NCBI GenBank assembly: GCA_043800255.1
Contig: JAZDNF010000001.1
Location: 96,001 to 160,000 of the forward strand
Source: Candidatus Altiarchaeota archaeon
GTDB taxonomy: Archaea > Altiarchaeota > Altiarchaeia > IMC4 > SCGC-AAA252-I15
Direction: 5' to 3'
Length of the DNA stretch: 64,000 nt
Shown: piece after piece, positions 1 through 64,000 of the stretch
How positions within the stretch are numbered: position 1 is the first letter of the stretch
Layout of the letters: each line of letters starts with the position of its first letter
Translations under genes and position numbers: made by a program
Notes under the pieces: model-generated
Seen by the model: the letters and a program-made list of their open reading frames with translations, nothing else
Told to the model about the DNA's origin: nothing
The model's database searches: none

Positions 1-1148
1 ACTATAATGCCCTTACGGGTTAGTTTGTCTATCTCCTCGCTGTATGGCTGCGGGTTGCTGGAATATATCATAAGGATGATTGCCTTAGGATATCGTCTAT
101 GAAGTTCTTTAGTTAGCTCTATGCCGTTCATTCCTCCCTCCAGTTCTATATCCGATAGTATTACGTCCGGAGGCTTCTCACCAGTATTCACCTTATCCTC
201 TATGACTTTTAGTGCTCGTTCTCCACTAGCATAATAACCTTTGCACTCACTCTTCCTTGTTATCGAATCCTCAGGCAAATCAATTTCTAATGGCGCATAC
301 CTCTTCAGTCCTCTGCAGTGATTTAATCCATCTGCCCAAGTAGTATGGAAGGGATTGTCTTCAACAAGCATGAACGAGGCTTCCTTGACAAGTGGAGGTA
401 TTCTGGTCCCAGAAAAGATTCCCAGACTCATTTTAGCTGCAGAAGACATCAGATCTATCGTTGGTTTGAGTTTGAATGCATGACCAGGGTCTGTGTAAAA
501 TCTTGACTTCCTGCCGTTAGCCTTCGCAGCCCGGGATTCACTATCATAATCATCAGATACTATTGGCACATATCTGTCCGTATCTGCCTGAGCTATCTGG
601 GCTGCATGTCCGAGGAATCCAACAGAGAAAATCCTGTTCTCCGGCTTTTCCATGAGATTCATAAGATTTTCATGGGTCTGATGCATATCCACCCAGACTT
701 TTGCATCTGGACGCTCTTGCATAATTTGCTTGCGCAGGTTTTCGTCTTTCACAAACCTTGACCAAGCGGAACCACTTATATACGACAAAAATAAGCCCTT
801 GACTCCCTTTTCGTTCTCACCTTTAGCAATTGTGGATTCGTCAATTCTCTGCGCCAGATACAAATCAAGAACGGGTCTTCTCAGGATATCGCCAACATTA
901 TCGGCCAACAGAAATATCAAGTCCTCTCGCGTAAACTCAACTTTCGCCAAGTCGCTAAGATTCTTCTTATTGCCAAAAAAATTCCACAGGATACGAAAAG
1001 TCGCGATATTCTCATCCCGTTGATTCTTTGGCAGGGCCACTAGTTGATCAATAACCGGCTTAAACAACTGTCCAAATTTAGTTGACGCGGTAAATTCCAT
1101 CAAAGGAGGGAATTCCCCAGGCGATTCTGTAATCTGCTTAGTGACCAT
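1..1148 (-). CDS. Protein with unknown N-terminal region and C-terminal response-regulator receiver (CheY-like) domain; runs off the window edge
   Basis: Manual translation from ATG at 1148 is open to position 1 (MVTKQITESPGEF...). It contains FMLVEDN, PDVILSDIELEGGMNGIEL and IILMIYSS, which match receiver-domain motifs. Not in the ORF track because it is truncated. Confidence 0.75.
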   Translation of the reverse strand, partial: MVTKQITESPGEFPPLMEFTASTKFGQLFKPVIDQLVALPKNQRDENIATFRILWNFFGNKKNLSDLAKVEFTREDLIFLLADNVGDILRRPVLDLYLAQRIDESTIAKGENEKGVKGLFLSYISGSAWSRFVKDENLRKQIMQERPDAKVWVDMHQTHENLMNLMEKPENRIFSVGFLGHAAQIAQADTDRYVPIVSDDYDSESRAAKANGRKSRFYTDPGHAFKLKPTIDLMSSAAKMSLGIFSGTRIPPLVKEASFMLVEDNPFHTTWADGLNHCRGLKRYAPLEIDLPEDSITRKSECKGYYASGERALKVIEDKVNTGEKPPDVILSDIELEGGMNGIELTKELHRRYPKAIILMIYSSNPQPYSEEIDKLTRKGII

Positions 1149-1327
1149 CCTTATTTTTTACTACTTACGCATACTGGGGCTGCTTTTCCATCAGCTCAGG
1201 CAACCCGTTATTGTGGTTATCTTGAGCGCTCTTCGGTATAAATTATCCTTACGCGTTATCAGACTAAATATCCGGACGCTATGGCCCACGTTGCGGATTT
1301 CTTTTCGTATTGTCTATAGTATTAGTG

Positions 1328-1654
1328 ATGGCTCTGAAGGAGAAGGGGGAGGTGATGGATGCCGGGCTTTTGCCGAAATCTAAGACACTGCAGAAGATAC
1401 CTCAGAATCCTCTAAGGTTTTATCTCATATCTGCTGGAAACACGAAGGATTTCGGGGAAATAGAAGATAGCTTGAACAGTGAAATAGAAAATGCTGTGAC
1501 GGCGGGGAAGAGGGTCGTCTACATGGAGGATGTGCACGAGTTCCCGATGCTGGAACATACTAAAAAGCCGATGTTGGGGCGGATTGTGGGTTCGCCAAGG
1601 CAGAGGAAAAAATTCAAGAACATAAACAGTCTGTTTCCGAGGGGTCTAAGCTGA
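1328..1654 (+). CDS. Hypothetical protein, possibly the 5' part of a frameshifted gene
   Basis: ORF MALKEKGEV...; ends just where the reading frame of the 1848 ORF opens (1650). Confidence 0.4.
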   Translation: MALKEKGEVMDAGLLPKSKTLQKIPQNPLRFYLISAGNTKDFGEIEDSLNSEIENAVTAGKRVVYMEDVHEFPMLEHTKKPMLGRIVGSPRQRKKFKNINSLFPRGLS

Positions 1655-1847
1655 TGCCCCGCACTGCAGAATTCTCGGCAGTGATTGCGGAGGATTACTT
1701 CCAACGGAGAAAAAAGGGCAATATGGTGAAAAATTTGAGGTTGCGTCTGGTCTGCCAGAATATGGGCAGAGTATAAAATACAATGAGGCGTTCTCACTCA
1801 GAGAGAAGGCGTTAAAGGCAGCGCAGAAGGGGAATGCAGAGGATTAT

Positions 1848-2381
1848 GTGGATGGCATGAGAGAATACAGCGGGAAGATGCTGCAATACTTGAGTGACAG
1901 GTACAAGCATCAGGAGCGTCGGATTAGGGAGCTGATGAGAAAAAATCCGGACGCTGTGTTGTTGACGGTAATACCGAACGCCCACCTGCCGTTCTACACC
2001 CTCATGAAGAATGCTGGATACAATGTCGGAGACCGTCCTGGATTCTACAGTCCAGTCGTGGAACTGTTCAATGCTGATGAATACCTGATGAGGCAGGCTA
2101 TGGGCGAGAAGATCCCAGAAAAAGACGAGCGTATGGGCTACCTGAGAGACTTCATATCTAACATGGTTTACGGGCATTTGATGTCCCAGCAGGGCGAGCC
2201 TGCCTTCGCGTCATCCACTAGGAAGACGGAACTGAACGCGAGGAAGATGACGGACCGGCTGTCAGACGAGGATGTTCTAGTTTATTGGACCAAAGATCAA
2301 TACATAAAACACTACAGCACGCCGAAATTCACACACGAGTGGGTGCAGGAGAGGTTAGACCGGAAGAAGAATGTTAACTAA
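1848..2381 (+). CDS. Hypothetical protein, possibly the 3' part of a frameshifted gene
   Basis: 177 aa ORF with protein-like composition; its frame is open upstream to 1650 without an ATG; overlaps the hisF start. Confidence 0.5.
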
Positions 2382-3147
2382 GCGGATTATCCCCTGTCTC
2401 GACTGTGACTTAAGCGTGCCGGAAGGCAGGGTGGTGAAGGGGATAAAGTTCGAGCAGATTAAGCATGCTGGGGAGCCTGCTGAACTGGCGGAAAAGTACT
2501 ACAAAGACGGCGCGGATGAAATAATCTTTTTGGACATCACCGCTTCCCATGAGAGGAGAGCTACCATGATGCATGTGATAGAGAAGACTGCTGAGAGGGT
2601 GTTCATACCATTAACCATCGGAGGTGGGATAAAGTCAACAGACGATATCAAGAGAATACTGCGGGCCGGAGCCGACAAGATAACAATAAACACCGCGGCA
2701 ATAAAGAACCCGAAGCTTGTGACAGACGGCTCAAGGAAATTCGGAAACCAGTGCATGGTAGTCGCAATAGACTCCAAGAGGACCGGGAAGACAAAATCAG
2801 GGCACGAGTGTTACATCTACGGCGGCAGGGAGCCTACAGGAGTCGACACCCTCGAGTGGGCTGAAAAGTCCGAAAAACTGGGAGCCGGTGAGATCATGCT
2901 CACCTCCATGGACAAAGACGGGACGAAGGAGGGATTCGACCTGGAGCTGACAAAATTGGTGTCCGAGGCGGTTAACATCCCCGTGATAGCCTCAGGCGGA
3001 GTCGGAAAACCGGAGCACATACTAGAGGCTTTCACAAAAGGAAAGGCCGATGCAGCCCTCGCGGCGTCAATATTCCACTATGGAGAATACACGGTAACAG
3101 ACGTGAAAAAGTTTCTGAAGGAGAGGGGAGTGCCTGTCAGGCTCTAA
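2371..3147 (+). CDS. hisF: Imidazole glycerol phosphate synthase subunit HisF
   Basis: [55 protein letters not shown]. Confidence 0.97.
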
Positions 3148-3148
3148 T

Positions 3149-4846
3149 CTAGTCGACGATGTTCTCTATCATCTCGTGGAGGCTTCCGCCCGGTTTGACG
3201 ATGGGCATGATATTCTCATCCCTGTCGGTCTGTACGTCGATAATGCAGGGCATTCCCGACTTTATCGCGGACTTCAGGGCTGGCTGGATATCCCCAGGTT
3301 TTTCGACCCTGATGCCCTTGGCGTTGAAGGCTTCCGCGAATTTCACGAAATCCGGGACCTCACCAAGGTATGTGTGGGACCTCCTCCCATTGTAGAACAG
3401 GTCCTGCCACTGTCTGACCATGCCCAAGTATCTGTTGTTCAAGAGGAGCACGATTACTGGTATCCTCTCTACGACGCAGGTTGCTAGGTCCTGGCATGTC
3501 ATAAGGAACGACCCCTCGCTTGCGACGTCTATGACAGTGTAGTCTGGTTTGGCGACTTTCGCGCCTATTGCGAACGGGAAGCCGGCGCCCATGGTGCCCA
3601 ATCCGCCGGAGGATATGAACGTCCTGGGATGCTTCATGTTCAGATAGTGGGCGGCGAACATCTGATTGGTCCCAACCTCGGTCGTTATGATTGTCTTCTT
3701 GTCTATCAGCTTGTTCAGCTCCTTCATAACCCTCTGGGGCTTGATGGGAACGTCATCATAGTCATAGCATATTGCGAACTCTTTCTTGAACTTCTTTATC
3801 CTGTTATGCCATTCGGTGTTCCCCTTCCTCTTGAGTTTGCCGACGATGTCATGGACGCTCTTCAGGACCAGCTTAGCGTCGCCGACGATTGGAACATCGA
3901 CGTCAACGTTCTTCCCAATCTCTGACGGGTCGATGTCGGAGTGTATTATCTTCGCCTTCGGGACGAAGTAGCCGACGTTGCTGGCCACTCTGTCGTCCAT
4001 CCGCATTCCGATTGCGAATAGAACGTCGCAGTCGTGGAGCAGCATGTTTGCATACTTCCTGCCGTGCATTCCCACCATACCCAGTGCAAGCGGATGGTCC
4101 TCCGGGAAGCATCCCTTGCCCATCAGGGTAGTCGCGACCGGGATGCCAAGGGATGCGGCAAGCTTGTACAATTCGGCGCTCGCATTCGAGATGATGACGC
4201 CTCCGCCTGCGAGTATCATCGGCCGCTCGGCATTCATCAGAAGTTTTGCAGCCTCCTTGATCTGCCTCGGATGGCCTCCGGAGACTATGACCTTATAGCC
4301 TGGCAGGTCGACGTCCTTGGGATATGAGAATTTGTCTGTGAGGCTCCTTTGCTGGATATCCTTGGGCAAATCGACCAGGACAGGTCCCTGCCTCCTCGTG
4401 GTCGCTATCTTGAACGCTGTTTTGATGGTTCTCGGAATGTCGTCTGGGTTGGTAATCTGGAAATTATCTTTTGTTATCGGCATCGTGATTCCGATGATGT
4501 CAGCCTCTTGGAACGCGTCGTTTCCTATCAGATGGCTGGCAACCTGCCCGGTCAACGCGATAACCGGGGTTGAATCCATATACGCGTTCGCAATGCCTGT
4601 TACAAGATTCGTCGCGCCCGGGCCTGAAGTCGCTATACAGACTCCCGGCTTCCCGCTGACTCTAGCATAACCTTCGGCAGCGTGGGCTGCGCACTGCTCA
4701 TGGCGCATTAGAATATGCCGTAAAGTGCTCTCCGGAGTGTCATAGAGCACATCGTAGACTTCCATGATGGATCCGCCCAGTATCCCGAACATGTGCTTGA
4801 CTCCTTCAGCCTTCAGGCACTCTATTACCGCTTGGGAACCTTTCAT
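3149..4846 (-). CDS. ilvB: Acetolactate synthase large subunit
   Basis: RHEQCAAHAAEGYAR, TSGPGATN, DAFQEAD, SSGGLGTMG, NNRYLGMVRQWQ. Confidence 0.96.
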   Translation of the reverse strand: MKGSQAVIECLKAEGVKHMFGILGGSIMEVYDVLYDTPESTLRHILMRHEQCAAHAAEGYARVSGKPGVCIATSGPGATNLVTGIANAYMDSTPVIALTGQVASHLIGNDAFQEADIIGITMPITKDNFQITNPDDIPRTIKTAFKIATTRRQGPVLVDLPKDIQQRSLTDKFSYPKDVDLPGYKVIVSGGHPRQIKEAAKLLMNAERPMILAGGGVIISNASAELYKLAASLGIPVATTLMGKGCFPEDHPLALGMVGMHGRKYANMLLHDCDVLFAIGMRMDDRVASNVGYFVPKAKIIHSDIDPSEIGKNVDVDVPIVGDAKLVLKSVHDIVGKLKRKGNTEWHNRIKKFKKEFAICYDYDDVPIKPQRVMKELNKLIDKKTIITTEVGTNQMFAAHYLNMKHPRTFISSGGLGTMGAGFPFAIGAKVAKPDYTVIDVASEGSFLMTCQDLATCVVERIPVIVLLLNNRYLGMVRQWQDLFYNGRRSHTYLGEVPDFVKFAEAFNAKGIRVEKPGDIQPALKSAIKSGMPCIIDVQTDRDENIMPIVKPGGSLHEMIENIVD

Positions 4847-4895
4847 CTTTATCTGACAAAAATCTATAATAAATTAAATCCCCGCCTTAAATAGA

Positions 4896-6011
4896 ATGGA
4901 AGATACGTCCAAGTACGCTCTCATGGGTTTGGAGGATTTCGAGAAAGTCCTGTCTGATATGCTTTCTGGGATGGGTTATACGATAAGTTCGATACGTCTT
5001 GAAGGTGATATGATAACCATAAGGGCTAAAACGACAGGCAAGATACTCAAGAAAGCCGTATTCGAAGTCCACCGGACGAGGAAGGTGTCCAAGCATGATG
5101 TCTCCAGTCTCTTGAAGAGGGTTGAGGCAGAGGGATACGATAGTCTTCATGTAATCTCACTCGACGGCTTTCAGAAGGGCGTTAGGTCATACTGTGGGCG
5201 TAAGTCGGTTGAGGCGATGGACGGCAGCCGGTTCCTGAGATTGATAAAAAAAGAGGCTCCCGATTCTGCAGGCAGGGAAAGGCACATACTCTACACACTA
5301 AGCTTCGGACGGGGAATACCGCCTGAGGAGGCTGAAAAACATTTCAAAAAAATCCTGAGGAAGGGCCCGCTGGGTTTTGGAGCAAAGGAGCGGATTATGG
5401 GCGTTGAATGCCGCTACACCCCTCTTGGCAGGTTCAAGATTACCGAGGCTAAGGCTGACATCCTAGCTGACCGGGCTGATGATTTTTACGTTGACCTTAA
5501 CTCCGGACTCCTATATTATGTGACGTTCGGCCTGCACAGGAACAAGATAAGAGTAAGGTCATCGGACGTGCTGGCCAAACTTCTGAAGCTGCCGATGGAA
5601 TGCTCTAACCTTCTGGGCTTCGTTTTCGAGAGGGAGATAACGAATTTCCACGACATTGTCAGCGTAGAGCGCGATGTCGTTAACGAGCATATCCTGATGC
5701 TGAGGGAGATGGATCTCATAGAGGTGACTTCAGACCCTAATCCCCAGATCCTATCCACCCTTAACATTCCGCGCCCAGCGAACATCAGATACGACCTCGG
5801 CCATCACCTGAGGATACTGGAGTCGCAGGATACCTCTTGCGAGGCTGACAGGATAATATACGATACTGATCTCATTGCCGGCGTTTTAGGCTCTTTTTTC
5901 AGGATGCCCTTCGAATTCAAGGATGTAGTGTACTTCCCCTACTATGTATGCATCATCGGAGACGAACGCGGGGTAACGCGGCGTGAGACTCTCCTCGCAG
6001 CCTCTCCCTAG
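4896..6011 (+). CDS. Mrr-like restriction-endonuclease-fold protein (degenerate), paralog A
   Basis: N-terminal EDFEKVLSDMLSGMGY...VISLDGF...MDG resembles Mrr_cat; C-terminal part is similar to the 6161 protein. Confidence 0.6.
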   Translation: MEDTSKYALMGLEDFEKVLSDMLSGMGYTISSIRLEGDMITIRAKTTGKILKKAVFEVHRTRKVSKHDVSSLLKRVEAEGYDSLHVISLDGFQKGVRSYCGRKSVEAMDGSRFLRLIKKEAPDSAGRERHILYTLSFGRGIPPEEAEKHFKKILRKGPLGFGAKERIMGVECRYTPLGRFKITEAKADILADRADDFYVDLNSGLLYYVTFGLHRNKIRVRSSDVLAKLLKLPMECSNLLGFVFEREITNFHDIVSVERDVVNEHILMLREMDLIEVTSDPNPQILSTLNIPRPANIRYDLGHHLRILESQDTSCEADRIIYDTDLIAGVLGSFFRMPFEFKDVVYFPYYVCIIGDERGVTRRETLLAASP

Positions 6012-6031
6012 CCGTTGGACGTGATTTATAG

Positions 6032-6133
6032 CGAATTGCATAAATAATTGAACATTTAGCTTTATGCAATTCGATATATGCAATTGCATATGCCGATTAA
6101 GAAAAGTTAAAAAACATATGTAATTGCCTATAT
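6032..6133. promoter_or_regulatory. Cluster of palindromic TATGCAATTGCATA-like sites (putative operator array)
   Basis: 13-bp inverted repeat CGAATTGCATAAA (6032-6044) / TTTATGCAATTCG (6061-6073); perfect 16-bp palindrome ATATGCAATTGCATAT (6076-6091); degenerate copy ATATGTAATTGCCTAT near 6116-6131. Confidence 0.55.
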
Positions 6134-6160
6134 TTACATAATCTGCTCAAATCATAACAT

Positions 6161-7585
6161 ATGATAGACCGGCTCCCAGACATCCTGGAGGTTGACGCAT
6201 TCGACTTCGAGAAGCTGATAGAGAAATTCATCAACAAGATGGGCTTCAAGGTCGAGTCCAGCAAGAGGTCTCCTGACGGCGACATCCACCTTCTGGCGAA
6301 GACCACAAACCCCATGGGCGGCGAGGTGACCTCACTGATAAGGGCAGGAGCCTACGACAGGAAGGTCGACGTTGACACGATAAAGGACCTCTATGATGAC
6401 ATGATAAGCCACTCTGCCGTCAGGGCAGCGTATATAACGACGTCCGACTTCACACCAGAGGCTAAAGACTTCGCGCGGGGCAAGCCGATGAGCCTGATAA
6501 ACAAGTACGAATTCATAGAGGCACTTGACAGGGAGGGCATCAAGATAGACCCTGAGATGTTCAACCTTCTTGAGGCGCACGGGCTCACAGAGAAGAGGTT
6601 CAGGGAAGAGAAAGTTTTTTTCGAGTTTTCCAAAAGCACCCCGGAGGTTGCCGAATACTTCGCCAAGCGCAGGAAAAAGAAAAAATTGGGGCTTTTTGGA
6701 GTGGAGGATGATGTCAGCACCATAGTGAAACGCTACGCGCCAATCGGCATCTTCCGCGTCGCCTGGTCGAAGGAGGCTTCAGCGGAGGCAAGATCCATTG
6801 CCGAGACCCAGTCTGAGGATAATATTTTCGTGAACCTTCATAACGCAAAGTTATACTACATAACGAGGAGCAGGAGACTGTCCTCTGGGGAGGTATTTGA
6901 AAGGTCGAATGTTCTGGCAGAGATACTGGACCTTCCTGAGGAGGCGAGGGCGCATCTCCTTTACCTGATAAGGTATGGCGACCTGCCTCACAAGCAGCTT
7001 GAGGACAAGAACCTTTCAATCCTTGAGAAGAGGAAAATAATACGAATCTATGCGGCTGGGTCAAATGTTCAGGGCGTTGGGCCCTTAAGGAGCATGATAG
7101 ACGTTCTTGTTTACGTGATGCGCGAGCTATCGGACTTTCTAGTGCTCTTCATCCACGGCATTACCGGCAGTACGCCTTCAACCCCTGAGAGGGAGCTTGC
7201 GACGAGAGAGGGCGAAGAAGAGGAGAAGCTGGTTGGCGCGACTGTTGTGATGCCTCACACGTACGGCGGTCAGTATGACATCCTGAAATATCTTGCCACT
7301 GAGAATGGGCATGACACGAAATTCGAAGAAGACAATGTCGTCTACCCCTCAAAGTCTGTTGCAGACCTGCTTGCCGTGATACTTGACGCTGACGTCGAGC
7401 CCAAGGGTGTGGTCTTCATGCCCTACACTGTCGGGTCGTACAGGGACAAATCAACAGGCAAGATAACCCGGCGCGATATTCTCGTATCCCCTAAGTTCTT
7501 ATCGCACAAGAAGGCGGAGGGCAAGAAAGTCCAAATGCAGGCGGAGAGGAGGGAGTTTGGAATCCCCTACAAGATTATCAGATAA
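6161..7585 (+). CDS. Mrr-like restriction-endonuclease-fold protein (degenerate), paralog B
   Basis: FDFEKLIEKFINKMGFKV...DGDIHLLA...AAYITTSDFTPEAKDFA...LINKYEF follows the Mrr_cat pattern. Confidence 0.7.
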   Translation: MIDRLPDILEVDAFDFEKLIEKFINKMGFKVESSKRSPDGDIHLLAKTTNPMGGEVTSLIRAGAYDRKVDVDTIKDLYDDMISHSAVRAAYITTSDFTPEAKDFARGKPMSLINKYEFIEALDREGIKIDPEMFNLLEAHGLTEKRFREEKVFFEFSKSTPEVAEYFAKRRKKKKLGLFGVEDDVSTIVKRYAPIGIFRVAWSKEASAEARSIAETQSEDNIFVNLHNAKLYYITRSRRLSSGEVFERSNVLAEILDLPEEARAHLLYLIRYGDLPHKQLEDKNLSILEKRKIIRIYAAGSNVQGVGPLRSMIDVLVYVMRELSDFLVLFIHGITGSTPSTPERELATREGEEEEKLVGATVVMPHTYGGQYDILKYLATENGHDTKFEEDNVVYPSKSVADLLAVILDADVEPKGVVFMPYTVGSYRDKSTGKITRRDILVSPKFLSHKKAEGKKVQMQAERREFGIPYKIIR

Positions 7586-8041
7586 TCACTTGAGGCACTC
7601 GAGCACTTCCTTATGCACGCCGTGGTCGTATTTTATGACGTCATGGGCTGCGTAGACTTCCATCGGATGCCCGTTCAACTTGGTCAGAAAACTCTCAAGG
7701 CCGTTCACGGCATTGTTTGACACGATGGCCTTTATCACAACCTTCCCGTCCAATGTCCTGAAAACCTTCTTGGCTTCGTCGAACTTTGAAATGTCTTCTG
7801 CGACCCTCTTGGATTCTGACGGGGGCGGGCTTACTATGATTATGCCCATCTGCCCGCAGTTTTCGTGGGCGTGGACTATTGCTGAAAACTTTTTAATCAC
7901 GCCCTTCTTCTTAAGCCTCTCAACCCGTGTGAATACTGTCGTATGCGGCACGCTAAGCCTTCTTCCAAGCTCTCTGAAGCTCAGCCGCCCGTTATCCTGC
8001 AGGTGCTCCAGTATATCAAGGTCTAGGTTGTCTATTTTCAA
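7586..8041 (-). CDS. Lrp/AsnC family transcriptional regulator
   Basis: IDNLDLDILEHLQDNGRLSFRELGRRLSVPHTTVFTRVERLKKKGVIK helix-turn-helix. Confidence 0.92.
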   Translation of the reverse strand: MKIDNLDLDILEHLQDNGRLSFRELGRRLSVPHTTVFTRVERLKKKGVIKKFSAIVHAHENCGQMGIIIVSPPPSESKRVAEDISKFDEAKKVFRTLDGKVVIKAIVSNNAVNGLESFLTKLNGHPMEVYAAHDVIKYDHGVHKEVLECLK

Positions 8042-8101
8042 GATATAATACTATGACCGCCATCGCATATAAATCAGTTTAAATTGTCTGGATATTAATA
8101 C

Positions 8102-9712
8102 ATGAGTGCCAAAATGAGAGTCAGGAACTTAAACATTCTCCTTCTTTTGTCAATCCTAGCCTATCTTCTGTTCAGACTGCCTGATTTGGGAGTTATGCCC
8201 TACTGGGACTGGGATGAGGGCGTCAACATGAACATGGCCTACAATGTGGCATACGGCAGGCCCCTCTGGTTCACCCTCATATTTCCATTCGTGCCTCATC
8301 CTCCATTGTACCTGCTTTCTCTCGGCCTGATGCTCCGCCTTTTTGGGAATGAGCTCATAGTCTTGCGCATCTTCTCAGTCTTGCTCGGCCTTTTCACGCT
8401 TTCTTTTGTCTACCTCACAGGCAGGGAACTGAAGGGGCCGTCTTTTGGCGTTCTCGCATCAGCATTGTATGCCCTCTACCCTATGGCCATATACTGGGAT
8501 AGGATGGGATTCGCAAACAACATGTTCTCGCTCCTCATAGTAGCCTCCCTGTATTCCATCCTAAGGTACCTGCGCACAGGCCAGACCCGGTTCCTATATT
8601 GTTCTGCATTGCTTGCCGGCCTGAGCCCTGTAACGCAGTACATCGGGGCCTCAACCGTCTTATCTTTTGCAATTGCCCTCTACCTTGCGAAGAGAATAAG
8701 ACTTAAGCCTATCCTGTTCAGTCTGCTGCCATTTTTCGCGCTGGTGTCCGCAATGCTCATCCTCATGAGGGCTCCGTTCATCGAGGATGTCAGGTTTCAG
8801 ATTGACAGGTTCAACCTGGCAGGATTCCTGATGCTTGTGGCGGCAGTTCTGCTGGCATACGTCGGATTACATCTCCTGAAGCCGTTGAAACGGATTATCA
8901 GCGATGCTTTCTGGAATGCGTACGCCCGTCTAGGCCTCAGCAGGGAGTTTCTTGCCGAATACGATGTGCCTATCCTCCTGATATCGGTGAACTTCGTGAT
9001 GGCGTTGGACGCGTTCCATGTCCTATCGTACCAGTACCTCTTCACAGGGCTTGGATACTACTGGGTTGGCATAGTCGGGTTGTTCCTGTTCGAGAGGGGG
9101 ATTCCGAGAGCCGTTCTCCTGTCCTATTTTATCCCGCTTTTCCTGCTGATTTTCAAGATTGGCCGCACAGACCATATGACCATTCCCTTGAACCCTTTTT
9201 TTGCCATTGGCTTTGCAGCTCTTCTGATGCGGCTTACGAGCGTAATACGCCAGCTGACTTCCAACCGGAAGGTTATAGCAGGGTTTACGGTTCTCCTGGT
9301 TCTGCCATTCGCCTCAATCTTCCTACGGGACGTTCAGGCGTTTGTGCTTACCGGGCTGAAAACCGAAAGTCTGACCGAGCGGTTCGAATTAGCATCCTAC
9401 CTGGATAATAATACCGCTCCTGGGGAATATGTGCTGGTTGACAGTCACGAGGGCAGGTTCATAAAAGCCAACTACTCTATTGTGACGCAGTCTATTGCTG
9501 TTAACGGCAGGCAGATAGGCTATTACCGGGGTGACTATGAGCCTGGCAGGTTCGTAGTCAATTTCTCATACCAGGGGGCTAAATATATCGTCTTGGAGGA
9601 GGGTGGCATTGAGTGGCTGAGCGGGAACGTTTCTGACATAGCTTCTGAGATTTCCGAGTGGGGGGTTGAGGCTGAGTTCGGCAGGTTTCAGGTCTTAAGG
9701 AACCCAAAATAG
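8102..9712 (+). CDS. GT-C fold glycosyltransferase (GT39/PMT_2/ArnT-like)
   Basis: Multi-TM protein with WDWDEG and PHPPLY loop motifs, LRIFS, and a C-terminal soluble domain. Confidence 0.82.
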   Translation: MSAKMRVRNLNILLLLSILAYLLFRLPDLGVMPYWDWDEGVNMNMAYNVAYGRPLWFTLIFPFVPHPPLYLLSLGLMLRLFGNELIVLRIFSVLLGLFTLSFVYLTGRELKGPSFGVLASALYALYPMAIYWDRMGFANNMFSLLIVASLYSILRYLRTGQTRFLYCSALLAGLSPVTQYIGASTVLSFAIALYLAKRIRLKPILFSLLPFFALVSAMLILMRAPFIEDVRFQIDRFNLAGFLMLVAAVLLAYVGLHLLKPLKRIISDAFWNAYARLGLSREFLAEYDVPILLISVNFVMALDAFHVLSYQYLFTGLGYYWVGIVGLFLFERGIPRAVLLSYFIPLFLLIFKIGRTDHMTIPLNPFFAIGFAALLMRLTSVIRQLTSNRKVIAGFTVLLVLPFASIFLRDVQAFVLTGLKTESLTERFELASYLDNNTAPGEYVLVDSHEGRFIKANYSIVTQSIAVNGRQIGYYRGDYEPGRFVVNFSYQGAKYIVLEEGGIEWLSGNVSDIASEISEWGVEAEFGRFQVLRNPK

Positions 9713-9831
9713 GCTATTGTGAACATTAGACTGCATTTTTGCGAAAAATAATGAACATCTTTCATTTATATACCCTAGTTGTGCTATACTATACAGTATT
9801 TATTATTTTAAAAAAAATGGGAGGTGTCAAC

Positions 9832-10161
9832 GTGAACACAAAACATCTGGGTTTGGTTGCGGCGTTAGTCGTGCTAATGGCGAGTCTAGCCAGTGCACAG
9901 CTCGGATCTGCGCAGACAACTATCTGTAATATATTACAACAAGTATACACTTTACTGTTGTATATAGCGTCTGGTGTCGGTGCGGTGATGATAGTACTTA
10001 TGGGTGTGCTCTGGGTATCGTCCGCAGACAGCGCTAAGTCCAGAAATTCGGCAAAGAACGGTGTGGTCCATGCAATAATTGGATTAATCATCGTTTCACT
10101 GGCCATAGCACTTGTGACTATGGTTCTGCCAGAAGGTTCTGACTGCATTACCACATGGTAA
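9832..10161 (+). CDS. TrbC/VirB2-like pilin (solitary copy, candidate major pilin)
   Basis: GTG start 6 nt after a GGAGGTG Shine-Dalgarno; signal peptide ending ASA-Q; two hydrophobic helices around GVLWVSSADSAKSRNSAK..HAIIGLII. Confidence 0.8.
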   Translation: MNTKHLGLVAALVVLMASLASAQLGSAQTTICNILQQVYTLLLYIASGVGAVMIVLMGVLWVSSADSAKSRNSAKNGVVHAIIGLIIVSLAIALVTMVLPEGSDCITTW

Positions 10162-10167
10162 ACATAA

Positions 10168-10210
10168 GTTAGCCAAAACAGAACGGCTAACACCTTTTTT
10201 TATTTTTTTT
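10168..10210 (+). terminator. Hairpin plus long T tract downstream of the solitary pilin
   Basis: GTTAGCC-N10-GGCTAAC stem followed by TTTTTTTATTTTTTTT. Confidence 0.65.
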
Positions 10211-10217
10211 ATCTGTC

Positions 10218-11270
10218 CTATCTTACCCCATAACTGGAGAAGGCCAGAATGCTGCGTATAACAGCCTCTACTATCATAAGAACGAGAAGCACCCTAAGCG
10301 CGGCCTTTACGACCTCTGACTTTTTTCCCAAATTCTCAAACGCATAGCTTATTGGAACACATAAGCTCCCAGCAGCAAACGCGAGGAGCCTGATGTTGTA
10401 ATCCTGGTTGGTGAAGAATGGTATGAACGTCAGGATATGGGGCAGAAAGACCCAGGACATGAGGAGCGCGGATTCGTTGTTATTCTTCAGGAAGGCTGGA
10501 ATGCCAGATGCTGCGAGTAGGACCGTTAACGGCCCGGCAATGACAAGATAATACAGGATACCTGGGACGTTTTTCGCATTTGCAGCTGACAATCCCGCCT
10601 GTAAGTCTATGCTATTTCCCCTCAAAGAATTTGTCACGTAGGGTGCGTATAGCATAAGTGATGCAAGCGTCACAATAGCAAAGGCAGATAAGGTGAATCT
10701 ATCTGCCCGTCTGCTTCTGACGATGGAATAGAGCAGTAGGGACAGCATAAAAAGGCTTATGTACATGCCGGAAGTCCTGTGTGCGATGACAACCGGAACC
10801 AGAATCAGCGGCGTGATAATGCTCCTCCTGGAAGTCTCAAGAGCAACAAACGTGTTAACCGTCAGTATGCCCAACAGGAGAGAGTATCCGCCCCATGTGA
10901 GAACCTCGGCAATGTCAAGGGGGCTGAAAACGTACAGCAGGGTTGTAATCATAGGATTGACTTTCAGCTTTTCTGAAATCACCCATAGCGGTATGACGTT
11001 CAAGGCCCCTATCAGGCAGCCTCCCACTATGGTCCCCGTCAGGTCATCCAGCCCGAGGAGCCTTCCCAACAGCATCACGGGCGCGAGTATGATGCTGACC
11101 AGGGCCTTGGGTTTGCCCTCCAGCAGGCTGTAGCTGTGCTGCAGGTAATTGCATTGGTCGCAGTTCCCGTCCGCACCACCAACTGGCGTGTACAATGTGG
11201 CGAGGAATACCCTGACCGCAAGGGCGAATAAGAACATCAGCGCAACCTGTTTTCTCCTTGAGAGTTTCAT
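10218..11270 (-). CDS. Multi-pass membrane protein, probable GT-C fold glycosyltransferase
   Basis: About 10 TM segments; acidic first loop GADGNCDQCNY; late R-LLAF motif; translationally coupled to the GT22 gene. Confidence 0.5.
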   Translation of the reverse strand: MKLSRRKQVALMFLFALAVRVFLATLYTPVGGADGNCDQCNYLQHSYSLLEGKPKALVSIILAPVMLLGRLLGLDDLTGTIVGGCLIGALNVIPLWVISEKLKVNPMITTLLYVFSPLDIAEVLTWGGYSLLLGILTVNTFVALETSRRSIITPLILVPVVIAHRTSGMYISLFMLSLLLYSIVRSRRADRFTLSAFAIVTLASLMLYAPYVTNSLRGNSIDLQAGLSAANAKNVPGILYYLVIAGPLTVLLAASGIPAFLKNNNESALLMSWVFLPHILTFIPFFTNQDYNIRLLAFAAGSLCVPISYAFENLGKKSEVVKAALRVLLVLMIVEAVIRSILAFSSYGVR

Positions 11271-12718
11271 CTTTTGTATACTGTCACATTCCCGCAGGAT
11301 TTCACGCTACGGTACCCTGCATCCTCCAGGAAATCATTCACTGATCCATTGGGGCTGGTTATTATGACATAGTTTATGTCATGGTCCGTGATTTCGTCCA
11401 AGCCTATCGTGTTAAAGCCGCTGTGAGGGATCACATACCTGTCGTTGAGCTGCGGGCTGGATACGAACTCCAAATCTACTATGTGATAGGATGGAATGTC
11501 TCTGTGAAAGTATGTGTACACTCCTGAAAGGTACCAGTGGATCGAGTATGCCAGCGCTTTTGCGTCATCCTGCTGTCCAACATACCTGACAGCCTGGAAA
11601 TTATCCTCAAAGGGTGTCCACCCCCCACCCCACTGTCCTGGGAGTTCAAAGAATATGAGCAGCTGCGCGCCAAGGACGATGAAGATGAACGAAAGGAACA
11701 TGTATTTTACGACAATATTCTGCTGGTAGCTTGGCCTGGACTGTTCTATCATCCTGTCCAAACCCCTGGCGGAGAGTATGAAAAAAAGCGGCAGCGCGGA
11801 GAACATGAACCGCATCTCCTTGTGGGGGATGAGCGAGAAGACGGTAAAATAAAGCAGGAAAGTCCCCCATAGCAGGCCTGCTGTCCTCTTCCTTTCAAAA
11901 GACCATGGCAGGAAGAACATGATGGGCACGTGCAGCAGGAGGGGCAGCAGGTAGTAGACTGGCGGCTCGGTACCGAATATGCTCGATTTTTTCTCAACCA
12001 GGTTTGCCATGAAAAAGGCGACAGGAGAGTGCAGGAACGAACCCCATGTTGCGAGGTCGATGAGGCCCTGGAATAGCAGAACGATCGCAAAGCCCGCGGA
12101 AAAATATCTCAGAATCTGGAATTTCCTGACAATCAGGAGATACGCTGCCAACGGCATGAGATACACCGCCGAGTTGAACTTGAGCATGAACGCAATCCCG
12201 AAGAGAATGCCGGAGAATATCGCATCATGTTTCCTGCCTTTCAGCGAGCCAAGCAGGAAGTACAATCCTCCAGTCACCGCTAATGCTGCTGGAACCTCCG
12301 GCATTATCCTGGCGCTCCAAAGGTAGAGCAATCCTGATGCTGCTGTGAAGAAGCCTGCAAGCAATCCAGTCCTCCTGTTATAGGCAGCGTCAGCCAGCCT
12401 GTAGACCGCGTATACCAGCAGGATGGATACTACCATCATAAGCGCCCGTACGGCGAAGACAAGCTTTAGGATGTCGCTGACTCCTGTCAGCAGGCCAGCC
12501 TTGAATATGGTGTAGATTATGCCTGGGAAGAACCATGACCTTATGCCGTCAACGTACTCCCACGGCATAAGTCCGTAGCCGAAAATCTTGATGTGGACCG
12601 GCTCAAGGTACTGGTAGATGCTGTCAGGGTGTATCATGCCGCCGGTCATGTTCAAGGCATACAACCTGGATATTACGGTGAAAGCCATCAGCAGCAGAAG
12701 CCAACTCCTGAAGGACAT
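11267..12718 (-). CDS. GT22 family (PIG-B/Alg9-like) mannosyltransferase-like protein
   Basis: HPDSIYQYLEPVH...PWEY..GIRSW and PHKEMRF motifs characteristic of GT22. Confidence 0.85.
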   Translation of the reverse strand: MSFRSWLLLLMAFTVISRLYALNMTGGMIHPDSIYQYLEPVHIKIFGYGLMPWEYVDGIRSWFFPGIIYTIFKAGLLTGVSDILKLVFAVRALMMVVSILLVYAVYRLADAAYNRRTGLLAGFFTAASGLLYLWSARIMPEVPAALAVTGGLYFLLGSLKGRKHDAIFSGILFGIAFMLKFNSAVYLMPLAAYLLIVRKFQILRYFSAGFAIVLLFQGLIDLATWGSFLHSPVAFFMANLVEKKSSIFGTEPPVYYLLPLLLHVPIMFFLPWSFERKRTAGLLWGTFLLYFTVFSLIPHKEMRFMFSALPLFFILSARGLDRMIEQSRPSYQQNIVVKYMFLSFIFIVLGAQLLIFFELPGQWGGGWTPFEDNFQAVRYVGQQDDAKALAYSIHWYLSGVYTYFHRDIPSYHIVDLEFVSSPQLNDRYVIPHSGFNTIGLDEITDHDINYVIITSPNGSVNDFLEDAGYRSVKSCGNVTVYKR

Positions 12719-12750
12719 AAACTATACTGTGACGGCATCTAAAAATAGGC

Positions 12751-13698
12751 CTAATGCCGGAGCACCGTTATCCTCCTGGTGAGGCTCTTGTGGACTCTGA
12801 GAGAGTAGGATTCCAGGACAGTGTGGCCTGCCAGCGGCAGCTCATAGTCTTCTGGCGACATCAATACGATGCAGCCTCCGTCAGTTACCAGATTTTTTGC
12901 GTTCTCAAGGAAACATGTGTAGAGTTCCTTCAGCTGTTTGGAGGAGTAGGAGGACCTGCCGTAGGGCATGTCAGTGACGACGGCATCTGCATCCGCCTTT
13001 CCCCTGAGAGCATCCTCCTGTTCGACTCTCCCCCTGAGACCGTAATGTTTGAGGTTCATTTTCGTGCCGTCAACAAGCTCCTTTCTGATGTCCCAGCCGA
13101 TGACGTTCAAGCCTATCAGCCCGGCTTCTATGAGAATCCCACCGGTGCCGCAGAATGGGTCCAGCATAGTGTCCCCCTCCCTGACTCTGGCAAGGTTGAC
13201 GAGGACTCTCGCCAGCTTCGGGTGCAGTGAAGTCGGATGAAAGTATGGCCTCAGCTGCGGTTTCCTGCCCTCAAAATCCCTCCAATTCGAGAACATGACT
13301 CCGCCATAATACTCTCCTGCTATCTGATGGCATGCGACCCTGACGTCAGGTCTCTTAAGGTCTACCTTGAGGCCCATGTTATGCAGGAGTCCTCCGAGTT
13401 CGCTCTCAACCTTTTTGGACTCTGAAACAACCCTGAAGGTGTCGCAGTCTGAGATGTGGTCGAAGATTGTTCCAGCCAACAGTCCGACTTTCTTGGAAAC
13501 GCCCAGTATATCATCGGCCTCCAGAGTCAGGGCAAGCCTCCTCACAAACGAGTTCTCCTCAGTCTGAACTTCAAAGAGGCGGAACCTGTCCTGTGCAAGG
13601 ACCTTTTCATGCTTGAGTCTCTCGCCTTCGAATACTGCTTCCAACTCCGCATCAGGGAGGCTCTCATGCTCTTTGGAAAAACGAAAAAGCAGTCTCAT
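12751..13698 (-). CDS. trm11: tRNA (guanine(10)-N2)-methyltransferase Trm11/TrmG10
   Basis: THUMP-like N-terminus, RPYFHPTSLHPKLAR, LDPFCGTGG, TDMPYG. Confidence 0.9.
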   Translation of the reverse strand: MRLLFRFSKEHESLPDAELEAVFEGERLKHEKVLAQDRFRLFEVQTEENSFVRRLALTLEADDILGVSKKVGLLAGTIFDHISDCDTFRVVSESKKVESELGGLLHNMGLKVDLKRPDVRVACHQIAGEYYGGVMFSNWRDFEGRKPQLRPYFHPTSLHPKLARVLVNLARVREGDTMLDPFCGTGGILIEAGLIGLNVIGWDIRKELVDGTKMNLKHYGLRGRVEQEDALRGKADADAVVTDMPYGRSSYSSKQLKELYTCFLENAKNLVTDGGCIVLMSPEDYELPLAGHTVLESYSLRVHKSLTRRITVLRH

Positions 13699-13741
13699 GA
13701 CAGTAGATTATATAACCTGGCATCCAAAATATATGACATCC

Positions 13742-15112
13742 ATGTTGTCAGACGACATTAAAGTAAAAATCGGCCTTGAAGTCCACGTCCCCCTGAACAC
13801 AGAGCAGAAGCTGTTCTGCCACTGTCCTACCAACTACTATGAGGTGGGAGAGGCCAACATAAACACTTGTCCGGTCTGCACAGGCATGCCTGGGGCGAAA
13901 CCCTACCCTCTGAACGAAAAGGCCATAGAGAGCGCCATAATGGTCGCTGAACTCCTGAATTGTAACATAGTATACGACAATATTTTCGTCAAGAGGAAGC
14001 ACTACGACTACCCTGACCTGCCGTCAGGATACCAGAGGACTTCAGAGCCCATCGGCAGGGACGGAAAGATTTCAGGCGTAGGCATATGGGAGGTTCACAT
14101 GGAGGAGGATCCAGGACGGTACGACCTTGCGACAGGCAGGGTCGACTACAACAGAAGCGGAGTGCCCCTGATAGAGGTAGTGACCGCCCCAGACATGAAG
14201 ACTCCCGAGGACGTCAGGAACTTCCTCAAGGAGCTCACGAACCTCCTGAAATACACCAACAGGATAATAGACGTCGGCGGGGTGATGAGAGCCGACGTCA
14301 ACATAAGCATCGAAGGCGGCGCGAGGGTGGAGATAAAGAACATCAACTCCGTCAGGGGAGCCTACAAGGCCCTGAAGTTCGAGATACTCCGGCAGAAGGG
14401 CATGATGAAACGCGGAGTGAAGGTAATCCAGGAGACCAGAGGCTTCGACGAGAAGTCCATGATAACCGTCGCCCAACGGGTCAAGGAGACTGCGGCAGAC
14501 TACCGGTACATCCCAGACCCCGACATACCCCCGCAGCAGTTTGATGAGCAGTTTGTGAGAAAAATCGAGCTGCCTGAGACTCCGCAGACAAGAAAGAAGC
14601 GGCTTCTGGAAAAATACGGCATAGCCCAGCAGTACGCTGACACCCTCGTCAGGGACAAGGACGTCGCAGACCTCTACGAGGCTGCCGCCTCGAAGGCTGA
14701 CCCCAAGTCAGCTGCAATGTGGGTGTGCAGGGAGGTCCTGGGGCAGCTTAACTACCGTGGGATAGAGCTGTCAGAGTCCAAGCTGACCGCTGACATGCTG
14801 GTTGAGATAATCCAGATGGTCAGCTCAGGTCAGATAACGGAGACTGTGGGGAAGAAGCTCCTCGAGAAGGTCATAGACTCGGGGAAGAGCCCGGAGGAGG
14901 TTGTCAAGAAGGAGAGTCTGGGCACCGTCTCAGGGGAGAGCCAGCTCTCTGAGGCTGCCGAGTCAGTGATAACGGAGAATCAGCAGGCTGTATCCGACTA
15001 TAAGGCCGGCAAGGCAGAGTCGTTGAATTTCCTCATGGGTCAGGTGATGAAGAAAATGCGGGGGAGGGCTGAGCCTTCAGCGGTCATGAAAATCCTGAAG
15101 GACAGGATATAA
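13742..15112 (+). CDS. gatB: Asp-tRNA(Asn)/Glu-tRNA(Gln) amidotransferase subunit B
   Basis: IGLEVH, KLFC, CPVCTGMPG, YDYPDLP, HMEEDPG, DYNRSGVPLIE, DYRYIPDPD; start may be 13733 or 13742. Confidence 0.96.
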   Translation: MLSDDIKVKIGLEVHVPLNTEQKLFCHCPTNYYEVGEANINTCPVCTGMPGAKPYPLNEKAIESAIMVAELLNCNIVYDNIFVKRKHYDYPDLPSGYQRTSEPIGRDGKISGVGIWEVHMEEDPGRYDLATGRVDYNRSGVPLIEVVTAPDMKTPEDVRNFLKELTNLLKYTNRIIDVGGVMRADVNISIEGGARVEIKNINSVRGAYKALKFEILRQKGMMKRGVKVIQETRGFDEKSMITVAQRVKETAADYRYIPDPDIPPQQFDEQFVRKIELPETPQTRKKRLLEKYGIAQQYADTLVRDKDVADLYEAAASKADPKSAAMWVCREVLGQLNYRGIELSESKLTADMLVEIIQMVSSGQITETVGKKLLEKVIDSGKSPEEVVKKESLGTVSGESQLSEAAESVITENQQAVSDYKAGKAESLNFLMGQVMKKMRGRAEPSAVMKILKDRI

Positions 15113-16113
15113 TGTCGCAGGATCCTGTAGAAAAGCTGGAGGAACTCGAATGCAGGGCGTTCGGAAAAATCAGGCAACTTGAGTCTCTTCTGTCCTATGT
15201 GCTTAAGTCAATAGCCTATAACAGCCTGTTCATGCTCTACCTGCTCTTCGCAGGCTACATCATACTAACCCTCACATCCCCTCTACTGATCGGTTCGGAT
15301 GACATTAGGCTGAGAGGTGTCGGGATAATCCCCTACCTTCTTATCTCAACGTTTAGGATGTGCCATCAGCTGCCGCAGAGGACTCTGATGTTCTATGGCA
15401 TCCCGCAGCCGATGTGCGCGAGGGATGCGGGAATATACCTGGGCCTGGTCTCAGGGTTCCTAATCCCGCTCCTGTCGAAAAAAAACGAAAGGTTTTTCGA
15501 TTCGGTGAAAGTCCTGCTGTTGCTGACGGTTCCAATAGCGTTGGACGGCGTATCCCAGTCCATACTGGTTGAGAGGGAGAGCGATAACATCCTGAGGTTT
15601 ATCACAGGCTTGTTGTTCGGCGTTGGAGTGTCAGCATATTCTGCAGCAAAAATCATCCGATTCTATCCTGACTTCAAGGCAAACGTCATGAGACTCGAAC
15701 ACCTGGCTGGGACAATCGCTGGAGCGCTCATCGTCTGGTACCTCATCCTAGGCTCCGTATCGCCGGAGCTTGGAAGAACTTACCTGTCAAAAAGCGAGGC
15801 AGTCAATGCCGTATTGTCCGAGCCTTCCGGCAATGTCAGAGTCTACTATGTGCCGCCCCTGTCGCCGTACAGCATCCAACATGACCCCTTTCTGAAAGGG
15901 TATGATGATCCGATACTGTCAGACCTTATGGAATTGAATCTCACGCTCGGCACAGCCTTTGAACGCCTTGACGGAGTCTACGGCATATGGGTCGTGGTAA
16001 TCCCAAACCAGACCGGGAATCCAGAAGGCAAAACAGCCTACGCATCTCCCAGCGGGATGTACTATTATGTTGACCCTTCCAACACGAGCATAATCCTAAA
16101 CAGAACCCACTAA
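15112..16113 (+). CDS. DUF2085-like membrane protein
   Basis: CHQLPQRT, CARDAGIYLG, PIALDG, LRFITG. Confidence 0.8.
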   Translation: MSQDPVEKLEELECRAFGKIRQLESLLSYVLKSIAYNSLFMLYLLFAGYIILTLTSPLLIGSDDIRLRGVGIIPYLLISTFRMCHQLPQRTLMFYGIPQPMCARDAGIYLGLVSGFLIPLLSKKNERFFDSVKVLLLLTVPIALDGVSQSILVERESDNILRFITGLLFGVGVSAYSAAKIIRFYPDFKANVMRLEHLAGTIAGALIVWYLILGSVSPELGRTYLSKSEAVNAVLSEPSGNVRVYYVPPLSPYSIQHDPFLKGYDDPILSDLMELNLTLGTAFERLDGVYGIWVVVIPNQTGNPEGKTAYASPSGMYYYVDPSNTSIILNRTH

Positions 16114-16147
16114 TCATTTTATTAACCCAATTGTAATTGATTACAAC

Positions 16148-16699
16148 ATGCCAGAGGTCACTGACTTTTTCGAGGGGGACAAGCCTAATCCCTACCAGAA
16201 GTATTCTGAAAAGTATGGTGCAATACGCATAAATCTGGTGAAGCTCATACTCGGGTTCCTCCTGGCTCTTGGCGTGACGGTGACCCTCGTCGGCCTGTTG
16301 TCCTTTCTCAAGACATGGGAGCTCATCCTTAACATATTCGGAGTGCCTGTCAGCCTCCTGAACCTGAAAAGCGGCGGCAATCTGCTCAAAACAGCCGTCG
16401 AATCGTTCGGCTCTCTCGTAATCGGCTACATCACAGTCAACCTGTCATGGTCTGTTCTCAAGGCTGAGATGTCGTCTGTCAAAGCTGAGGAGGTTCCAAG
16501 CATCTGGGAGCATCTATCCCGCATAGTTGTCATAATCATAGTGGCGTTAGGCGTTGAAGCGTTCAGCATCCTCGCTGATGTTGAGGGCTCCGACGCCGGC
16601 CTGACGTGGGAATTCGGCGCCGCTGTTCTGGGCATAGCAGCGCTTCTCGCAGCTCTCGGTTACTACATAAAATCCCTGAAAAAATCCCAAACAGAGTGA
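16148..16699 (+). CDS. Hypothetical 4-TM membrane protein
   Basis: 183 aa ORF with four hydrophobic segments. Confidence 0.65.
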   Translation: MPEVTDFFEGDKPNPYQKYSEKYGAIRINLVKLILGFLLALGVTVTLVGLLSFLKTWELILNIFGVPVSLLNLKSGGNLLKTAVESFGSLVIGYITVNLSWSVLKAEMSSVKAEEVPSIWEHLSRIVVIIIVALGVEAFSILADVEGSDAGLTWEFGAAVLGIAALLAALGYYIKSLKKSQTE

Positions 16700-16714
16700 C
16701 TCTAGAATAAGCGT

Positions 16715-17686
16715 CTAATCCCTGCTGATGCCCTTCTTCTCCAGAGTGTCTCTGACAGGCTTCAGGACATCTATCAGTGAGGAGGCGACCGCGTTCTTCA
16801 GGTCCATCGGGTGAAGTCTTTTATCAAGGTAATCCCTCTCGACTTCTTCGTACTTGTCATATGAGACGTCGCCTCCGAACTTCTCAGGCCTGCTCACTCC
16901 AAATTTGCCGGTTCTGGGCATTACCACCAGCCTGCAGATGTCCAGAATCGGGTTCACGCCCTCCTCTATCGGACAGTAGGCGCCCTTTATCTTGTTTGTT
17001 ATCTCCTCCGGAGTGTCGTCCACTGCTATCATCGTCTCAGGCTTGCTTGATGACATCTTCGTCTCAGGGCCCTTTATCGAGCATATGAGCGGCGTGTGAA
17101 TGCAGATCGGCTTTCCGAACCCTATGTCAGGCAGTATCTCCCTGGCTAGCATGTGTATCTTCCTCTGCTCCATCCCGCCGTATGCTATGTCGGCGTCCAA
17201 TGCCCTGATGTCCGCAATCTGCATCAGAGGGTAGATGACCTGCGACACTCTCGCATTCTCTATGTCCCTAGCTATCTCCTGCATGCTCCTCAACGCCCTG
17301 TTCAATGTCGAATTCAAACCCAGTTCGAGGACGCTCTTGAAGTATCCTCCATCAAGCTGGAAGTCGCTGCCTCTGACGTATTCTGCATTCTTCAGGCCGA
17401 GGGCCTCGAAACAAGCCTTCCAGTATTCCGCCATCTTCTCAATCCACTCTAATTCGCCTTTCATGTTCAACAGCGTGTGCAAGTCTGCGAGCAGAACCTT
17501 GACCTTAAGCCCAGCGTTGAGGAAGTCCAGCTGCTTGTTTATTGTCACCATGGTGCCGATGTGCACAGGCCCCGATACCTCATATCCGCAGTATGCGACA
17601 GGGCTCTTCTTCTGTTCGATCAGATTATTCAGCTCCTCATCTGTCACTATCTCAGCAGTGTTCCGCTTCAGAAGGTCCAGGTTCAT
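16715..17686 (-). CDS. tyrS: Tyrosine--tRNA ligase (archaeal)
   Basis: AYCGYEVSGPVHIG, IYPLMQIAD, GGMEQRKIH, KMSSS, LHPMDLK. Confidence 0.97.
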   Translation of the reverse strand: MNLDLLKRNTAEIVTDEELNNLIEQKKSPVAYCGYEVSGPVHIGTMVTINKQLDFLNAGLKVKVLLADLHTLLNMKGELEWIEKMAEYWKACFEALGLKNAEYVRGSDFQLDGGYFKSVLELGLNSTLNRALRSMQEIARDIENARVSQVIYPLMQIADIRALDADIAYGGMEQRKIHMLAREILPDIGFGKPICIHTPLICSIKGPETKMSSSKPETMIAVDDTPEEITNKIKGAYCPIEEGVNPILDICRLVVMPRTGKFGVSRPEKFGGDVSYDKYEEVERDYLDKRLHPMDLKNAVASSLIDVLKPVRDTLEKKGISRD

Positions 17687-17690
17687 GGCA

Positions 17691-17933
17691 TTATTTTAGC
17701 GATTCGAGGTCGCTTATTATGTCCCAGAGCAGCGTCTTGGCGTGCATCGGAATGTTCACGTCGTTTGCGATGTCATCCAACTCGTATATGGCCGAAGTCA
17801 CTCTAATAGCAAGCTCCGGCTTTTCGGCCGTTAATTCTTCCTTGACTTTGGAGAGCGCCTCCTTAACCCTTTTTGGGATTCCCTTGCTGTTCAGGGTCTC
17901 GTCAATGCCGCTGATAGCATCCTCTAGGTCCAT
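17691..17933 (-). CDS. UPF0147 family protein
   Basis: IPKRVK...AIYELDDIANDVNIPMHAKTLLWDIISDLE. Confidence 0.88.
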   Translation of the reverse strand: MDLEDAISGIDETLNSKGIPKRVKEALSKVKEELTAEKPELAIRVTSAIYELDDIANDVNIPMHAKTLLWDIISDLESLK

Positions 17934-17989
17934 CTTAGAATGTTGTGAAACTATAATTATTCGTGTTATTATTAAAATAAATGTTGGGA

Positions 17990-18505
17990 TTAGTCGATTA
18001 ATGAGTCTATGTAGTTGCCAAGCTCTCTCGTCCTCCTGATCTGCGGGTGGTCTGGGCCTAACTTTTTCATCATATCCTCCAGAGTCTCCTCCAGCGTAAT
18101 CACTTTGGAACAGTCAACTAGGTTGTCTGCGTGCGCTATCACCTTCTCTTCCAAAGTCTCTGGCATATAGTCCTTCGCCGGGAGCCCTAACCTCAGGGCC
18201 TCTTCTGCCTTCAGTCCGGCCCCGATATGCCTCTCGCAGACTCTCGCATACTTCGGATAGTCTTTCAGGATGTCGGCTCCAGCAATCCCGTGGTCTATTC
18301 CGTGTGTCCTGCTCCTGCCTATGTCATGCAGGAGCCCCGCGACTTTCACGAATTCCGTGTCTATGCTGGTGCCGTTGGCTTCTATCCTCTTGGCGATGTC
18401 ATGGGCTAACTCTGAGACAGCCGTGCAGTGTTCTAACACTTGCTTGTCGCATCCGTTGTCCCTCAGAAGAATCCGGGCTTTTCTATAGTCCAGCGTCCCG
18501 CCCAT
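17990..18505 (-). CDS. HDIG-domain metal-dependent phosphohydrolase
   Basis: LLHDIGRS..HG, CERHIGAG, PETLEEKVIAHADN. Confidence 0.9.
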   Translation of the reverse strand: MGGTLDYRKARILLRDNGCDKQVLEHCTAVSELAHDIAKRIEANGTSIDTEFVKVAGLLHDIGRSRTHGIDHGIAGADILKDYPKYARVCERHIGAGLKAEEALRLGLPAKDYMPETLEEKVIAHADNLVDCSKVITLEETLEDMMKKLGPDHPQIRRTRELGNYIDSLID

Positions 18506-18506
18506 A

Positions 18507-19001
18507 TCAGGCTTCCTCTAACCTGCTGCTTATGTCGGCAATCTCTCTTACGATTTTGTCTATCCTGCTCTTGCTCTTGGACTGCGTGAAGTTTTCGCCG
18601 CAGTTCTGGCACACGAAGTTCGTGTCCATCGCAATCTCAAACGGCACCTGACCGCATGCGCAGTCGAATATCATGGCCTGCTTTTCCAATTCCAGCTGGT
18701 CGTTCAGAATCTTGAGCTTATCGTTCATTATCCCCCTGATGTAATCGTCTATCTTGTCGTCACGCCTCTTCCAGAGGTAAGTGTACCATCCAGTCTTCTT
18801 GTTCTTCGACCTCGCATACTCCACAAGGCTCTTCTCATGCAGTTCGTTCAGGAGGGTTCTAACGACTGTGGCCTTGACCTTCAGTGAAGTGGCGATATCC
18901 TCGTCATAACTGGGCTTTTTCAGCCTTTTTATTATGCTAACGTGGTTTTCGCTCAGGTTTTCAGTTAGAATTTCTCTGATAACGTCGTTCTTCAACCCCA
19001 T
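18507..19001 (-). CDS. tfe: Transcription factor E (TFE alpha)
   Basis: DEDIA..VRTLLNELHEKSLV, TGWYTYLW, Zn ribbon with FVCQNCG. Confidence 0.93.
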   Translation of the reverse strand: MGLKNDVIREILTENLSENHVSIIKRLKKPSYDEDIATSLKVKATVVRTLLNELHEKSLVEYARSKNKKTGWYTYLWKRRDDKIDDYIRGIMNDKLKILNDQLELEKQAMIFDCACGQVPFEIAMDTNFVCQNCGENFTQSKSKSRIDKIVREIADISSRLEEA

Positions 19002-19051
19002 GTTGTATTAAAACGCAATACTAGCTTAAATACCCCTCTCCCCTTTCCAGT

Positions 19052-19759
19052 TCAGATTAGCATCGGGCAGCCGGTCTGCGGGTCCGGCTCTCCTGATGCA
19101 TACGCGTTCGGGTTCCAGCTCACATTCATCTTGGCATCAAAGAGCTGGGCGCCAAGCGGGATAACGAGATATGCCACCTTCTCGTCGTATGTGTTGTTCA
19201 ATTCTATGATTTGTCTCTGAGCTGGTGTCCCGCCGTACTCGAGTTCCTGTATGGAACCTGTCAGATTCTGGACTAGAACTGCTCTGGCAGCCCAGCCGCT
19301 TACTGGCCTATCATCCTCGAACCCCGATATGAAGCGGACTGCTCTGGTCTTGTCCTTTGCTTCCCCTGAATCAGGCCTTTTCGAGTCTGGGTCAAGCTCT
19401 GAGCTATAAACCCTGTCACCTCCAATCTCAAGCGTGTAACCTGCACTTGGGGGGAGTATCGCGTCAAGCTCTCTTTTCGTAATGTTCGTAGCTTCCTTGT
19501 AGTATCCTTCACCCTGCTGTAGCTCGGTCGTGCTTGAAAAATTCCCTTCAGCCCATAGTCTGCCTATCTTTTCCAGAACGCCTCTCTTGCTCAGGACTTC
19601 GATAGCGTCTTCTGATTTTAAATGGGCTTGTCCGAATCCCACACCTTTGCTCTCAATGTTCCCGCTCATCCCAGGAAGAAAAAGAAAACTGACGAAAACA
19701 AGTAATACGAGAGTAACGGCTATCATCACGTCCCACGTCAGAACGAATCCCTTTCGCAT
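19052..19759 (-). CDS. Class III signal-peptide (type IV pilin-like) protein
   Basis: N-terminus MRKG/FVLTWDVMIAVTLVLLVF: basic residue, KG-F cleavage site, then a hydrophobic helix. Confidence 0.65.
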   Translation of the reverse strand: MRKGFVLTWDVMIAVTLVLLVFVSFLFLPGMSGNIESKGVGFGQAHLKSEDAIEVLSKRGVLEKIGRLWAEGNFSSTTELQQGEGYYKEATNITKRELDAILPPSAGYTLEIGGDRVYSSELDPDSKRPDSGEAKDKTRAVRFISGFEDDRPVSGWAARAVLVQNLTGSIQELEYGGTPAQRQIIELNNTYDEKVAYLVIPLGAQLFDAKMNVSWNPNAYASGEPDPQTGCPMLI

Positions 19760-19780
19760 GTTAATATATTCTATTATGTT

Positions 19781-21235
19781 TTATAAGTTGCTGGCCCAGC
19801 CGTATAACATGCTTACAAGAGGGTAAAGGTTTATCACGAATATGAGGAGAGTCAGCGCCAGTATCGTGTATGCAAGCCTTTTTATGCTAACCTCGCTTAC
19901 GTTTAACGCCATTATGGCTTCTTTCAGCATTCTGCCGCCGTCAAACGGTGATATGGGCAGCAGGTTCACAAGACCTATGTTGACGTTGAAGAATGTTATC
20001 CAGCTCATGGCCGCCAGGATGACGAAAATCGCGGGGATAGTGCTCTGGAACCTGTGATGCGGATCGCCCTTCCATACCAGCTGCTGCATCATAACCACCC
20101 CAATATACGCTGTGCTATTGTCGTTCGGCGATGTCACGGTTTTGATGTCGTATTCTCCCCTTCCCGTGCTTACTTTTATCGTGTCCCCAACCTGGGACTG
20201 ACCCATCGTGCTCTTGAATGCTTCAAGAGTCGGCGTGCTTATGTTGTTTATACCACTGATAACGTCACCCTCCACCAATATCCTCTCAGCCGGGTATCCG
20301 CTGTCTAAACCTATGATCCTGACTCCGTCCTCCAGGAGATATGCGCTGGTGAGTGCCATAGTAGCCAAGACAACTATCAATGCCAGCGCCCCAACAGCGA
20401 AGTTTGCGAATGAACCTACCGCATAGAGCCTCATCCTCTCGATGCTCGGCCTTGACTCCACCTCCTTGTCGTCCGGTTCGACGAAGGCTCCTATGGGGAG
20501 AACTCCGAAAGTCAGAAGGCCTGTTGATTTCACCTTCATCTTATGGACTCTTGCGAGTATGCCGTGAGCAAGCTCATGCGAGACGAGGGTGACTATAATC
20601 GCTATCAGCGCATACCCCCCTGGGACGAAGATATCGTAGCCTGGGAATGTGACCCCGATTCTGCCATCCTTCGAAGTCGGGAGCAGCGGCGATATTCCCG
20701 GCATGTCAGAGTTCTTGAGAACTATGTTGAAAGCATTATAGGCCAGAGCGTAAACAAGTATCACCGGCAGGCCGACCAGAGACTCCAACAGGGCAATCAA
20801 TTTCGACTCTAGAATCTGCGAGGCCAGGGAGTAGATTACCAGAACAGTTATGAGGAAATCAAGCCTCTGATCATCCTGTTTGTAACCCCCTCCTAATACG
20901 GCAATCAGCAGGGCGAGTGCTGCAATTATTATGACTACCCCCTGATTCAACATAATAGCGGACACGCCCCCGAAAACAAGGAGGCTGAGGTAGAGGTTCT
21001 TCCTGCTGTCATTTTTCGAAAGGTAGGCTCCGCCAAGCCCGGAAAATGACAGAACCACAGAAAAGTCGGCGACGAATTTCCAGAATCTCGGGCTGATTTT
21101 CGCAATCCTGTCGATAAGATTGAGGCCGTATTCTGTCCGTACCAGAAACACTATGAAAAACCTCTGATATCCTTTCCTAAGCAGATAGACCGTTCCGACA
21201 AAGAACACGACCAACGCCGCCAGCATCTGATTCAT
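19781..21235 (-). CDS. Site-2 protease (M50) with PDZ domain
   Basis: HELAHG, GAFVEP, NLLPISPFDGG, PDZ-like insert. Confidence 0.93.
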   Translation of the reverse strand: MNQMLAALVVFFVGTVYLLRKGYQRFFIVFLVRTEYGLNLIDRIAKISPRFWKFVADFSVVLSFSGLGGAYLSKNDSRKNLYLSLLVFGGVSAIMLNQGVVIIIAALALLIAVLGGGYKQDDQRLDFLITVLVIYSLASQILESKLIALLESLVGLPVILVYALAYNAFNIVLKNSDMPGISPLLPTSKDGRIGVTFPGYDIFVPGGYALIAIIVTLVSHELAHGILARVHKMKVKSTGLLTFGVLPIGAFVEPDDKEVESRPSIERMRLYAVGSFANFAVGALALIVVLATMALTSAYLLEDGVRIIGLDSGYPAERILVEGDVISGINNISTPTLEAFKSTMGQSQVGDTIKVSTGRGEYDIKTVTSPNDNSTAYIGVVMMQQLVWKGDPHHRFQSTIPAIFVILAAMSWITFFNVNIGLVNLLPISPFDGGRMLKEAIMALNVSEVSIKRLAYTILALTLLIFVINLYPLVSMLYGWASNL

Positions 21236-21721
21236 CTACTCTTCCTCACCTTTTCTGACCACGACAACATCGCCCAAGGTGAGGTCCACAGCGTCCTTGC
21301 CGGTCTGCTTCACCTGAAAGTCCTCGCGTTTCTTGTAAATCCTGACATTAAGCCTCTTCTCCAGCTTGCGACCAACGATGGGGCTGGGCTCTATCCTCCT
21401 AGACTCTATCCTATGTATGAGCGACGACGGCTCGTTTATCATCTTCGCAAGCTCCTCCTGCTTCAAGCCCCTGCCCTCCCGAGCCTTCCTGATGATGCTG
21501 TCATAGTCCTCCTTCAGCTCGTTCTCATCCTCTGCGTCGAACTCTCCAACAGCATGCTCGACCTTCTCAACAGGTTTGGCCTTCTTCTTCGGCTGCTCTC
21601 CCTCAGCCTTCCCCAAAATTTTCCCGTAGGATGAGCACTCATCGCAAGCAGTCACTATCGAACCCTCCAACCTAACCCTGTTAGCGGCCAACACAATCCT
21701 GCCGCAGATTTCACACTGCAT
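21236..21721 (-). CDS. Multiprotein bridging factor aMBF1
   Basis: MQCEICG..CDEC Zn ribbon, HTH (IRKAREGRGLKQEELA), C-terminal TLGDV. Confidence 0.92.
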   Translation of the reverse strand: MQCEICGRIVLAANRVRLEGSIVTACDECSSYGKILGKAEGEQPKKKAKPVEKVEHAVGEFDAEDENELKEDYDSIIRKAREGRGLKQEELAKMINEPSSLIHRIESRRIEPSPIVGRKLEKRLNVRIYKKREDFQVKQTGKDAVDLTLGDVVVVRKGEEE

Positions 21722-21813
21722 AAACCTTTTCTTTCTTAGGAAGAAAGAAAACGTTTACGAAAAGAAAGAATTTCAAGTTTTCCACTCTCCTAAGATACCT
21801 CATTTTTTTGTTA

Positions 21814-21880
21814 AGAGCAACTAAGCGAGCGTTAGCGAGCGCACGCTGCTCCTTTTTGATCAAATTTTTTCTAAAAGTTT
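21814..21880 (-). repeat. tRNA-downstream repeat (copy 1)
   Basis: Minus strand AAACTTTTAGAAAAAATTTGATCAAAAAGGAGCAGCGTGCGCTCGCTAACGCTCGCTTAGTTGCTC closely resembles 37209-37269. Confidence 0.7.
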
Positions 21881-21883
21881 GAG

Positions 21884-22049
21884 TGGGGTCGGGGGGATTT
21901 GAACCCCCATCGGCGGGTCACCTCAATATTAAGGCATCAGACCGTTCGGTCTTTTCCTCTGACCCTAGTTTTCGTCACAGCCTTTACGGCTCAGCGCTCC
22001 AAATTGTTTTTCTGGAGCCCGCTAGGATGCCGAGTTACCCCACGACCCC
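21884..22049 (-). tRNA. tRNA-Trp(CCA) with 93-nt intron at 37/38 (21919-22011)
   Basis: GGGGTCGTGGGGTAACTCGGCATCCTAGCGGGCT-CCA-G [intron] ACCCGCCGATGGGGGTTCAAATCCCCCCGACCCCA folds as a cloverleaf. Confidence 0.93.
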
Positions 22050-22074
22050 GTGGGAAATATATTATAGTTTATCG

Positions 22075-22998
22075 CTAAAAAATGTGGTCGAATGCGACTA
22101 TGTCCCTGAATTCCGCGTATCTTTTTTCGATGTCCTCCTGTGTGACAGTTCTCATCCGGTCTATGCTGAAGTCCTCGACGACGTATGATGCTATCACGCT
22201 CCCACATACCATCGACTTTTTTATCCATTTGTCGTCTAAAATGCCGTGTTTTGCCAGGTGGCCTACTGTTCCGCCTGCGAACGAGTCTCCAGCCCCTGTT
22301 GGGTCTTTTAGGTTCTCAAGCGGGTAGGCTGGCGCTGAGAAGAAGCTGTCCTTTGAAAAGTAGAGGGCCCCATGCTCTCCCTTCTTTATTATCAGCCTGT
22401 CGATGCCCATCTTCAGGAAACTTCGGCCGCATCTTATCAGGTTAGGCTCGTCCCAGTACATCCTAGCCTCTCCCTCGTTGATGATTGCCATGTCAACCTT
22501 CTTGAGGACCTTCTCAAGCTGCTTCTTCTTGTGTTCTATCCAGAAGTTCATGGTGTCGCAGAAGCTGTACTGCGGCTTTATCTCCTCGAGCGTTTCGAGT
22601 TGAAGTTCAGGGTCTGTGTTCGCTAGGAACAGGAACTTGCAGCTCTTGTACTCTTTGGGAATCTTAGGCTTGAAGGTCTCCAGCACGTTCAGCTCAGTCC
22701 TCAGCGTGTGGGCTTCGTTCATGTCATACTCGTAGTATCCTTCCCACCTGAAGGTCTCGCCGTCTGACCTCTCAACGCCTCTGACGTCAATCCCCTTGGA
22801 TTCAAGGAACCGTATGTGTTCCCCTGGGAAGTCCTTCCCGACAACCCCTATTATCCCGCATCTTGTGAAAAAGTTGGACGCCAGCGAGAAGTAGACTGCG
22901 CTCCCCCCTAGTATGTTCTCCTTCCTGCCGAATGGCGTCTTGATGGTGTCCAACGCGATGGTGCCCATAGCCACAAGCTCGGGTTTCATCTGAGCCAC
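22075..22998 (-). CDS. PfkB family carbohydrate kinase
   Basis: GGSAVY, GVVGKDF, NEGEA, DPTGAGDSFAGG. Confidence 0.93.
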   Translation of the reverse strand: MAQMKPELVAMGTIALDTIKTPFGRKENILGGSAVYFSLASNFFTRCGIIGVVGKDFPGEHIRFLESKGIDVRGVERSDGETFRWEGYYEYDMNEAHTLRTELNVLETFKPKIPKEYKSCKFLFLANTDPELQLETLEEIKPQYSFCDTMNFWIEHKKKQLEKVLKKVDMAIINEGEARMYWDEPNLIRCGRSFLKMGIDRLIIKKGEHGALYFSKDSFFSAPAYPLENLKDPTGAGDSFAGGTVGHLAKHGILDDKWIKKSMVCGSVIASYVVEDFSIDRMRTVTQEDIEKRYAEFRDIVAFDHIF

Positions 22999-23534
22999 CT
23001 CACTATTTTCGGCCTTCTGTCAGGCTTATCTTTCGCCTCGTCAGGGTATCCGAATATTAATGGCGCTATTATCTCATGGCCTTTCGGGACTTCCAATTCC
23101 CTGAGAACATCCTTGTCATTGTTCAAACTGGTTGCGAATCCTATATAACAGGAGCCCAAGCCCATCGAGTGGGCTGCTAGGAACATGGTTTGGGCGAGGA
23201 TTCCGCAGTCTATCTTCGCCCACTTATACTCCTTTTCTGCAGTAACTATTATGAGGAGCGGCGCACCGTAGAATATCGTGTCCTCCTTTGACTGTATCTT
23301 CTCTCTTGCCTGGATGGCGTAGCCAAGCAGACCCAAGTTCTTCTTCACAGCCTTCGAGAGATCGGAAATCTTCTTCTTGTCCTCTATTATGATAAAATTC
23401 CCCGGCTGCCTGTTGACCGCTGATGGAGCCATAACCGCGGCATCAAGCAGCTTTTCTATAATCTCTTTAGGCACCTGCTTGCTCTTGTATTTTCTGATGC
23501 TTCTTCTGCCGTTGATAGCGTCGAGAACTTCCAT
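22986..23534 (-). CDS. Nitroreductase family protein
   Basis: RRSIRKY, APSAVNRQP, LAAHSMGLGSCYIG, FGYP. Confidence 0.93.
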   Translation of the reverse strand: MEVLDAINGRRSIRKYKSKQVPKEIIEKLLDAAVMAPSAVNRQPGNFIIIEDKKKISDLSKAVKKNLGLLGYAIQAREKIQSKEDTIFYGAPLLIIVTAEKEYKWAKIDCGILAQTMFLAAHSMGLGSCYIGFATSLNNDKDVLRELEVPKGHEIIAPLIFGYPDEAKDKPDRRPKIVRWLR

Positions 23535-23537
23535 AGA

Positions 23538-24050
23538 CTAGAGTTTCATCCTGTCGACCAAGTAATATGTTACGTCGCCCTCCTCGTCGACTATCGCGTA
23601 TATCATGTCCTTGTTAACGTTTTTAGCAAGCCTGAGGGCACGGGCCATCTCAGGGAAGCTGCACGTGTACTCTTCTGGGACAACGTGCACCAAGTGTTTG
23701 GAATGGCCTTTGCCGAGCACCTCCCCCCTGTCATAGATTCTGAAGTCTGTGCCGAACTTCAGCCCAGTTCTCACCAGCAGGCCTCTCTCCCGCAGGTCCT
23801 TATAGACTATGTACTTGTTGTAAAATTCCTCCTCAACCTTGGAGCCTAACTTCAGCAGCTCGTCGAAGGTCAGCTTTTTATCGCCTTTCATCACATCCAG
23901 CTTCCCGTCTTCCGTCAGGAAGACAGCCTCTATGGTGGAGAGCATCAGCCGCTTCCCCTCCATCTCGCCGAAGCCCTTATCCTTAAGCTGGCTTTTAGTC
24001 TCACCATCTCCCACAACAACCTTCGTCCCAGATAAAATTCCGACGCCCAT
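23538..24050 (-). CDS. endA: tRNA-intron endonuclease (single-unit, alpha4-type size)
   Basis: VYKDLRERG..TGLKFGTDFRIY, GHS, RLAKNVNK supply the Tyr/His/Lys triad; 170 aa. Confidence 0.93.
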   Translation of the reverse strand: MGVGILSGTKVVVGDGETKSQLKDKGFGEMEGKRLMLSTIEAVFLTEDGKLDVMKGDKKLTFDELLKLGSKVEEEFYNKYIVYKDLRERGLLVRTGLKFGTDFRIYDRGEVLGKGHSKHLVHVVPEEYTCSFPEMARALRLAKNVNKDMIYAIVDEEGDVTYYLVDRMKL

Positions 24051-24083
24051 CGTGTTTACTATTTTAGCATAGTATCTTTAAAA

Positions 24084-24195
24084 CGCTCTATTCCACCGGT
24101 CTCTGACGGGTGGTTTGGCCGGTGGAATAGGCGTGTAAGAACCACCAGTTCATTTCATAAGATGCCACCGGTCTCTGACCGGTGGTTCTTCACGC
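24084..24195. repeat. Composite hairpin repeat element (copy 1)
   Basis: Two CCACCGGTCTCTGAC(C/G)GGTGG hairpins (24093, 24165); inverted repeat GCGTG(T)AAGAACCACC / GGTGGTTCTTCACGC. Confidence 0.7.
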
Positions 24196-24243
24196 AACCG
24201 GCGTATAGCCATTTTTCTATCTGTACTTTGCTATAGTAAACTG

Positions 24244-26313
24244 ATGGCAGTCGAGAGGAGGCCGGGCCAGAAGTCAGCCCACCGGGAGCTTCTTGTCGGG
24301 GAGGAGGGGGCTGTCGGGTTCATGAGGGAGAAGGTTGGTGGCGAATTCCCTCAGATAAAGGATTCTGCCTATAAGCTGTTCCACTCCAACCATGTCATCG
24401 TCTATGATAGCCCGGAGAACGGCATTGTGCAGCTGCGGAGGGAGCCTCGTTTTCTCTACTCGCAGTCGAAGCACGGGTTCGATAGGCTGTTTTATATCAC
24501 ACAATTGGCTCACACGCTCTTCCCAGGAGATGTCATCAACATGACGGAGATGATGTTGCCTGACAATATGCCAGAATTTTTCGGCTTCAGGAACCCTCCG
24601 ACCATGGCTGACGGCACCGTACAGTTCCCGACGTTCAAGAGCGAGCGCATTCCGACGACGAAGGCGCAGGAGAAAAGGTGGGCGGAAACTTTCGAGCTTA
24701 TCCAAGAGTCCAGGAAGAGGAGGTTCGACCTCTACAACAGGAATGACGGCGTCATAACCGAGAAACAGTGGGATGACATGCTCCTCAGAGACAAGCCTGT
24801 CAATGCGAAGGTTGAAGTGTATGAACAGTGGTTCAAGAATCTTGTGAAGAGGAGCGGCCTCTCCCTGAACGAGTTCGAGCTGAAGCTCCGGGAGGCCGGA
24901 TTCTCGCAGCCGCATCCTGAGGTTAACACGATACTGACTCCTAAGGCAGGCGACAGGCCGCGCCATCTGGTCTATGTCGAATTAGGCTCCCACATCGATG
25001 TCGGCAAGGTCCTAGAGACAATAGGCTCATTGCCAGGCGGCGAGCAGAAGAGCCGGGCAAACTATCTTCTTCTGAAGGCGTGGGAGGCTGAGGCTCTGGC
25101 GAAACATGACATCGCGCAGATTCCAGATGGGATAAGCCAATTGGAGAAAGACAAGTTTTTTTTGGGCGTGTCACACGATAAGAGGATTAAAACGCTAAGG
25201 GAGGAGATTGCGAATGAGAAGGGCGAACTTAAGGAGGAGCTTCCCGAAAAAGAGAGACCTACCATCTGGGTTGGAGAGCCAGACCCAAAATTTCCCAATC
25301 TCATACCGGTTGTCATACCTGCAGGCCCGATAGACGCCGCGCCGCCCCGTCAGCCTAAGAATCTGCCGTTCCCGTTTCAGGCGGAATACAGGAATGAGGA
25401 GAGGATATCCCAAGACCCTGAGTGGATCAGGGGCATGATGTTCGGCAGCCCGCGGTCAGGACATCCAGAAGGCCTTGTGGTGCTCCACATCAGGGACGTG
25501 CTGGAGAATATCAACTGGCTCGGCGCCGACGAAGACACTCGGAGTAGGCTGAGGGAAATCGCATTCGTACACGATACATTCAAGTACCAAGTGGATCATA
25601 CTAAGCCAATAGACGGGGAGAACACTCACCAGGCGTTCGCTGCCAAATTCGCCGAAAAGCACTTACAGGATGAAGGCGTTAAAAAGGTCATCAGACTCCA
25701 TGATGACGGCTTTCACGCATGGCAGTTGGGACATCTTGGCGAGGACTGGAAGAAGGCAGAGGAAGGGGCTGTAAAACTTATTAAACAGTTAGGGCCTGAT
25801 ACTGACCTTTTCCTGCAGTTCATGGAATGCGACAGGACAGAAGGAAAAAGCGTTGCGCCCCTGGATTGGTTCAAAAAAGTGGTTGAAGACAACAGGAACC
25901 CGATACCTCCGAGAAAAGTTCATCGAAAGGTGAACGAGCCTCTCGTTGCGGATTCAATAGACAGAGGCGTTATAAAAATAAATGAGCTGCTTGGGGAATT
26001 GCATCCTAAACAAAAAGACCCGTATGCCCTCATCGCCCTAACTGGTGGCTCATACGAACAACAACATGGATTCTTCAAACGGCTGCAGGAGATTAATAAC
26101 GCTGTCACATTCGGCTCATTCAATCACGTGCCTGACTTTGACGACTACCTCAGATACCATTTCATACACTGCGATCAATTCGTCTCAGCCTCCCGCATAG
26201 AGCAAGCCCAGGGGAAAACGCCTGACATAGTCGTCCACCTTCAGACCTCAAGCTTACCGAACGACAAACCCAGAATAGAGGCGAAAACCCAGCTGATAGT
26301 GAACAACAGATGA
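24244..26313 (+). CDS. Multidomain hypothetical protein with an HD-like domain
   Basis: 689 aa; PRSGHPEG..HIRDV, FVHDTFKY, H..., LHDD, CD follow the HD-superfamily spacing in the C-terminal half. Confidence 0.7.
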   Translation: MAVERRPGQKSAHRELLVGEEGAVGFMREKVGGEFPQIKDSAYKLFHSNHVIVYDSPENGIVQLRREPRFLYSQSKHGFDRLFYITQLAHTLFPGDVINMTEMMLPDNMPEFFGFRNPPTMADGTVQFPTFKSERIPTTKAQEKRWAETFELIQESRKRRFDLYNRNDGVITEKQWDDMLLRDKPVNAKVEVYEQWFKNLVKRSGLSLNEFELKLREAGFSQPHPEVNTILTPKAGDRPRHLVYVELGSHIDVGKVLETIGSLPGGEQKSRANYLLLKAWEAEALAKHDIAQIPDGISQLEKDKFFLGVSHDKRIKTLREEIANEKGELKEELPEKERPTIWVGEPDPKFPNLIPVVIPAGPIDAAPPRQPKNLPFPFQAEYRNEERISQDPEWIRGMMFGSPRSGHPEGLVVLHIRDVLENINWLGADEDTRSRLREIAFVHDTFKYQVDHTKPIDGENTHQAFAAKFAEKHLQDEGVKKVIRLHDDGFHAWQLGHLGEDWKKAEEGAVKLIKQLGPDTDLFLQFMECDRTEGKSVAPLDWFKKVVEDNRNPIPPRKVHRKVNEPLVADSIDRGVIKINELLGELHPKQKDPYALIALTGGSYEQQHGFFKRLQEINNAVTFGSFNHVPDFDDYLRYHFIHCDQFVSASRIEQAQGKTPDIVVHLQTSSLPNDKPRIEAKTQLIVNNR

Positions 26314-26347
26314 CAGTCTTTTTTACTCTAATGCAATTCCTTATACC

Positions 26348-26402
26348 CCGGCTGGAAATCCAGCCGGCAGATTGTGCCATCTTCGCTATCGCTCGATGAC
26401 AC
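26348..26402. repeat. Hairpin repeat shared with the tRNA-Arg downstream region
   Basis: GTGCCATCTTCGCTATCGCTCGATGACAC is the reverse complement, with one mismatch, of GTGTCATCGAGCGATAGCGAAGATGACAC at 37275-37303. Confidence 0.7.
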
Positions 26403-26429
26403 TTAAAAAATAAAGCGGATGATTATACC

Positions 26430-27398
26430 ATGATCTTAGGCTTAGAAGGAACTGCCCATACCCTTGGCATTGGGATAATAGACAAAGATTTCAACGTATT
26501 GGTTGATGTGAGGAAAACTTATCAGCCCACGGCGGGGATTCATCCAAGGGAGTCGGCTCAATATCTTGGGGAGAACGTGCGGGGAGCACTGGATGAGGCG
26601 TTATCTGAGGCCAAGCTCAGAGAGGGCGATCTGAAGCTTGTGGCATTCTCGCAGGGTCCTGGGCTGGGACCTTGCCTTAGAACCACAGCGACCGCGGCCA
26701 GGGTCATAGCGTTAAAGAACAATATCCCAATCCTCGGTGTGAACCACTGTGTCGCGCACATTGCAGTCGGCAAGGTGCTCTCAGGTTTCAAGAATCCGCT
26801 GGTGCTCTACGTCTCAGGGGCTAACACGCAGATACTGGAGAAGAACATGGGACGCTATCGTGTCTTCGGTGAGACCCTTGACATCGGCATAGGGAACATG
26901 CTGGACAAGTTCGGCAGGGAAACTGGGCTGAAGCATCCAGCAGGCCCGAAGATAGAGAAGCTGGCATCAGAGGGGAAGAACTTCATAGAGCTGCCTTATG
27001 TCGTGAAGGGCACAGACCTCAGCTTTTCGGGAGTGCTGACTGCCGCATTGCAGGACTTCGAAAAAGGCTGCAAACTGGAGGACCTATGCTACAGCCTACA
27101 GGAGACGTCTTTTGCGATGCTCTGCGAGGTCACTGAGAGGGCGCTTGCGCATCTGAAGGCTGATGAGGTTATGCTGGTGGGCGGCGTAGGATACAACAAA
27201 CGGCTGCAGGAGATGCTTTCTAAGGTTTCCGAAGAGCATGGTGCGAGATTCCACACTCCAGTGAAGTATTGCGGCGACAACGGGGTCATGATAGCTATGC
27301 TCGGCAAGCTCGCCTATGATGCTGGGGCGAGGATGAAAATAGATGAGACGGTCGCGAAGCCAAATCAGCGGACCGACGACATAGAAATACTATGGTAG
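26430..27398 (+). CDS. kae1: KEOPS t6A synthase Kae1
   Basis: LGLEGTAHT, GPGLGPCL, VNHCVAHI, VSGANTQ, DNGVMIA, QRTDD. Confidence 0.96.
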   Translation: MILGLEGTAHTLGIGIIDKDFNVLVDVRKTYQPTAGIHPRESAQYLGENVRGALDEALSEAKLREGDLKLVAFSQGPGLGPCLRTTATAARVIALKNNIPILGVNHCVAHIAVGKVLSGFKNPLVLYVSGANTQILEKNMGRYRVFGETLDIGIGNMLDKFGRETGLKHPAGPKIEKLASEGKNFIELPYVVKGTDLSFSGVLTAALQDFEKGCKLEDLCYSLQETSFAMLCEVTERALAHLKADEVMLVGGVGYNKRLQEMLSKVSEEHGARFHTPVKYCGDNGVMIAMLGKLAYDAGARMKIDETVAKPNQRTDDIEILW

Positions 27399-27459
27399 CC
27401 CTCATATTTCCAGCGCTCACGCTTTATTACTTTTAACCTACCAATTTTAACTCTCTAAG

Positions 27460-29406
27460 ATGCCTGAACTATACGTCGGTGACGGGGGCCAGAAGCAGGA
27501 CCCTGAGCCTGAAAACCAGAAGACGGTTGAGCCTACGATAGACTCCTCTGCCATGAAATCATGGGACGACTTCGAGACGACAGAGCAGATAATCGTGCCA
27601 AAGCTCCTGATAGACCAGGTGATAGGGCAGGAGAAGGCTGTTGACATAATCAAGAAGGCTGCCAGGCAGAGGAGGCACATCCTCCTGATAGGCGAGCCTG
27701 GCACTGGAAAGTCGATGCTGGCTAAGGCGATGACTGAGCTGCTGCCTGCGGAAGACCTGGTTGACGTGCTGTCCTACCCCAACCTTGAGGATGAGAACAA
27801 TCCTAAGATCAAGATATCCCAGGCCGGTGACGGCAGAAAAATAGTGAAGGCTGAGCGCGAGAAGGAGATTGCAGCCAACCGCGGAGGAGGCTTGAATGTC
27901 CCGCTAATGCTGTTGGTCTTCGTCGCTGTGCCGCTCATCTTATACATCTCAGGCGTCATAAAGGACGGCATCATAATAGCGGCCATGATGGGCTTTGGGA
28001 TAGTGTTCTTCCTGCTTTTCGGGATAAACTTCAGGTCAATGATGGGCGGTCAGAAGACATTCACTCCAAGGATGATAGTTGACAACGCTGAGCGCAAGGA
28101 GGCTCCGTTCTATGAGGGAACCGGCGCGCACGCTGGGGCATTATTGGGCGATGTGAAGCATGATCCATTGCAGACCGGAGGATTGGGGACTCCAGCCCAC
28201 ACGAGGGTTGTGGCAGGCCTGATCCACAAGGCAAATAAGGGCGTACTCTTCATTGACGAGGTCGGCACATTAGGCAAGTCTCAGATGGACTTGCTGACCG
28301 CGATGCAGGAGAAGCAGATAGCAATAACTGGGAGGAGCGAGATGAGCTCAGGTGCGATGGTGATAACAGACCCTGTGCCCTGCGATTTCATACTCATTGC
28401 AGCAGGCAATCTCCACATAGTAGAGCACATGCACCCTGCATTGAGGTCCAGGATCAGAGGATACGGGTATGAGGTGTACATGAAGGATACCATAGAGGAC
28501 AACGACGAGAACAGGAAGAAGATAGTGCAGTTCATCGCCCAAGAGGTTACGAAAGATGGCAAGATACCTCACTTCAAAAAGGATGCAGTCGCTGAGATAA
28601 TAAGGGAAGCGAAGAGGAAGGCAGGCATGCGCGAGAAACTCACGCTCAAGTTCAGGGAACTCGGCGGAATAATACGGGCTGCGGGAGACATCTCAAGGGA
28701 GAAGGGGCACAAGTATGTCACAGCCGAGGACGTTTTGGATGGGAAGAAGTCAGCAAGAACCTTGGAACAGCAGGTCGGCGACATCTACCTTGACAAGAAA
28801 AAAGAATATAACATCCTGATAACGACCGGCAACAAGGTTGGTAGAGTGAACGGCCTCGCGGTCATGGGAGAGGGCGGGACAGTTCTCCCCATAGTCGCTG
28901 AGGTTGCTCCAGCTCAGAGCAGGCGCTCTGGGACCATAATGGCGACAGGAAAGCTGGGGGAAATAGCGAAGGAGGCTGTGACAAACGTCTCAGCCCTGTT
29001 CAAGAAGATGTCAGGCAAGGACGTCAGCAACCATGACATCCACATACAGTTCCTCCAGACGTATGAGGGAGTGGAAGGCGACTCAGCCAGCGTCAGCGTC
29101 GCTATCGCGGTCATATCAGCGCTGGAGCATATACCTGTCAGACAGGATGTTGCAATGACCGGCTCCCTCACAGTCAGGGGCGAGGTCCTGCCTGTGGGCG
29201 GCGTAACCCAGAAGATCGAGGCTGCCATAGAGGCCGGCATAGCTGAAGTAATCATCCCAGAAAGCAACGAAAAGGACGTCCTCCTGGAGAAAAAATACGA
29301 GGGTAAGGTAACGATCAGGACTGCGAAGACGCTCATAGACGTGATGAAACACTCCCTCGTCGGCGGCGATACCATAATAAAGAAGATGTCGAAGATGCTA
29401 GGCTAA
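27460..29406 (+). CDS. lonB: Membrane-bound ATP-dependent protease LonB
   Basis: GEPGTGKS, two-TM insert, FIDEV, EGDSAS (catalytic Ser), PVGGVTQK. Confidence 0.96.
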
Positions 29407-29449
29407 CCTATTTAAAACAGAAAACACATAAGTTATTCCAATTTTTATC

Positions 29450-30379
29450 ATGGATTTAGAGGATTTGGAGGGTGTTGGGGCGGCTGCCGCCGAAAAACTC
29501 AGGGAGGGCGGTTTTGACTCGATAGAGAGTGTCGCGACAGCGTCTGTCGGAGAAATCATGGAACTCGGATTCTCCGATAACACAGCGGCCAAGGTAATCA
29601 ATTCTGCCAGGAAATCCCTGAAGATGGGGTTCGAGTCCGGTCTTGAAATTCTCGCCAAGAGACAGCAGGTCGGAAAGCTCTCAACAGGCAGCAAAGAACT
29701 GAACAAGCTGTTCGGAGGCGGCGTGGAGACGCAGGCGATAACAGAGTTCTTCGGCATGTACGGCTCCGGGAAAACGCAGATCGCCCACCAGCTTGCAGTG
29801 AACATACAGCTCCCCAGAGCGAAGGGAGGCCTGGAGGGTAACGCAATCTACATAGACACTGAGAACACCTTCAGGCCTGAGCGGATACAGCAGATGGCTA
29901 AGGCCGCGAAGATTGACCCGGAGGAGACGTTGAAGAACATATTCGTCGCCAGAGCCTACAACTCAGACCACCAGATGATCCTGGCTGAGAAGGCGGCTGA
30001 GATAATGAAGGAGAGGAACGTCAAACTGGTCGTGGTTGACAGCCTGACAGCACACTTCAGGGCGGAGTACACCGGCAGGGGCACGCTCGCGACGAGACAG
30101 CAGAAGCTGAACAGGCACATGCACACCCTCCAGAGGAAAATCTCAGACCCGCATAATGCAGCCGTCGTAGTGACAAATCAGGTCATGTCGAGGCCTGACA
30201 TACTCTTCGGCGACCCTACTGTGCCCATAGGAGGCCACATAGTAGGCCACCATTCGACCTTCAGGGTCTACCTTAGGAAGGGCAAGGCAGGCAAGCGTGT
30301 TGCGAAGCTAATAGACTCGCCGAATATGCCAGACGCTGAATGCGTTTTCGAAGTGACCACAGACGGAATAATCGACTGA
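29450..30379 (+). CDS. radA: DNA repair and recombination protein RadA
   Basis: [43 protein letters not shown]. Confidence 0.97.
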
Positions 30380-30384
30380 TCAAA

Positions 30385-31551
30385 ATGAGAAACATAACTG
30401 TTGAGTTTTTGGATGCACTCCCCTTGGAGAAGCAGAAGACGGAGCTTGTTGAGAGAAAGGGAATAGGCCATCCCGACAGCATATGCGACGGCATAGCTGA
30501 GGCTGTGAGCCGAGCATTGTGCAAGGAGTACTTGGACAGGTTCGGAACGCTGATGCACCACAACACCGACCAGGTCGAGATTGTCGGCGGCCTGTCTGAG
30601 CCAGAGTGGGGTGCCGGCAGAATAGTGAAACCGATGTATTTGCTCTTGAGCGGGAGGGCTACCAGCGAAGTAAGCGGGAAGAAGATCAACACAGGCGAAA
30701 TTGCGATAGAGGCTGCCAAAGACTACCTGAGGAAGAACATAACAGAGCTTGACGTTGACGAGCACATCATAATAGAACAGAAGCTGGGCCAGGGTTCAGC
30801 AGACCTCCGGCACGTTTTCGGCAGAGGCGGCGTTCCCAAATCCAACGACACATCATTCGGGGTCAGCTTCGCCCCCTTCTCATTGACGGAGAAGCTCACA
30901 TACGAGGTTGAAAAATACATCAACGGGAAGATGAACATGCCTGCATCGGGGACTGATGTCAAGGTTATGGGCGTGAGACACGGCGATGACATAACACTTA
31001 CGATTGCGAATGCCATGGTGAGCAGGCACATCGACGACATGAAGCATTACAAGGAAACCATCAGCGAAATGCAGGATAAAGTCAAAGGCTTCGTAGGGAA
31101 GATAACCGACAGGGACGTCACAGTCGACATCAATACGGGAGACAACTATGACGCTGGGAGCGTTTTCCTCACAGTCATCGGAACCAGTGCCGAGCAGGGC
31201 GATGACGGCTCCGTCGGCAGGGGCAACAGGGCCAACGGCCTGATAACGCCCTACAGGCCGATGTCGATGGAAGCCACAGCCGGTAAGAATCCGGTGAACC
31301 ACGTCGGCAAAGTGTATAATCTGCTTTCAAAGCACATTGCAGCCGACATCGCAAAGGCTGGAGCTGAGCAGGTCTACGTCCGGCTTATGAGCCAGATTGG
31401 GAAGCCAATAGACCAGCCGCTCATAGCATCAGTCCAGCTTATCGGCGACAAGAGACTGGAGAAGAAGGCGGTTGAGGTTACAGACTACTGGCTTGAGAAC
31501 ATCGCCGAGATGACGAAGATGTGCGTCGAAGGCAGAGCAGAGACATTCTAG
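30385..31551 (+). CDS. mat: Archaeal S-adenosylmethionine synthetase
   Basis: ERKGIGHPDSICD, NDTSFG, GDDGSVGRGNR, GKNPVNHVGK. Confidence 0.96.
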   Translation: MRNITVEFLDALPLEKQKTELVERKGIGHPDSICDGIAEAVSRALCKEYLDRFGTLMHHNTDQVEIVGGLSEPEWGAGRIVKPMYLLLSGRATSEVSGKKINTGEIAIEAAKDYLRKNITELDVDEHIIIEQKLGQGSADLRHVFGRGGVPKSNDTSFGVSFAPFSLTEKLTYEVEKYINGKMNMPASGTDVKVMGVRHGDDITLTIANAMVSRHIDDMKHYKETISEMQDKVKGFVGKITDRDVTVDINTGDNYDAGSVFLTVIGTSAEQGDDGSVGRGNRANGLITPYRPMSMEATAGKNPVNHVGKVYNLLSKHIAADIAKAGAEQVYVRLMSQIGKPIDQPLIASVQLIGDKRLEKKAVEVTDYWLENIAEMTKMCVEGRAETF

Positions 31552-31557
31552 TCTGAA

Positions 31558-31758
31558 ATGCATCCTCTTATCGACTCTGATAATTGCATCGGTTGCGGGG
31601 CCTGCGTTTCAGCGTGTCCTGTCAGCCCTAAGGTGTTCGAGCTCAGGGAACTTGAAGGCATTGTGAAGTCAGCGGTGGCGCATCCTGAATCATGCGATGC
31701 GCTGGGCGGATGCGTTAGGGCATGCCCTACAGAAGCCATAAGACTTGTCGAGGATTAG
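31558..31758 (+). CDS. Dicluster ferredoxin
   Basis: CIGCGACVSACP and CDALGGCVRACP. Confidence 0.88.
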   Translation: MHPLIDSDNCIGCGACVSACPVSPKVFELRELEGIVKSAVAHPESCDALGGCVRACPTEAIRLVED

Positions 31759-31764
31759 CCTCCC

Positions 31765-32316
31765 ATGTTAGCAGATTTTCTCACCCCCTTTTTCGCGGTC
31801 GGCTTGGCGGAGTTCGGAGACAAGACGCAGCTTTCCGTCCTCCTGTTAGCTTCCAGAAGCAGGAATCATTTTAAGCTGCTGGTTGGCGTCATCCTGGCGT
31901 TCTTTGTCGTTGACGGTGTTGCGGTTCTCGCAGGCTACTGGATTTCCGACAGCATATCTCCAACCACATTAAAGACTGTTTCCGCGGTTGTTTTCATCAT
32001 CTTCGGCCTGCTCATCATAAGGTCTGACGTGGGAGAGGGCGACAGCAGATTCTATTCGAGGAGCCCTCTGCTTTCAGGCTTCCTCCTAATCTTTTTCACA
32101 GAGTGGGGCGATAAGACCCAGATTCTCGCGGCATTGTTCGCAGCCAAGTACAGTCCCATCCTGGTTCTGGCCGGCACGGTGGCGTCCATGGCTTTATTGT
32201 CCGCAGCGGCAGTTTACATCGGAAAGCGCATGTCAGACAAGATTGACAAGAAAAAGATAAGCAAGCTCGCAGGGTTTGTTTTCATCCTCCTCGGTGTGGC
32301 GTCGCTCTTGCTTTAG
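31765..32316 (+). CDS. TMEM165/GDT1 family transporter
   Basis: Duplicated EFGDKTQ / EWGDKTQ motif. Confidence 0.93.
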   Translation: MLADFLTPFFAVGLAEFGDKTQLSVLLLASRSRNHFKLLVGVILAFFVVDGVAVLAGYWISDSISPTTLKTVSAVVFIIFGLLIIRSDVGEGDSRFYSRSPLLSGFLLIFFTEWGDKTQILAALFAAKYSPILVLAGTVASMALLSAAAVYIGKRMSDKIDKKKISKLAGFVFILLGVASLLL

Positions 32317-32382
32317 ACGTTTGGATTCTCAGGAGTTTGACTCTTTTTTAGCCTATCCCTCGTTATAACCTATTGTCCGCAT

Positions 32383-32790
32383 ATGGTTGAAGCTAGAAGA
32401 ATCTCTCGGAGGGAATTTCTGGGGGAAGCGGCTGTTGTAGCCGGTTCTGTGGCACTGCCTGGCATCATGGGCGCATGCGAGAAGCATGATGAGTACGTCC
32501 TACTGGAAGCGACAGTCAAGAAGAAAACATACGAACCGTCATCCGAAGATTCAAAGAAGGCTGAGCTTAGTTTCATCGTCACCGGCGACTTCAAGGGCGA
32601 GAAGACGATAATAGTCGACAACCATCGCGGCTTATACAACGATGAGATCAAAGAGCTTAACAGACTGTTCAAAGGCGAAGGAGATAAACTAGCGATTGTC
32701 CGAGGCAGGCCTGGCGTCTCCTACATCACCGAAAGAGACGTGAAGGGTAGGACGATAAAAGTCGGGCACGAGCACATACAAAAACTATAA
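32383..32790 (+). CDS. Tat-signal hypothetical (lipo)protein
   Basis: ISRREFL twin-arginine motif, hydrophobic stretch, MGAC lipobox-like Cys. Confidence 0.7.
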   Translation: MVEARRISRREFLGEAAVVAGSVALPGIMGACEKHDEYVLLEATVKKKTYEPSSEDSKKAELSFIVTGDFKGEKTIIVDNHRGLYNDEIKELNRLFKGEGDKLAIVRGRPGVSYITERDVKGRTIKVGHEHIQKL

Positions 32791-33021
32791 ATCGAGATTT
32801 CCACCAGTCTGTGACTGGTGGCGGAAATCTTCTGTCAAGAACCTTTCCCCTCTGATCTCATGATGCCGGTCGTAGACCGGCAGTTCTTGACAAAGTTCTG
32901 CGAGCCTGACATGATCTGCACGGCCGAATCGCGAGGCACTAAAGTGCCTGCGCGCAGAGACCGCAGGTATCTTGCGTATCGGCCGGATAATGTGCGTTTC
33001 GGCCTGCGGCCTCAAGCGCAC
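32784..33021. repeat. Composite hairpin repeat element (copy 2)
   Basis: 38 bp identical to 45532-45569; inverted repeat TGTCAAGAAC...GTTCTTGACA (32833-32892); TATCGGCCGGATAATGTG shared with 37301-37318. Confidence 0.75.
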
Positions 33022-33048
33022 TTAATAGAATTATTTATTAAATCTGAG

Positions 33049-33175
33049 CGAGCCCGACGGGGTTTGAACCCGCGACCCCTCGGTTTCTCTGCTAGGCGCT
33101 GTCCGATAGGACAGAGCGAGCCCCATGGGGGCGAGCGTAAAAGCCGAGTGCTCTGCCAAACTGAGCTACGGGCCC
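33049..33175 (-). tRNA. tRNA-Lys(UUU) with 53-nt intron at 37/38 (33085-33137)
   Basis: GGGCCCGTAGCTCAGTTTGGCAGAGCACTCGGCT-TTT-A [intron] ACCGAGGGGTCGCGGGTTCAAACCCCGTCGGGCTCG. Confidence 0.92.
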
Positions 33176-33217
33176 GTTGAAGTATAATCTTTAGGGGGGT
33201 TGTATTAAAATATTGTT

Positions 33218-34567
33218 CTATTGTCCGTACTCCCCTGTTATGAGTTGTTTAAGCGGTTTGTAGTCTGCTGGCAGTTCTGTTACGGTCTCTTTTTTGCCGT
33301 CCAGTTTGGACAGGCTTTCAGGCACGGGCGGCTTGATTCCGATGGCTTTTATGATCTCTTCCGGGAATTTAGCCGGGTCGGCTGTTTCTATGGATATTGC
33401 AGGGGTCTTGGTTCCTGTCTTCTGCAGATACTTCTGCAGCGCTGCCCAGCCTACGGCGCCGTGCGGTTCCAGTATTGTCTTGTGTTTCTTGTAGACTTCA
33501 ACTATCGTCTGCCTGGTCTCCTCGTCTGTTACGCTCTCAGCCGCCACGTCTCTCCGTAGTGCTTCCATGTCCGGCTTCTGGTGTATGGCTCCTCTCTCAT
33601 CCATCCGTCCGCCGTAAATGTGTATGAGCCTGGCGAGGTTGCTGGGGTGGCCGACGTTCATCGCATTTGAGATGCAGTTTCTTGAGGGTCTCACAGGCTT
33701 GTAAGCTCCCGTCTTTAGGAAGTTGGGGAATTCATCGTTCTCGTTGGTGGCTGCTATGAACTTCTCCACAGGCAGGCCCATGTTTTTCGCCAGGATGCCA
33801 CCCATCAGGTTCCCGAAGTTGCCTGAAGGCACTGAGAATACCTTCCTATCTCCTTCTACTCTTGAGTGGCCGTAAAAGTAGTAGACTGCCTGCGGCAGCA
33901 GCCTCCCGAAGTTTATGGAATTCGCAGAAGACAGCCTCACCTGCTCGTTCAGTTCTTTGTCTCTGAAGGCTTCCTTTGCGAGAGCCTGGCAGTCGTCGAA
34001 TTTCCCGTCAACAGCAACGGCAGTGACATTGCCTCCGAGGGTTGTCATCTGCCTCCTCTGCCTGCCTGTGACCTCCTTCGCAGGGAACAAGATCATGACT
34101 TCGATGTTCTTGAGGTTGTGTAATGCCGCTGCTATCGCGCCGCCGGTGTCGCCTGAGGTTGCTACAAGTATGACAAGCTTCCCGTCCTCCTTCTGAGTGT
34201 AATACTGCATGAGCCTCGCCATCATGCGGGCTGCGAAATCCTTGAATGCGAGCGTCGGACCCTCATCCAGCCAGAGTATGTGCTGGCTGCCGCTGACATG
34301 CTGCACCGGCACCGAAAAATTGTAGGCCTCCTCCGTTATTCTCATGAGGCTTTTCGAGTCCACCTCATCTTTCAGGAATCTGCCGGTCACCTCATAGGCT
34401 ATCTCAGAGTAGCTTTTCCCAGCGAAGGACGCTATCGCATCCTCGCTCAATTGCGGGATCGTCTTAGGCATGTACAGCCCGCCGTCCGGAGCCTGACCCT
34501 GCAACAGCACCTCCCCAAAGGATTTCGCTCTCGATTTCCCGTTCGTGCTCACATAAGAGGTTGGCAT
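33218..34567 (-). CDS. thrC: Threonine synthase
   Basis: GQAPDGGLY, GPTLAFKDF, ATSGDTG, SANSINFGR, VPSGNFGN. Confidence 0.95.
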   Translation of the reverse strand: MPTSYVSTNGKSRAKSFGEVLLQGQAPDGGLYMPKTIPQLSEDAIASFAGKSYSEIAYEVTGRFLKDEVDSKSLMRITEEAYNFSVPVQHVSGSQHILWLDEGPTLAFKDFAARMMARLMQYYTQKEDGKLVILVATSGDTGGAIAAALHNLKNIEVMILFPAKEVTGRQRRQMTTLGGNVTAVAVDGKFDDCQALAKEAFRDKELNEQVRLSSANSINFGRLLPQAVYYFYGHSRVEGDRKVFSVPSGNFGNLMGGILAKNMGLPVEKFIAATNENDEFPNFLKTGAYKPVRPSRNCISNAMNVGHPSNLARLIHIYGGRMDERGAIHQKPDMEALRRDVAAESVTDEETRQTIVEVYKKHKTILEPHGAVGWAALQKYLQKTGTKTPAISIETADPAKFPEEIIKAIGIKPPVPESLSKLDGKKETVTELPADYKPLKQLITGEYGQ

Positions 34568-34608
34568 AGTAGACAGATATTTAAGAAGCTTTTTTAATAT
34601 TTACCATA

Positions 34609-35289
34609 ATGAGCGGAATAAAGGCCGTTTTCTTCGATATCGACAACACCTTGTACAATACCTGCAGGCTTGCTGAAGCATCGAGGAGGAACGCGATAAA
34701 GGCTATGATAGAGGCGGGCCTCACGATTGAGGAGGAGGAAGGCTACAGGAAGCTCCTTGAAATAGTGAGAAAACACGGCCCGAACTTCGACCACCACTAT
34801 GATGTGCTGGTGAAAAAGTACTCCGGCGAGAAGAAGCATAAGATAATAGCAGCGGGCATAGTCGCATACCATACTACGAAATTGGGCTATCTTGTGCCCT
34901 ATCCTGAGACCATCCCGATGCTGTTGAAGCTGAAGCAGGCTGGCATCAGACTGGGGATCATAAGCAACGGGGTTCCGACAAAGCAGTGGGAGAAGCTGAT
35001 ACGGCTTGGACTGCAGCATTTCTTTGACTACGTCATCATATCGGAGGACAAGGTACAGAAGCCTGATCCGAGGATTTTCGGGGGGGCTGTCGTCAGGGCA
35101 GGCTGCAGGCCTGAGGAGACCATGATGGTCGGAGACGACATAATGAAGGACATTTCAGGGGCTAACAAGGCCGGGATGAATACGGTATTGGTCGCCAGAG
35201 GCGAGACTAAGAAGCCCAGACGCAAGGCCGATGAACCGGATTACCTGATAAAGGATCTCAGAGGATTGCTCGGGATTCTGAACATATGA
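34609..35289 (+). CDS. HAD family hydrolase
   Basis: FDIDNTL, ISNG, KPDPRIF, VGDD..DI.GA. Confidence 0.92.
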   Translation: MSGIKAVFFDIDNTLYNTCRLAEASRRNAIKAMIEAGLTIEEEEGYRKLLEIVRKHGPNFDHHYDVLVKKYSGEKKHKIIAAGIVAYHTTKLGYLVPYPETIPMLLKLKQAGIRLGIISNGVPTKQWEKLIRLGLQHFFDYVIISEDKVQKPDPRIFGGAVVRAGCRPEETMMVGDDIMKDISGANKAGMNTVLVARGETKKPRRKADEPDYLIKDLRGLLGILNI

Positions 35290-35666
35290 TGTGCGCGAGA
35301 ATAAAATCCAATGCATTGGAGTTCATACTCGGCGTGTCAAGGAGCTTGCATCCGAGGGAGTTCACAGGCCAGCTTAGGGGCGAGGGAGACCTGATAACCG
35401 AGACGCTCGTGATTCCAGCGTCAACATTCGGAAATGGCTTCGCGACAACGCGCTTTGACATGATACCCCTAGACAAGTCCATAATAGGCAGCATCCACTC
35501 TCACCCTAGTAACACTTACCGCCCATCCGAGGCAGACTTCAGGTACTTCGAGAGGGGAGGCAGCATACACCTGATCGTAAGATACCCTTACAACGGTTTA
35601 GGGGATGTTGCAGCCTACACCAGCAGCGGCGAGAGGATAAGCTTGGAGGTCGATGATGAAAACTGA
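35286..35666 (+). CDS. JAMM/MPN+ (Mov34) metalloprotease
   Basis: PREF...HSHP...PSEAD JAMM motif. Confidence 0.9.
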   Translation: MMCARIKSNALEFILGVSRSLHPREFTGQLRGEGDLITETLVIPASTFGNGFATTRFDMIPLDKSIIGSIHSHPSNTYRPSEADFRYFERGGSIHLIVRYPYNGLGDVAAYTSSGERISLEVDDEN

Positions 35667-36102
35667 GGTTGCTCTGCTCTTGATAGTCCTAGCAGCATCA
35701 AGCGGCTGCGTCCGCACCCAGCCGAACAATCCTGTAAGCATAAACGCCTCCCAGGATTATGAGGTTTACGGATTCGACGACGGCTTTGACAGCGTCCTCG
35801 GAAATAGGATGATCATCGGAATGGTGCAGGCAGAGAAGCCTGAACGGATAACAGCCCAGATCGAGAGCGGCTTCAAAACCCTGTACGAGAACAACAGCGC
35901 GAGAGACTACTATGTGGTCGAACTCAGGCACGGCGACGATGTGGTATTATTCGTGAGAAAAGGCGTTGACATCGGAGAATACGTTACTGGGAAAATAGAC
36001 GCCGCAGAATTCAACACTAGAAACAAGAACACGATGTCCTACTTCTACGGGCGAATAAACCAGACATTAGACAATGAGACCTTCGACGCAACGCTCATCT
36101 GA
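35653..36102 (+). CDS. Hypothetical lipoprotein
   Basis: Signal peptide ending AASSGC. Confidence 0.7.
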   Translation: MMKTEVALLLIVLAASSGCVRTQPNNPVSINASQDYEVYGFDDGFDSVLGNRMIIGMVQAEKPERITAQIESGFKTLYENNSARDYYVVELRHGDDVVLFVRKGVDIGEYVTGKIDAAEFNTRNKNTMSYFYGRINQTLDNETFDATLI

Positions 36103-36147
36103 GGACTATGGCCGATCTATTTATGCTATCAACATTAATTATCTGAC

Positions 36148-36834
36148 ATGGCAGGGAGAATATCCACCGGCATAAAAGGTATTGACTCAATGCTCGAAGG
36201 CGGAATAGAAGATGGCTCCGTCATACTAGTCTCAGGAGTCAGCGGAACTGGGAAGACCATACTGGCGCTCCAGTACCTGCAGCAGGGCCTATCAGAGGGC
36301 GAAACCGTATTATACGTAACATTCAAGGAATCTGAAGAATCCCTTAAGAGGACGATAAAAACCATGGGATGGAAATTGTCCGACTCTGACAGAAAATTCC
36401 GCGTGCTGGAGATAAGCCCCGAAGAGATCCCAGACCTCATCCAGTCAGACTGCAAGATAATATTGCAGGTTTTGGAAGCTCATAAGCCCAAAAGAGTTGT
36501 CATAGACGCTATCACAACATTCTCTCTATACTCAGAAGGCCTTGAGCTCAGGCAAAGCATCTTCAAACTCTACAATCTCATGCGCTCAGGAGACCACACC
36601 ACACTACTCCTATCAGACCTCGACCGAAGGCGCCAGGAGGAGACAACCCACGAGTTCATCGAACCCTACGTCGACGGCATAATAGCATTATACTCCCTCG
36701 TAAGAACCGACGCACGCTACAAAGCCATAGAAGTCCTCAAAATGAGACGCACAGACCACCACACCAAAAGAGTCTGGTACAAGATAAAAGACGGATTCGA
36801 AGTCGACTACCGACCCTACACCACAATATGGTAA
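36148..36834 (+). CDS. KaiC/RAD55 family ATPase
   Basis: ISTGIKGIDSML.GG, GVSGTGKT, VVIDAIT, DGII, KMR. Confidence 0.9.
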   Translation: MAGRISTGIKGIDSMLEGGIEDGSVILVSGVSGTGKTILALQYLQQGLSEGETVLYVTFKESEESLKRTIKTMGWKLSDSDRKFRVLEISPEEIPDLIQSDCKIILQVLEAHKPKRVVIDAITTFSLYSEGLELRQSIFKLYNLMRSGDHTTLLLSDLDRRRQEETTHEFIEPYVDGIIALYSLVRTDARYKAIEVLKMRRTDHHTKRVWYKIKDGFEVDYRPYTTIW

Positions 36835-36919
36835 CAACCTTTTTCTTTGAAACTTTTACCAAAAAGTTTCATCAAAAGAAACTATTTTAGTCCGTTAAAC
36901 ATACTCTTATATCACTCAC

Positions 36920-36939
36920 GCCCGCGTGGGGTAGCCTGG
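36920..36939 (+). repeat. Duplicate of the first 20 nt of tRNA-Arg
   Basis: GCCCGCGTGGGGTAGCCTGG identical to 37094-37113. Confidence 0.9.
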
Positions 36940-37093
36940 CAACCTTTTTCTTTATGAAAGAAAAACGCAACGAAGACAAAGAGTCTTCGTGCGCAACGAG
37001 ACGAAGTCTCGTTTGCGTTGATGAAAAAGAAAAGGAATTTGCTTCGCAAATTCAACTTATTTTAGCTCCTTTCACATACTATATTCTACCAAC

Positions 37094-37209
37094 GCCCGCG
37101 TGGGGTAGCCTGGATATCCTAGAGGGTTGCGGAGAACCTCGTTCTAGAACCAGCGAACAATGAGGTTCGCAGCCACCCTCCGACCCGAGTTCGAATCTCG
37201 GCGCGGGCA
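37094..37209 (+). tRNA. tRNA-Arg(GCG) with 42-nt intron at 37/38 (37133-37174)
   Basis: Anticodon arm GAGGG-TT-GCG-G|A-CCCTC; bulge-helix-bulge TTGC-GGA-GAACCTC...GAGGTTC-GCAG-CCA; T arm CCGAGTTCGAATCTCGG. Confidence 0.92.
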
Positions 37210-37326
37210 ACCTTTCCTAAAGGTTGATCAAATGAGCCACATGCGCTCGCTACGCTCGCTTAGTGGCTCAGACAGTGTCATCGAGCGATAGCGAAGATGA
37301 CACATTATCCGGCCGATAACTCGGCC
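37210..37326 (+). repeat. Mosaic hairpin repeats between tRNA-Arg and its duplicated 3' end
   Basis: Contains segments shared with 21814-21880, 26374-26402 and 32977-32994. Confidence 0.7.
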
Positions 37327-37346
37327 TTCGAATCTCGGCGCGGGCA
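37327..37346 (+). repeat. Duplicate of the last 20 nt of tRNA-Arg (att-like)
   Basis: TTCGAATCTCGGCGCGGGCA identical to 37190-37209. Confidence 0.9.
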
Positions 37347-37458
37347 TAGAACAAAAAATAGGTTGCAGTCTAGCGTTTATCCTGATTCATGAACGCATTG
37401 TTCAAGCTACGCCTCCGACACACCTCTCTTTTTAAGCTTGATTTCCTTTTAATGGTCT

Positions 37459-37665
37459 ATGGTAGAAGGCTGTTGCGGCTCTTCAAAATCCTGTTGTGAG
37501 AGTATCCCAGAGCATAAGATGTGCAGGCTGACCCAGCCGCCAAATAAGTTTGACGTGGAGAAAGTCAAAAAACTCACTTCGAACCCCCAACACCTCTGTA
37601 AATGCTGTGGCAGAACCGCAAATGACCCGGAAAACCTGTGTAATCCAACACAATTAAAAATCTGA
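37459..37665 (+). CDS. Small Cys-rich protein
   Basis: 68 aa with 9 Cys (CC, CC, C, CKCCGR..LC). Confidence 0.7.
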   Translation: MVEGCCGSSKSCCESIPEHKMCRLTQPPNKFDVEKVKKLTSNPQHLCKCCGRTANDPENLCNPTQLKI

Positions 37666-37740
37666 TCTATACCCCTTTTCGAACAGTCTGTCTAGGGTGT
37701 GGTGTGCGCTTCTCTTAACGAAAAAGAAAGAAACTCGATC

Positions 37741-38907
37741 TCACTTGTTGAATAGTCTCTTTGTGATGATGGTCGCGTAACTGCCCTTCGGAAGCCTGAA
37801 CTTCAGATTGATTTTGTGCCTATCGACCTTGGTTTTCCTGTTTAATTCATCCGGCGTCGGCGGGGATATGCTGAAGTCTTCGGGCTTGACCGTTGTTCTC
37901 CTCTCATGGGATTTGAAGAAATTCCCGGTTCTGCTTCTGATGTCGAAGTCCTCGAGGCGTACGCCTTCATCAGCAAGTATGCCATCTATTATCGTCTGCT
38001 CGTATTCTGCAGGCTTCATATCGTGGCTGACGGTTTTGAATGTTTCTGGCAGCCTGTTCACTTCCTCGTCTGAAATGTTCTTGTAGAACAGCAGTGTTCC
38101 TAAGCTGTACCTGATTGGATAAAGTCTGCGCCTATCGATTTCCTTCAACAGAACCTGTTCGAGGCATCTGTTCCATATGTGGCTCTGGTATGTTGACACG
38201 AAAATCTCTCGCATGTTTGAGGGTATCCTCCTGTAGGCGTCCAGCCAGTCGCCTGTCCTCTTGTATCCGCCGACTATGGCGGCAGTACGGCCTTCACTCA
38301 GTTCCAACTCCGTTATCCTGTCCCAGTCTCTCAGCATAAGCCTCTTCCGCTCCTTCACGCTGGCTTTCTCCGACTTCGTGTATGCGGTAAGGAACGCCTT
38401 CACGGCATTCTCGTATTCCCCTCTCATTACGGACTTTATTATGAAATTTCCGTTGACGACGCTCCCAAACCTCTGCGAGTCGAAATAGTTCGGAACCCCT
38501 ATGCGGGTAATGCTCTCCGCCCGCTCGTATACTGGGCTGAGTTCGTTCTTCTTCAGGTCTCTGACGGTAATCTCAAACCCATTCCCCTTTAAGTCGCCCA
38601 GTCTGATGCTCCTGTCCAAGTAGCCCTGGAATTCGAGCCTGAAGTTCTTTTCCGCCAGCGTTATTATCCCATACTCTGACGGAACCGTCAGATACTGGGT
38701 TGTGACCGCATGCCTGTCCTTCAGGCCTGCAAATCCGAACTTTGAGATTGGAATGCCGTTTTTTTTCGATAGATGCCCCAAAAGGGCGAACGTCTCAAGC
38801 CCTCTCTTTTCAAGAGAATACAGCTTGTAGTCTCCGCGTTCCTCCGAAGTCTTGAACTCGCCCTCCTCGAAGACTTTGAAGTCCTCAGGCACCTGCTTCA
38901 GCTTCAT
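37741..38907 (-). CDS. truD: tRNA pseudouridine(13) synthase TruD
   Basis: PEDFKVFE, AGLKDRHAVTTQ, PNYFDSQRFG, FRLPKGSYAT. Confidence 0.95.
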   Translation of the reverse strand: MKLKQVPEDFKVFEEGEFKTSEERGDYKLYSLEKRGLETFALLGHLSKKNGIPISKFGFAGLKDRHAVTTQYLTVPSEYGIITLAEKNFRLEFQGYLDRSIRLGDLKGNGFEITVRDLKKNELSPVYERAESITRIGVPNYFDSQRFGSVVNGNFIIKSVMRGEYENAVKAFLTAYTKSEKASVKERKRLMLRDWDRITELELSEGRTAAIVGGYKRTGDWLDAYRRIPSNMREIFVSTYQSHIWNRCLEQVLLKEIDRRRLYPIRYSLGTLLFYKNISDEEVNRLPETFKTVSHDMKPAEYEQTIIDGILADEGVRLEDFDIRSRTGNFFKSHERRTTVKPEDFSISPPTPDELNRKTKVDRHKINLKFRLPKGSYATIITKRLFNK

Positions 38908-38997
38908 ACTCTAATCTAATCTCATGTCTGAGTTTAAAGCAGCGGGATTCAGGCTTAGGATATATAATGCGCTAATACATATATTGTAGGCTGTAAT

Positions 38998-40191
38998 GTG
39001 GACCACATTAGACAGGTTTTAGCGGGCGAACCTATAGGACAGAGGAAGCTTGAACTAGGGCTTAAGGCTGGTTCCATAGTCCTTGTCAGGAACTCCAGGC
39101 GGAGGATAAAGCCTATTGCCATCGGCGCGGGTGTTACCACAAAGGTTAACGCGAACGTTGGAACATCTCCTGGCAAGTTCAGCCTCAAGGACGAACTCGC
39201 GAAGGTCGACACTGCCGTGCGGGCCGGAGCTGACACTCTCATGGACTTGAGCGTCGAAGGAGGCTTGGACAGGATAAGAAGGGAGATCATAACGCACAGC
39301 AGAATACCGTTCGGCACCGTTCCAATCTATCAGGCTTTCAGGGAGAGCGGATTGGATCTGACACTCGACGGCTTCCTAAAAGTATTGGAGAAACACTGCA
39401 GAGACGGCGTAGACTTTGTGACAATACACGCTGGAATAACACGAGACCTGCTGCTTCACATCGAGAAGCGGATTATACCCGTAACCAGCAGGGGAGGGAG
39501 CTTTCTGGCGGCCTGGATGAGGCACAACAGGAAAGAGAACTTCCTCTATACCGGGTATGAGAGCGTGCTGGAAATCCTGAGAGAGTATGATGTCACCATC
39601 AGCTTGGGAGACGCTCTCAGGCCTGGGGCAGTCCATGATGCCACAGACAAGGGCCAACTGGGGGAGCTCAGGAACTTGGGCAAACTCACCAAGAAGGCGA
39701 GAGCAGAGAACGTGAAGGTGATCGTTGAAGGGCCTGGGCACGTCTCCCTGAACCAGATAGAAAAAAACATAAGACTGCAGAAGAGGATATGCGGTAACGC
39801 GCCATTCTACGTTCTAGGCCCGCTTGTCACAGACATTGGGTTGGGGCATGATCACATCACCTCCGCAATCGGCGGGGCTGTCGCGGCAGCAGCAGGAGCC
39901 GACTTCCTGTGCTATGTGACGCCGTCAGAGCATCTGGGGCTGCCAACGCTTGAGGATGTCCATAACGGTGTGATAGCCTCCAAGATAGCAGCTCACGCCG
40001 GCGACATCGTGAAACTTGGCCTAAGAGAGCAGGACGATAAAATGTCAAAGGCCCGCAGGACGCTGGACTGGGAGAGGATGTTCAAACTCGCCCTGGACTC
40101 CAGCGTCAGGGACAAATACCCGAAACTGAAAAAAAATGATGCCTGCACGATGTGCGGCGAATACTGTGCCCTCAAGGTCATGGGGAAGTGA
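38998..40191 (+). CDS. thiC: Phosphomethylpyrimidine synthase
   Basis: KVNANVGTS, MDLS, GTVPIYQ, SRGGS, EGPGH, CYVTPSEHL, CTMCGEYC. Confidence 0.95.
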   Translation: MDHIRQVLAGEPIGQRKLELGLKAGSIVLVRNSRRRIKPIAIGAGVTTKVNANVGTSPGKFSLKDELAKVDTAVRAGADTLMDLSVEGGLDRIRREIITHSRIPFGTVPIYQAFRESGLDLTLDGFLKVLEKHCRDGVDFVTIHAGITRDLLLHIEKRIIPVTSRGGSFLAAWMRHNRKENFLYTGYESVLEILREYDVTISLGDALRPGAVHDATDKGQLGELRNLGKLTKKARAENVKVIVEGPGHVSLNQIEKNIRLQKRICGNAPFYVLGPLVTDIGLGHDHITSAIGGAVAAAAGADFLCYVTPSEHLGLPTLEDVHNGVIASKIAAHAGDIVKLGLREQDDKMSKARRTLDWERMFKLALDSSVRDKYPKLKKNDACTMCGEYCALKVMGK

Positions 40192-40434
40192 TTTTTTAAT
40201 AACAAACGCTCTTATGTTAATGCCCGTATGCGAAGGTCGTCTTGAAAAGGTGATAGACGGTGCAAGATATTCCGGGCTACACTGCGCTGATGGCGTGTTG
40301 TACGACAGTGCCGACCGGCATTGGAGGAGTGATGCCCTCCGCACGAGTGAATACAAACCAACCCCAGCGCAGAACAACCTTAATCTATTTTTAAAGAATG
40401 GCGTCAATATAGTAAGTCAACTTTTTAGACTAAA

Positions 40435-40740
40435 ATGGAATACGTTTACGGTGCTTTGCTTTTGCACTCTGCAGGGCAGAAGGTGGATGAGACCTCCGTT
40501 ACGAAGGTTATGGAGGCTGCCGGCGTTAAGGTCGACAAGGCCCAAGTGAAAGCTCTTGTCGCGTCCTTAGACGGCGTGAACATCGACGATGCGATAAAGA
40601 CTGCAGCGCCGATGGTTGCCGCACCAGCCGCCCAAGCTCCAGCCGGAGCCAAGGCAGAGGATAAAAAGGAAGAGAAGAAGGAAGACGAAGGAAAGAGTGA
40701 GGAAGAAGCTGCTTCTGGTCTCGCATCCCTGTTTGGATAA
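40435..40740 (+). CDS. rpl12: 50S ribosomal stalk protein L12/P1
   Basis: [11 protein letters not shown]...Ala-rich hinge...[13 protein letters not shown]. Confidence 0.97.
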
Positions 40741-40748
40741 GACTTCGA

Positions 40749-41996
40749 ATGCAATCGTTCGACTACCACAACAGCGGTAACGAATACTACCGAAAGGGCG
40801 AGTATAAGAAGGCTGTCGAATCCTACAACACAGCCCTGAAGGAGTCTGGGGTACTCGAGACCTACTTTAACAGAGGCCTAGCCTACACGAGGTTAGAAGA
40901 ATACGATAAAGCTGTCGAGGATATGGAGAGTGTATTGGGCTTAAACCCTGAAGTGGGCGAAGCCTACTACACTATCGGATTAATACAGGAGTATAAGAAA
41001 AAACCCAACAAGGCTCTGAAATACTACAAGAAGGCGTTGTCTGTAAACCAAAAATACGAGAAGGCCCGATATCAGAGTCTGATAGTCCGACTTCAAGCTA
41101 TACGTGTGGTAGTAGGCGACCGCAATCTAATAAACAAGCTGAAAAAGTTAAAGGCTAAGGCTGAAAACGAGACACTGAAAGCTCACCTGGAGGATGAAAT
41201 AAGAAGGCTCGATGATTTTATCAGCTCCTATGAGCGGCCAAGCTGCGATTTAAACTGTAACTTATGTTGTTACTTCGAGGATGAGCCATGGAATTACGCA
41301 GTCCTGATAGAACCTAAGAAGTTAGATCCAGTAAAAAAATTCCTCAAAGAAAATAACCTGAAATTCGAAGAATACGTGGGGAAGGTGAACTACAAAAATC
41401 TGACAAAAGAACAGAAGGGCTCTGGAATAGGCAAAAAAGAATATCGGATAAAAGACGGCAGCGGCTATTACCTATACTACCTCCGGAGAGACCCTAACAA
41501 AAAACTGGGAGTTAATCTGGCAGAGGATAGGCCAGTGTCTCTGAATGGTAATGACGTTGACTGGATAACAAAAGATTCAACACTTTGCAAGTTCTTTAAA
41601 GGTGGAACATGCATCCTCCACAATATCGGATCAGGCAAGAAACCTGGACTGGACGTGTGCAGGAGTTGGGTTTGTCTCACAGGATGTAGCCTAATACTCC
41701 TCAGAAAACTGGGAATAATAGATACACGGGCTGTCCGGGAACTGGATATCAGACGACTCAATAAGGTGTCAGAGGAGATTCTCACATCACTTTACAGTAA
41801 CCTCTACTCTAACGGCGACCTTCTGAACTTGAGTTCTGAGAGGGCCAGAAAGCTAGAGCATGCTCTAAAGTCGGAATCGGAAGAGGGCATCAAAGAATAC
41901 CTCCAGTTTGAGGAGGATTACAAGAGAACGTTCAATCAAGCGATTTCAAACGTAAAAGAGGCCTTGAATTCAAACTCTGATGCTATGGTCTCCTAA
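40749..41996 (+). CDS. TPR-repeat protein with YkgJ-like Cys cluster domain
   Basis: Three N-terminal TPRs (YFNRGLAY, AYYTIG); CDLNCNLCC; CKFF...CILH...KP...CRSWVC. Confidence 0.75.
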   Translation: MQSFDYHNSGNEYYRKGEYKKAVESYNTALKESGVLETYFNRGLAYTRLEEYDKAVEDMESVLGLNPEVGEAYYTIGLIQEYKKKPNKALKYYKKALSVNQKYEKARYQSLIVRLQAIRVVVGDRNLINKLKKLKAKAENETLKAHLEDEIRRLDDFISSYERPSCDLNCNLCCYFEDEPWNYAVLIEPKKLDPVKKFLKENNLKFEEYVGKVNYKNLTKEQKGSGIGKKEYRIKDGSGYYLYYLRRDPNKKLGVNLAEDRPVSLNGNDVDWITKDSTLCKFFKGGTCILHNIGSGKKPGLDVCRSWVCLTGCSLILLRKLGIIDTRAVRELDIRRLNKVSEEILTSLYSNLYSNGDLLNLSSERARKLEHALKSESEEGIKEYLQFEEDYKRTFNQAISNVKEALNSNSDAMVS

Positions 41997-43155
41997 GATT
42001 CCGAAGCCGTTCTATAACCTCCTCAAGCCGCTCTCTAGGCTGGGTGAGAGCCATCCTGGCATAACCGTCGCCGTGCTCTCCGAAGCCTATGCCGGGGGTT
42101 ATGACTATGCCAGCCTCGTCTAAGACCCTTTTCGAAAACTCTATCGAACTATCATACTCTTTTGGGATTCTGAACCACAGGTAGAATGTCGCCTTTGGTT
42201 TTCTAACCTCCCAGCCCAGGTCGTTCAGGCCGTCGACCATGAGATCACGCCTTGCAGCCCAGACTTTCATGTTTTTTCTCACTTGATCTTGGGGGCCGTT
42301 CAAGGCTTCGATGCCCGCAGCCTGGACTGCGTTGAATGCGCCTGAGTCTATGTTCTGTTTCACCCTGCTGAGGCCTGCTATGACCTCATTGTTGCCAACC
42401 GCCATTCCAATGCGCCACCCGGTCATGTTATACGTCTTTGACAGCGAGTTGAACTCTATGCCAACCTCTTTCGCGCCCTTGACCTCGAGGAAGCTCGGCG
42501 CAACATAGCCATTGAACGTCATCTCAGAGTAGGGGTTGTCGTGACATACTATGATGTTGTTGTCACGGGCGAAGTCTATGACCTCCTTGAAGAAGTCCTT
42601 TTCTGCTGTGGCTGCCGTAGGCGCGTTAGGGTAGTTTATGAACATCAGTCTGGCGGCTTTCGCGATTTTCTTGTCAATCTCCTCCAATTCTGGTTTGAAA
42701 TCGTTCTCCTCCGTTAATGGCATCGACACAGGCTTGCCGTCGGCAAGTATGGTCCCTATCCTGTAAACAGGGTATCCTGGGTCGGATACTAATGCAACGT
42801 CGTCCCTGTTCAGGAATGCTAGTGGAATGTGGCCTATCCCCTCCTTCGAGCCTATAAGCGTCAGGACTTCCGTCTTGGGGTCTAACCTTACGTTAAACCT
42901 TCTCTTATACCAGTCTGCCACAGCCTGCCTGAACGCTATCATGCCCTCGTAGGATGGGTACCTGTGGTTTTGAGGGTCCTTAGCAGCCTTGTAGAGTTCT
43001 TCGATTATGTTCTTCGGAGTCGGCAGGTCAGGGTCGCCTATGCCCAAGCTTATGATGTCAACGCCCTTCGATTTCTTCTCAGATATTGCTTTGTCGATCT
43101 CAGCGAACAGGTAAGGCGGTATCCTGTCAATCCTCTTTGAGTAGTCCATCTTCAC
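41983..43155 (-). CDS. dapL: LL-diaminopimelate aminotransferase
   Basis: PPYLFAEID, LGIGDPD, LIGSKEG, NYPNAPT, SLSKTYNMTGWRIG. Confidence 0.9.
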   Translation of the reverse strand: MKMDYSKRIDRIPPYLFAEIDKAISEKKSKGVDIISLGIGDPDLPTPKNIIEELYKAAKDPQNHRYPSYEGMIAFRQAVADWYKRRFNVRLDPKTEVLTLIGSKEGIGHIPLAFLNRDDVALVSDPGYPVYRIGTILADGKPVSMPLTEENDFKPELEEIDKKIAKAARLMFINYPNAPTAATAEKDFFKEVIDFARDNNIIVCHDNPYSEMTFNGYVAPSFLEVKGAKEVGIEFNSLSKTYNMTGWRIGMAVGNNEVIAGLSRVKQNIDSGAFNAVQAAGIEALNGPQDQVRKNMKVWAARRDLMVDGLNDLGWEVRKPKATFYLWFRIPKEYDSSIEFSKRVLDEAGIVITPGIGFGEHGDGYARMALTQPRERLEEVIERLRNLRRP

Positions 43156-43191
43156 ATTTTAATATACTGTGAGTAATAGTTTAAATGAAAG

Positions 43192-43668
43192 ATGAGGAAT
43201 GCCCTAGTCTTCTTGGTGGTTGTGGTTCTTCTGTCAGGTTGTGTCGGCAAAAAAGAGACGCCGAAACCGAAAGAATACATAACCCCCTGCAATGTGATAG
43301 GCGAGGACATCCTGCTCCAGGCTGAGGGAACTTCACTTTCGTCAGATATCATAAAAAAACCACTGGCTGAGGCGTTCGTCGACGACATTGTCAGCGGACA
43401 AGCTTCAGATGTCTGGAACTCCTACGCTCTTGAATGCTGGTGGGGTAAGAACGTCGGCGAGCAGAAGGACCTTTACTACTGTGGCGGGAGCTACAGGTCT
43501 CCTGAGGTTGACTCTGAGAATGTGATAACCCGCTACGTTCTGAAGGAGTTCAAGGTCGGGTTCAGCGTGGAGGAACATTCAACCACTTCAAAAACGTCTG
43601 ACGGTAAGAGCAAATACAATTATTTCCTCACCGTGAGGAGTGTGAGCTCAATGTGTTCGGTGGCTTAG
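43192..43668 (+). CDS. Hypothetical lipoprotein
   Basis: Signal peptide ending LLSGC; four further Cys. Confidence 0.7.
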   Translation: MRNALVFLVVVVLLSGCVGKKETPKPKEYITPCNVIGEDILLQAEGTSLSSDIIKKPLAEAFVDDIVSGQASDVWNSYALECWWGKNVGEQKDLYYCGGSYRSPEVDSENVITRYVLKEFKVGFSVEEHSTTSKTSDGKSKYNYFLTVRSVSSMCSVA

Positions 43669-44294
43669 AAGTAGTCCAAAAGGTTCCTCAAGTCCTTCTT
43701 GCGTATAACGACGTCAGCATGTTCTAATATCCTGTCGTCCTGCGGGTTGAATGCTACACTGTAACCTGCCAGCTCGAACATCGGAATGTCATTTAGGTAG
43801 TCGCCGACTGCTGCGCACTCCTCAACGGCTATGCCCTCAGCAGCCGCTATCCTCTCAAGCTCTCTGCCCTTGCCTTCGAATTCGACCTCCTTTCCGACTC
43901 CGACAACTTTTCCAGATTCAACCTCGAGGGTGTTGCCGATTGCATGGTCAAGGTCAAAAGTCCTGGCAATTCTGTCGGCCATGAGTTTCAGGCCGCCTGA
44001 TATTATCGCAATCTTGTATCTGGGTTTGAGATAGTTCAGGGTCTCGTGTATGCCGGTCATGAGCGGCACCTCTGAGAGTATCCTCTCAATTTCAGCGATG
44101 TTTGTCCCCCTCCAGAGGCTGACATCAAGGTCAGCCCACTGCCCGAAAGAGATTTCTCCTCTGAAAAAACTATTTGCGTTCTCTCTTGCTTTCTCGTAGG
44201 TTCCAAGACCCTTATGGACTGCGCTCCAGCTGCCCCAACCGTCTACGAGAACACCATCCAAATCGAATGCGATCAGCCGTATCAATTGAATCAA
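43665..44294 (-). CDS. HAD-IB phosphoserine phosphatase-like hydrolase
   Basis: FDLDGVL, ISGG, K, VGDYLND. Confidence 0.88.
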   Translation of the reverse strand: MIQLIRLIAFDLDGVLVDGWGSWSAVHKGLGTYEKARENANSFFRGEISFGQWADLDVSLWRGTNIAEIERILSEVPLMTGIHETLNYLKPRYKIAIISGGLKLMADRIARTFDLDHAIGNTLEVESGKVVGVGKEVEFEGKGRELERIAAAEGIAVEECAAVGDYLNDIPMFELAGYSVAFNPQDDRILEHADVVIRKKDLRNLLDYF

Positions 44295-45016
44295 CCGTAC
44301 ATCGGTGAGAAACCTTCCATCCTCTTATAGCCTTCCTTGCCTCTTCTAAGCTGCTTGGCTATCTCGTTGAGTTTTTCCTCTATGAGCTTCCCGGTCTCGG
44401 TGAGGTTCTTGGTTTTGACGCTCAGATTCAGCAGCTTGTTCAGTATCTCGACGACAGAGGCCGCGGCCAGAGGGTCGGGCACGTAGTCCGTTTCAGTCAT
44501 AAGGCTGACGGTGTTTATGCCCTTGTCGATGCAGTTCAACAGAAGGTCGCTTGATATGCCCGTGATCATGCCCTCCTCTATTATCCTCACCTTAAGTTCT
44601 TTCAGCTTCTTCTCCAGGCTCTTGTCTGTGGTGATGCCCAGTATCTCATGCTCTTTCTCAATCTCAACTCCCGAGATGCCTGCCAGGAGTATGACCTGTT
44701 TCGGCTTGATATCGGTAAACCATTTCGCAATAACCTTCGAGAACTCAGGTATGTTTTCCAGCGGAACGATAAGCTCTGAGAACACTATAACGATTTTACC
44801 TTTAGCGTAGATTCTCATCGGCCTCAGAGGTTTCGAATCGTGCACCATGGTAACGCTCGGCAGTTCGTCGGATTCTATGCACCCTATCTGCTCCATCCCA
44901 AGCTCGTTTATCATCTGGTTCGCGGCGATTGTGCTGACAAAACCCTTGCTGGGAAAAGCCTCTATAACAATCGGGTTCTGCGGTACTTTTTTTGTCATGT
45001 TTATCCTAGTGCTCAT
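44291..45016 (-). CDS. PAC2 family proteasome assembly chaperone
   Basis: EAFPSKGFVSTIA, PDPLAA, C-terminal HbYX-like MYG; likely start MSTRINM at 45016. Confidence 0.88.
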   Translation of the reverse strand: MSTRINMTKKVPQNPIVIEAFPSKGFVSTIAANQMINELGMEQIGCIESDELPSVTMVHDSKPLRPMRIYAKGKIVIVFSELIVPLENIPEFSKVIAKWFTDIKPKQVILLAGISGVEIEKEHEILGITTDKSLEKKLKELKVRIIEEGMITGISSDLLLNCIDKGINTVSLMTETDYVPDPLAAASVVEILNKLLNLSVKTKNLTETGKLIEEKLNEIAKQLRRGKEGYKRMEGFSPMYG

Positions 45017-45510
45017 AGTACATGTCCTCCATTTTTTATAGGTATCGGCCAGTCGCAGTGCGGGCACCTTAGGCTGCACTCTTTCATCATCGGGCATATC
45101 GTCTTCGAGGAGACTGCCATCGGATGCCCCTTGCTCTCAAGCTTGAACTTCTTGTACCACCCAAATGGGACTTTTTTCACGTTTAATCCCGCGTCCCTGA
45201 GCCTCTGGACGACCTTGTTCAGTATCATCAGGGCGACTTCCGGGGATGATATGCTCTGCGACAGATGCGCGAAAGGGAATATCATAACGTTTTTCGCCTT
45301 TATGGCCTCCAGAGTCTTCAGGATTTCGCTCGCCATCGTCTTCACGGTCTCATCCGGCTGCCGCTCGTCGAAATTCTCAACGCAGGAGAAGGCGACAAGG
45401 CAGTCTCTCATGCTGTCCTCCTTTTCGCTTTCTGGTATGTCCTCAGAAACCGCTGTCCTCTTGCCAACCTCGTAGGAGATTTCGTCAGCGTGGATGAAGA
45501 GAAGTCTCAT
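45013..45510 (-). CDS. Stand-alone archaeal threonyl-tRNA synthetase editing domain protein
   Basis: MRLLFIHAD, FPFAHLS, PFGWYKKF...GHPMA; Cys-rich tail. Confidence 0.85.
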   Translation of the reverse strand: MRLLFIHADEISYEVGKRTAVSEDIPESEKEDSMRDCLVAFSCVENFDERQPDETVKTMASEILKTLEAIKAKNVMIFPFAHLSQSISSPEVALMILNKVVQRLRDAGLNVKKVPFGWYKKFKLESKGHPMAVSSKTICPMMKECSLRCPHCDWPIPIKNGGHVL

Positions 45511-45531
45511 CAGGTAGATATTTACCGGTAT

Positions 45532-45738
45532 ACTATAAATCGAGATTTCCACCAGTCTGTGACTGGTGGATGGAAATCATCCCCTAGGGGACATGTCCCC
45601 TGGGCACAAGTTGCTTCGCAACTTGCTGTGTCAAGAACCTATCCGGTGTAATCCATGCCGCCGGTCTCTGACGCGGCCGAGCCTTGCTCGGGCGCGTGTC
45701 GGAGGCATCTGCCTCCGCCACACCGGCGGTTCTTGACA
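45532..45738. repeat. Composite hairpin repeat element (copy 3)
   Basis: 38 bp identical to 32784-32821; TGTCAAGAAC (45629)...GTTCTTGACA (45738); several nested hairpins. Confidence 0.75.
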
Positions 45739-46265
45739 TTAGTCTTCAGAAGGGACTCGAATTCGCCGAACCAGTCAATTTCCTTGACGACTTTCCCCCC
45801 GGCATCCAACCATGACATTATCCTGGCAATGTCAGCGCCGCCGCTTGCGTCCAACTCCAGGACGTTGTCACACCACAGGCTGTCATAAAGGCACACTCCC
45901 ATAACCTCTGCTTCGAGGTTTTCGAATATCTTCTCATGGGCGTATTTCCGCTCCTCAAGCCTTCTCTTCAGGATACTTGGGTTGACCCTCAGCACGATTA
46001 TGTGCGTGAGCGGAAGGAACGGACTGAGGAGTCCGTCAACGATCAAATCATCAGTTGATGTCAGCACCTCCTCTTCGAAAACCTTCCTAAGGAGATCGAC
46101 ATCGACAACCCTGGCCTCCCTTCTGGTGTCAAATCTAACCGGGAGCTTTTTGTTTATCATCTCCTTCAGGTCTACTGTCCTGTAACCCAGTCTTCTCCCA
46201 AGTTCTAGTGACAGCGTTGTCTTCCCAGTCCCAGGGGTCCCGGTTATTCCCACGATTTTTCTCAT
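45639..46265 (-). CDS. AK6/Fap7-type adenylate kinase
   Basis: ITGTPGTGKTT, RLEERKY...KIFENLEAE; last ~33 codons lie within the repeat element. Confidence 0.88.
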   Translation of the reverse strand: MRKIVGITGTPGTGKTTLSLELGRRLGYRTVDLKEMINKKLPVRFDTRREARVVDVDLLRKVFEEEVLTSTDDLIVDGLLSPFLPLTHIIVLRVNPSILKRRLEERKYAHEKIFENLEAEVMGVCLYDSLWCDNVLELDASGGADIARIMSWLDAGGKVVKEIDWFGEFESLLKTNVKNRRCGGGRCLRHAPEQGSAASETGGMDYTG

Positions 46266-46295
46266 CGTTTAAATTATTCTGTCATAATATCATTT

Positions 46296-47879
46296 ATGCG
46301 TAAGTTTTTAATCCTGATACTGGCGCTTTCAGTCTTTTTCAGGTTCTATGACCTACACTCTGTTCCATCATGGGACTGGGACGAGGGAGTGAACTTGAAC
46401 GTAATCCGCAATCTGTTGGACGGACGATTTCAGCTCTTCTCTGTAAAATACACTTTCTTCCCTCATCCTCCGCTTTTTTTCATTGTCGGGGGGATGATGA
46501 TTAAGCTCTTCGGCTATGAACTTTATTCTCTGCGGCTGATGACCGCATTTTATGGTGTGCTTACTGCGTTGTTGGTTTATGCGATCTCGACCAAGATGTT
46601 CGGCAGAAGAGTTGGCATAACGGCTGGTCTGCTCTACGCATTATACCCCTCCGCAATATATTTCAGCAGAATAGGTTTCGCTAACAATCAGGTCGTGCTG
46701 CTGTCGGCCTTCTCGGTCTATGCAATCTATTCCTATCTTAGAAATGAAGGCGAAAGATGGCTCTATGTCGCATCCATTGCGAACGGCACAGCTATTATAA
46801 CAGAATATACGGCTGTGGCCGGTCTTGTAGCGTCTTCATACCTGTTGCTGAAATACAAAAAGGAGACCCTACCTAAGTTTCTTTTGGTATCCCTACTACT
46901 GCCTCTAACGGTTTTGTCTGCGCTGTTCCTGATGTCATCAGATTCTCTGGTCTATGACATACTCGTGCAGGTCAGGAGGGTCTCCACACCATTCTTTTTC
47001 CTTGTCGCCTCCCTAACCGTGGTTGCCATGTTAACCATCTACAAGTTCGGAAATTTCATCAGGGAATTCTTCAGGGTTTTCACCTCAAATCTGAACGAGG
47101 TTACCGTGCCCGCATTCGTCATGATATCCATCTTCTCGCTGAAGCTGCATTCCGGGGGCCTGCAATTAAATGACGATATGTTCTACGGCGGGGTAACATA
47201 TCTGAATCTCATGGGACTTCTAAGCGTTTTCCTGATACTCCCCACCCTAAAAAAATCCATCGAACGGAGCGCACTCTCAGCTTACACTATAGGATACCTC
47301 CTTCTGCTCCTCGCATTGAACAGAGCTGACCACATGCTCATGTTCATCTATCCTTACACAATCATGCTCCTGGGGCTGCTGATTGAGAAAACCTACGTTG
47401 TTGTGAGGGAGTTCACAAAGGAAAACAACATCAACCCGGTGATACTGGTTATAATGGCCTACCATCCCCTCTTCTTCATATTCGTGCAGGATGTGCAGAC
47501 GTTTGTCATAGGAAATGCCATTGGTTCGACCCATGAGAGCGATTTCCTGGGACTTGTCGACTACCTAAACAATAGAACAGAGCCTAATGATGTCATCCTC
47601 ACTTACAGTTTTCTTGAGCCCTACCTCAAAGGAAAGACGTGTACGGTGATAGAATCCATTGCGTATGAGGGTCAGTCGATAAAATACTATCCGGGGGACA
47701 TCGACAGGGACCGGTTCGTATTCAATTGTTCCTACAAGTATGCGAGGTATATCACCATGACAAACGGCACGAGGGATAACATGTTGGATGGTAAGGAGTA
47801 CGAAAACCTGTCAGACTATCTGGAAACCCTCGAATACGATGTAGTGGGCAATTTTTTCGTATATAAAAGGGATATTTAA
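46296..47879 (+). CDS. GT-C fold glycosyltransferase (GT39/PMT_2-like), paralog of 8102
   Basis: WDWDEGVN, PHPPLF, YALYP.AIY..R.GFANN, R.DHM, DVQ.FV are shared with the 8102 protein. Confidence 0.82.
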   Translation: MRKFLILILALSVFFRFYDLHSVPSWDWDEGVNLNVIRNLLDGRFQLFSVKYTFFPHPPLFFIVGGMMIKLFGYELYSLRLMTAFYGVLTALLVYAISTKMFGRRVGITAGLLYALYPSAIYFSRIGFANNQVVLLSAFSVYAIYSYLRNEGERWLYVASIANGTAIITEYTAVAGLVASSYLLLKYKKETLPKFLLVSLLLPLTVLSALFLMSSDSLVYDILVQVRRVSTPFFFLVASLTVVAMLTIYKFGNFIREFFRVFTSNLNEVTVPAFVMISIFSLKLHSGGLQLNDDMFYGGVTYLNLMGLLSVFLILPTLKKSIERSALSAYTIGYLLLLLALNRADHMLMFIYPYTIMLLGLLIEKTYVVVREFTKENNINPVILVIMAYHPLFFIFVQDVQTFVIGNAIGSTHESDFLGLVDYLNNRTEPNDVILTYSFLEPYLKGKTCTVIESIAYEGQSIKYYPGDIDRDRFVFNCSYKYARYITMTNGTRDNMLDGKEYENLSDYLETLEYDVVGNFFVYKRDI

Positions 47880-47901
47880 ATGCGTGATTTCATATTCTAA
47901 C

Positions 47902-48240
47902 ATGTCCAAGGCGAATCCAAGCAAGGTTCAATTGGCGTTTACCTCCATACTCCTTCTCATAGCCTTATCCAGCATAGTATCCGCTCAATCATGGGTTACG
48001 GCTGTTTCGAGCATAGTCTGCGGGCTTCTGGTTGACGCCCTCAAGAACATCGTAGGAGCCTTGGCTGCCGTGGTCTTCGTATATTCCGGCGTAGAATACG
48101 TCATCTCCCAGGACGATCCAGGAAAGAGGAAGAATGCCAGGGACATGATGATATACGCATTGGTCGGTATCATCCTGGTTGGAATTGCTGCTACGATAAT
48201 CGGCGCTGTCCCGGGTTTCACAGGCTTGGGGTGCACATAA
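47902..48240 (+). CDS. TrbC/VirB2-like pilin 1
   Basis: Signal VSA-Q; IVC; GVEYVISQDDPGKRKNAR; C-terminal GCT. Confidence 0.82.
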   Translation: MSKANPSKVQLAFTSILLLIALSSIVSAQSWVTAVSSIVCGLLVDALKNIVGALAAVVFVYSGVEYVISQDDPGKRKNARDMMIYALVGIILVGIAATIIGAVPGFTGLGCT

Positions 48241-48242
48241 AA

Positions 48243-48644
48243 ATGAGAAGGGCAAAATTGATGTCAGATATTTTCGAGAACATGAGATTATTCGAGAACG
48301 TAAACAAGATACTTGTCGTGTTGTTTGTTTTATCAACTCTGACCCAGGGTCAGATGTCCTCCTCCAGCATATCCTCACCAGTCAATGAGATACTCTGCAT
48401 GATTTACAACGGCATATACCAGATTGCGGCTTCCCTTGCTGTGCTGGTTTTCGTGTTCGCTGGGGTCAAGTATGTTTCATCCATGGACGACCCTGGCAAG
48501 AGGAAATCAGCCAAGGATACCATGATAGCTGCCATAATCGGGTTAATAATCGTTTCAATCGGCAAGGCTCTCGTCAATCAGGTTCTCGAGAGCGTGTTGG
48601 GCTCAGGCTACAGCGTATCGTCTGCGTGTCTTGACTTCACTTAA
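48243..48644 (+). CDS. TrbC/VirB2-like pilin 2
   Basis: TQG-Q; ILC; GVKYVSSMDDPGKRKSAK; SACLDFT; start codon uncertain. Confidence 0.82.
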   Translation: MRRAKLMSDIFENMRLFENVNKILVVLFVLSTLTQGQMSSSSISSPVNEILCMIYNGIYQIAASLAVLVFVFAGVKYVSSMDDPGKRKSAKDTMIAAIIGLIIVSIGKALVNQVLESVLGSGYSVSSACLDFT

Positions 48645-48648
48645 GATT

Positions 48649-48990
48649 ATGAAGCCTTCAACTCAATTGAATAGAACTTGTGTTATATGCGCGCTTGCAT
48701 TTCTTGCGGTTCTAATATGCTCAGCAGACGCTCAGACCATAACGCCCCAATCCATATTCGTCCCAGTCTCGTCCATCGTATGCACCTTCAGGAGGGCGAT
48801 AGTTGAAATAGTGGGCGCCCTGGCATCGGTCATATTCGTGATATCCGGAATACGGTGGATATGGTCCCAGGACGACCCAGGCAAGAGGAAATCCGCAAAG
48901 GATGCGATGGTTCATGCCATAGTCGGCCTGATAATAATCGGGGTTGCGGATGAGATTGTTCAAAGCTTCAATTTCGTCGGGTGCACTTAA
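48649..48990 (+). CDS. TrbC/VirB2-like pilin 3
   Basis: ADA-Q; IVC; GIRWIWSQDDPGKRKSAK; GCT. Confidence 0.82.
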   Translation: MKPSTQLNRTCVICALAFLAVLICSADAQTITPQSIFVPVSSIVCTFRRAIVEIVGALASVIFVISGIRWIWSQDDPGKRKSAKDAMVHAIVGLIIIGVADEIVQSFNFVGCT

Positions 48991-48992
48991 AG

Positions 48993-49337
48993 ATGAAATC
49001 AACAACGTATCTGGTGCTGTTGGCGGTATTGGCGGCCGGCATTACGGTCGCGCAGACAATGTCGTCTGATGTCATCTCCGACCCGGTGCTTGCGATAGTG
49101 TGCGGCATATACAACGCATTCAGAACGATAGGCGTCACCATCGGAGGCCTCGTATTCTTATATGCTGGCGTAAAGTATGTAACTGAGAGCGACGATCCCG
49201 CGGCAAGGAAGCAGGCCAGGGACATCATGAAGATCATGGTAATCGGGATTGGCATAATCCTGCTCGCAGACGTGACAATATACACCGTAGGCGGCACTGC
49301 CCTCTCAAACTCGTGCGTACCCTACATTCCAACATAA
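48993..49337 (+). CDS. TrbC/VirB2-like pilin 4
   Basis: TVA-Q; IVC; GVKYVTESDDPAARKQAR; SCVPYIPT. Confidence 0.82.
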   Translation: MKSTTYLVLLAVLAAGITVAQTMSSDVISDPVLAIVCGIYNAFRTIGVTIGGLVFLYAGVKYVTESDDPAARKQARDIMKIMVIGIGIILLADVTIYTVGGTALSNSCVPYIPT

Positions 49338-49338
49338 A

Positions 49339-49689
49339 ATGAAAACTAAGGCCCTTATCCTGGCAGGCTTCATTTTGCTGGCTGCGCAAACAGTCTCATC
49401 TCAGACCGTCGGGACATCGCTCACGAATGAGATATGGAGCTATGTAAAACCGGTAGTATGCGGACTATTCGTCGGTTTCACCCTGATAGGAGGGTCTATT
49501 GCAAGCGTTATGATAATCTACGCCGGCATAAAATATCTGACATCAGCCGATGACCCAGCGGCTCGGAAGAATGCGAAGGATATGATAACCCATGCGATGA
49601 TAGGAATCGTAATCATCCTTATCGCCAATTTTATCGTGGCCACGGTAACCCAGGGCGAGTTTTTCGGGTGCCAGTACTGGACATTCTAA
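49339..49689 (+). CDS. TrbC/VirB2-like pilin 5
   Basis: VSS-Q; VVC; GIKYLTSADDPAARKNAK; GCQYWTF. Confidence 0.82.
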   Translation: MKTKALILAGFILLAAQTVSSQTVGTSLTNEIWSYVKPVVCGLFVGFTLIGGSIASVMIIYAGIKYLTSADDPAARKNAKDMITHAMIGIVIILIANFIVATVTQGEFFGCQYWTF

Positions 49690-49690
49690 A

Positions 49691-50035
49691 ATGAAAATTA
49701 AGGTAACTAAAGCCCTAGTGATGCTCGGATTAATGGCCCTAGTTGGTCAGGTTGCCGCTCAGTTTCCTGTTTACTCGCTTGACACGCTTATCTACACACT
49801 CACGGATCCTATACTCTGCTCGATTTACAACGGCTTTAAGATGATAGCAGGCGGGCTTGCTGTCGTTATGCTGGTTTTAGCTGGAGTTAAATGGATGTCT
49901 GCCGCAGACGATCCCCCAGCAAGAAAAGTCGCGAAGGACATGGTGATACACACTGTAATTGCCCTTATAATAATCGTGCTCGCGACTTTGATCGTTGATA
50001 TAGCGTCCGGCGGACAGCTGACGGCTTGTCCATAG
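49691..50035 (+). CDS. TrbC/VirB2-like pilin 6
   Basis: VAA-Q; ILC; GVKWMSAADDPPARKVAK; ACP. Confidence 0.82.
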   Translation: MKIKVTKALVMLGLMALVGQVAAQFPVYSLDTLIYTLTDPILCSIYNGFKMIAGGLAVVMLVLAGVKWMSAADDPPARKVAKDMVIHTVIALIIIVLATLIVDIASGGQLTACP

Positions 50036-50055
50036 CATCTAATAGCGGATGACCT

Positions 50056-50385
50056 ATGAAAAAGAACGCCCTAATCCTAATACTTTTTTGTTATATGACG
50101 TCCGGAATTTTCGAGTACGCCGGCGAGATTTCTTCACAAATATCGACGGTATTTGAGACTTCGTTCTGCACAGTATACACTGTGATATGGTACCTTGCAG
50201 GAGTCCTAGCATCCGCCATTATCGTGGTTCAGGGCCTGAAGTGGGTGGAGGCTGACGATGACCCCGGCCAGAGGCAGCGTGCTAAAGAGACGATCGTGAA
50301 TGTGATATACGCTCTGATCTTCATAATCATCGGGAAGATACTCGCAGAGCTGATTATCGGCGAAACTTTCAACTGTGCGCCCTAA
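50056..50385 (+). CDS. TrbC/VirB2-like pilin 7
   Basis: SFC; GLKWVEADDDPGQRQRAK; NCAP. Confidence 0.8.
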   Translation: MKKNALILILFCYMTSGIFEYAGEISSQISTVFETSFCTVYTVIWYLAGVLASAIIVVQGLKWVEADDDPGQRQRAKETIVNVIYALIFIIIGKILAELIIGETFNCAP

Positions 50386-50420
50386 TCCCTTTATTAATTT
50401 ACAATTAGAATCTGTATAAC

Positions 50421-50756
50421 ATGAGGCGGTTAGCTGTCCTTATCCTACTCCTTCTCATCGTTTCAACTGGCGGATGTGTAACAGACGATTTTGATACGTT
50501 CATAGCGGACCTCACAACGCTTCTGGAAGAGATGGCGCAGATGATATGCGACCTGAACGAGGCTGTTCAGCTGATCGTGGGCGTCGTAGGCTCTTTTGTA
50601 ATAGTCCTCGCAGGCCTTAAATGGGTTGGATCGCAGGACAACCCCCAGGAAAGGACTAAGGCTAAGCAGATGCTTCAGGCGGTAGTCGTTGGTTTCGCAA
50701 TAGTGGCGTCAGCGACTTTTATAGTCGAATTTGTACTGGGAAGCAGCTGCATCTGA
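50421..50756 (+). CDS. TrbC/VirB2-like pilin 8 (lipobox-like signal)
   Basis: MRRLAVLILLLLIVSTGG-C; MIC; GLKWVGSQDNPQERTKAK; SCI. Confidence 0.8.
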   Translation: MRRLAVLILLLLIVSTGGCVTDDFDTFIADLTTLLEEMAQMICDLNEAVQLIVGVVGSFVIVLAGLKWVGSQDNPQERTKAKQMLQAVVVGFAIVASATFIVEFVLGSSCI

Positions 50757-50792
50757 GCCGCTTTATATACGTTCAAAAGAAGTTATATAACA

Positions 50793-51116
50793 ATGTCCGC
50801 CAGTAGCAAGGCCATCCATCTGACTTTCCTCATATTGTCCGTATCAGGGAGCGTTTCAGCTCATCCTCTCACGGATTCGATAGCTGACAACCTGTGCATG
50901 ATATTCCAGGCCATAATCCTCATGACCGGCGTTATAGCCGTTCTCATGATCACGATAGCTGGCATGAGATGGATAGGTTCCGAGGACGATCCAGCTGCCA
51001 GGCAGAAATCAAAGGAGCAGGTTGAGAGCATAATAGTCGGGCTGATTATCGCGGCGGCCTCTATCGGCACTGCTGCTGTCGTGACCGGTCAGACTCCCTG
51101 CGTGTGGCCGATATAA
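50793..51116 (+). CDS. TrbC/VirB2-like pilin 9
   Basis: VSA-H; NLC; GMRWIGSEDDPAARQKSK; PCVWPI. Confidence 0.8.
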   Translation: MSASSKAIHLTFLILSVSGSVSAHPLTDSIADNLCMIFQAIILMTGVIAVLMITIAGMRWIGSEDDPAARQKSKEQVESIIVGLIIAAASIGTAAVVTGQTPCVWPI

Positions 51117-51117
51117 C

Positions 51118-51405
51118 ATGGTTAACGTAGATTTTACGCCGGCACTGAAGTACATATGCGTGATGTCATGTTTCATCAGGCTTGTTGTCGGCCCGATAGC
51201 GGTCCTGATATTGTCTCTTGCAGCGCTACACTGGCTTAAGTCCGAGGACAAGCCAGACGAGAGGAAGCAGTCCAAGCAGCAAATGAAGAACGTGCTGGCT
51301 GGTATCGTAATCATAACCATAGGTTACATTGTGGTTGAGGCAATCTTAGGCTCGGCTTCCATGGTAAACTGTGATGCGGTAACAGGTAACGCATGTCCAG
51401 TATGA
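51118..51405 (+). CDS. TrbC/VirB2-like pilin 10 (no signal peptide, 4 Cys)
   Basis: YICVMSC; ALHWLKSEDKPDERKQSK; NCDAVTGNACPV. Confidence 0.75.
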   Translation: MVNVDFTPALKYICVMSCFIRLVVGPIAVLILSLAALHWLKSEDKPDERKQSKQQMKNVLAGIVIITIGYIVVEAILGSASMVNCDAVTGNACPV

Positions 51406-51716
51406 AAAAGATCACAATTGTCATAGCAGGCGTGTTGTCAGCCGGCTCAGCGGCTGCGATAACCGGATTGCAACTTGTGCAACCCGTCTACGATGTTGTC
51501 TGCCTTTTTAAGGATGCTGTTGAGAATACCATAGGCGCGTTAGCCGCCATTCTTTTCGTATATGCTGGCATAAAATGGATAACCTCCGAGGAGGTGGAGG
51601 AGCAATTGCACGCGAGGGACATACTGGTGTACACTATAATCGGGCTGATACTGCTTGGGGTTATTGGAGGCATTACGCGCATACTCTTCCCAAATGTAAT
51701 CCTATCGTGCATTTAA
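51402..51716 (+). CDS. TrbC/VirB2-like pilin 11 (acidic loop)
   Basis: SAAA-I signal; VVC; GIKWITSEEVEEQLHAR; SCI. Confidence 0.78.
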   Translation: MKKITIVIAGVLSAGSAAAITGLQLVQPVYDVVCLFKDAVENTIGALAAILFVYAGIKWITSEEVEEQLHARDILVYTIIGLILLGVIGGITRILFPNVILSCI

Positions 51717-51722
51717 CAGAGA

Positions 51723-52508
51723 ATGAAAGTGTTGGACGTATTCAAGGAGAACGGGTGCGCTTTCATGCCGTACGTCTGCGCCGGAGACCCTGACCTAGTC
51801 ACAAGTAAGGAGATTGTGGGGGCTTTAGTCGGCAGCGGGGCTGACGTCATAGAGCTGGGTCTGCCCTTTTCTGACCCTATTGCGGACGGTCCCACAATCC
51901 AGGTTGCAGCCCAGAGGGCTTTGGATGCGGGAATGAACACGGATAAATACTTCAAACTATGCGGCCAGGTTTCGAGGGAATATGATGTCGCCCTTGTCTG
52001 CATGACCTATTATAACCTGATTTTCAATTACGGTTTGGACAGGTTCGCGAGGATGTGCGCTAAATCAGGCGTTTCAGGTTTAATCGTTCCGGATCTGCCT
52101 GTTGAGGAATCAGGCAGCTTGAAGAAAGCTTGCAGGAAGCGGGGTCTGGACCTGATACACCTTGTGGCTCCAACCACTATCGGGAAGAGGCGTGATCGAA
52201 TAGTCAAGGACAGCACAGGCTTCATCTACCTGGTGTCAGTGACCGGCGTAACTGGGGCTAGGAGGAACGTGGGGGTTGAAGTCGAAGGGCTGTTGAAGAA
52301 GATGAAGAGGAAAACCAAGCTTCCAGTCTGCATCGGTTTCGGGGTGTCGAAGCCTTCGCATGTTAAGGAGCTCAAGAGGATGGGCTTCGACGGCGTCATA
52401 GTGGGAAGCGCGATAGTGGATGTGATAGAAAAGAACCTCGGGAGCAAGCAGCGGATGCTCTCCCAGCTGAAGAAATTCGCGAAAAGCCTCAGCGATGCGA
52501 GGCTTTGA
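51723..52508 (+). CDS. trpA: Tryptophan synthase alpha chain
   Basis: IELGLPFSDPIADGPTIQ, MTYYN, PDLP, GVTG, GFGVS, DGVIVGSA. Confidence 0.97.
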   Translation: MKVLDVFKENGCAFMPYVCAGDPDLVTSKEIVGALVGSGADVIELGLPFSDPIADGPTIQVAAQRALDAGMNTDKYFKLCGQVSREYDVALVCMTYYNLIFNYGLDRFARMCAKSGVSGLIVPDLPVEESGSLKKACRKRGLDLIHLVAPTTIGKRRDRIVKDSTGFIYLVSVTGVTGARRNVGVEVEGLLKKMKRKTKLPVCIGFGVSKPSHVKELKRMGFDGVIVGSAIVDVIEKNLGSKQRMLSQLKKFAKSLSDARL

Positions 52509-52510
52509 CA

Positions 52511-55294
52511 TTAGTCGATTATCTCATAAGCTCTGACGTAGCCCCAGGAGCTGTAGTCCTGCTCGCCTGGGTAGTCCTCAAAGCCGTTGAATTCGTCCAA
52601 AAGCCTGAAGTGTTTCAAGGGGGTTATCTCCCTGTTGTACAGGCCGTACTGCTTGTACTCTTCGATGTAGTCTCCAAGATAGAGTTTTGTCATCATGAAG
52701 TCTGAGAACTCTCCCGGGACGTAGACTAGCGTGTTGTAGGGCGGGAACCTGCATATGTTGTTCTCAGGCAGTCTAGCCCACTGTGTGGTGCACGTCATTA
52801 TAGTGCTGAGAGGCTGCACTCCCAGTATGGAGGCGTCGTTGTCCTGTATCCAGTTGTCCCAGAGTATCCGCCTGCCGTACAGGTCCATGACCGATACTGT
52901 GAAAGAGTTCTCGCTCACGTCGAATATGACATAGGATATGTACGCTGGAACGCACCTGAAAACGATCCTTTGGGTGTAGGCTACGGTTCCATCCTCCTTC
53001 GTTGTGATCCTCGGCTTGAGGTCGCTCTCCTGCGGCGAGAAGCCGCAGTGGGCGTAGTTCCTGAACGAGCCTATGATTTCGTTGTCTATGTCGCCTGTTG
53101 CTATCTCATGGAGGGCGGATCCCTTCCCTATCATCGTCCAGTCTATCACCACGTACCTGAGGTCTACTCCCTCAGGGTATAAGTTCGTAATGTTCGAGTA
53201 CATGCTCGAGTAGTTTCTGACTATGTCGAAAGCCTCCTCCTCTGATGTCTTGTTCACGAAAAATCTTGCGACATCCTGTATCTGGAAGGCGTCAGCTTGC
53301 AGGTTGTCTATTAGGACAGACCTATACCCTGTTGATGTGATCCAGTGCCCATAGTCCCACCACGTTATTATTGCGGTATTGTTTGGGGTTTTCTCTCTCA
53401 TCCATGTGAGCGCCGGCTGCCAGTAGTATACGTCACCCAGCCCGGTATAGAGTGGGTGAACTCCGACGAACTTGTCATAGTTTGATGCGCCTGTGAACGG
53501 TATAAAGATTAATGGCGTAATCATAACGAATATCGCGCCTATGATCCTGATGCTCTCAAAGTCTTTCTTTTTGGCTATTGAGAACAGGCCGATGGTCGCT
53601 CCCAGCGCTGCTATGGGCACGCTTGCTGTGAACAGGTACTGTGACTTGTTGTACACGCCGTATATCATCGGCAGGCTCCATGTCAATATGAACAAGGCGC
53701 CGAAACTCCTCCTGGTCAGGCCGATATAAAGTAATACTGGGATCATCACCAGCCCGTAAAGGATTGCTATGCCGAATCTCATGGGAGTATACGCAAGGAA
53801 CTCTTTTATCGAATTTGAAGTTGGATTCTGCTCTGCTATTGTGACGGTTATCACATCATGGGCTCTGACGTCCTTTACGATTTCGAGCATCTGATTCTTA
53901 ATCAGGTCCCATCCTATATAATACGACCCTGCGATCACAGAGGCCACAATCAGCAGCGTTATCGGTGCCATGTTATCCCGTATTGTGTTCTCTATGCTGT
54001 CCATAAACACCTTCTTTTCCACCCTGTTTTTTCCATACCTGTGCTTTCTGATATTCTCCAGGATTATCGTCACCAGCAGCATGCCTGCGAGAGTTGCTGC
54101 GATGATGTTCCCCGGGTAGAAGCTGTTGATGTTCGGAAGCGTCTTCAGGGGATGTAAGAAGAATGGTGTAAGGAAGCTTGGAATTAGTGCAATCAGCACG
54201 TAGGGGATGTGTTCTAGGCAGTCTCGCCTGTGGATGAAATTCACCAGCGAATAGACTATGCTGAATATTGCGATTATTATGGCGGCGTATACGTATCCTC
54301 CCCAGGACATCCTAAGCAGCAGGAAACTGTAACCTGAAAGCAAGGCGAGTATGAGGCTTTTCCTCCTGAATGCCATGACAAAAAGATAAAAGCTTGCCAC
54401 GAACAGGAACATGCCCATGGCGTCATCCTCCGTGTTCGATGCGATTGCGCTGATCGCAAATGCGGGGCTTAACATGAGCATGAAAGCCGCGAGAATCGCC
54501 GCAATATTGTTGTACGGTGGCATGTCATGGAAAAGCTCCTTGACAAGGAGATAAAACAACAAAACCGTTAGCGCGCCCATTATCCCCCCGTATAACATCG
54601 CGACATCATACAATGATATCCCAATCAGCTTTGTCAGAGTTGCCATTGACGCTATGAACAGCGATGCGAAAAGCGGCACTACTGATATGTTCAGGCCGGG
54701 CGGTATGTTCGGGTTGTATTTCTGTATTCCCCCCCATATGGGGTATGTCATATAATCGTGGTCTGGGAGGAAGCCCGTAGTGTAGGTCAAATCTGCCCAC
54801 TTATAGTACCAGTAGGGGTCTATGTTTGAGATGAACGGCAGTTCGGCTGGCACGAGATGTATGATCAACGTCGAGAGAAATAGCGCGAGAACTGCTGCCA
54901 TCTGGGGTTTCATGAGCTTGTGCATTGATGCTGCATAGGCCAGCAGGAACACTCCGAATACGACCGAGAATATGGTGTAATCCCTGCCCATCCCTCCGGC
55001 GTATATTGTCGAATAGTAGAGGAAGAGGGTCACGACGAATATCAGCACCGGAACTCCGAAAAACCAGAAGTTTTTTGTGCCCCCCTTGAAGTACATCTTG
55101 ATGAAATACAGGCTCAGGCATCCGATGAAGAAGCTGCCGATGTACAGGACGCCTGCGACGCTTCCCATTCCGACAATAAGGCGGGCCGCGGCTATGAGGA
55201 AAGCTATTATGGAAAGCAGGAACAGCGGCTCCTGAATGTGTTCGGCGAAATCCGGAAGTTTCAGCTTTATCTCAAAACCTTCAGAGTCTCCCAT
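52511..55294 (-). CDS. aglB: Oligosaccharyltransferase AglB (STT3)
   Basis: IDPYWY, TIAEQ, WWDYG, many TM helices. Confidence 0.92.
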   Translation of the reverse strand: MGDSEGFEIKLKLPDFAEHIQEPLFLLSIIAFLIAAARLIVGMGSVAGVLYIGSFFIGCLSLYFIKMYFKGGTKNFWFFGVPVLIFVVTLFLYYSTIYAGGMGRDYTIFSVVFGVFLLAYAASMHKLMKPQMAAVLALFLSTLIIHLVPAELPFISNIDPYWYYKWADLTYTTGFLPDHDYMTYPIWGGIQKYNPNIPPGLNISVVPLFASLFIASMATLTKLIGISLYDVAMLYGGIMGALTVLLFYLLVKELFHDMPPYNNIAAILAAFMLMLSPAFAISAIASNTEDDAMGMFLFVASFYLFVMAFRRKSLILALLSGYSFLLLRMSWGGYVYAAIIIAIFSIVYSLVNFIHRRDCLEHIPYVLIALIPSFLTPFFLHPLKTLPNINSFYPGNIIAATLAGMLLVTIILENIRKHRYGKNRVEKKVFMDSIENTIRDNMAPITLLIVASVIAGSYYIGWDLIKNQMLEIVKDVRAHDVITVTIAEQNPTSNSIKEFLAYTPMRFGIAILYGLVMIPVLLYIGLTRRSFGALFILTWSLPMIYGVYNKSQYLFTASVPIAALGATIGLFSIAKKKDFESIRIIGAIFVMITPLIFIPFTGASNYDKFVGVHPLYTGLGDVYYWQPALTWMREKTPNNTAIITWWDYGHWITSTGYRSVLIDNLQADAFQIQDVARFFVNKTSEEEAFDIVRNYSSMYSNITNLYPEGVDLRYVVIDWTMIGKGSALHEIATGDIDNEIIGSFRNYAHCGFSPQESDLKPRITTKEDGTVAYTQRIVFRCVPAYISYVIFDVSENSFTVSVMDLYGRRILWDNWIQDNDASILGVQPLSTIMTCTTQWARLPENNICRFPPYNTLVYVPGEFSDFMMTKLYLGDYIEEYKQYGLYNREITPLKHFRLLDEFNGFEDYPGEQDYSSWGYVRAYEIID

Positions 55295-55295
55295 T

Positions 55296-55988
55296 TTATC
55301 TCCCGAATCTCCGCTCCCTGCTCTTGAAGTCGCTTATGATTTTCTCAAGGTCCTCTCGGGTGAACTCCTGCCAGAGCTTGTCAGAAAAGTATATCTCAGA
55401 GTAGGCCGACTGCCATGTGAGGAAGTTGCTGAGCCTGTCCTCCGATGTCCTTATTATGATGTCTGGGTTGTCCTTGACCCAAAGGTTGCTCTCAATGTTC
55501 TTATCGTTCAGTTCCAAGCCTTCCTCAACGACCTTCTTTGCGGCGTTGATAATCTCCTGCCGGCCCCCGTATCCCATCGCCAGATTTAACACCAGTTTGT
55601 CATGGTCTCTCGTCTTTTCCTCAAGCTTCTCGAGGTTGTCAATCAACTTGCCCCCGAGGCCAGGGTTTGTCGCCGTCGACCTTATAGTGTCCCTGTCGCC
55701 GCACACGTTGACTTTTACTCCCTCCTTCATTATCCTCTTGTCACCCATCGCCTTCTCGGCCTGCTCGTTGAATACCCTAAAAAGAGTCTCTATCTCGCTT
55801 TTGTCCCTGTTCCCGATGTTTTCAAGCGACAGGGCGTAGATTGTAACCTGGTTGACTCCGAGCTCCCTGCACCAGTTAACGAAATCGAAGAAATGGCTTA
55901 TCCCCTCCTGGTAAGAGTTCTTAAGATTAAGGGCCCCCTTCTTCCGCATGTACCTCCGGTTGCCGTCAGGTATCAAAGCGATGTGCAT
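55296..55988 (-). CDS. uppS: cis-Polyprenyl diphosphate synthase
   Basis: HIALIPDGNRR, YALSLEN, YGGRQEI, IRTS..RLSNFL.WQSAYSE, RRFGR. Confidence 0.95.
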   Translation of the reverse strand: MHIALIPDGNRRYMRKKGALNLKNSYQEGISHFFDFVNWCRELGVNQVTIYALSLENIGNRDKSEIETLFRVFNEQAEKAMGDKRIMKEGVKVNVCGDRDTIRSTATNPGLGGKLIDNLEKLEEKTRDHDKLVLNLAMGYGGRQEIINAAKKVVEEGLELNDKNIESNLWVKDNPDIIIRTSEDRLSNFLTWQSAYSEIYFSDKLWQEFTREDLEKIISDFKSRERRFGR

Positions 55989-56030
55989 TTTTCTCTTAAA
56001 TTAATCTATTCGCCTTATATTAAATAAATA

Positions 56031-56513
56031 ATGAGGGTTCTTGACACGTCTGCGATTCTCAGATCCGATCTGGATTTTTCAGACGGTGAATACTGCCTCC
56101 CGGATTCGGTTCTTGACGAGCTCGAATCTGTTGGAGACGAAAAAACCGCGTTGGCGGTTGCCATATCTATTAAAACCAGGGATATAAAAGTCTTGAATCC
56201 GTCTGAAAATGCGTTGGCGGCTGCGTTGGAGGCTGCGAGAGCTACTGGAGACGTTGGCAGCCTCTCTGAGACCGACTTGGATGTGATCGCCCTCGCCTTG
56301 CAGACTTCCGGCAGTATAGTATCCGACGACTATGCAATACAGAACGTCGCCTCCCACCTCAGCATAAAATTTGAGCCGACAGCCCAGGACGGAATACGAA
56401 AGAAAGTGAAATGGGTTAAACGATGCTCAGGCTGCGGGAAAACATATGGGGCAGAATACGACGGGGACTGCAGTGTCTGCGGTTCAAGGCTTAGGAGGGA
56501 AGCAGGCACCTAG
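56031..56513 (+). CDS. nob1: NOB1-family PIN endonuclease
   Basis: VLDTSA, LSETD, SDDYAIQNVA, Zn ribbon CSGC..CSVCG. Confidence 0.92.
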   Translation: MRVLDTSAILRSDLDFSDGEYCLPDSVLDELESVGDEKTALAVAISIKTRDIKVLNPSENALAAALEAARATGDVGSLSETDLDVIALALQTSGSIVSDDYAIQNVASHLSIKFEPTAQDGIRKKVKWVKRCSGCGKTYGAEYDGDCSVCGSRLRREAGT

Positions 56514-57616
56514 TCTGCCAGCATCGCAGAACCCTTGAGCATCAGGTACACTCCAGCGTATTCCGGCAGGCTGACTCTTTCGCCAGTCCTGTAGGGGCCG
56601 TGCTTTTCCCCGCCGAGTTCGAATTTCGGGATGTCCTTGCCGATTTCCAAATCTATCATGGTGGTTGGGAAGACTACTGCATCTTCCAGGGGATCGAAGG
56701 CGTCCAGGTCCTTGATTGTCATGGCCTTAAGCCCTGTCCCCCCGTGGAGTGAGTCCGGGAGGCGCATAAGCCTTGAAGTGTCCAGCGTCACCATCCTGTC
56801 AGTGTCGCCTATCAGGTTTATGGCCTTCTCCTCTACTATCCTCTGCTTCAGGCCGTTGGACAGGTGCAGCAGGCCGTCCCACTGTCCCCTCTCCAGCGAT
56901 TTTATGTTCTTCTGCCTGTCTCTTATCAGCTGGGCTGCGGTCTTCTCGCCTATGCCCGGAATCTGCTTAAGCATTTTAGGATCGTTCTCTGTTATGACAT
57001 CGTATGTTGCATCATAGATTCTGCCAGCCCAACCCCGGTCCCCGCTCCTAGGGCCTCTCGTCATGCCCTCCCCCCCGGATAGGAAGAGCTTGAGGTCCAA
57101 GCCTGTTCCAGTTATGTAGTCTATTACCTCCCTCCTCCCCTGGCCGTCAAGGTACCTTGCACCCTCGGAGATGACGTGGATGTGATACCCTTTCCCACCC
57201 GAGAAGTTCATGCGTATTTCGCCGGAGGGGAAATTGAAATCGTCTGTGAGGAATTCCATCAGGTTCCTAGTCTGCCTTTTGACTTTTTCCATCTTCTCCC
57301 TGCTGAGGTAGTCGACGTCGGTGTCCAGGTCGAAGACTAGGTCAGCGCCGTCCCAGTTTTTCGCATCCATCGGCTGGTTGGTGGGGTACTCATAGTATGC
57401 CGCGGAATATGATATGAAAAACGGGGCCTCCCTCTTCAGGTAGTTCGTAAGCTCCTTCTGGCTTTCGAATGACTTGTGTCTCACCCTTATCTTGTCGTCC
57501 AACGTTCCCACTCCGAATTCTCTGATTGACACTTCAGCAGGAGCCGGAACGTTGTTCCTGAAGTAGTACTCCTTGAACTTTTTCTTCAGGAAGATTCTGG
57601 TCTTAAGGTCCATCAT
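56510..57616 (-). CDS. priS: DNA primase catalytic subunit
   Basis: REFG, DLVFDLD, FSGGKGYHI, D..VT.D..RLMRLPDSLH. Confidence 0.95.
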   Translation of the reverse strand: MMDLKTRIFLKKKFKEYYFRNNVPAPAEVSIREFGVGTLDDKIRVRHKSFESQKELTNYLKREAPFFISYSAAYYEYPTNQPMDAKNWDGADLVFDLDTDVDYLSREKMEKVKRQTRNLMEFLTDDFNFPSGEIRMNFSGGKGYHIHVISEGARYLDGQGRREVIDYITGTGLDLKLFLSGGEGMTRGPRSGDRGWAGRIYDATYDVITENDPKMLKQIPGIGEKTAAQLIRDRQKNIKSLERGQWDGLLHLSNGLKQRIVEEKAINLIGDTDRMVTLDTSRLMRLPDSLHGGTGLKAMTIKDLDAFDPLEDAVVFPTTMIDLEIGKDIPKFELGGEKHGPYRTGERVSLPEYAGVYLMLKGSAMLAD

Positions 57617-59133
57617 CAGGGACTTTTCTTGGAGATTCTTAGAAGCGTTTCGTTGTTAATCGCTGAAAATATCGAATCCCTGTGCCAGTCCTCGTTCAAA
57701 AATGTACCGACGTTTTCGAAATTATACTCCTGGTCCATCTTCTGCATGAGTAACTCCCTGCCAGGGTAGGAGAAAAGGGATGTCATGACGTAGACTGGAG
57801 TTCCGTTCTCGAGGCTGATGTCCACGTCTGCAAGCATCTTGTCCATGCCCTCAGCGCCATCTGCGACGCTGTAGCCTCTGGCCCTCCTCTTAGCGTAGTA
57901 TTCTATGTGGTATGACTGGTCCATCGTCAGGATGAGGGCATTTGGTTCCGTGTTCTTCATAACCTCGAGCGCGAAAGCTTTTGGCCCGGAGAGCTCTGAC
58001 CTGAATTCCAGTATCGGCTGTATGGTGAAGAACATCCACGACATGAGGATTATGAGCACGATGACTGATGCTACGTTGCCTGCCCTCCCCCAAATAACGT
58101 CCAATGCGACTCCCATGAACATGACGACGGGAACCAGCGCCGGTATTACGTATCTGGGCGTTGTTATCCCCAGGTTCCCGCCATAGAGGAAGAATGCGAC
58201 CGCCCAGCCCAATATCACAAGGCTCTTGCGCTTTTCCCTTTTGAAGTACGCCAGAAAACCGGCCGCGAACAGCAGCCAACCTAACGGCGTGATTGAGATA
58301 GTAGCCCACTCCAATGATGTCGGCAGAACATCAGAGAAAATTCCCAGCCATCTGGCGTAGCCTGCGACATACCTCAGGGGTTGAATACCCTCTGACGTGA
58401 ACATCGGAAGATACAGCAGCAGAAACATCAGGGCTGCTGGCAGCAATAGCGTCAGCAGTTCCTCAGCAAACGCTTTAGGGTTCTTGTCGAGCATCAGCCT
58501 CAGGGCGTCTCCCTTCTTTTTAACCTTCACCGGGGATTCCCTGTAGTATATCAGCATGAAAAACGGAAGGAACAGCAGGTTCACAATCCTTATCGCGATG
58601 GCATAACCGCATGCCAGCGAGGCTAATACTGTGAGCCGTCTCGATTTCGTCCTGCTGGCTCTCGCTGAAAGATACGCTGCCAGCAGCAGGAAGAATACCT
58701 CTGTCGCATGGTCTTTGGCGTAGGTTGAAAGGGACAGGTAAACAGGGAAAACCGTCAGAATCAGTGAGGAGAATATCGCAGCCCTCCTGGACTGGAAGAA
58801 CTCCTCCACAAAGTAGTAGAGCATGACCACGCCCAGGGAGCCGAGCAGCACTGACGTGAACGTGCACGCGAACTCAGCGGACTCAGCTCCGGTGAGCGCG
58901 TGGTGTATGGCGTACAAGACGGTTGCGATAATCACCTGTCCCGGATATCCTGGCGGGTGCATGTAGTGGAGGTTCAGCGTCTTGAACGTGTTCTCCACAG
59001 CTATCGCCATAATCACGGAGTCTGTGTGGAATAAGCCGTCGTTCATGTAGGCGAAACGCGGCAGAAAGGCGATGACGAATATTGCAATCGGTATCATCCA
59101 TCTCTCTTTCAGAAAGCCCTTGGAAGAACTCAT
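57616..59133 (-). CDS. GT-C fold glycosyltransferase (GT39-like)
   Basis: FHTDS, HPPGYP, PRY.IP motifs, multi-TM with C-terminal soluble domain. Confidence 0.75.
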   Translation of the reverse strand: MSSSKGFLKERWMIPIAIFVIAFLPRFAYMNDGLFHTDSVIMAIAVENTFKTLNLHYMHPPGYPGQVIIATVLYAIHHALTGAESAEFACTFTSVLLGSLGVVMLYYFVEEFFQSRRAAIFSSLILTVFPVYLSLSTYAKDHATEVFFLLLAAYLSARASRTKSRRLTVLASLACGYAIAIRIVNLLFLPFFMLIYYRESPVKVKKKGDALRLMLDKNPKAFAEELLTLLLPAALMFLLLYLPMFTSEGIQPLRYVAGYARWLGIFSDVLPTSLEWATISITPLGWLLFAAGFLAYFKREKRKSLVILGWAVAFFLYGGNLGITTPRYVIPALVPVVMFMGVALDVIWGRAGNVASVIVLIILMSWMFFTIQPILEFRSELSGPKAFALEVMKNTEPNALILTMDQSYHIEYYAKRRARGYSVADGAEGMDKMLADVDISLENGTPVYVMTSLFSYPGRELLMQKMDQEYNFENVGTFLNEDWHRDSIFSAINNETLLRISKKSP

Positions 59134-59897
59134 CTTATATAATAGGGCGACTCGTCAAGAAACTTCTGCTGGCTGTCCTCAAGCTGCTTCTGGGTGGACA
59201 GCATCTTGCTGATCTTGCTTAGCTGCTTCTCAGTCTCCTTGGCCTTCTCGGCCAGGGCTGACATGTCAATCTCGATGTCCAGGATCTTCGTCAGGACGTC
59301 CAGCACAGCCTCGGCGGATTTTGCGTCTATTATCTGCCCGTGTGTCTCGCCCATAAGGCACACTGCTTCGATGTTGTGCTGCATTCCCAGCCCTAGCAGA
59401 AGTCCGGAGGCCCCGAATATGGCGCCGCCGCCCTTGAAGATGATGCCGTACTTCTCGAACTCCTTCACCAGCTTCAGGTCGGTTGCCGCGCCGAACACTT
59501 TCGGGTTTCTCGTGATGTTCCCAGTCCCCAGGCCTCCGAGGGTGAAGATCCTCTTGAGGTTGAATTTTTTCCCGACTTCGATGGTCTTCTCCGCCAGATT
59601 ATACTGGCTTTCAGGCGTTATGCCCTGGAAGTCCCCTATTAGTAGTATGATGTCGCCGCCCTCCCTCTTGTGGTAGTACAGCTCCATGTTGACCAGTTTA
59701 ACGGTGCCGTCGTCCTTTATCATAACCTGGGGCGGCAGGTACGGTGAGTATATCTCAGCGAACTTCTTAGCCTTAATCTCGTCGAGCATGTGGTCTGCAG
59801 CCAGCTTCCCTACCAGGCCTATCCCCGGCAGACCCTCTATCATTATCGTGTTGTTCAGCTTCGGCTGCTCGAAGAATATCACCTTGACGTCATCCAT
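59130..59897 (-). CDS. PAC2 family proteasome assembly chaperone
   Basis: EGLPGIGLVGK, LGGL, GASGLL, CLMGET, C-terminal YIR. Confidence 0.92.
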   Translation of the reverse strand: MDDVKVIFFEQPKLNNTIMIEGLPGIGLVGKLAADHMLDEIKAKKFAEIYSPYLPPQVMIKDDGTVKLVNMELYYHKREGGDIILLIGDFQGITPESQYNLAEKTIEVGKKFNLKRIFTLGGLGTGNITRNPKVFGAATDLKLVKEFEKYGIIFKGGGAIFGASGLLLGLGMQHNIEAVCLMGETHGQIIDAKSAEAVLDVLTKILDIEIDMSALAEKAKETEKQLSKISKMLSTQKQLEDSQQKFLDESPYYIR

Positions 59898-60054
59898 CCT
59901 CAATCAACGCTGTCATGCGCCTCCTGTATTCTCCGTACTTGTCCTCAGGCGAGTATTTTGGAGGAACGACCGTCTTCGCCCTTGCGCCGCATTTCGGGCA
60001 CGCGCTCTTTAGTGTGTATTCCCCGCACTTCTCGCACTTCAGCATGTTGTTCAT
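59890..60054 (-). CDS. nop10: H/ACA RNP protein Nop10
   Basis: Manual translation MNNMLKCEKCGEYTLKSACPKCGARAKTVVPPKYSPEDKYGEYRRRMTALIEDG; usual position between eIF2-alpha and PAC2; below the ORF-track cutoff. Confidence 0.93.
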   Translation of the reverse strand: MNNMLKCEKCGEYTLKSACPKCGARAKTVVPPKYSPEDKYGEYRRRMTALIEDG

Positions 60055-60842
60055 TTGCTCGGGAGCGACCTGTGGAAAACCCCCTCACCACCGTTTTTTT
60101 CCATGTATCCTATCCCATCCTCTATTGCCTTCTCAAGCACCTTCTCCGCCGTCTTATACTCTTTCGCCCTGACTTTGACCGAGTATAACGGAGCCGAGGT
60201 GTAGCTTACCTCGATCGTGCTGTCCGTCTTGTAGCCTGAAATCCTGCCCAGAGTCTCCCGTATTGTGTCAATGCCGTTCGGTTTATAAGTTTTAAGCTCG
60301 GCATAGCCGTTTATGCTGACATAAGGCGCTTTTATGTTCTTCTGAATCAGCTCAAGAAGCTTCTTCTTCCACTTTTCAGGAATCTTCCACGAGTCCACGA
60401 CCTTATTGTCTGCAGCAGCAGCCTCAAATGCGCCGTACATTGAGTCATAGTCGTTGCCTATCTCCTTGGAAATCCTCGTGAGCACTTCATTGGAATCCAA
60501 CTTCAGCTCTGCGGCTAGAACCCCTACCAGCTTCTCAGACCGCTGGAACTTTTTGGCATCCTTCAGTTTTGCCTTCTTCTGGGATTCAGTGACCCGCCTC
60601 AGCGAGAGGTCTATGTGCCCCTTCTGGTCGTCGACGTTCAAAACCATGAGGACGACCTTCTGGCCCTCCCTCACGTAGTCTCTGATGTTCCTGACCCACT
60701 TCAGCGATATCTCCGACAGGTGGAGCATGCCCCTCTTGCTGCCGTATTCGTCCAGGGTTATGAACGCCCCCTGCTTGAAAATCTCCTTGACAGTCCCTAT
60801 CACGAACTCCCCAACCTCTGGAAAATCTCCCGCAGCCTTCAT
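60051..60842 (-). CDS. eif2a: Translation initiation factor 2 subunit alpha
   Basis: FPEVGEFVIGTV S1 domain, LHLSEIS..WVRNIRD, KGHIDLSLRRV, APLY. Confidence 0.96.
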   Translation of the reverse strand: MKAAGDFPEVGEFVIGTVKEIFKQGAFITLDEYGSKRGMLHLSEISLKWVRNIRDYVREGQKVVLMVLNVDDQKGHIDLSLRRVTESQKKAKLKDAKKFQRSEKLVGVLAAELKLDSNEVLTRISKEIGNDYDSMYGAFEAAAADNKVVDSWKIPEKWKKKLLELIQKNIKAPYVSINGYAELKTYKPNGIDTIRETLGRISGYKTDSTIEVSYTSAPLYSVKVRAKEYKTAEKVLEKAIEDGIGYMEKNGGEGVFHRSLPSK

Positions 60843-60895
60843 GTTTTTGATGTGTATGTATGGTTTTAATAAATAATAAAGCCAATATTAAGATT

Positions 60896-61375
60896 ATGCG
60901 TTCGCACATTTTCATCGCGTTGGTCGAGCACAAGCCGGGAGTCCTGCAGAGGGTCGCCTCGATGTTCAGCAGGAGGCGCTTCAACATAGAGAGCATCACC
61001 GTCGGACCCACCGACAACAATAACATTGCGAGGATGACCATCCTCACGGAGGGCGATGACAAGATACTGGAGCAGATCACCAAGCAGATGAACAAGCTCT
61101 CCTGCGTCATAAAGGTCATCGACGTCGGAAGAGAGGACGCCATATGCAGGGAACTGTGCCTTGTGAAAATCCACGCCCCCGAGGAGAAGTCCAAAAGCCA
61201 GGTCATACAGTACGTTAACGTCTTCAGGGGCAGCGTCGTCGACGTGAATCCCAAGTCGATAACCGTTGAGATAACAGGCGACTCGGAGAAGGTTGACGCT
61301 TTCATACAGCTTGTCAGGCCCCTCGGCGTCAAGGAAGTCTCCAGGACGGGGATGACTGCAATGCAGCGGGGTTAG
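60896..61375 (+). CDS. ilvH: Acetolactate synthase small subunit
   Basis: VEHKPGVLQRVASMFSRRRFNIESITVG, RELCLVKI, RTG. Confidence 0.96.
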   Translation: MRSHIFIALVEHKPGVLQRVASMFSRRRFNIESITVGPTDNNNIARMTILTEGDDKILEQITKQMNKLSCVIKVIDVGREDAICRELCLVKIHAPEEKSKSQVIQYVNVFRGSVVDVNPKSITVEITGDSEKVDAFIQLVRPLGVKEVSRTGMTAMQRG

Positions 61376-62442
61376 TGATGGGATCCTCTTTAAGAATATT
61401 CAGGATATTCAACATCTTAGTGGAACTGCATTGGACGTTCGTCCTGTTCCTGTTGTTCCTGCTGTTCTTCATAGGCTTCAAGAGCTTCCTGTTTTTTATC
61501 ATCGTGTTCTTCTTCGTCCTATCCCACGAAATCTGCCACTCGCTTGTAGCGAAGGCGAATGGCATAGCAGTTGAACGCATAGTGCTGACATTCTTCGGCG
61601 GCATGGCCAACGTTGACATCCCCGAAAACCCGAAACTGGAGCTGAAGATGGCATCGGTTGGGCCTGCCTTCAACCTATTCGTTTTCTTGCTGGGCTTCCT
61701 GGCAATCAAGCTGTTGGGGCTTCCGCTTGCAGACTACTCCCAAGTACTGGAATCTCCTGGAGTAACGGCTTTGGACGTTCTTTACCTTATCGTCTACGTC
61801 AACCTGATGCTCGGGCTTTTCAACATCATCCCCGGTTTTCCGATGGACGGCGGCAGAATGCTGCGGTCTTTCCTCGCGTTGAAGATGGACTACCTCAGGG
61901 CCACTCGTCTGGCTGTTGAGGTCAGCCATTATCTGGTTTTCCCGCTTTTTGTGCTCGTTGGACTGTACACTGGCAATGTCTTCCTGATTGTCATCCCCCT
62001 TTTCCTGTATATGGCGAGTTCGGGCGAACTAAAGTTCATAACCCTCAAGAGGGCGTTCCAAGGTATGGCAGTCGGTCAGGTGGCGAAGTCGGATTACGTT
62101 CACGTCAACAGTTCGCTCACAGTCGGCGAGTTTCTTGACGGGTTCGCGAAGCCCTTGGAAAGGTACTATGTTGTCGTAGACGACGCTAAACGGGTGATCG
62201 GGGTTCTTGACCTGAGGAGCCTAGTGAACACTCGGTCGGACGTAAAGATAGGGGACAAGATTGTAAGCGACTTTCAGACTCTGGAATATAGCGTGCCGCT
62301 GGACCGGTCGCTGAAGAGGGTGCTTGACAGCGAGTTCCTGCTTGTTGTAGATGGGGACAAAGTTAAAGGTTACATCACCGGAGAAATTGTTGTGAAGACG
62401 CTGTTCTACTACAGCCTAAGAGGCCAAAAAAACAGTTTTTAG
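61375..62442 (+). CDS. Site-2 protease (M50) with CBS domains
   Basis: HEICHS, FNIIPGFPMDGGR, C-terminal CBS pair. Confidence 0.92.
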   Translation: MMGSSLRIFRIFNILVELHWTFVLFLLFLLFFIGFKSFLFFIIVFFFVLSHEICHSLVAKANGIAVERIVLTFFGGMANVDIPENPKLELKMASVGPAFNLFVFLLGFLAIKLLGLPLADYSQVLESPGVTALDVLYLIVYVNLMLGLFNIIPGFPMDGGRMLRSFLALKMDYLRATRLAVEVSHYLVFPLFVLVGLYTGNVFLIVIPLFLYMASSGELKFITLKRAFQGMAVGQVAKSDYVHVNSSLTVGEFLDGFAKPLERYYVVVDDAKRVIGVLDLRSLVNTRSDVKIGDKIVSDFQTLEYSVPLDRSLKRVLDSEFLLVVDGDKVKGYITGEIVVKTLFYYSLRGQKNSF

Positions 62443-62468
62443 TAATGTATTTCCAATAAGAGATCACT

Positions 62469-64000
62469 ATGGAAATCCCCGCAGGCTGCAAGTCTTCAGG
62501 GAGCCTGAGTCTCCTAAGAAAATACTGTTCTGTCCTCGCACTCATTCTACTCTACCTAATATCTCCTGCTCTGGCTGAAACCACTTGCGAGGTTACTCCC
62601 GACAGGGTGTGCGGTGACGGCGACCCATGGTATGGCACAATACTCATAAACGCGGAGGGAAACTATAATTCGGCAGGTTCGGCGGCTGTTGACATTAACA
62701 ACAATGTAATGAGCGGCGCCTCAACTTCAGACTGTTTTGTTAAAATCGTTGCAGTGCAAAGCGACGGCGACTCATGGTGCCTAACCCCCGCTGGCGTTGC
62801 GTATGCCTGTCCTAGCATGCTCAACCTGCATGTAGCTAACTACTCTGAAGCGTTCTCTGGCGAGTACAGCGTACTCGGCGACCCTATACTATATATCAAT
62901 CCTTCGACAGGGGTGCCTGACCCTGACAACGGAAACTATACTGTCGTTGACGCGGACTGGGAGTTTGTAGGGATAAACGAGTCTCATGAGGTTTCCGAGA
63001 TTTACAACATACGGAAGAGGGAGGAGCCTGATTTTTCGGTTGTGAAGAGGATTGTCGTTTACACTCTGGTCAGAGGGTGTGATAACATAGAGTTGATAGG
63101 CGGGATAAACTGTAAGAATGAGAAACTCACCCAGGTTGACTATGACGTATTGGGCGGGGAAGCCGATACCGTCTACTATAAGAACCTACAGAATCGCGGC
63201 TACACGCCGTGCGAGTATTTTGTGATAGACTATGGCAAATTCTACCGGTATCCTGGAGTCTATTTCGTCCTGTTGAACAAGTCCAAGTTCGGCTCTAACA
63301 GGGGGCTTAGCTACTATAGCATAGTGGGGCAGGAGGATTCGCGTAGGGGCATAAGCCGCCTCTACGAGGAGTCCATACGCTCGCATGAGTTTTACGATCC
63401 GTCTGATCGTGTATGCTGCAGGTATTCCACAGCAACTGGGGGGGTGAGCAACTATAAATGCGTCAGCTATGAGCAGTGCGAGGCTTGCGCATTCGGAACA
63501 AGCTGTTCTGAGGTCGCTCCGAGCTACTGTGCGGACCAGACGCCTATCTGCTGCGGTATGGACTGCAGTTCTGGCGACTTTAGGGAGTTGAGGAGCGTTT
63601 ACAATTCCATTCTTATCTGGAATTGGGAGGCCGGTCCTAGAGTGGTCGGTTGTGATCTCTGCGGGCCAGGTAACGTGACCTGCTCCATGGGGAGCTCATT
63701 GTCTGCGTATTACGCCCACCCGAGCAAGAACATCAGAATATATCCTCCATATTATCCTGATAGGTACTGCGGCTACTACTTCGAGCCGCGACAGATGATT
63801 GGCACGTGTGACTGCGTCACGGGCGAGAACTGTGGAGAAGACGACTGCGCGAGATGCTCTAGGATGGGCTATGGTTGCAGGTGGGATACTGCAGGAATAA
63901 ATGAGTGCTTAGGGTGTCACTATTCCATAGAGCCCACTGCCCAACCTGACCTTAAGTTGATCGACAAATCTGTCAAGAGTATTGAAACGGCTCTAAATGA
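62469..64000 (+). CDS. Large secreted Cys-rich protein; runs off the window edge
   Basis: Manual translation is open from ATG 62469 to the end; signal peptide ...ILLYLISPALA-ETTC; many Cys and N-X-S/T sequons (NYS, NYT, NES, NKS, NVT). Confidence 0.75.
   Translation, partial: MEIPAGCKSSGSLSLLRKYCSVLALILLYLISPALAETTCEVTPDRVCGDGDPWYGTILINAEGNYNSAGSAAVDINNNVMSGASTSDCFVKIVAVQSDGDSWCLTPAGVAYACPSMLNLHVANYSEAFSGEYSVLGDPILYINPSTGVPDPDNGNYTVVDADWEFVGINESHEVSEIYNIRKREEPDFSVVKRIVVYTLVRGCDNIELIGGINCKNEKLTQVDYDVLGGEADTVYYKNLQNRGYTPCEYFVIDYGKFYRYPGVYFVLLNKSKFGSNRGLSYYSIVGQEDSRRGISRLYEESIRSHEFYDPSDRVCCRYSTATGGVSNYKCVSYEQCEACAFGTSCSEVAPSYCADQTPICCGMDCSSGDFRELRSVYNSILIWNWEAGPRVVGCDLCGPGNVTCSMGSSLSAYYAHPSKNIRIYPPYYPDRYCGYYFEPRQMIGTCDCVTGENCGEDDCARCSRMGYGCRWDTAGINECLGCHYSIEPTAQPDLKLIDKSVKSIETALN

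Follow-up and report, generated by a model that had tools for sequence, protein, structure and literature searches.

Covarying cysteine pairs in the VirB2-like pilins of an Altiarchaeota archaeon suggest a disulfide clamp across the pilin hairpin

Introduction

TrbC, the VirB2-family pilin of plasmid RP4, is said to be cyclised head to tail by TraF, a finding credited to Eisenbrandt in 1999, and a role in stability has been proposed for this cyclisation. Bacterial type IV pilins carry a C-terminal disulfide loop, the D-region, which is made by an envelope oxidation system and is needed for assembly. Cryo-EM showed that the second of the classic "cyclic" pilins, Agrobacterium VirB2, is not cyclic and that about 34 Å separate its ends (Nat Commun 2023, PMC9905601). 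The pilins of the VirB2 T-pilus and of the archaeal CedA1 and TedC pili are described there as two-helix hairpins with a lumen-facing loop, and the first mature residue of VirB2 as Gln (PMC9905601). No disulfide is reported for these pilins, and the words "disulfide" and "cysteine" each occur 0 times in that text (PMC9905601). In Patescibacteria, VirB2-like pilins (PF18895/PF04956) form arrays of 2-11 diverged tandem paralogs with a mean identity of 25%; a relaxase is often missing, and the arrays can sit away from virB4 (Microb Genom 2025, PMC12102498). In the passages covered of that paper, "disulfide" occurs 0 times and "cysteine" once, on VirB1 (PMC12102498). Outside pili, the cysteine-stabilised alpha/beta scaffold is defined by a disulfide pair between a helix CxxxC and a strand CxC (PMC4695807).

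Here we describe the VirB2-like pilins encoded in the window, the whole 64,000-nucleotide stretch of an Altiarchaeota genome that was analysed. Like the Patescibacteria arrays they belong to the same Pfam family and are tandem, diverged paralogs, with 22-42% identity in the window; unlike them they have an archaeal host, and the array sits in a PMT_2 - array - trpA - aglB locus. They share the predicted hairpin with the VirB2, CedA1 and TedC pilins, and Gln is likewise predicted as the first mature residue of 7 of the 12. The Ced and Ted pili are from Thermoproteota, whereas the window pilins are from Altiarchaeota. As in RP4 TrbC, the outer ends of a VirB2-family pilin would be joined covalently. 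In TrbC, however, a dedicated peptidase makes a peptide bond between the true termini, whereas the putative bond in Altiarchaeota is a disulfide linking the tail with the first turn of helix 1. The conserved Cys pair resembles the type IV pilin D-region in its predicted place on the outside of a pilus subunit, although the D-region is a local loop of unrelated fold and machinery and the Altiarchaeota pair spans the whole hairpin. Some relatives combine CxxxC with CxC as in the scaffold of defensins and scorpion toxins. Those are unrelated small soluble peptides, and within the window copy 10 has CxxxC with Cx7C while the other 11 pilins have a single pair. No published description of Cys-paired pilins of this kind was found in the literature.

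Results

The window contains a tandem array of 11 pilin genes (47884-51716) and a solo pilin gene apart from it (9739-10161), each directly downstream of a PMT_2-type gene:

8102..9712, + strand: paralogous PMT_2-type gene, directly upstream of the solo pilin; PF13231 55.4 bits
9739..10161, + strand: solo pilin, 140 aa (longest start); PF18895 41 bits at G000:C8:105913-106122; Cys codons 9925-9927 and 10144-10146
46296..47879, + strand: PMT_2-type (GT-C) glycosyltransferase-like gene, directly upstream of the array; PF13231 56.1 bits; association suggested by synteny
47884..48240, + strand: pilin copy 1, 118 aa; PF18895 49.2 bits; Cys codons 48019-48021 and 48232-48234
48231..48644, + strand: pilin copy 2, 137 aa (longest start); PF18895 46 bits, PF04956 34.4 bits; Cys codons 48396-48398 and 48627-48629
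48631..48990, + strand: pilin copy 3, 119 aa; PF18895 47.2 bits, PF04956 39.6 bits; paired Cys codons 48781-48783 and 48982-48984; three extra leader Cys
48981..49337, + strand: pilin copy 4, 118 aa; PF18895 36.4 bits; Cys codons 49101-49103 and 49314-49316
49339..49689, + strand: pilin copy 5, 116 aa; PF18895 48.3 bits; Cys codons 49459-49461 and 49669-49671
49691..50035, + strand: pilin copy 6, 114 aa; PF18895 49.2 bits; Cys codons 49817-49819 and 50027-50029; modelled mature form 49760-50032
50056..50385, + strand: pilin copy 7, 109 aa; PF18895 39.5 bits; paired Cys codons 50167-50169 and 50374-50376; one leader Cys
50421..50756, + strand: pilin copy 8, 111 aa; PF18895 43.4 bits; paired Cys codons 50547-50549 and 50748-50750; third Cys in a lipobox-like STGGC at the leader end
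50793..51116, + strand: pilin copy 9, 107 aa; PF18895 31.4 bits; Cys codons 50895-50897 and 51099-51101
51118..51405, + strand: pilin copy 10, 95 aa, without signal peptide; PF18895 27.1 bits (cut-off 26.6); CxxxC at 51157-51159 and 51169-51171; Cx7C at 51370-51372 and 51394-51396
51393..51716, + strand: pilin copy 11, 107 aa; PF18895 30.9 bits; Cys codons 51501-51503 and 51708-51710

The order of a PMT_2-type gene followed by pilins is the same at three loci in the source genome and five loci of relatives. The array locus, PMT_2 - array - trpA - aglB, is a conserved housekeeping locus of the Altiarchaeota chromosome.

All 11 array copies (27.1-49.2 bits) and the solo pilin score over the curated PF18895 cut-off of 26.6 bits, and PF04956 is above its cut-off in copies 2 and 3 only. 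A leader peptide, two hydrophobic helices and a short charged loop are present in the alignment of the 12, with copy 10 lacking the leader. Judged from their sequences, the 12 genes are VirB2-like (VirB2/TrbC-type, Pfam T4SS_pilin) pilins of Altiarchaeota. The earlier note spoke of "all 12 pilins", a count that is right for the window but not for the genome, where the profile search gave 22 PF18895 matches. Among the other small pilins of the genome the Cys pair is kept at C5:53199 and C7:155690, while C5:74348 has the tail Cys only and C11:90962 has Cys at -27/+40. The number of family matches per Altiarchaeota genome ranges from 2 to 30.

No VirB4, VirB3/PrgI or VirB6 gene was found in the window; the T4SS locus sits on contig C5. 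There, a VirB4-like ATPase (P-loop_TraG 96 bits, AAA_10) and PrgI lie in a VirB4-like/PrgI-like/VirB6-like locus, in which the TrbL/VirB6 match is weak (20.7 bits, under its cut-off). The genome encodes one such locus, which could assemble the window pilins.

The 12 proteins contain 31 Cys in 1391 residues, and 23 of these occupy two conserved columns. The tail Cys is invariant (12/12) and is followed by 1-6 residues to the C-terminus, in agreement with its earlier placement within the last 2-7 residues. The N-side Cys aligns in 11 of the 12. It had been put 21-25 residues before the loop Gly, which describes the 11 array copies (22-23 residues before the Gly of an A-G-x-K-W/Y motif) but not the solo pilin, where the distance is 26 and the Cys sits one helical turn earlier. 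The paired Cys are 66-78 residues apart. Of the eight remaining Cys, five are in leader regions: copy 3 has three of them and copies 7 and 8 have one apiece. Copy 10 accounts for two more with its extra pair, and the last is the shifted N-side Cys of the solo pilin. Copy 10 has four Cys in all, and a relative, P0162, is identical to it in length and in its four Cys. Pairwise identity among the 12 is 22-42% and only five columns reach at least 90% conservation (C46, G69, D77, R82 and C117 in copy 1 numbering), two of them Cys; the surroundings of the Cys are as poorly conserved as first described, and the contexts IVC, ILC, VVC, SFC, MIC, NLC and TIC are all found in the alignment. No His, Asp or further ligand is conserved beside the Cys in this alignment. 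With cleavage sites predicted by eye using the -3/-1 rule, there are 11-19 residues between the predicted mature N-terminus and the N-side Cys, which is located at the start of helix 1, and Gln directly follows the predicted site in copies 1-6 and the solo pilin, the same 7 of 12 as counted before.

We determined how the two Cys are distributed among relatives in 128 pilin domains, found with a Cys-masked HMM in the source genome and in 20 loci of 18 relatives. Measured from the loop, N-side Cys cluster at -31/-30, and also at -35 and -27, one helical turn away; tail Cys cluster at +36 to +48, with very few Cys between about -26 and +30. Both Cys are present in 99 domains, the N-side Cys only in 7, the tail Cys only in 10 and neither in 12, a split that is inflated by the near-identical arrays L001 and L002 and drawn from relatives that are not independent. 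Among 83 non-identical single-domain pilins the total of outer Cys is even in 79 (1+1 in 63, 2+2 in 5). Across 615 non-identical domains, 528 have as many N-side as C-side Cys (280 with 0+0, 212 with 1+1 and 36 with 2+2).

Two N-side Cys occur in 49 of the 615 domains, as CxxxC in 43. At least two tail Cys accompany the CxxxC in 42 of these 43 and none in the remaining one, and the tail starts with CxC in 33. At 50% identity the 2+2 state appears in 9 of 178 clusters, 4 of which also contain 1+1 members, which means that the two sides changed jointly on more than one occasion; none of the 178 clusters mixes 0+0 with 1+1. In multi-hairpin proteins, repeats with longer linkers still have exactly one tail Cys, shifted to +54 to +73. 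Neither Cys is present in 31 of 49 more distant single-domain (CPR-like) relatives, many of which in our sample have a local Cys pair near -60/-45 instead. Since these relatives and the 280 domains of the 0+0 class do without the pair, the pilin fold does not need it. As far as sequence comparison goes, relatives gain or lose the N-side and tail Cys together and the pairing is not due to chance; equal counts, even totals and the cluster analysis all bear out the co-conservation for which the earlier note had proposed a check in homologs.

The AF2 model of mature copy 6 (pLDDT 85) has helices at residues 7-47 and 52-83. Cys20 lies inside helix 1 and Cys90 seven residues past helix 2, with a mean pLDDT of 80 over residues 81-90. 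By hairpin register Cys20 would be level with residue ~79, so the tail could reach it. The model of copy 10 is weak (pLDDT 71.7, tail 55-57). With the copy 6 model, Foldseek gave no match at E <= 0.001; CedA1 (8dfu) ranked second without significance (prob 0.60, TMq 0.55). A wide VIA structure search gave generic hairpins only (Z <= 8.8), and a PDB sequence profile search gave TrwL at E = 0.15.

Discussion

On balance we favor, by a modest degree, a disulfide within each subunit that anchors the C-terminal tail, on the outer face, to the first turn of helix 1. From the signal peptide, the two helices and the K/R-rich loop, together with the positive-inside rule and the family, we infer that both Cys are on the extracytoplasmic side of the membrane, the same-side arrangement that the proposal needs. 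Each subunit would consist of a Sec signal peptide, a short outer N-segment, helix 1, the loop, helix 2 and a short outer tail, with the K/R-rich loop (DDPxxRK) cytoplasmic or lumen-facing. Export and leader cleavage would leave both Cys at the outer end of the hairpin, one in the first turn of the membrane helix and its partner at the tip of the tail, where their oxidation would form the bond. The hairpin would then be closed at its inner end by the loop and at its outer end by the disulfide. Such a clamp may keep both helices together while the subunit is being extracted from the membrane and built into a polymer, and may pin the tail against proteases. The original idea that a disulfide mimics TrbC-type cyclisation is retained in part. 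The N- and C-side Cys do covary, but the N-side Cys lies inside the mature N-terminus; because 11-19 N-terminal residues stay free, the putative bond would be a tail-to-helix clamp rather than a head-to-tail closure.

Disulfides between subunits, each joining the tail Cys of a pilin with the helix-1 Cys of its neighbor, would instead make the filament a covalent polymer, which we regard as unlikely. The matched counts and the CxxxC/CxC signature fit N-to-C pairing across an interface equally well, and the known architecture of the family would put both Cys at the outer surface with the subunit ends close. In the multi-hairpin protein P0016, moreover, the distance from a repeat's tail Cys to the following repeat's N-side Cys is nearly constant at 16-22 residues. 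That spacing, however, is the free N-segment of single pilins (11-19 residues) and is explained by simple concatenation of units. In 2 of 4 proteins examined, last repeats that are tail-less have a second N-side Cys at -37, which suggests a partner inside the same unit, and only an intramolecular bond would let the membrane pool of subunits become oxidised ahead of assembly.

It is similarly improbable that the Cys are not oxidised at all and serve as free thiols, as surface metal ligands (two per subunit, four in CxxxC/CxC forms) or as sites of another modification. The two DsbA-like proteins of the source genome (PF13462, PF01323), which have a CPFC or CPYC motif and either a lipobox-like leader or a membrane anchor, speak for the intrasubunit clamp. 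In favor of unoxidised Cys, and against the clamp, no VKOR or DsbB was found in this 93%-complete genome. One DsbA-like gene adjoins a DsbD_2/CcdA-type gene, a neighbor that usually denotes a reducing pathway. DsbA-like genes occur in 23 of 61 related genomes (12/20 in the window's own family, 3/22 in the sister family), and their presence does not track the Cys pair across relatives. Many relatives without such genes keep the pair, including the multi-hairpin pilins of G024 (97% complete) and G034 (85%), genomes in which no DsbA-like gene was found. An even-Cys bias is also absent proteome-wide: in a crude whole-genome test the excess in exported-like proteins was not significant (55/106 vs 414/928 cytoplasmic-like, p = 0.18). 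Altiarchaeota are anaerobes, in whose probably anoxic lifestyle exposed disulfides are less expected, and paired or quadruple Cys would suit a metal site too. Against this, the spacing of CxxxC with CxC is not one usual for metals, and the alignment offers no further conserved ligand. The tail Cys is loosely placed (+36 to +73), which a tether could tolerate but which would be unusual in a fixed metal site. The CxxxC and CxC combination is described as a disulfide signature (PMC4695807).

That the pair is simply inherited, without present function, is very improbable: the copies do all belong to one paralogous family, and outer Cys are missing from 280 of 615 related domains, but Cys make up two of the only five highly conserved columns at 22-42% identity, second Cys were gained on both sides together in nine clusters, and the tail Cys is kept despite variable tail length and sequence.

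Returning to the intrasubunit clamp, we suggest only tentatively that an entire archaeal order builds covalently clamped hairpin pilins, with one disulfide or with two in a defensin-like CxxxC/CxC form, independently of IncP peptide cyclisation and in anaerobes without DsbB/VKOR and often without DsbA. If this is true, extracytoplasmic thiols would be oxidised by a route not yet recognised, it would have to be asked how pilins become oxidised in an anaerobe that has neither DsbB nor VKOR, and many Altiarchaeota pilins would stand out as genuine surface proteins under constraint. The pili of conjugation-type (VirB2) systems are polymers of lipid and protein, and covalent subunit closure has long been connected with their stability, an idea now disputed for the T-pilus. 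A disulfide-closed clade, with Cys-free sister clades as natural controls, would allow a direct test of what closure contributes, with its effects on membrane extraction, polymerisation and resistance all addressable.

Pilin genes of the window and their chromosomal setting

The window comes from an archaeal chromosome and encodes RadA, LonB, AglB, aIF2-alpha, Kae1, and an archaeal SAM synthetase; its RadA is 73-78% identical to those of Candidatus Altiarchaeota/Altiarchaeales MAGs. Twelve ORFs concern us here.

Pilin genes (window positions).
47884-51716, + strand: pilin array, eleven head-to-tail ORFs of 95-137 codons (copies 1-11)
9739-10161: solo pilin, the twelfth ORF, PF18895 score 41 bits

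All eleven array copies exceed the curated cut-off of Pfam PF18895 (T4SS_pilin), at 27.1-49.2 bits, and two also pass that of PF04956 (TrbC/VirB2). By their PF18895 scores, the array and solo copies belong to the VirB2-type pilins, as an earlier note on this DNA had assumed. The note's count of twelve pilins is that of the window; the genome has 22 PF18895 matches. Among related genomes (0.9-2.4 Mb), 48 of 61 have the domain, with 2-30 matches each. These include every one of the 20 other members of the window's family and the 22 genomes of a sister family; two further families of the class, represented by 12 genomes, have no match. Such pilins form a very large family in this order. The sequencing runs listed for the array included no RNA run, and the DNA runs had small shares only.

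The chromosomal surroundings of the array (window 47884-55294) are conserved. In the window and at six fetched loci of relatives (L001, L002, L005, L007, L008, and L009), aglB comes next in convergent orientation, with trpA lying between array and aglB in the window and at three fetched loci. Upstream, a PMT_2-type gene (GT-C, protein O-mannosyltransferase-like) directly precedes the pilin gene or array on the same strand at all three such loci of the genome.

PMT_2-type genes of the window's genome.
window 46296-47879
window 8102-9712
L023:2892-4490

The same arrangement occurs at 5/20 fetched loci of relatives (L001, L002, L003, L007, and L010), and in L001 and L002 two copies stand ahead of each 14-gene array. 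This placement suggests O-glycosylation of the outer, Ser/Thr-rich N-segment of these pilins. By eye, the outer segments of the 12 window pilins contain no N-x-S/T sequon for N-glycosylation by the neighboring AglB. Elsewhere in the window, at 4896-7585, are two adjacent Mrr_cat restriction-endonuclease genes, one of which has a second match, to a NACHT-associated inactive REase domain.

A cysteine pair conserved among divergent paralogs

The array and solo pilins are only 22-42% identical to copy 1, and conservation reaches 90% in just five columns of their alignment: C46, G69, D77, R82, and C117 (copy 1 numbering). Two are cysteines, which account for 23 of the 31 Cys among 1391 residues; of the remaining eight, five are in the leader region at the N-terminus (copies 3, 7, and 8), two form an extra pair in copy 10, and one is the N-side Cys of the solo copy. 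The tail Cys is present in 12/12 and is followed by 1-6 residues, in agreement with its placement in the earlier note within the last 2-7. The N-side Cys aligns in 11/12, 22-23 residues ahead of the loop Gly. This lies within the 21-25 residues first described, a range that fits the array and just misses the solo copy, where the Cys is 26 residues ahead, one helical turn earlier. Gln after the likely leader cleavage site in seven of 12 pilins was likewise recovered by eye with the -3/-1 rule. The Cys pair is a real, strongly constrained feature; its chemistry we infer from covariation.

Co-conservation in relatives

We sampled 20 pilin-rich loci from 18 related genomes together with the window's own genome. 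The search HMM was built from the alignment of the 12 pilins with every Cys masked, so cysteines could not select matches. Across 128 domains, N-side Cys form a sharp group at -31/-30 from the loop, with satellites at -35 and -27, one helical turn off, and tail Cys form a second sharp group at +36 to +48, with very few Cys from about -26 to +30. Both groups are represented in 99 domains, the N-side only in 7, the C-side only in 10, and neither in 12. By eye, the tail offset in this set showed no clear shift between pilins with the N-side Cys at -35 and at -31. Of 83 non-identical single-hairpin pilins, 79 have an even number of outer Cys, with one Cys on each side (1+1) in 63 and two on each side (2+2) in five.

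Searching 1.84 billion representatives with a profile yielded 39,084 matches at E <= 0.001. Of 615 pooled non-identical domains, which include the best 150 of these matches, 528 have as many Cys on the N-side as on the C-side, and the outer total is even in 286 of the 335 domains having any outer Cys. The two cysteines are therefore co-conserved in homologs, the check that the earlier note had proposed. Among distant CPR-like single pilins, 31/49 have neither Cys and 15 have both, six of these being the window's own. Since most lack it, the N/C pair is, as judged from these sequences, a clade feature rather than a family-wide one. Many CPR-like PF18895 pilins (P0167, P0169, P0173, P0174, P0177, P0180, and others), in which the N/C pair is absent, have a different, local Cys pair in the outer N-segment near -60/-45, about 10-15 residues apart.

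Predicted topology and possible pairing within or between subunits

The leader and the positive-inside rule, applied to the K/R-rich DDPxxRK loop, place both cysteines on the predicted outer side of the membrane. An AF2 model of mature copy 6 (117-row alignment; pLDDT 85) has helices at 7-47 and 52-83, with Cys20 inside helix 1 and Cys90 seven residues past helix 2; residues 81-90 have a mean pLDDT of 80. From the antiparallel hairpin register, Cys20 would be level with approximately residue 79, a turn short of where helix 2 ends, within reach of the seven-residue tail. The copy 10 model is weaker (pLDDT 71.7, tail 55-57). Foldseek (pdb) and VIA wide fold searches were uninformative, as the query is a plain helical hairpin, and a PDB sequence profile matched only TrwL (E = 0.15). 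We lean toward an intrasubunit disulfide by which the C-terminal tail would be clamped to helix 1 at its first turn.

A disulfide between neighboring subunits, which the earlier note also raised, appears unlikely. A four-copy complex prediction of mature copy 6 gave no answer (score 0.00) and speaks neither for nor against it. The best 150 of the 39,084 profile matches are dominated by proteins with 2-17 tandem VirB2-like hairpins, here called poly-pilins, in which the repeat spacing equals one mature pilin.

Poly-pilins.
P0004: 1775 aa, 17 repeats
P0005-P0030: further poly-pilins
L015:5407-8031: 874 aa, 6 repeats
L018:4960-12372: three ORFs with 7, 4, and 7 repeats

Among these best 150 matches, the 114 multi-repeat proteins comprise 71 Cys-free, 21 with all repeats paired, and 22 mixed. 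The apparently N-only repeats of the mixed proteins have their tail Cys farther out, at +54 to +73, on a longer linker. Isolated Cys-paired repeats between Cys-free ones, which we sought to tell intra-unit from inter-unit pairing, were not found in the multi-hairpin proteins of this set; within one protein, the repeats either all have the pair or all lack Cys. Poly-pilins go unmentioned in the available text of a paper on Patescibacteria pilin arrays (PMC12102498).

Secretion machinery and envelope redox genes

The genome has one T4SS-like locus, which lies on another contig (C5) and combines PrgI/VirB3-like and VirB4-like (ATPase) genes with a weak TrbL/VirB6 match, more pilins, and giant membrane proteins.

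Features of the C5 T4SS-like locus and giant proteins.
L023:5508-10757 (1749 aa)
L023:11255-13045
L024:645-6606
L025:5585-9856 (1423 aa)

The giant membrane proteins begin with a pilin-like hairpin, and one, on contig C7, ends in a metallophosphoesterase domain. A 739-aa protein of the C5 locus combines a pilin hairpin with a thrombospondin-type repeat.

The genome encodes two DsbA-like proteins (CPFC or CPYC) with an export signal or anchor. At L022:1468-3377 (G000:C7), the gene for an exported DsbA-like protein (CPYC) overlaps one for a membrane protein of DsbD_2/CcdA type that has a cupredoxin-like tail; next comes an FtrD-like gene, and the group makes up an envelope thiol-redox module. 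Neither VKOR nor DsbB was found in this genome (93% complete), and DsbA-like genes are patchy (23/61 related genomes) and absent from some genomes whose pilins keep the Cys pair. A genome-wide Dutton-type even-Cys test gave no significant bias; with ORFs and signal peptides called by crude rules of our own, this is a rough result. These observations weaken the disulfide reading without overturning it. A role other than a disulfide, such as metal binding, is improbable in our view.

A second cysteine pair and joint change of both sides

The clearest evidence of pairing comes from domains that have gained a second Cys in helix 1. In the pooled set, whose profile part is the best 150 of 39,084 matches, 43 of the 49 domains with two N-side Cys have them as CxxxC. 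The tail begins CxC in 33 of these 43, and only one lacks a tail Cys. The disulfide pair that defines the cysteine-stabilised alpha/beta scaffold joins a helical CxxxC to a CxC in an extended segment (PMC4695807). The 2+2 state occurs in 9/178 clusters at 50% identity, four of which also hold 1+1 members; by this distribution, the N-side and tail Cys changed together several times. Mere inheritance of the pair is very improbable. The CxxxC/CxC pattern and the joint change in clusters argue that the helix-1 Cys would pair with the tail Cys.

Copy 10 (51118-51405) is of the 2+2 form, combining CxxxC with Cx7C. It starts one base past the copy 9 stop, with no room for a signal peptide and no leader, and keeps the hairpin and four Cys; its relative P0162 has the same 95-aa length and the same four Cys and is also leaderless. 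The spacing of the copy 9-copy 10 junction is that of a poly-pilin linker. The leader of copy 8 (50421-50756) has a lipobox-like STGGC at its end, and this subunit may therefore be lipid-anchored at its third Cys.

Comparison with known pilins

Patescibacteria are described as having VirB2-like genes in tandem arrays of 2-11 (PMC12102498); in the available main text of that paper, "disulfide" does not occur and "cysteine" occurs a single time, with regard to VirB1. Neither word appears in the available text of an archaeal Ced/Ted pilus paper (PMC9905601), and for Anaplasma VirB2 paralogs an "N-terminal cysteine" is only mentioned in the available text (PMC3556328, PMC2653234). In the literature searched, which covers few subscription journals, neither a disulfide in a VirB2-type pilin nor an array of this kind in Altiarchaeota was found to be reported; the other matches concern VirB7-VirB9 disulfides.

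The earlier note proposed that a disulfide staple could mimic the cyclisation of the TrbC pilin. The likeness would be one of effect only: since 11-19 residues of the mature protein precede the N-side Cys, the bond would not join the chain head to tail. VirB2, the other textbook cyclic pilin, is non-cyclic by cryo-EM, with ends about 34 Å apart (PMC9905601). With the putative clamp within the subunit, the inner end of the pilin hairpin would be closed by the cytoplasmic loop and its outer end by the disulfide.

Follow-up and report, generated by a model that had tools for sequence, protein, structure and literature searches.

Arrays of conjugation-type pilin genes are already known from ultra-small bacteria. 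In the chromosomal T4SS of Patescibacteria (CPR), 441 VirB2 tandem arrays of 2-11 PF18895/PF04956 genes have been described, with a mean identity of 25% and a maximum of 54% (Microb Genom 2025, PMC12102498); hence, the view in the original prediction that such pilins usually come as one or a few genes is now outdated. In these systems, VirB4 has its relatives in the monoderm MPF-FATA class, a relaxase is mostly absent, and the machinery appears co-opted for a non-conjugative role, according to the sections of that paper cited here (PMC12102498). Among archaea, Sulfolobales, Desulfurococcales, and Thermoproteales are the groups in which the Ced and Ted systems for DNA import have been described (Beltran et al. 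2023, PMC9905601). They are chromosomal machineries 'domesticated' from conjugation, have no relaxase, and combine a VirB2-like pilin with a VirB4-like ATPase and a membrane protein resembling VirB6; the signal peptide of TedC is cut between AVA and QA, and a weak density at the periphery was reported that would fit glycosylation (PMC9905601). In the cyclic pilins RP4 TrbC, T-pilin VirB2, and TrhA, a head-to-tail peptide bond made by a peptidase links the N- and C-terminal ends of the two-helix protein on its outer face (PMC9905601; see also PMC13434634, PMC12037004). In this study, we describe an archaeal form of the pilin array, in the genome of an uncultivated archaeon assigned to Altiarchaeota/Altiarchaeales.

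The array lies in a 64,000-nt stretch of one contig, hereafter the window, to which all positions refer (Table 1). As originally predicted (about 95-135 aa), it consists of 11 consecutive ORFs on the same strand, with products of 95-137 aa by ORF limits and 95-133 aa from the likely ATG starts. With these starts, the genes span 47902-51716, in exact agreement with the coordinates originally given, and are separated by 2, 4, 2, 1, 1, 20, 35, 36, 1, and -4 nt, i.e., by 1-4 nt at six of the ten junctions and by -4 nt at one. All 11 ORFs exceeded the gathering cut-off of Pfam PF18895, T4SS_pilin (26.6 bits), with 27.1-49.2 bits and E-values of 4.5e-6 to 5.5e-13. This membership is far beyond chance, and the proposed homology to VirB2/TrbC-type pilins was thereby borne out. 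Against PF04956 (TrbC/VirB2), two ORFs scored above the cut-off, five scored below it, and four gave no match. The nearest Atlas clusters were T4SS_pilin clusters from Altiarchaeota and Patescibacteria.

Table 1. Pilin genes and neighbouring features in the window.
Feature	Position	Likely ATG	Strand	Product (aa)	Evidence and remarks
Second PMT_2 gene	8102-9712		+		PMT_2 55.4 bits
Twelfth pilin gene, single	9739-10161		+		PF18895 39.3 bits; behind second PMT_2 gene; 'core/solo' clade
GT-C glycosyltransferase (Pfam PMT_2)	46296..47879		+	527	PMT_2 56.1 bits
Pilin W01	47884..48240	47902	+	112	PF18895 49.2 bits
Pilin W02	48231..48644	48243	+		PF18895 46.0 bits; TrbC 34.4 bits, above cut-off
Pilin W03	48631..48990	48649	+		PF18895 47.2 bits; TrbC 39.6 bits
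Pilin W04	48981..49337	48993	+		PF18895 36.4 bits
Pilin W05	49339..49689		+	116	PF18895 48.3 bits
Pilin W06	49691..50035		+		PF18895 49.2 bits
Pilin W07	50056..50385		+		PF18895 39.5 bits
Pilin W08	50421..50756		+		PF18895 43.4 bits; lipobox-like STGGC closes N-terminus
Pilin W09	50793..51116		+		PF18895 31.4 bits
Pilin W10	51118..51405		+	95	PF18895 27.1 bits, lowest family score; no signal-like N-terminal segment
Pilin W11	51393..51716	51402	+		PF18895 30.9 bits
trpA	51723..52508		+		Trp_syntA 303 bits; 6 nt past last pilin gene
AglB (STT3 oligosaccharyltransferase) and cis-prenyltransferase	52511..55988		-	927 (AglB)	Conserved array neighbours

The conserved loop expected between the two helices was recovered with the consensus AGxKWVxSxDDPxxRKxAKD. 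Mean pairwise identity was 0.42 in the loop, 0.33 and 0.25 in the helices, 0.15 in the mature N-terminal segment, and 0.26 in the C-tail; over whole proteins it averaged 27.7% (range, 11.9-44.8%), which is comparable to the Patescibacteria arrays (PMC12102498, values as cited above). Three hydrophobic segments, a signal peptide and two helices, were present in 10 of the 11 pilins, and the tenth gene product, W10, has two. A pair of cysteines brackets the hairpin: both were found in 60 of 62 pilins, and the hairpin core of this set holds only 11 cysteines in 2914 residues. No description of such a pair was found in the searched literature, and four Saccharimonadia-like homologues (P0017, P0018, P0020, and P0021) differ in having no C-terminal cysteine. 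The Ser/Thr fraction was 0.08-0.43 in the mature N-terminal segment vs 0.07-0.15 in the rest of the pilin. Just one N-x-S/T sequon occurs across the 11 pilins, and it lies inside a signal peptide. In the AF2 model of W05 (pLDDT 79), helices 28-68 and 73-104 form a hairpin. Likeness to solved pilins could not be demonstrated with this model, since hairpins of two helices also match unrelated folds: Foldseek returned generic helical hairpins and no match at E≤0.001, and the top VIA-align hits (Z 8.5) were unrelated proteins. With the pilin profile, the PDB sequence of TrwL was reached only at E=0.23.

The flanks had been described as housekeeping and glycosylation genes, and the Pfam scan agreed. 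The PMT_2 gene directly upstream stops 22 nt short of the ATG of W01. Its AF2 model (pLDDT 84.9, pTM 0.86) gave 34 Foldseek matches in the PDB at E≤0.001, and the matches listed were GT-C enzymes: AglB (7e9s, 4e-9), ArnT (5f15, 3e-8), STT3, PglB, Pmt4, and ALG9. A WDEG-type motif lies near the N-terminus, in which D29 is invariant and W28, E30, and G31 are nearly so among 24 homologues. A gene of this PMT_2 subfamily stands directly upstream of pilin genes at all three loci of the genome, including the T4SS core cluster, which it heads. The twelfth pilin gene of the window, which the original prediction had overlooked, is one of these cases; its clade is supported at 99/97 in the tree. Among relatives, the subfamily adjoins pilin genes at 14 of 20 loci, in eight further genera; of the six loci with no adjacent pilin gene, three are at contig ends. 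The subfamily was not found in three of five other genomes of the order and therefore is not obligatory. No precedent for a PMT_2 GT-C gene directly upstream of pilin genes was found in the searched literature. The downstream boundary of the array is the conserved trpA, to which we ascribe no functional part.

Among the 59 ORFs of at least 120 aa in the window, none matched VirB4, VirB6, relaxase, or integrase families (Pfam, E≤1e-4). The original statement that no T4SS genes occur nearby holds for these 64 kb, but not for the genome: a genome-wide search found a VirB3-like/VirB4 pair and a weakly VirB6-like gene, together with pilin genes, on contig C5, at least about 183 kb from the array. 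The VirB4 matched P-loop_TraG (96.4 bits) and AAA_10 (57.7 bits) and reached 307 bits against the NCBIfam CD1110-type VirB4 model (cut-off, 325). The PrgI/VirB3-like ORF (303 aa) scored 29.4 bits, above the cut-off, and matched the N-terminal part of the Mycoplasma ICE VirB4 model Mbov_0397 (NF045975) at 58.8 bits. That model and the pilin-like Mbov_0395 (NF045849) were the best or second-best NCBIfam models, at 245 bits for VirB4 and 34.7 bits for the pilins (W05), below the curated cut-offs of 590 and 40 bits; unlike the locus described here, the two Mbov proteins come from mobile elements, in bacteria that lack a cell wall. The TrbL/VirB6-like protein scored 20.7 bits, below the Pfam cut-off; 6 of 13 homologues matched at E≤0.01, and its profile had no match in the PDB. 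At 24 related loci, VirB4 is preceded by a VirB3-like ORF in 20 and followed by pilin-family ORFs in 17, with a VirB6-like gene upstream in 12. The genome, 93% complete, yielded neither a coupling protein (T4CP) nor a relaxase: PF02534 reached only 19.1 bits, below the cut-off, in a HerA-like gene, and PF12696 and PF03432 gave no match. Five large proteins of the same genome (1749, 1423, 739, 735, and 708 aa) each carry one pilin-like hairpin.

The locus is conserved across genera. The order GT-C gene, array, trpA, and AglB is kept in two congeneric species (G019 and G008), and the arrays of G005 and G001 have four genes, flanked by AglB on one side and by AAA_18 and PMT_2 genes on the other. 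AglB adjoins the locus in all four, with the prenyltransferase coming after it in G019 and G001. A comparison of copy number gave 14, 14, 4, and 4 pilin genes in the arrays of relatives. The window array is not monophyletic in the pilin tree; rather, paralogues pair in gene order between genera. Five window genes have positional counterparts in G019, including W03 (L020:8462, support 98/84), W04 (L020:8787, 89/82), W07 (L020:10012, 91/88), and W11 (L020:11400, 92/86). Among 42 genomes, each at least 80% complete, all others that belong to the order (33/33) had PF18895, vs 0/8 in families f8 and f9, and VirB4, with 56-76% identity across the order, was present in 31/33 vs 0/8. The link between array and VirB4 rests on this co-occurrence among related genomes, and a single gain or loss may explain the pattern. 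Single ORFs that fuse 2-11 pilin hairpins characterise a sister family and were seen in families f5 and f7, and metagenome proteins fuse up to 17 (34 predicted membrane helices) behind a single N-terminal signal peptide; no description of such fusions was found in the searched literature.

Overall, the array consists of ancient paralogues of a VirB2/TrbC-type pilin in a one-operon-like layout behind the GT-C gene, and we consider it rather probable that their products are co-assembled by the chromosomal VirB4 machinery. Pre-proteins of 10 of the 11 members would be exported via a Sec-type signal peptide, and several show an A/S/G-then-Q junction that resembles the TedC site (PMC9905601, in the part cited). 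The pilin would insert as a two-helix hairpin with its DDPxxRKxAKD loop toward the cytoplasm or lumen, and the variable Ser/Thr-rich N-terminal segment and C-tail would face outside. The co-encoded GT-C enzyme probably O-glycosylates these outer ends, and a disulfide between the two conserved cysteines probably ties them together, in place of the peptide bond of cyclic pilins. The VirB3-like/VirB4/VirB6-like apparatus would take subunits from the membrane and assemble them, probably as a mixed polymer, into a pilus or tube of T4SS type that would serve contact between cells or exchange of macromolecules, possibly DNA; mobile-element transfer would not be its role. Such a system would share its components with Ced/Ted, in which a single pilin gene accompanies the machinery and for which an array, a GT-C gene, or a cysteine pair is not described in the cited sections (PMC9905601). 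The VirB4 is not orthologous to CedB: with the NCBIfam models it reached 51.8 bits for CedB (cut-off, 700) and 60.7 bits for CedD (cut-off, 600). With the Patescibacteria systems it has in common a VirB4 related to the MPF-FATA class, the lack of a relaxase, and an apparent co-option away from conjugation. It differs from them, as far as the cited text goes, in its archaeal host and in an array that stands apart from VirB4 at a glycosylation locus; arrays reach 14 genes, and multi-hairpin fusions occur; pilin glycosylation or disulfides are not mentioned in that text (PMC12102498). VirB2 arrays are already known from these sources; what the searched literature did not show is the upstream GT-C gene, the cysteine pair, and the fusions.

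The variable subunits could instead form a repertoire, as the original prediction held. One or a few paralogues would then be used at a time and the pilus surface varied for partner recognition or evasion of viruses or predators. The same has been proposed for VirB2 arrays of Bartonella, Anaplasma, and Patescibacteria, the last in the cited part of PMC12102498. The exposed N-terminal segment is indeed the most variable part of the pilins, and between G019 and G008 orthologues it differs at 16.9% of sites vs 9.7% in the core (10 of 14 pairs; four were dropped by a motif filter). The first three of these pairs are the most diverged, with 69-84% identity and omega up to 0.89. However, omega is below 1 (0.00-0.89) in 13 of the 14 pairs, seven of the ten array junctions leave no internal regulatory gap, and there are no long DNA repeats; a search for invertible or repeated sequences that would allow switching found none. 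One-to-one orthologues and gene order are kept across genera, and hairpin fusion in relatives forces joint expression. Co-assembly fits these data better, and we regard use of alternative subunits as unlikely.

Also rather improbable, in our assessment, is that no filament is made and that the hairpins form a membrane ring, pore, or scaffold, or an anchor or export tag for the VirB4/VirB6-like machine, with the array supplying bulk membrane subunits. The 17-hairpin fusions, the single hairpins in large proteins of the genome, and SLT or Big_5 domains fused to the pilin domain in Patescibacterial clusters speak for it. Yet both ends of a unit lie outside, which would still allow linked units to pack as a tube; the conserved VirB4 ATPase fits an extraction and assembly motor; and, to our knowledge, all characterised VirB2/TrbC members build pili. 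A difficulty for the co-assembly reading is that fusions of as many as 34 membrane helices sit poorly with the extraction of single pilins. That the array came with an integrated conjugative element or plasmid, as its cargo or as what is left of it, is extremely improbable. The pilin family and VirB4 are of conjugative ancestry, and their best NCBIfam matches are conjugal-transfer models. Against this, integrase, relaxase, and T4CP were absent from the window and genome searches, the GC fraction (0.486-0.494) falls inside the window range (0.453-0.538), and the pilin family occurs throughout the order. An ordinary integrated conjugative element is contradicted by the position of the locus between the same housekeeping genes in four genera. 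The array is chromosomal and old, and 'domesticated', the word originally used, is a fair one.

The window ORF list holds 11 back-to-back ORFs of 95-137 aa on one strand (Table), and all 11 products (W01 to W11, in order) scored above the curated gathering cut-off of the T4SS_pilin family PF18895 (27.1-49.2 bits; cut-off 26.6 bits). With PF04956 (TrbC/VirB2), two scored above the cut-off, five scored below it, and four had no match. The ORFs, their most plausible ATG starts, and the PF18895 scores bear out the original prediction of an 11-gene same-strand pilin array, and the HMM comparison that it proposed placed 11 of 11 above the PF18895 cut-off and 2 of 11 above that of PF04956. Judged by profile and alignment, the assignment of the array to VirB2/TrbC-type pilins is sound. 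The genes are separated by 2, 4, 2, 1, 1, 20, 35, 36, 1, and -4 nt, and their GC content (0.486-0.494) is unremarkable for the window. Three hydrophobic segments were found in 10 of the 11 proteins and two in W10.

The predicted loop between two helices was recovered in the array alignment, with the consensus AGxKWVxSxDDPxxRKxAKD. It is the best conserved part of the proteins (mean pairwise identity 0.42), followed by helix 1 (0.33), the C-tail (0.26), helix 2 (0.25), the signal region (0.22), and the mature N-terminal segment (0.15). Over whole proteins, identity averaged 27.7% (range 11.9-44.8%, 55 pairs). DNA repeats in the array were confined to the 40 nt that code for the loop (60-78% identity), and the DNA repeat comparison gave no sign of recent duplication or conversion among the array genes. 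The W08 leader ends in a lipobox-like STGGC. W10 has no leader and the lowest family score of the array, and so may be decaying or left unprocessed.

An AlphaFold2 model of W05, for which 62 family pilins were aligned, was a hairpin with helices at residues 28-68 and 73-104 (pLDDT 79). A two-helix hairpin is an uninformative query, and Foldseek returned no PDB match for the pilin model at E ≤ 0.001. The wide VIA-align search gave Z scores up to 8.5 with generic, unrelated hairpins (such as Mical, Snf7, and Mediator), and no solved pilin was among the matches listed. A sequence profile built from the pilins reached TrwL in the PDB only at E = 0.23.

Pfam annotation of the 59 window ORFs identified archaeal housekeeping genes (TFE, RadA, LonB, Kae1, tRNA-intron endonuclease, aIF2-alpha, and primase) and several glycosylation genes. 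VirB4, VirB6, relaxase, and integrase were absent from these 59 ORFs, as the original prediction had claimed for the 64 kb. A twelfth pilin gene, which that prediction had missed, belongs to the 'core/solo' clade and follows a second PMT_2 GT-C gene. A TTTAAAT ~25 nt upstream of the start of the GT-C gene that precedes W01 is at most a possible TATA box. A scan for bacterial-type promoters and terminators, which is unsuited to archaea, performed at chance (10 vs 9.9 expected and 6 vs 5.7 expected, respectively). Among the sequencing runs listed for window positions 46296-52508 there was no RNA run; three DNA runs from a single study had small word shares (0.15, 0.05, and 0.00). Two adjacent genes near the start of the window encode Mrr_cat restriction-endonuclease domains and may be a defence locus.

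Table. Coordinates of features in the window (W; G000:C8:96001-160000), elsewhere in the same genome (G000; contigs C5 and C8, loci L001-L003), and in relatives.
Feature	Location	Strand	Remark
Mrr_cat gene pair	W 4896-7585		one with NACHT-associated inactive REase domain
Second PMT_2 GT-C gene, then pilin gene	W 8102-10161		
Twelfth pilin gene	W 9739-10161		
350-aa ORF and Glyco_transf_22 gene	W 10218-12718	-	beside the second PMT_2/pilin pair; 350-aa ORF without Pfam match
PMT_2 GT-C gene	W 46296-47879	+	ends 22 nt before W01 ATG
Array, ORF list	W 47884-51716	+	
Array, most plausible ATG starts	W 47902-51716	+	
W08	W 50421-50756	+	
W10	W 51118-51405	+	
AglB	W 52511-55294	-	beyond trpA, downstream of array
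cis-Prenyltransferase	W 55296-55988	-	follows AglB downstream of trpA
~91-aa conserved ORF	L001:8718-8993		
Interruption, ~7 kb	G000:C5:62102-68584 (L002:102-6584)		two radical-SAM/SPASM genes, two TPR genes, one KaiC-like ATPase gene
303-aa PrgI/VirB3-like ORF	L002:6644-7555		29.4 bits, above cut-off
VirB4	C5:69321-71837 (L002:7321-9837)		P-loop_TraG 96.4 bits, AAA_10 57.7 bits
Large single-hairpin proteins	L001:9507-14756 (1749 aa); L003:6584-10855 (1423 aa) and 4364-6571 (735 aa); L002:10025-12244 (739 aa); G000:C8:166426-168552 (708 aa)		
Partner of W03 in G019	L020:8462		support 98/84
Partner of W04 in G019	L020:8787		support 89/82
Partner of W07 in G019	L020:10012		support 91/88
Partner of W08 in G019	L020:10328		support 92/88, with one other row
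Partner of W11 in G019	L020:11400		support 92/86
Fused hairpins, L061	G034:C13		ORFs 822, 543, 1057 aa; units 7 + 4 + 7
Fused hairpins, L062	G024:C26		ORF 871 aa; units 6
Fused hairpins, L063	G031:C16		ORFs 1506, 622 aa; units 10 + 5
Fused hairpins, L064	G035:C11		ORFs 1168, 788 aa; units 11 + 7
Fused hairpins, L065	G037:C8		ORFs 1047, 620 aa; units 10 + 5
Fused hairpins, L066	G026:C1		ORF 363 aa; units 2

The lack of an ATPase partner in the window does not extend to the genome as a whole (1.75 Mb, 17 contigs, 93% complete). A VirB4 gene and a VirB3-like ORF that scores above its cut-off lie on contig C5, at least ~183 kb from the array by contig coordinates. The gene order there is a PMT_2 gene, a 91-aa conserved ORF, a 108-aa pilin, a 1749-aa protein, a 179-aa ORF, a 596-aa TrbL/VirB6-like protein, and a 354-aa ORF; then, after an interruption by unrelated genes, the VirB3-like ORF, VirB4, a 739-aa pilin-domain protein, and a 131-aa pilin. 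The proposed genome-wide partner search was thus successful for VirB4 and gave a sub-threshold candidate for VirB6: the 596-aa protein scored 20.7 bits against TrbL/VirB6 (cut-off 25.9), and 6 of its 13 homologues matched at E ≤ 0.01. This protein also matched our own pilin profile weakly, and its profile matched only Gly-rich antibody linkers in the PDB. In relatives, for example at loci L038, L039, and L060, the VirB6-like and VirB3/VirB4 parts are contiguous, unlike in the present genome. The VirB3-like ORF aligns to the N-terminal residues 21-277 of the Mycoplasma ICE VirB4 model; hence, the VirB3 and VirB4 pair resembles a fused form that has been split. The VirB4 ORF as called (838 aa) overlaps the VirB3-like ORF and probably starts too early; a later start would yield ~760 aa, the length seen in relatives.

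The VirB4 protein had 24 related loci in species-representative genomes (62-76% identity), 14 of them from Candidatus Altiarchaeota or Altiarchaeales. A VirB3-like ORF precedes VirB4 in 20 of the 24 loci, and pilin-family ORFs follow in 17; on the same strand, a VirB6-like gene is found upstream in 12. Many of the contigs are short. The nearest pilin cluster in the Atlas was assigned to Altiarchaeota. All but one of 41 relatives had PF18895 matches at E ≤ 0.001 (2-30 per genome), the exception being a 74% complete genome. The phyletic count was made over 42 genomes of the phylum, each at least 80% complete. PF18895 was present in 33/33 and VirB4 in 31/33 of the other genomes of the order Altiarchaeales; both were found in 0/8 genomes of two other families, f8 and f9. 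The two genomes of the order that miss VirB4 are 82% and 92% complete. As the genomes are kin, this co-occurrence may represent one evolutionary event. Gene content and its distribution place the array in an order-wide chromosomal T4SS-like system of Altiarchaeales.

An integrated conjugative element or conjugative plasmid was rejected as the source of the array; no relaxase, coupling protein, or integrase was found, T4CP and relaxase models gave nothing above their cut-offs in this 93% complete genome, and the chromosomal position is fixed in four genera. The system resembles Ced/Ted in being chromosomal and, by synteny and genome content, without relaxase or coupling protein. It differs in its ATPase, which is no CedB/TedB-type orthologue (NCBIfam CedB 51.8 bits, cut-off 700; CedD 60.7 bits, cut-off 600). 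The best NCBIfam model was the monoderm CD1110-type VirB4 (307 bits, below its cut-off of 325), with the Mycoplasma ICE VirB4 also near. The CD1110 score is the sole hint that this VirB4 may belong to the Patescibacteria clade or the MPF-FATA class. In the tandem arrangement of VirB2 genes of low mutual identity and the lack of a detected relaxase, it is similar to the T4SS of Patescibacteria. For that group, one report describes arrays of 2-11 VirB2 genes, T4SS poor in relaxases, and MPF-FATA-like VirB4 (PMC12102498); for Crenarchaeota, another describes domesticated Ced and Ted pili (PMC9905601). CPR-type pilin arrays and Ced/Ted-type domesticated machinery are thus already known, and the Altiarchaeales array is an archaeal variant of these. 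No description of a T4SS-like system in Altiarchaeales was found in the literature searched, which covered few subscription journals. Three features are apparently new: the pairing with a GT-C enzyme, a cysteine pair, and fused hairpins in relatives.

The array copy-number comparison proposed in the original prediction was carried out. In genomes G019 and G008, of another genus, two PMT_2 genes are followed by 14 pilin genes, by trpA, and by AglB in the reverse orientation; the arrays of G005 and G001 have 4 genes each and lie between AglB and the AAA_18 plus PMT_2 genes. The window array and that of G019 were collinear in their best matches, and W03, W04, W07, W08, and W11 each paired with a G019 gene in the maximum-likelihood tree. 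The window array was not monophyletic in this tree, and the single pilins beside the machinery formed a separate clade (99/97); given short sequences and several long branches, the claim is limited to this overall pattern. Between the congeneric G019 and G008, all 14 array genes had 1:1 orthologues (69-100% identity). The dN/dS ratio was 0.00-0.89 in 13 pairs and 1.61 in one pair, which at dS 0.014 has too few changes to interpret.

The enzyme encoded upstream of W01 scored 56.1 bits against PMT_2. Its model (pLDDT 84.9, pTM 0.86) had 34 Foldseek matches at E ≤ 0.001, and those listed were GT-C enzymes (AglB, STT3, ArnT, PglB, Pmt4, ALG9, and others). Among 24 homologues, D29 was invariant and W28, E30, and G31 were nearly so, matching the acidic motif that marks the first outer loop of GT-C enzymes. 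The predicted fold identifies a GT-C glycosyltransferase (PMT_2/ArnT/STT3-like). Three proteins of this type (E ≤ 1e-20) are encoded in the genome, each directly upstream of a pilin gene. In 13 other genomes of the family, pilin genes adjoin 14 of 20 GT-C loci, spanning 8 further genera; of the six without an adjacent pilin, three are at contig ends. The enzyme heads the T4SS core cluster in G008 and in the present genome. Outside the family, it lies beside a pilin gene in G023 and beside VirB4 in G028, and the search of G024, G026, and G029 gave no match; the pairing is thus frequent, not universal. The Ser/Thr fraction of the pilins is 0.08-0.43 in the mature N-segments vs 0.07-0.15 elsewhere. 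The N-segment, which would be exposed, is predicted to be O-glycosylated on the membrane's outer face. N-glycosylation by the neighbouring AglB is unlikely, as the sole N-x-S/T sequon in the 11 array proteins sits within a signal peptide. No report of VirB2 pilin glycosylation by a glycosyltransferase was found in the literature searched.

Of 62 family pilins, 60 have a cysteine 22 or 26 residues ahead of the conserved Gly that ends helix 1 and a second one close to the C-terminus; in the hairpin core, 11 of 2914 residues are Cys. One of the remaining two pilins has neither cysteine, and the other carries four at its C-terminal end. In four Saccharimonadia-like homologues, unlike in the Altiarchaeales pilins, cysteines occur only in an N-terminal extension. 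VirB2-type pilins have both ends on the outer face (PMC9905601). With both ends outside, a disulfide would therefore staple them together, and such a bond is predicted here. TrbC, VirB2, and TrhA are head-to-tail cyclised pilins. The predicted disulfide would be a functional likeness of this cyclisation and may stand in for it.

Among 1.84 billion representatives, the pilin profile matched 55,255 proteins at E ≤ 0.001, of which 2,822 reached E ≤ 1e-10. At least two matched stretches were present in 118 of the best 150 proteins, a ranking by total score that favours such proteins. The fused-hairpin proteins P0054-P0057 include P0054 (1775 aa, metagenome) with 17 units and P0057 (966 aa) with 10 units; both have a single N-terminal signal peptide, none between units, and the cysteine pair in the units. 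Fused-hairpin ORFs, each with one N-terminal signal peptide, were confirmed in the genome DNA of two families within the order, f5 and f7, where they are open in translation table 11. Both cysteines were present in 52 of 62 fused units anchored by the motif, and the distance from the C-Cys of one unit to the N-Cys of the next had a median of 19 residues (range 14-33). In a quick tree, G034 and G035 units paired by position (support 98-99), and the fused units may form one clade (support 75).

The array pilins are predicted to form a filament. The fusions argue that the hairpins would act together in one assembly; they also raise the rival explanation that this assembly is membrane-resident. 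The original prediction regarded the array as a repertoire of variable subunits. A different reading, which we consider possible though rather improbable, is that the array is the parts list of a hard-wired heteropolymer and not a set of alternatives. The product would be a glycosylated, disulfide-stapled tube or ring of many VirB2-type hairpins in fixed order, with the order kept as gene order across genera and, in a sister family, by fusing up to 11 hairpins (17 in metagenome proteins). It would represent an as yet undescribed kind of T4SS-derived structure at the archaeal surface or in the membrane, with VirB3/4/6 as the minimal assembly machine and a dedicated GT-C enzyme encoded at the head of the cluster. 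No unit-to-gene collinearity was found between the 11 window genes and the fused proteins, the best matches being scattered at 30-47% identity; hence, the array and fused expansions may be independent. Nothing relevant on fused pilins or tandem pilin domains was found in the literature searched, which covered few subscription journals.

If the heteropolymer reading is true, the structure might serve partner-cell contact or DNA exchange in Altiarchaeales biofilms. If the reading of the array as part of a T4SS-like system holds, Altiarchaeales would join Ced/Ted archaea and Patescibacteria as a third lineage with conjugation machinery as a chromosomal organelle, and its pilin would have expanded to 11-14 genes. 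The dedicated glycosyltransferase paired with pilin genes, the cysteine pair, and the fusions are directly testable and could alter the understanding of VirB2-type pili; natural fusions of up to 17 hairpins pose the question of whether pilins that are covalently linked are able to polymerise. Altiarchaeales, though uncultivated, are abundant and can reach high abundance in natural biofilms, so it may be realistic to study native filaments by cryo-EM, an approach already used for Ced and Ted.

The ~91-aa ORF, which carries the motif TQRVD...SKPWFPYGN, separates the GT-C gene from the core pilin in 8 loci: L001 and, in the matching gaps, L022-L025, L028, L035, and L036. It had no Pfam match at E ≤ 0.01, and the Atlas gave sub-threshold leads only (RHH_6 and MetJ, ribbon-helix-helix, 0.87-0.88); it may be a regulator. 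Across the genome, PF18895 had 20 matches, 18 of them above the cut-off. Our own profile recovered 15 small pilins of 95-140 aa, an ORF of 178 aa, and a single pilin-like hairpin in each of five large proteins (739, 1423, 735, 708, and 1749 aa), the 1749-aa protein at E = 0.08 only. Further domains in this set are Metallophos in the 1423-aa protein and a TSP_3 repeat in the 739-aa protein. These large proteins may be pilus-borne or membrane-anchored surface proteins.
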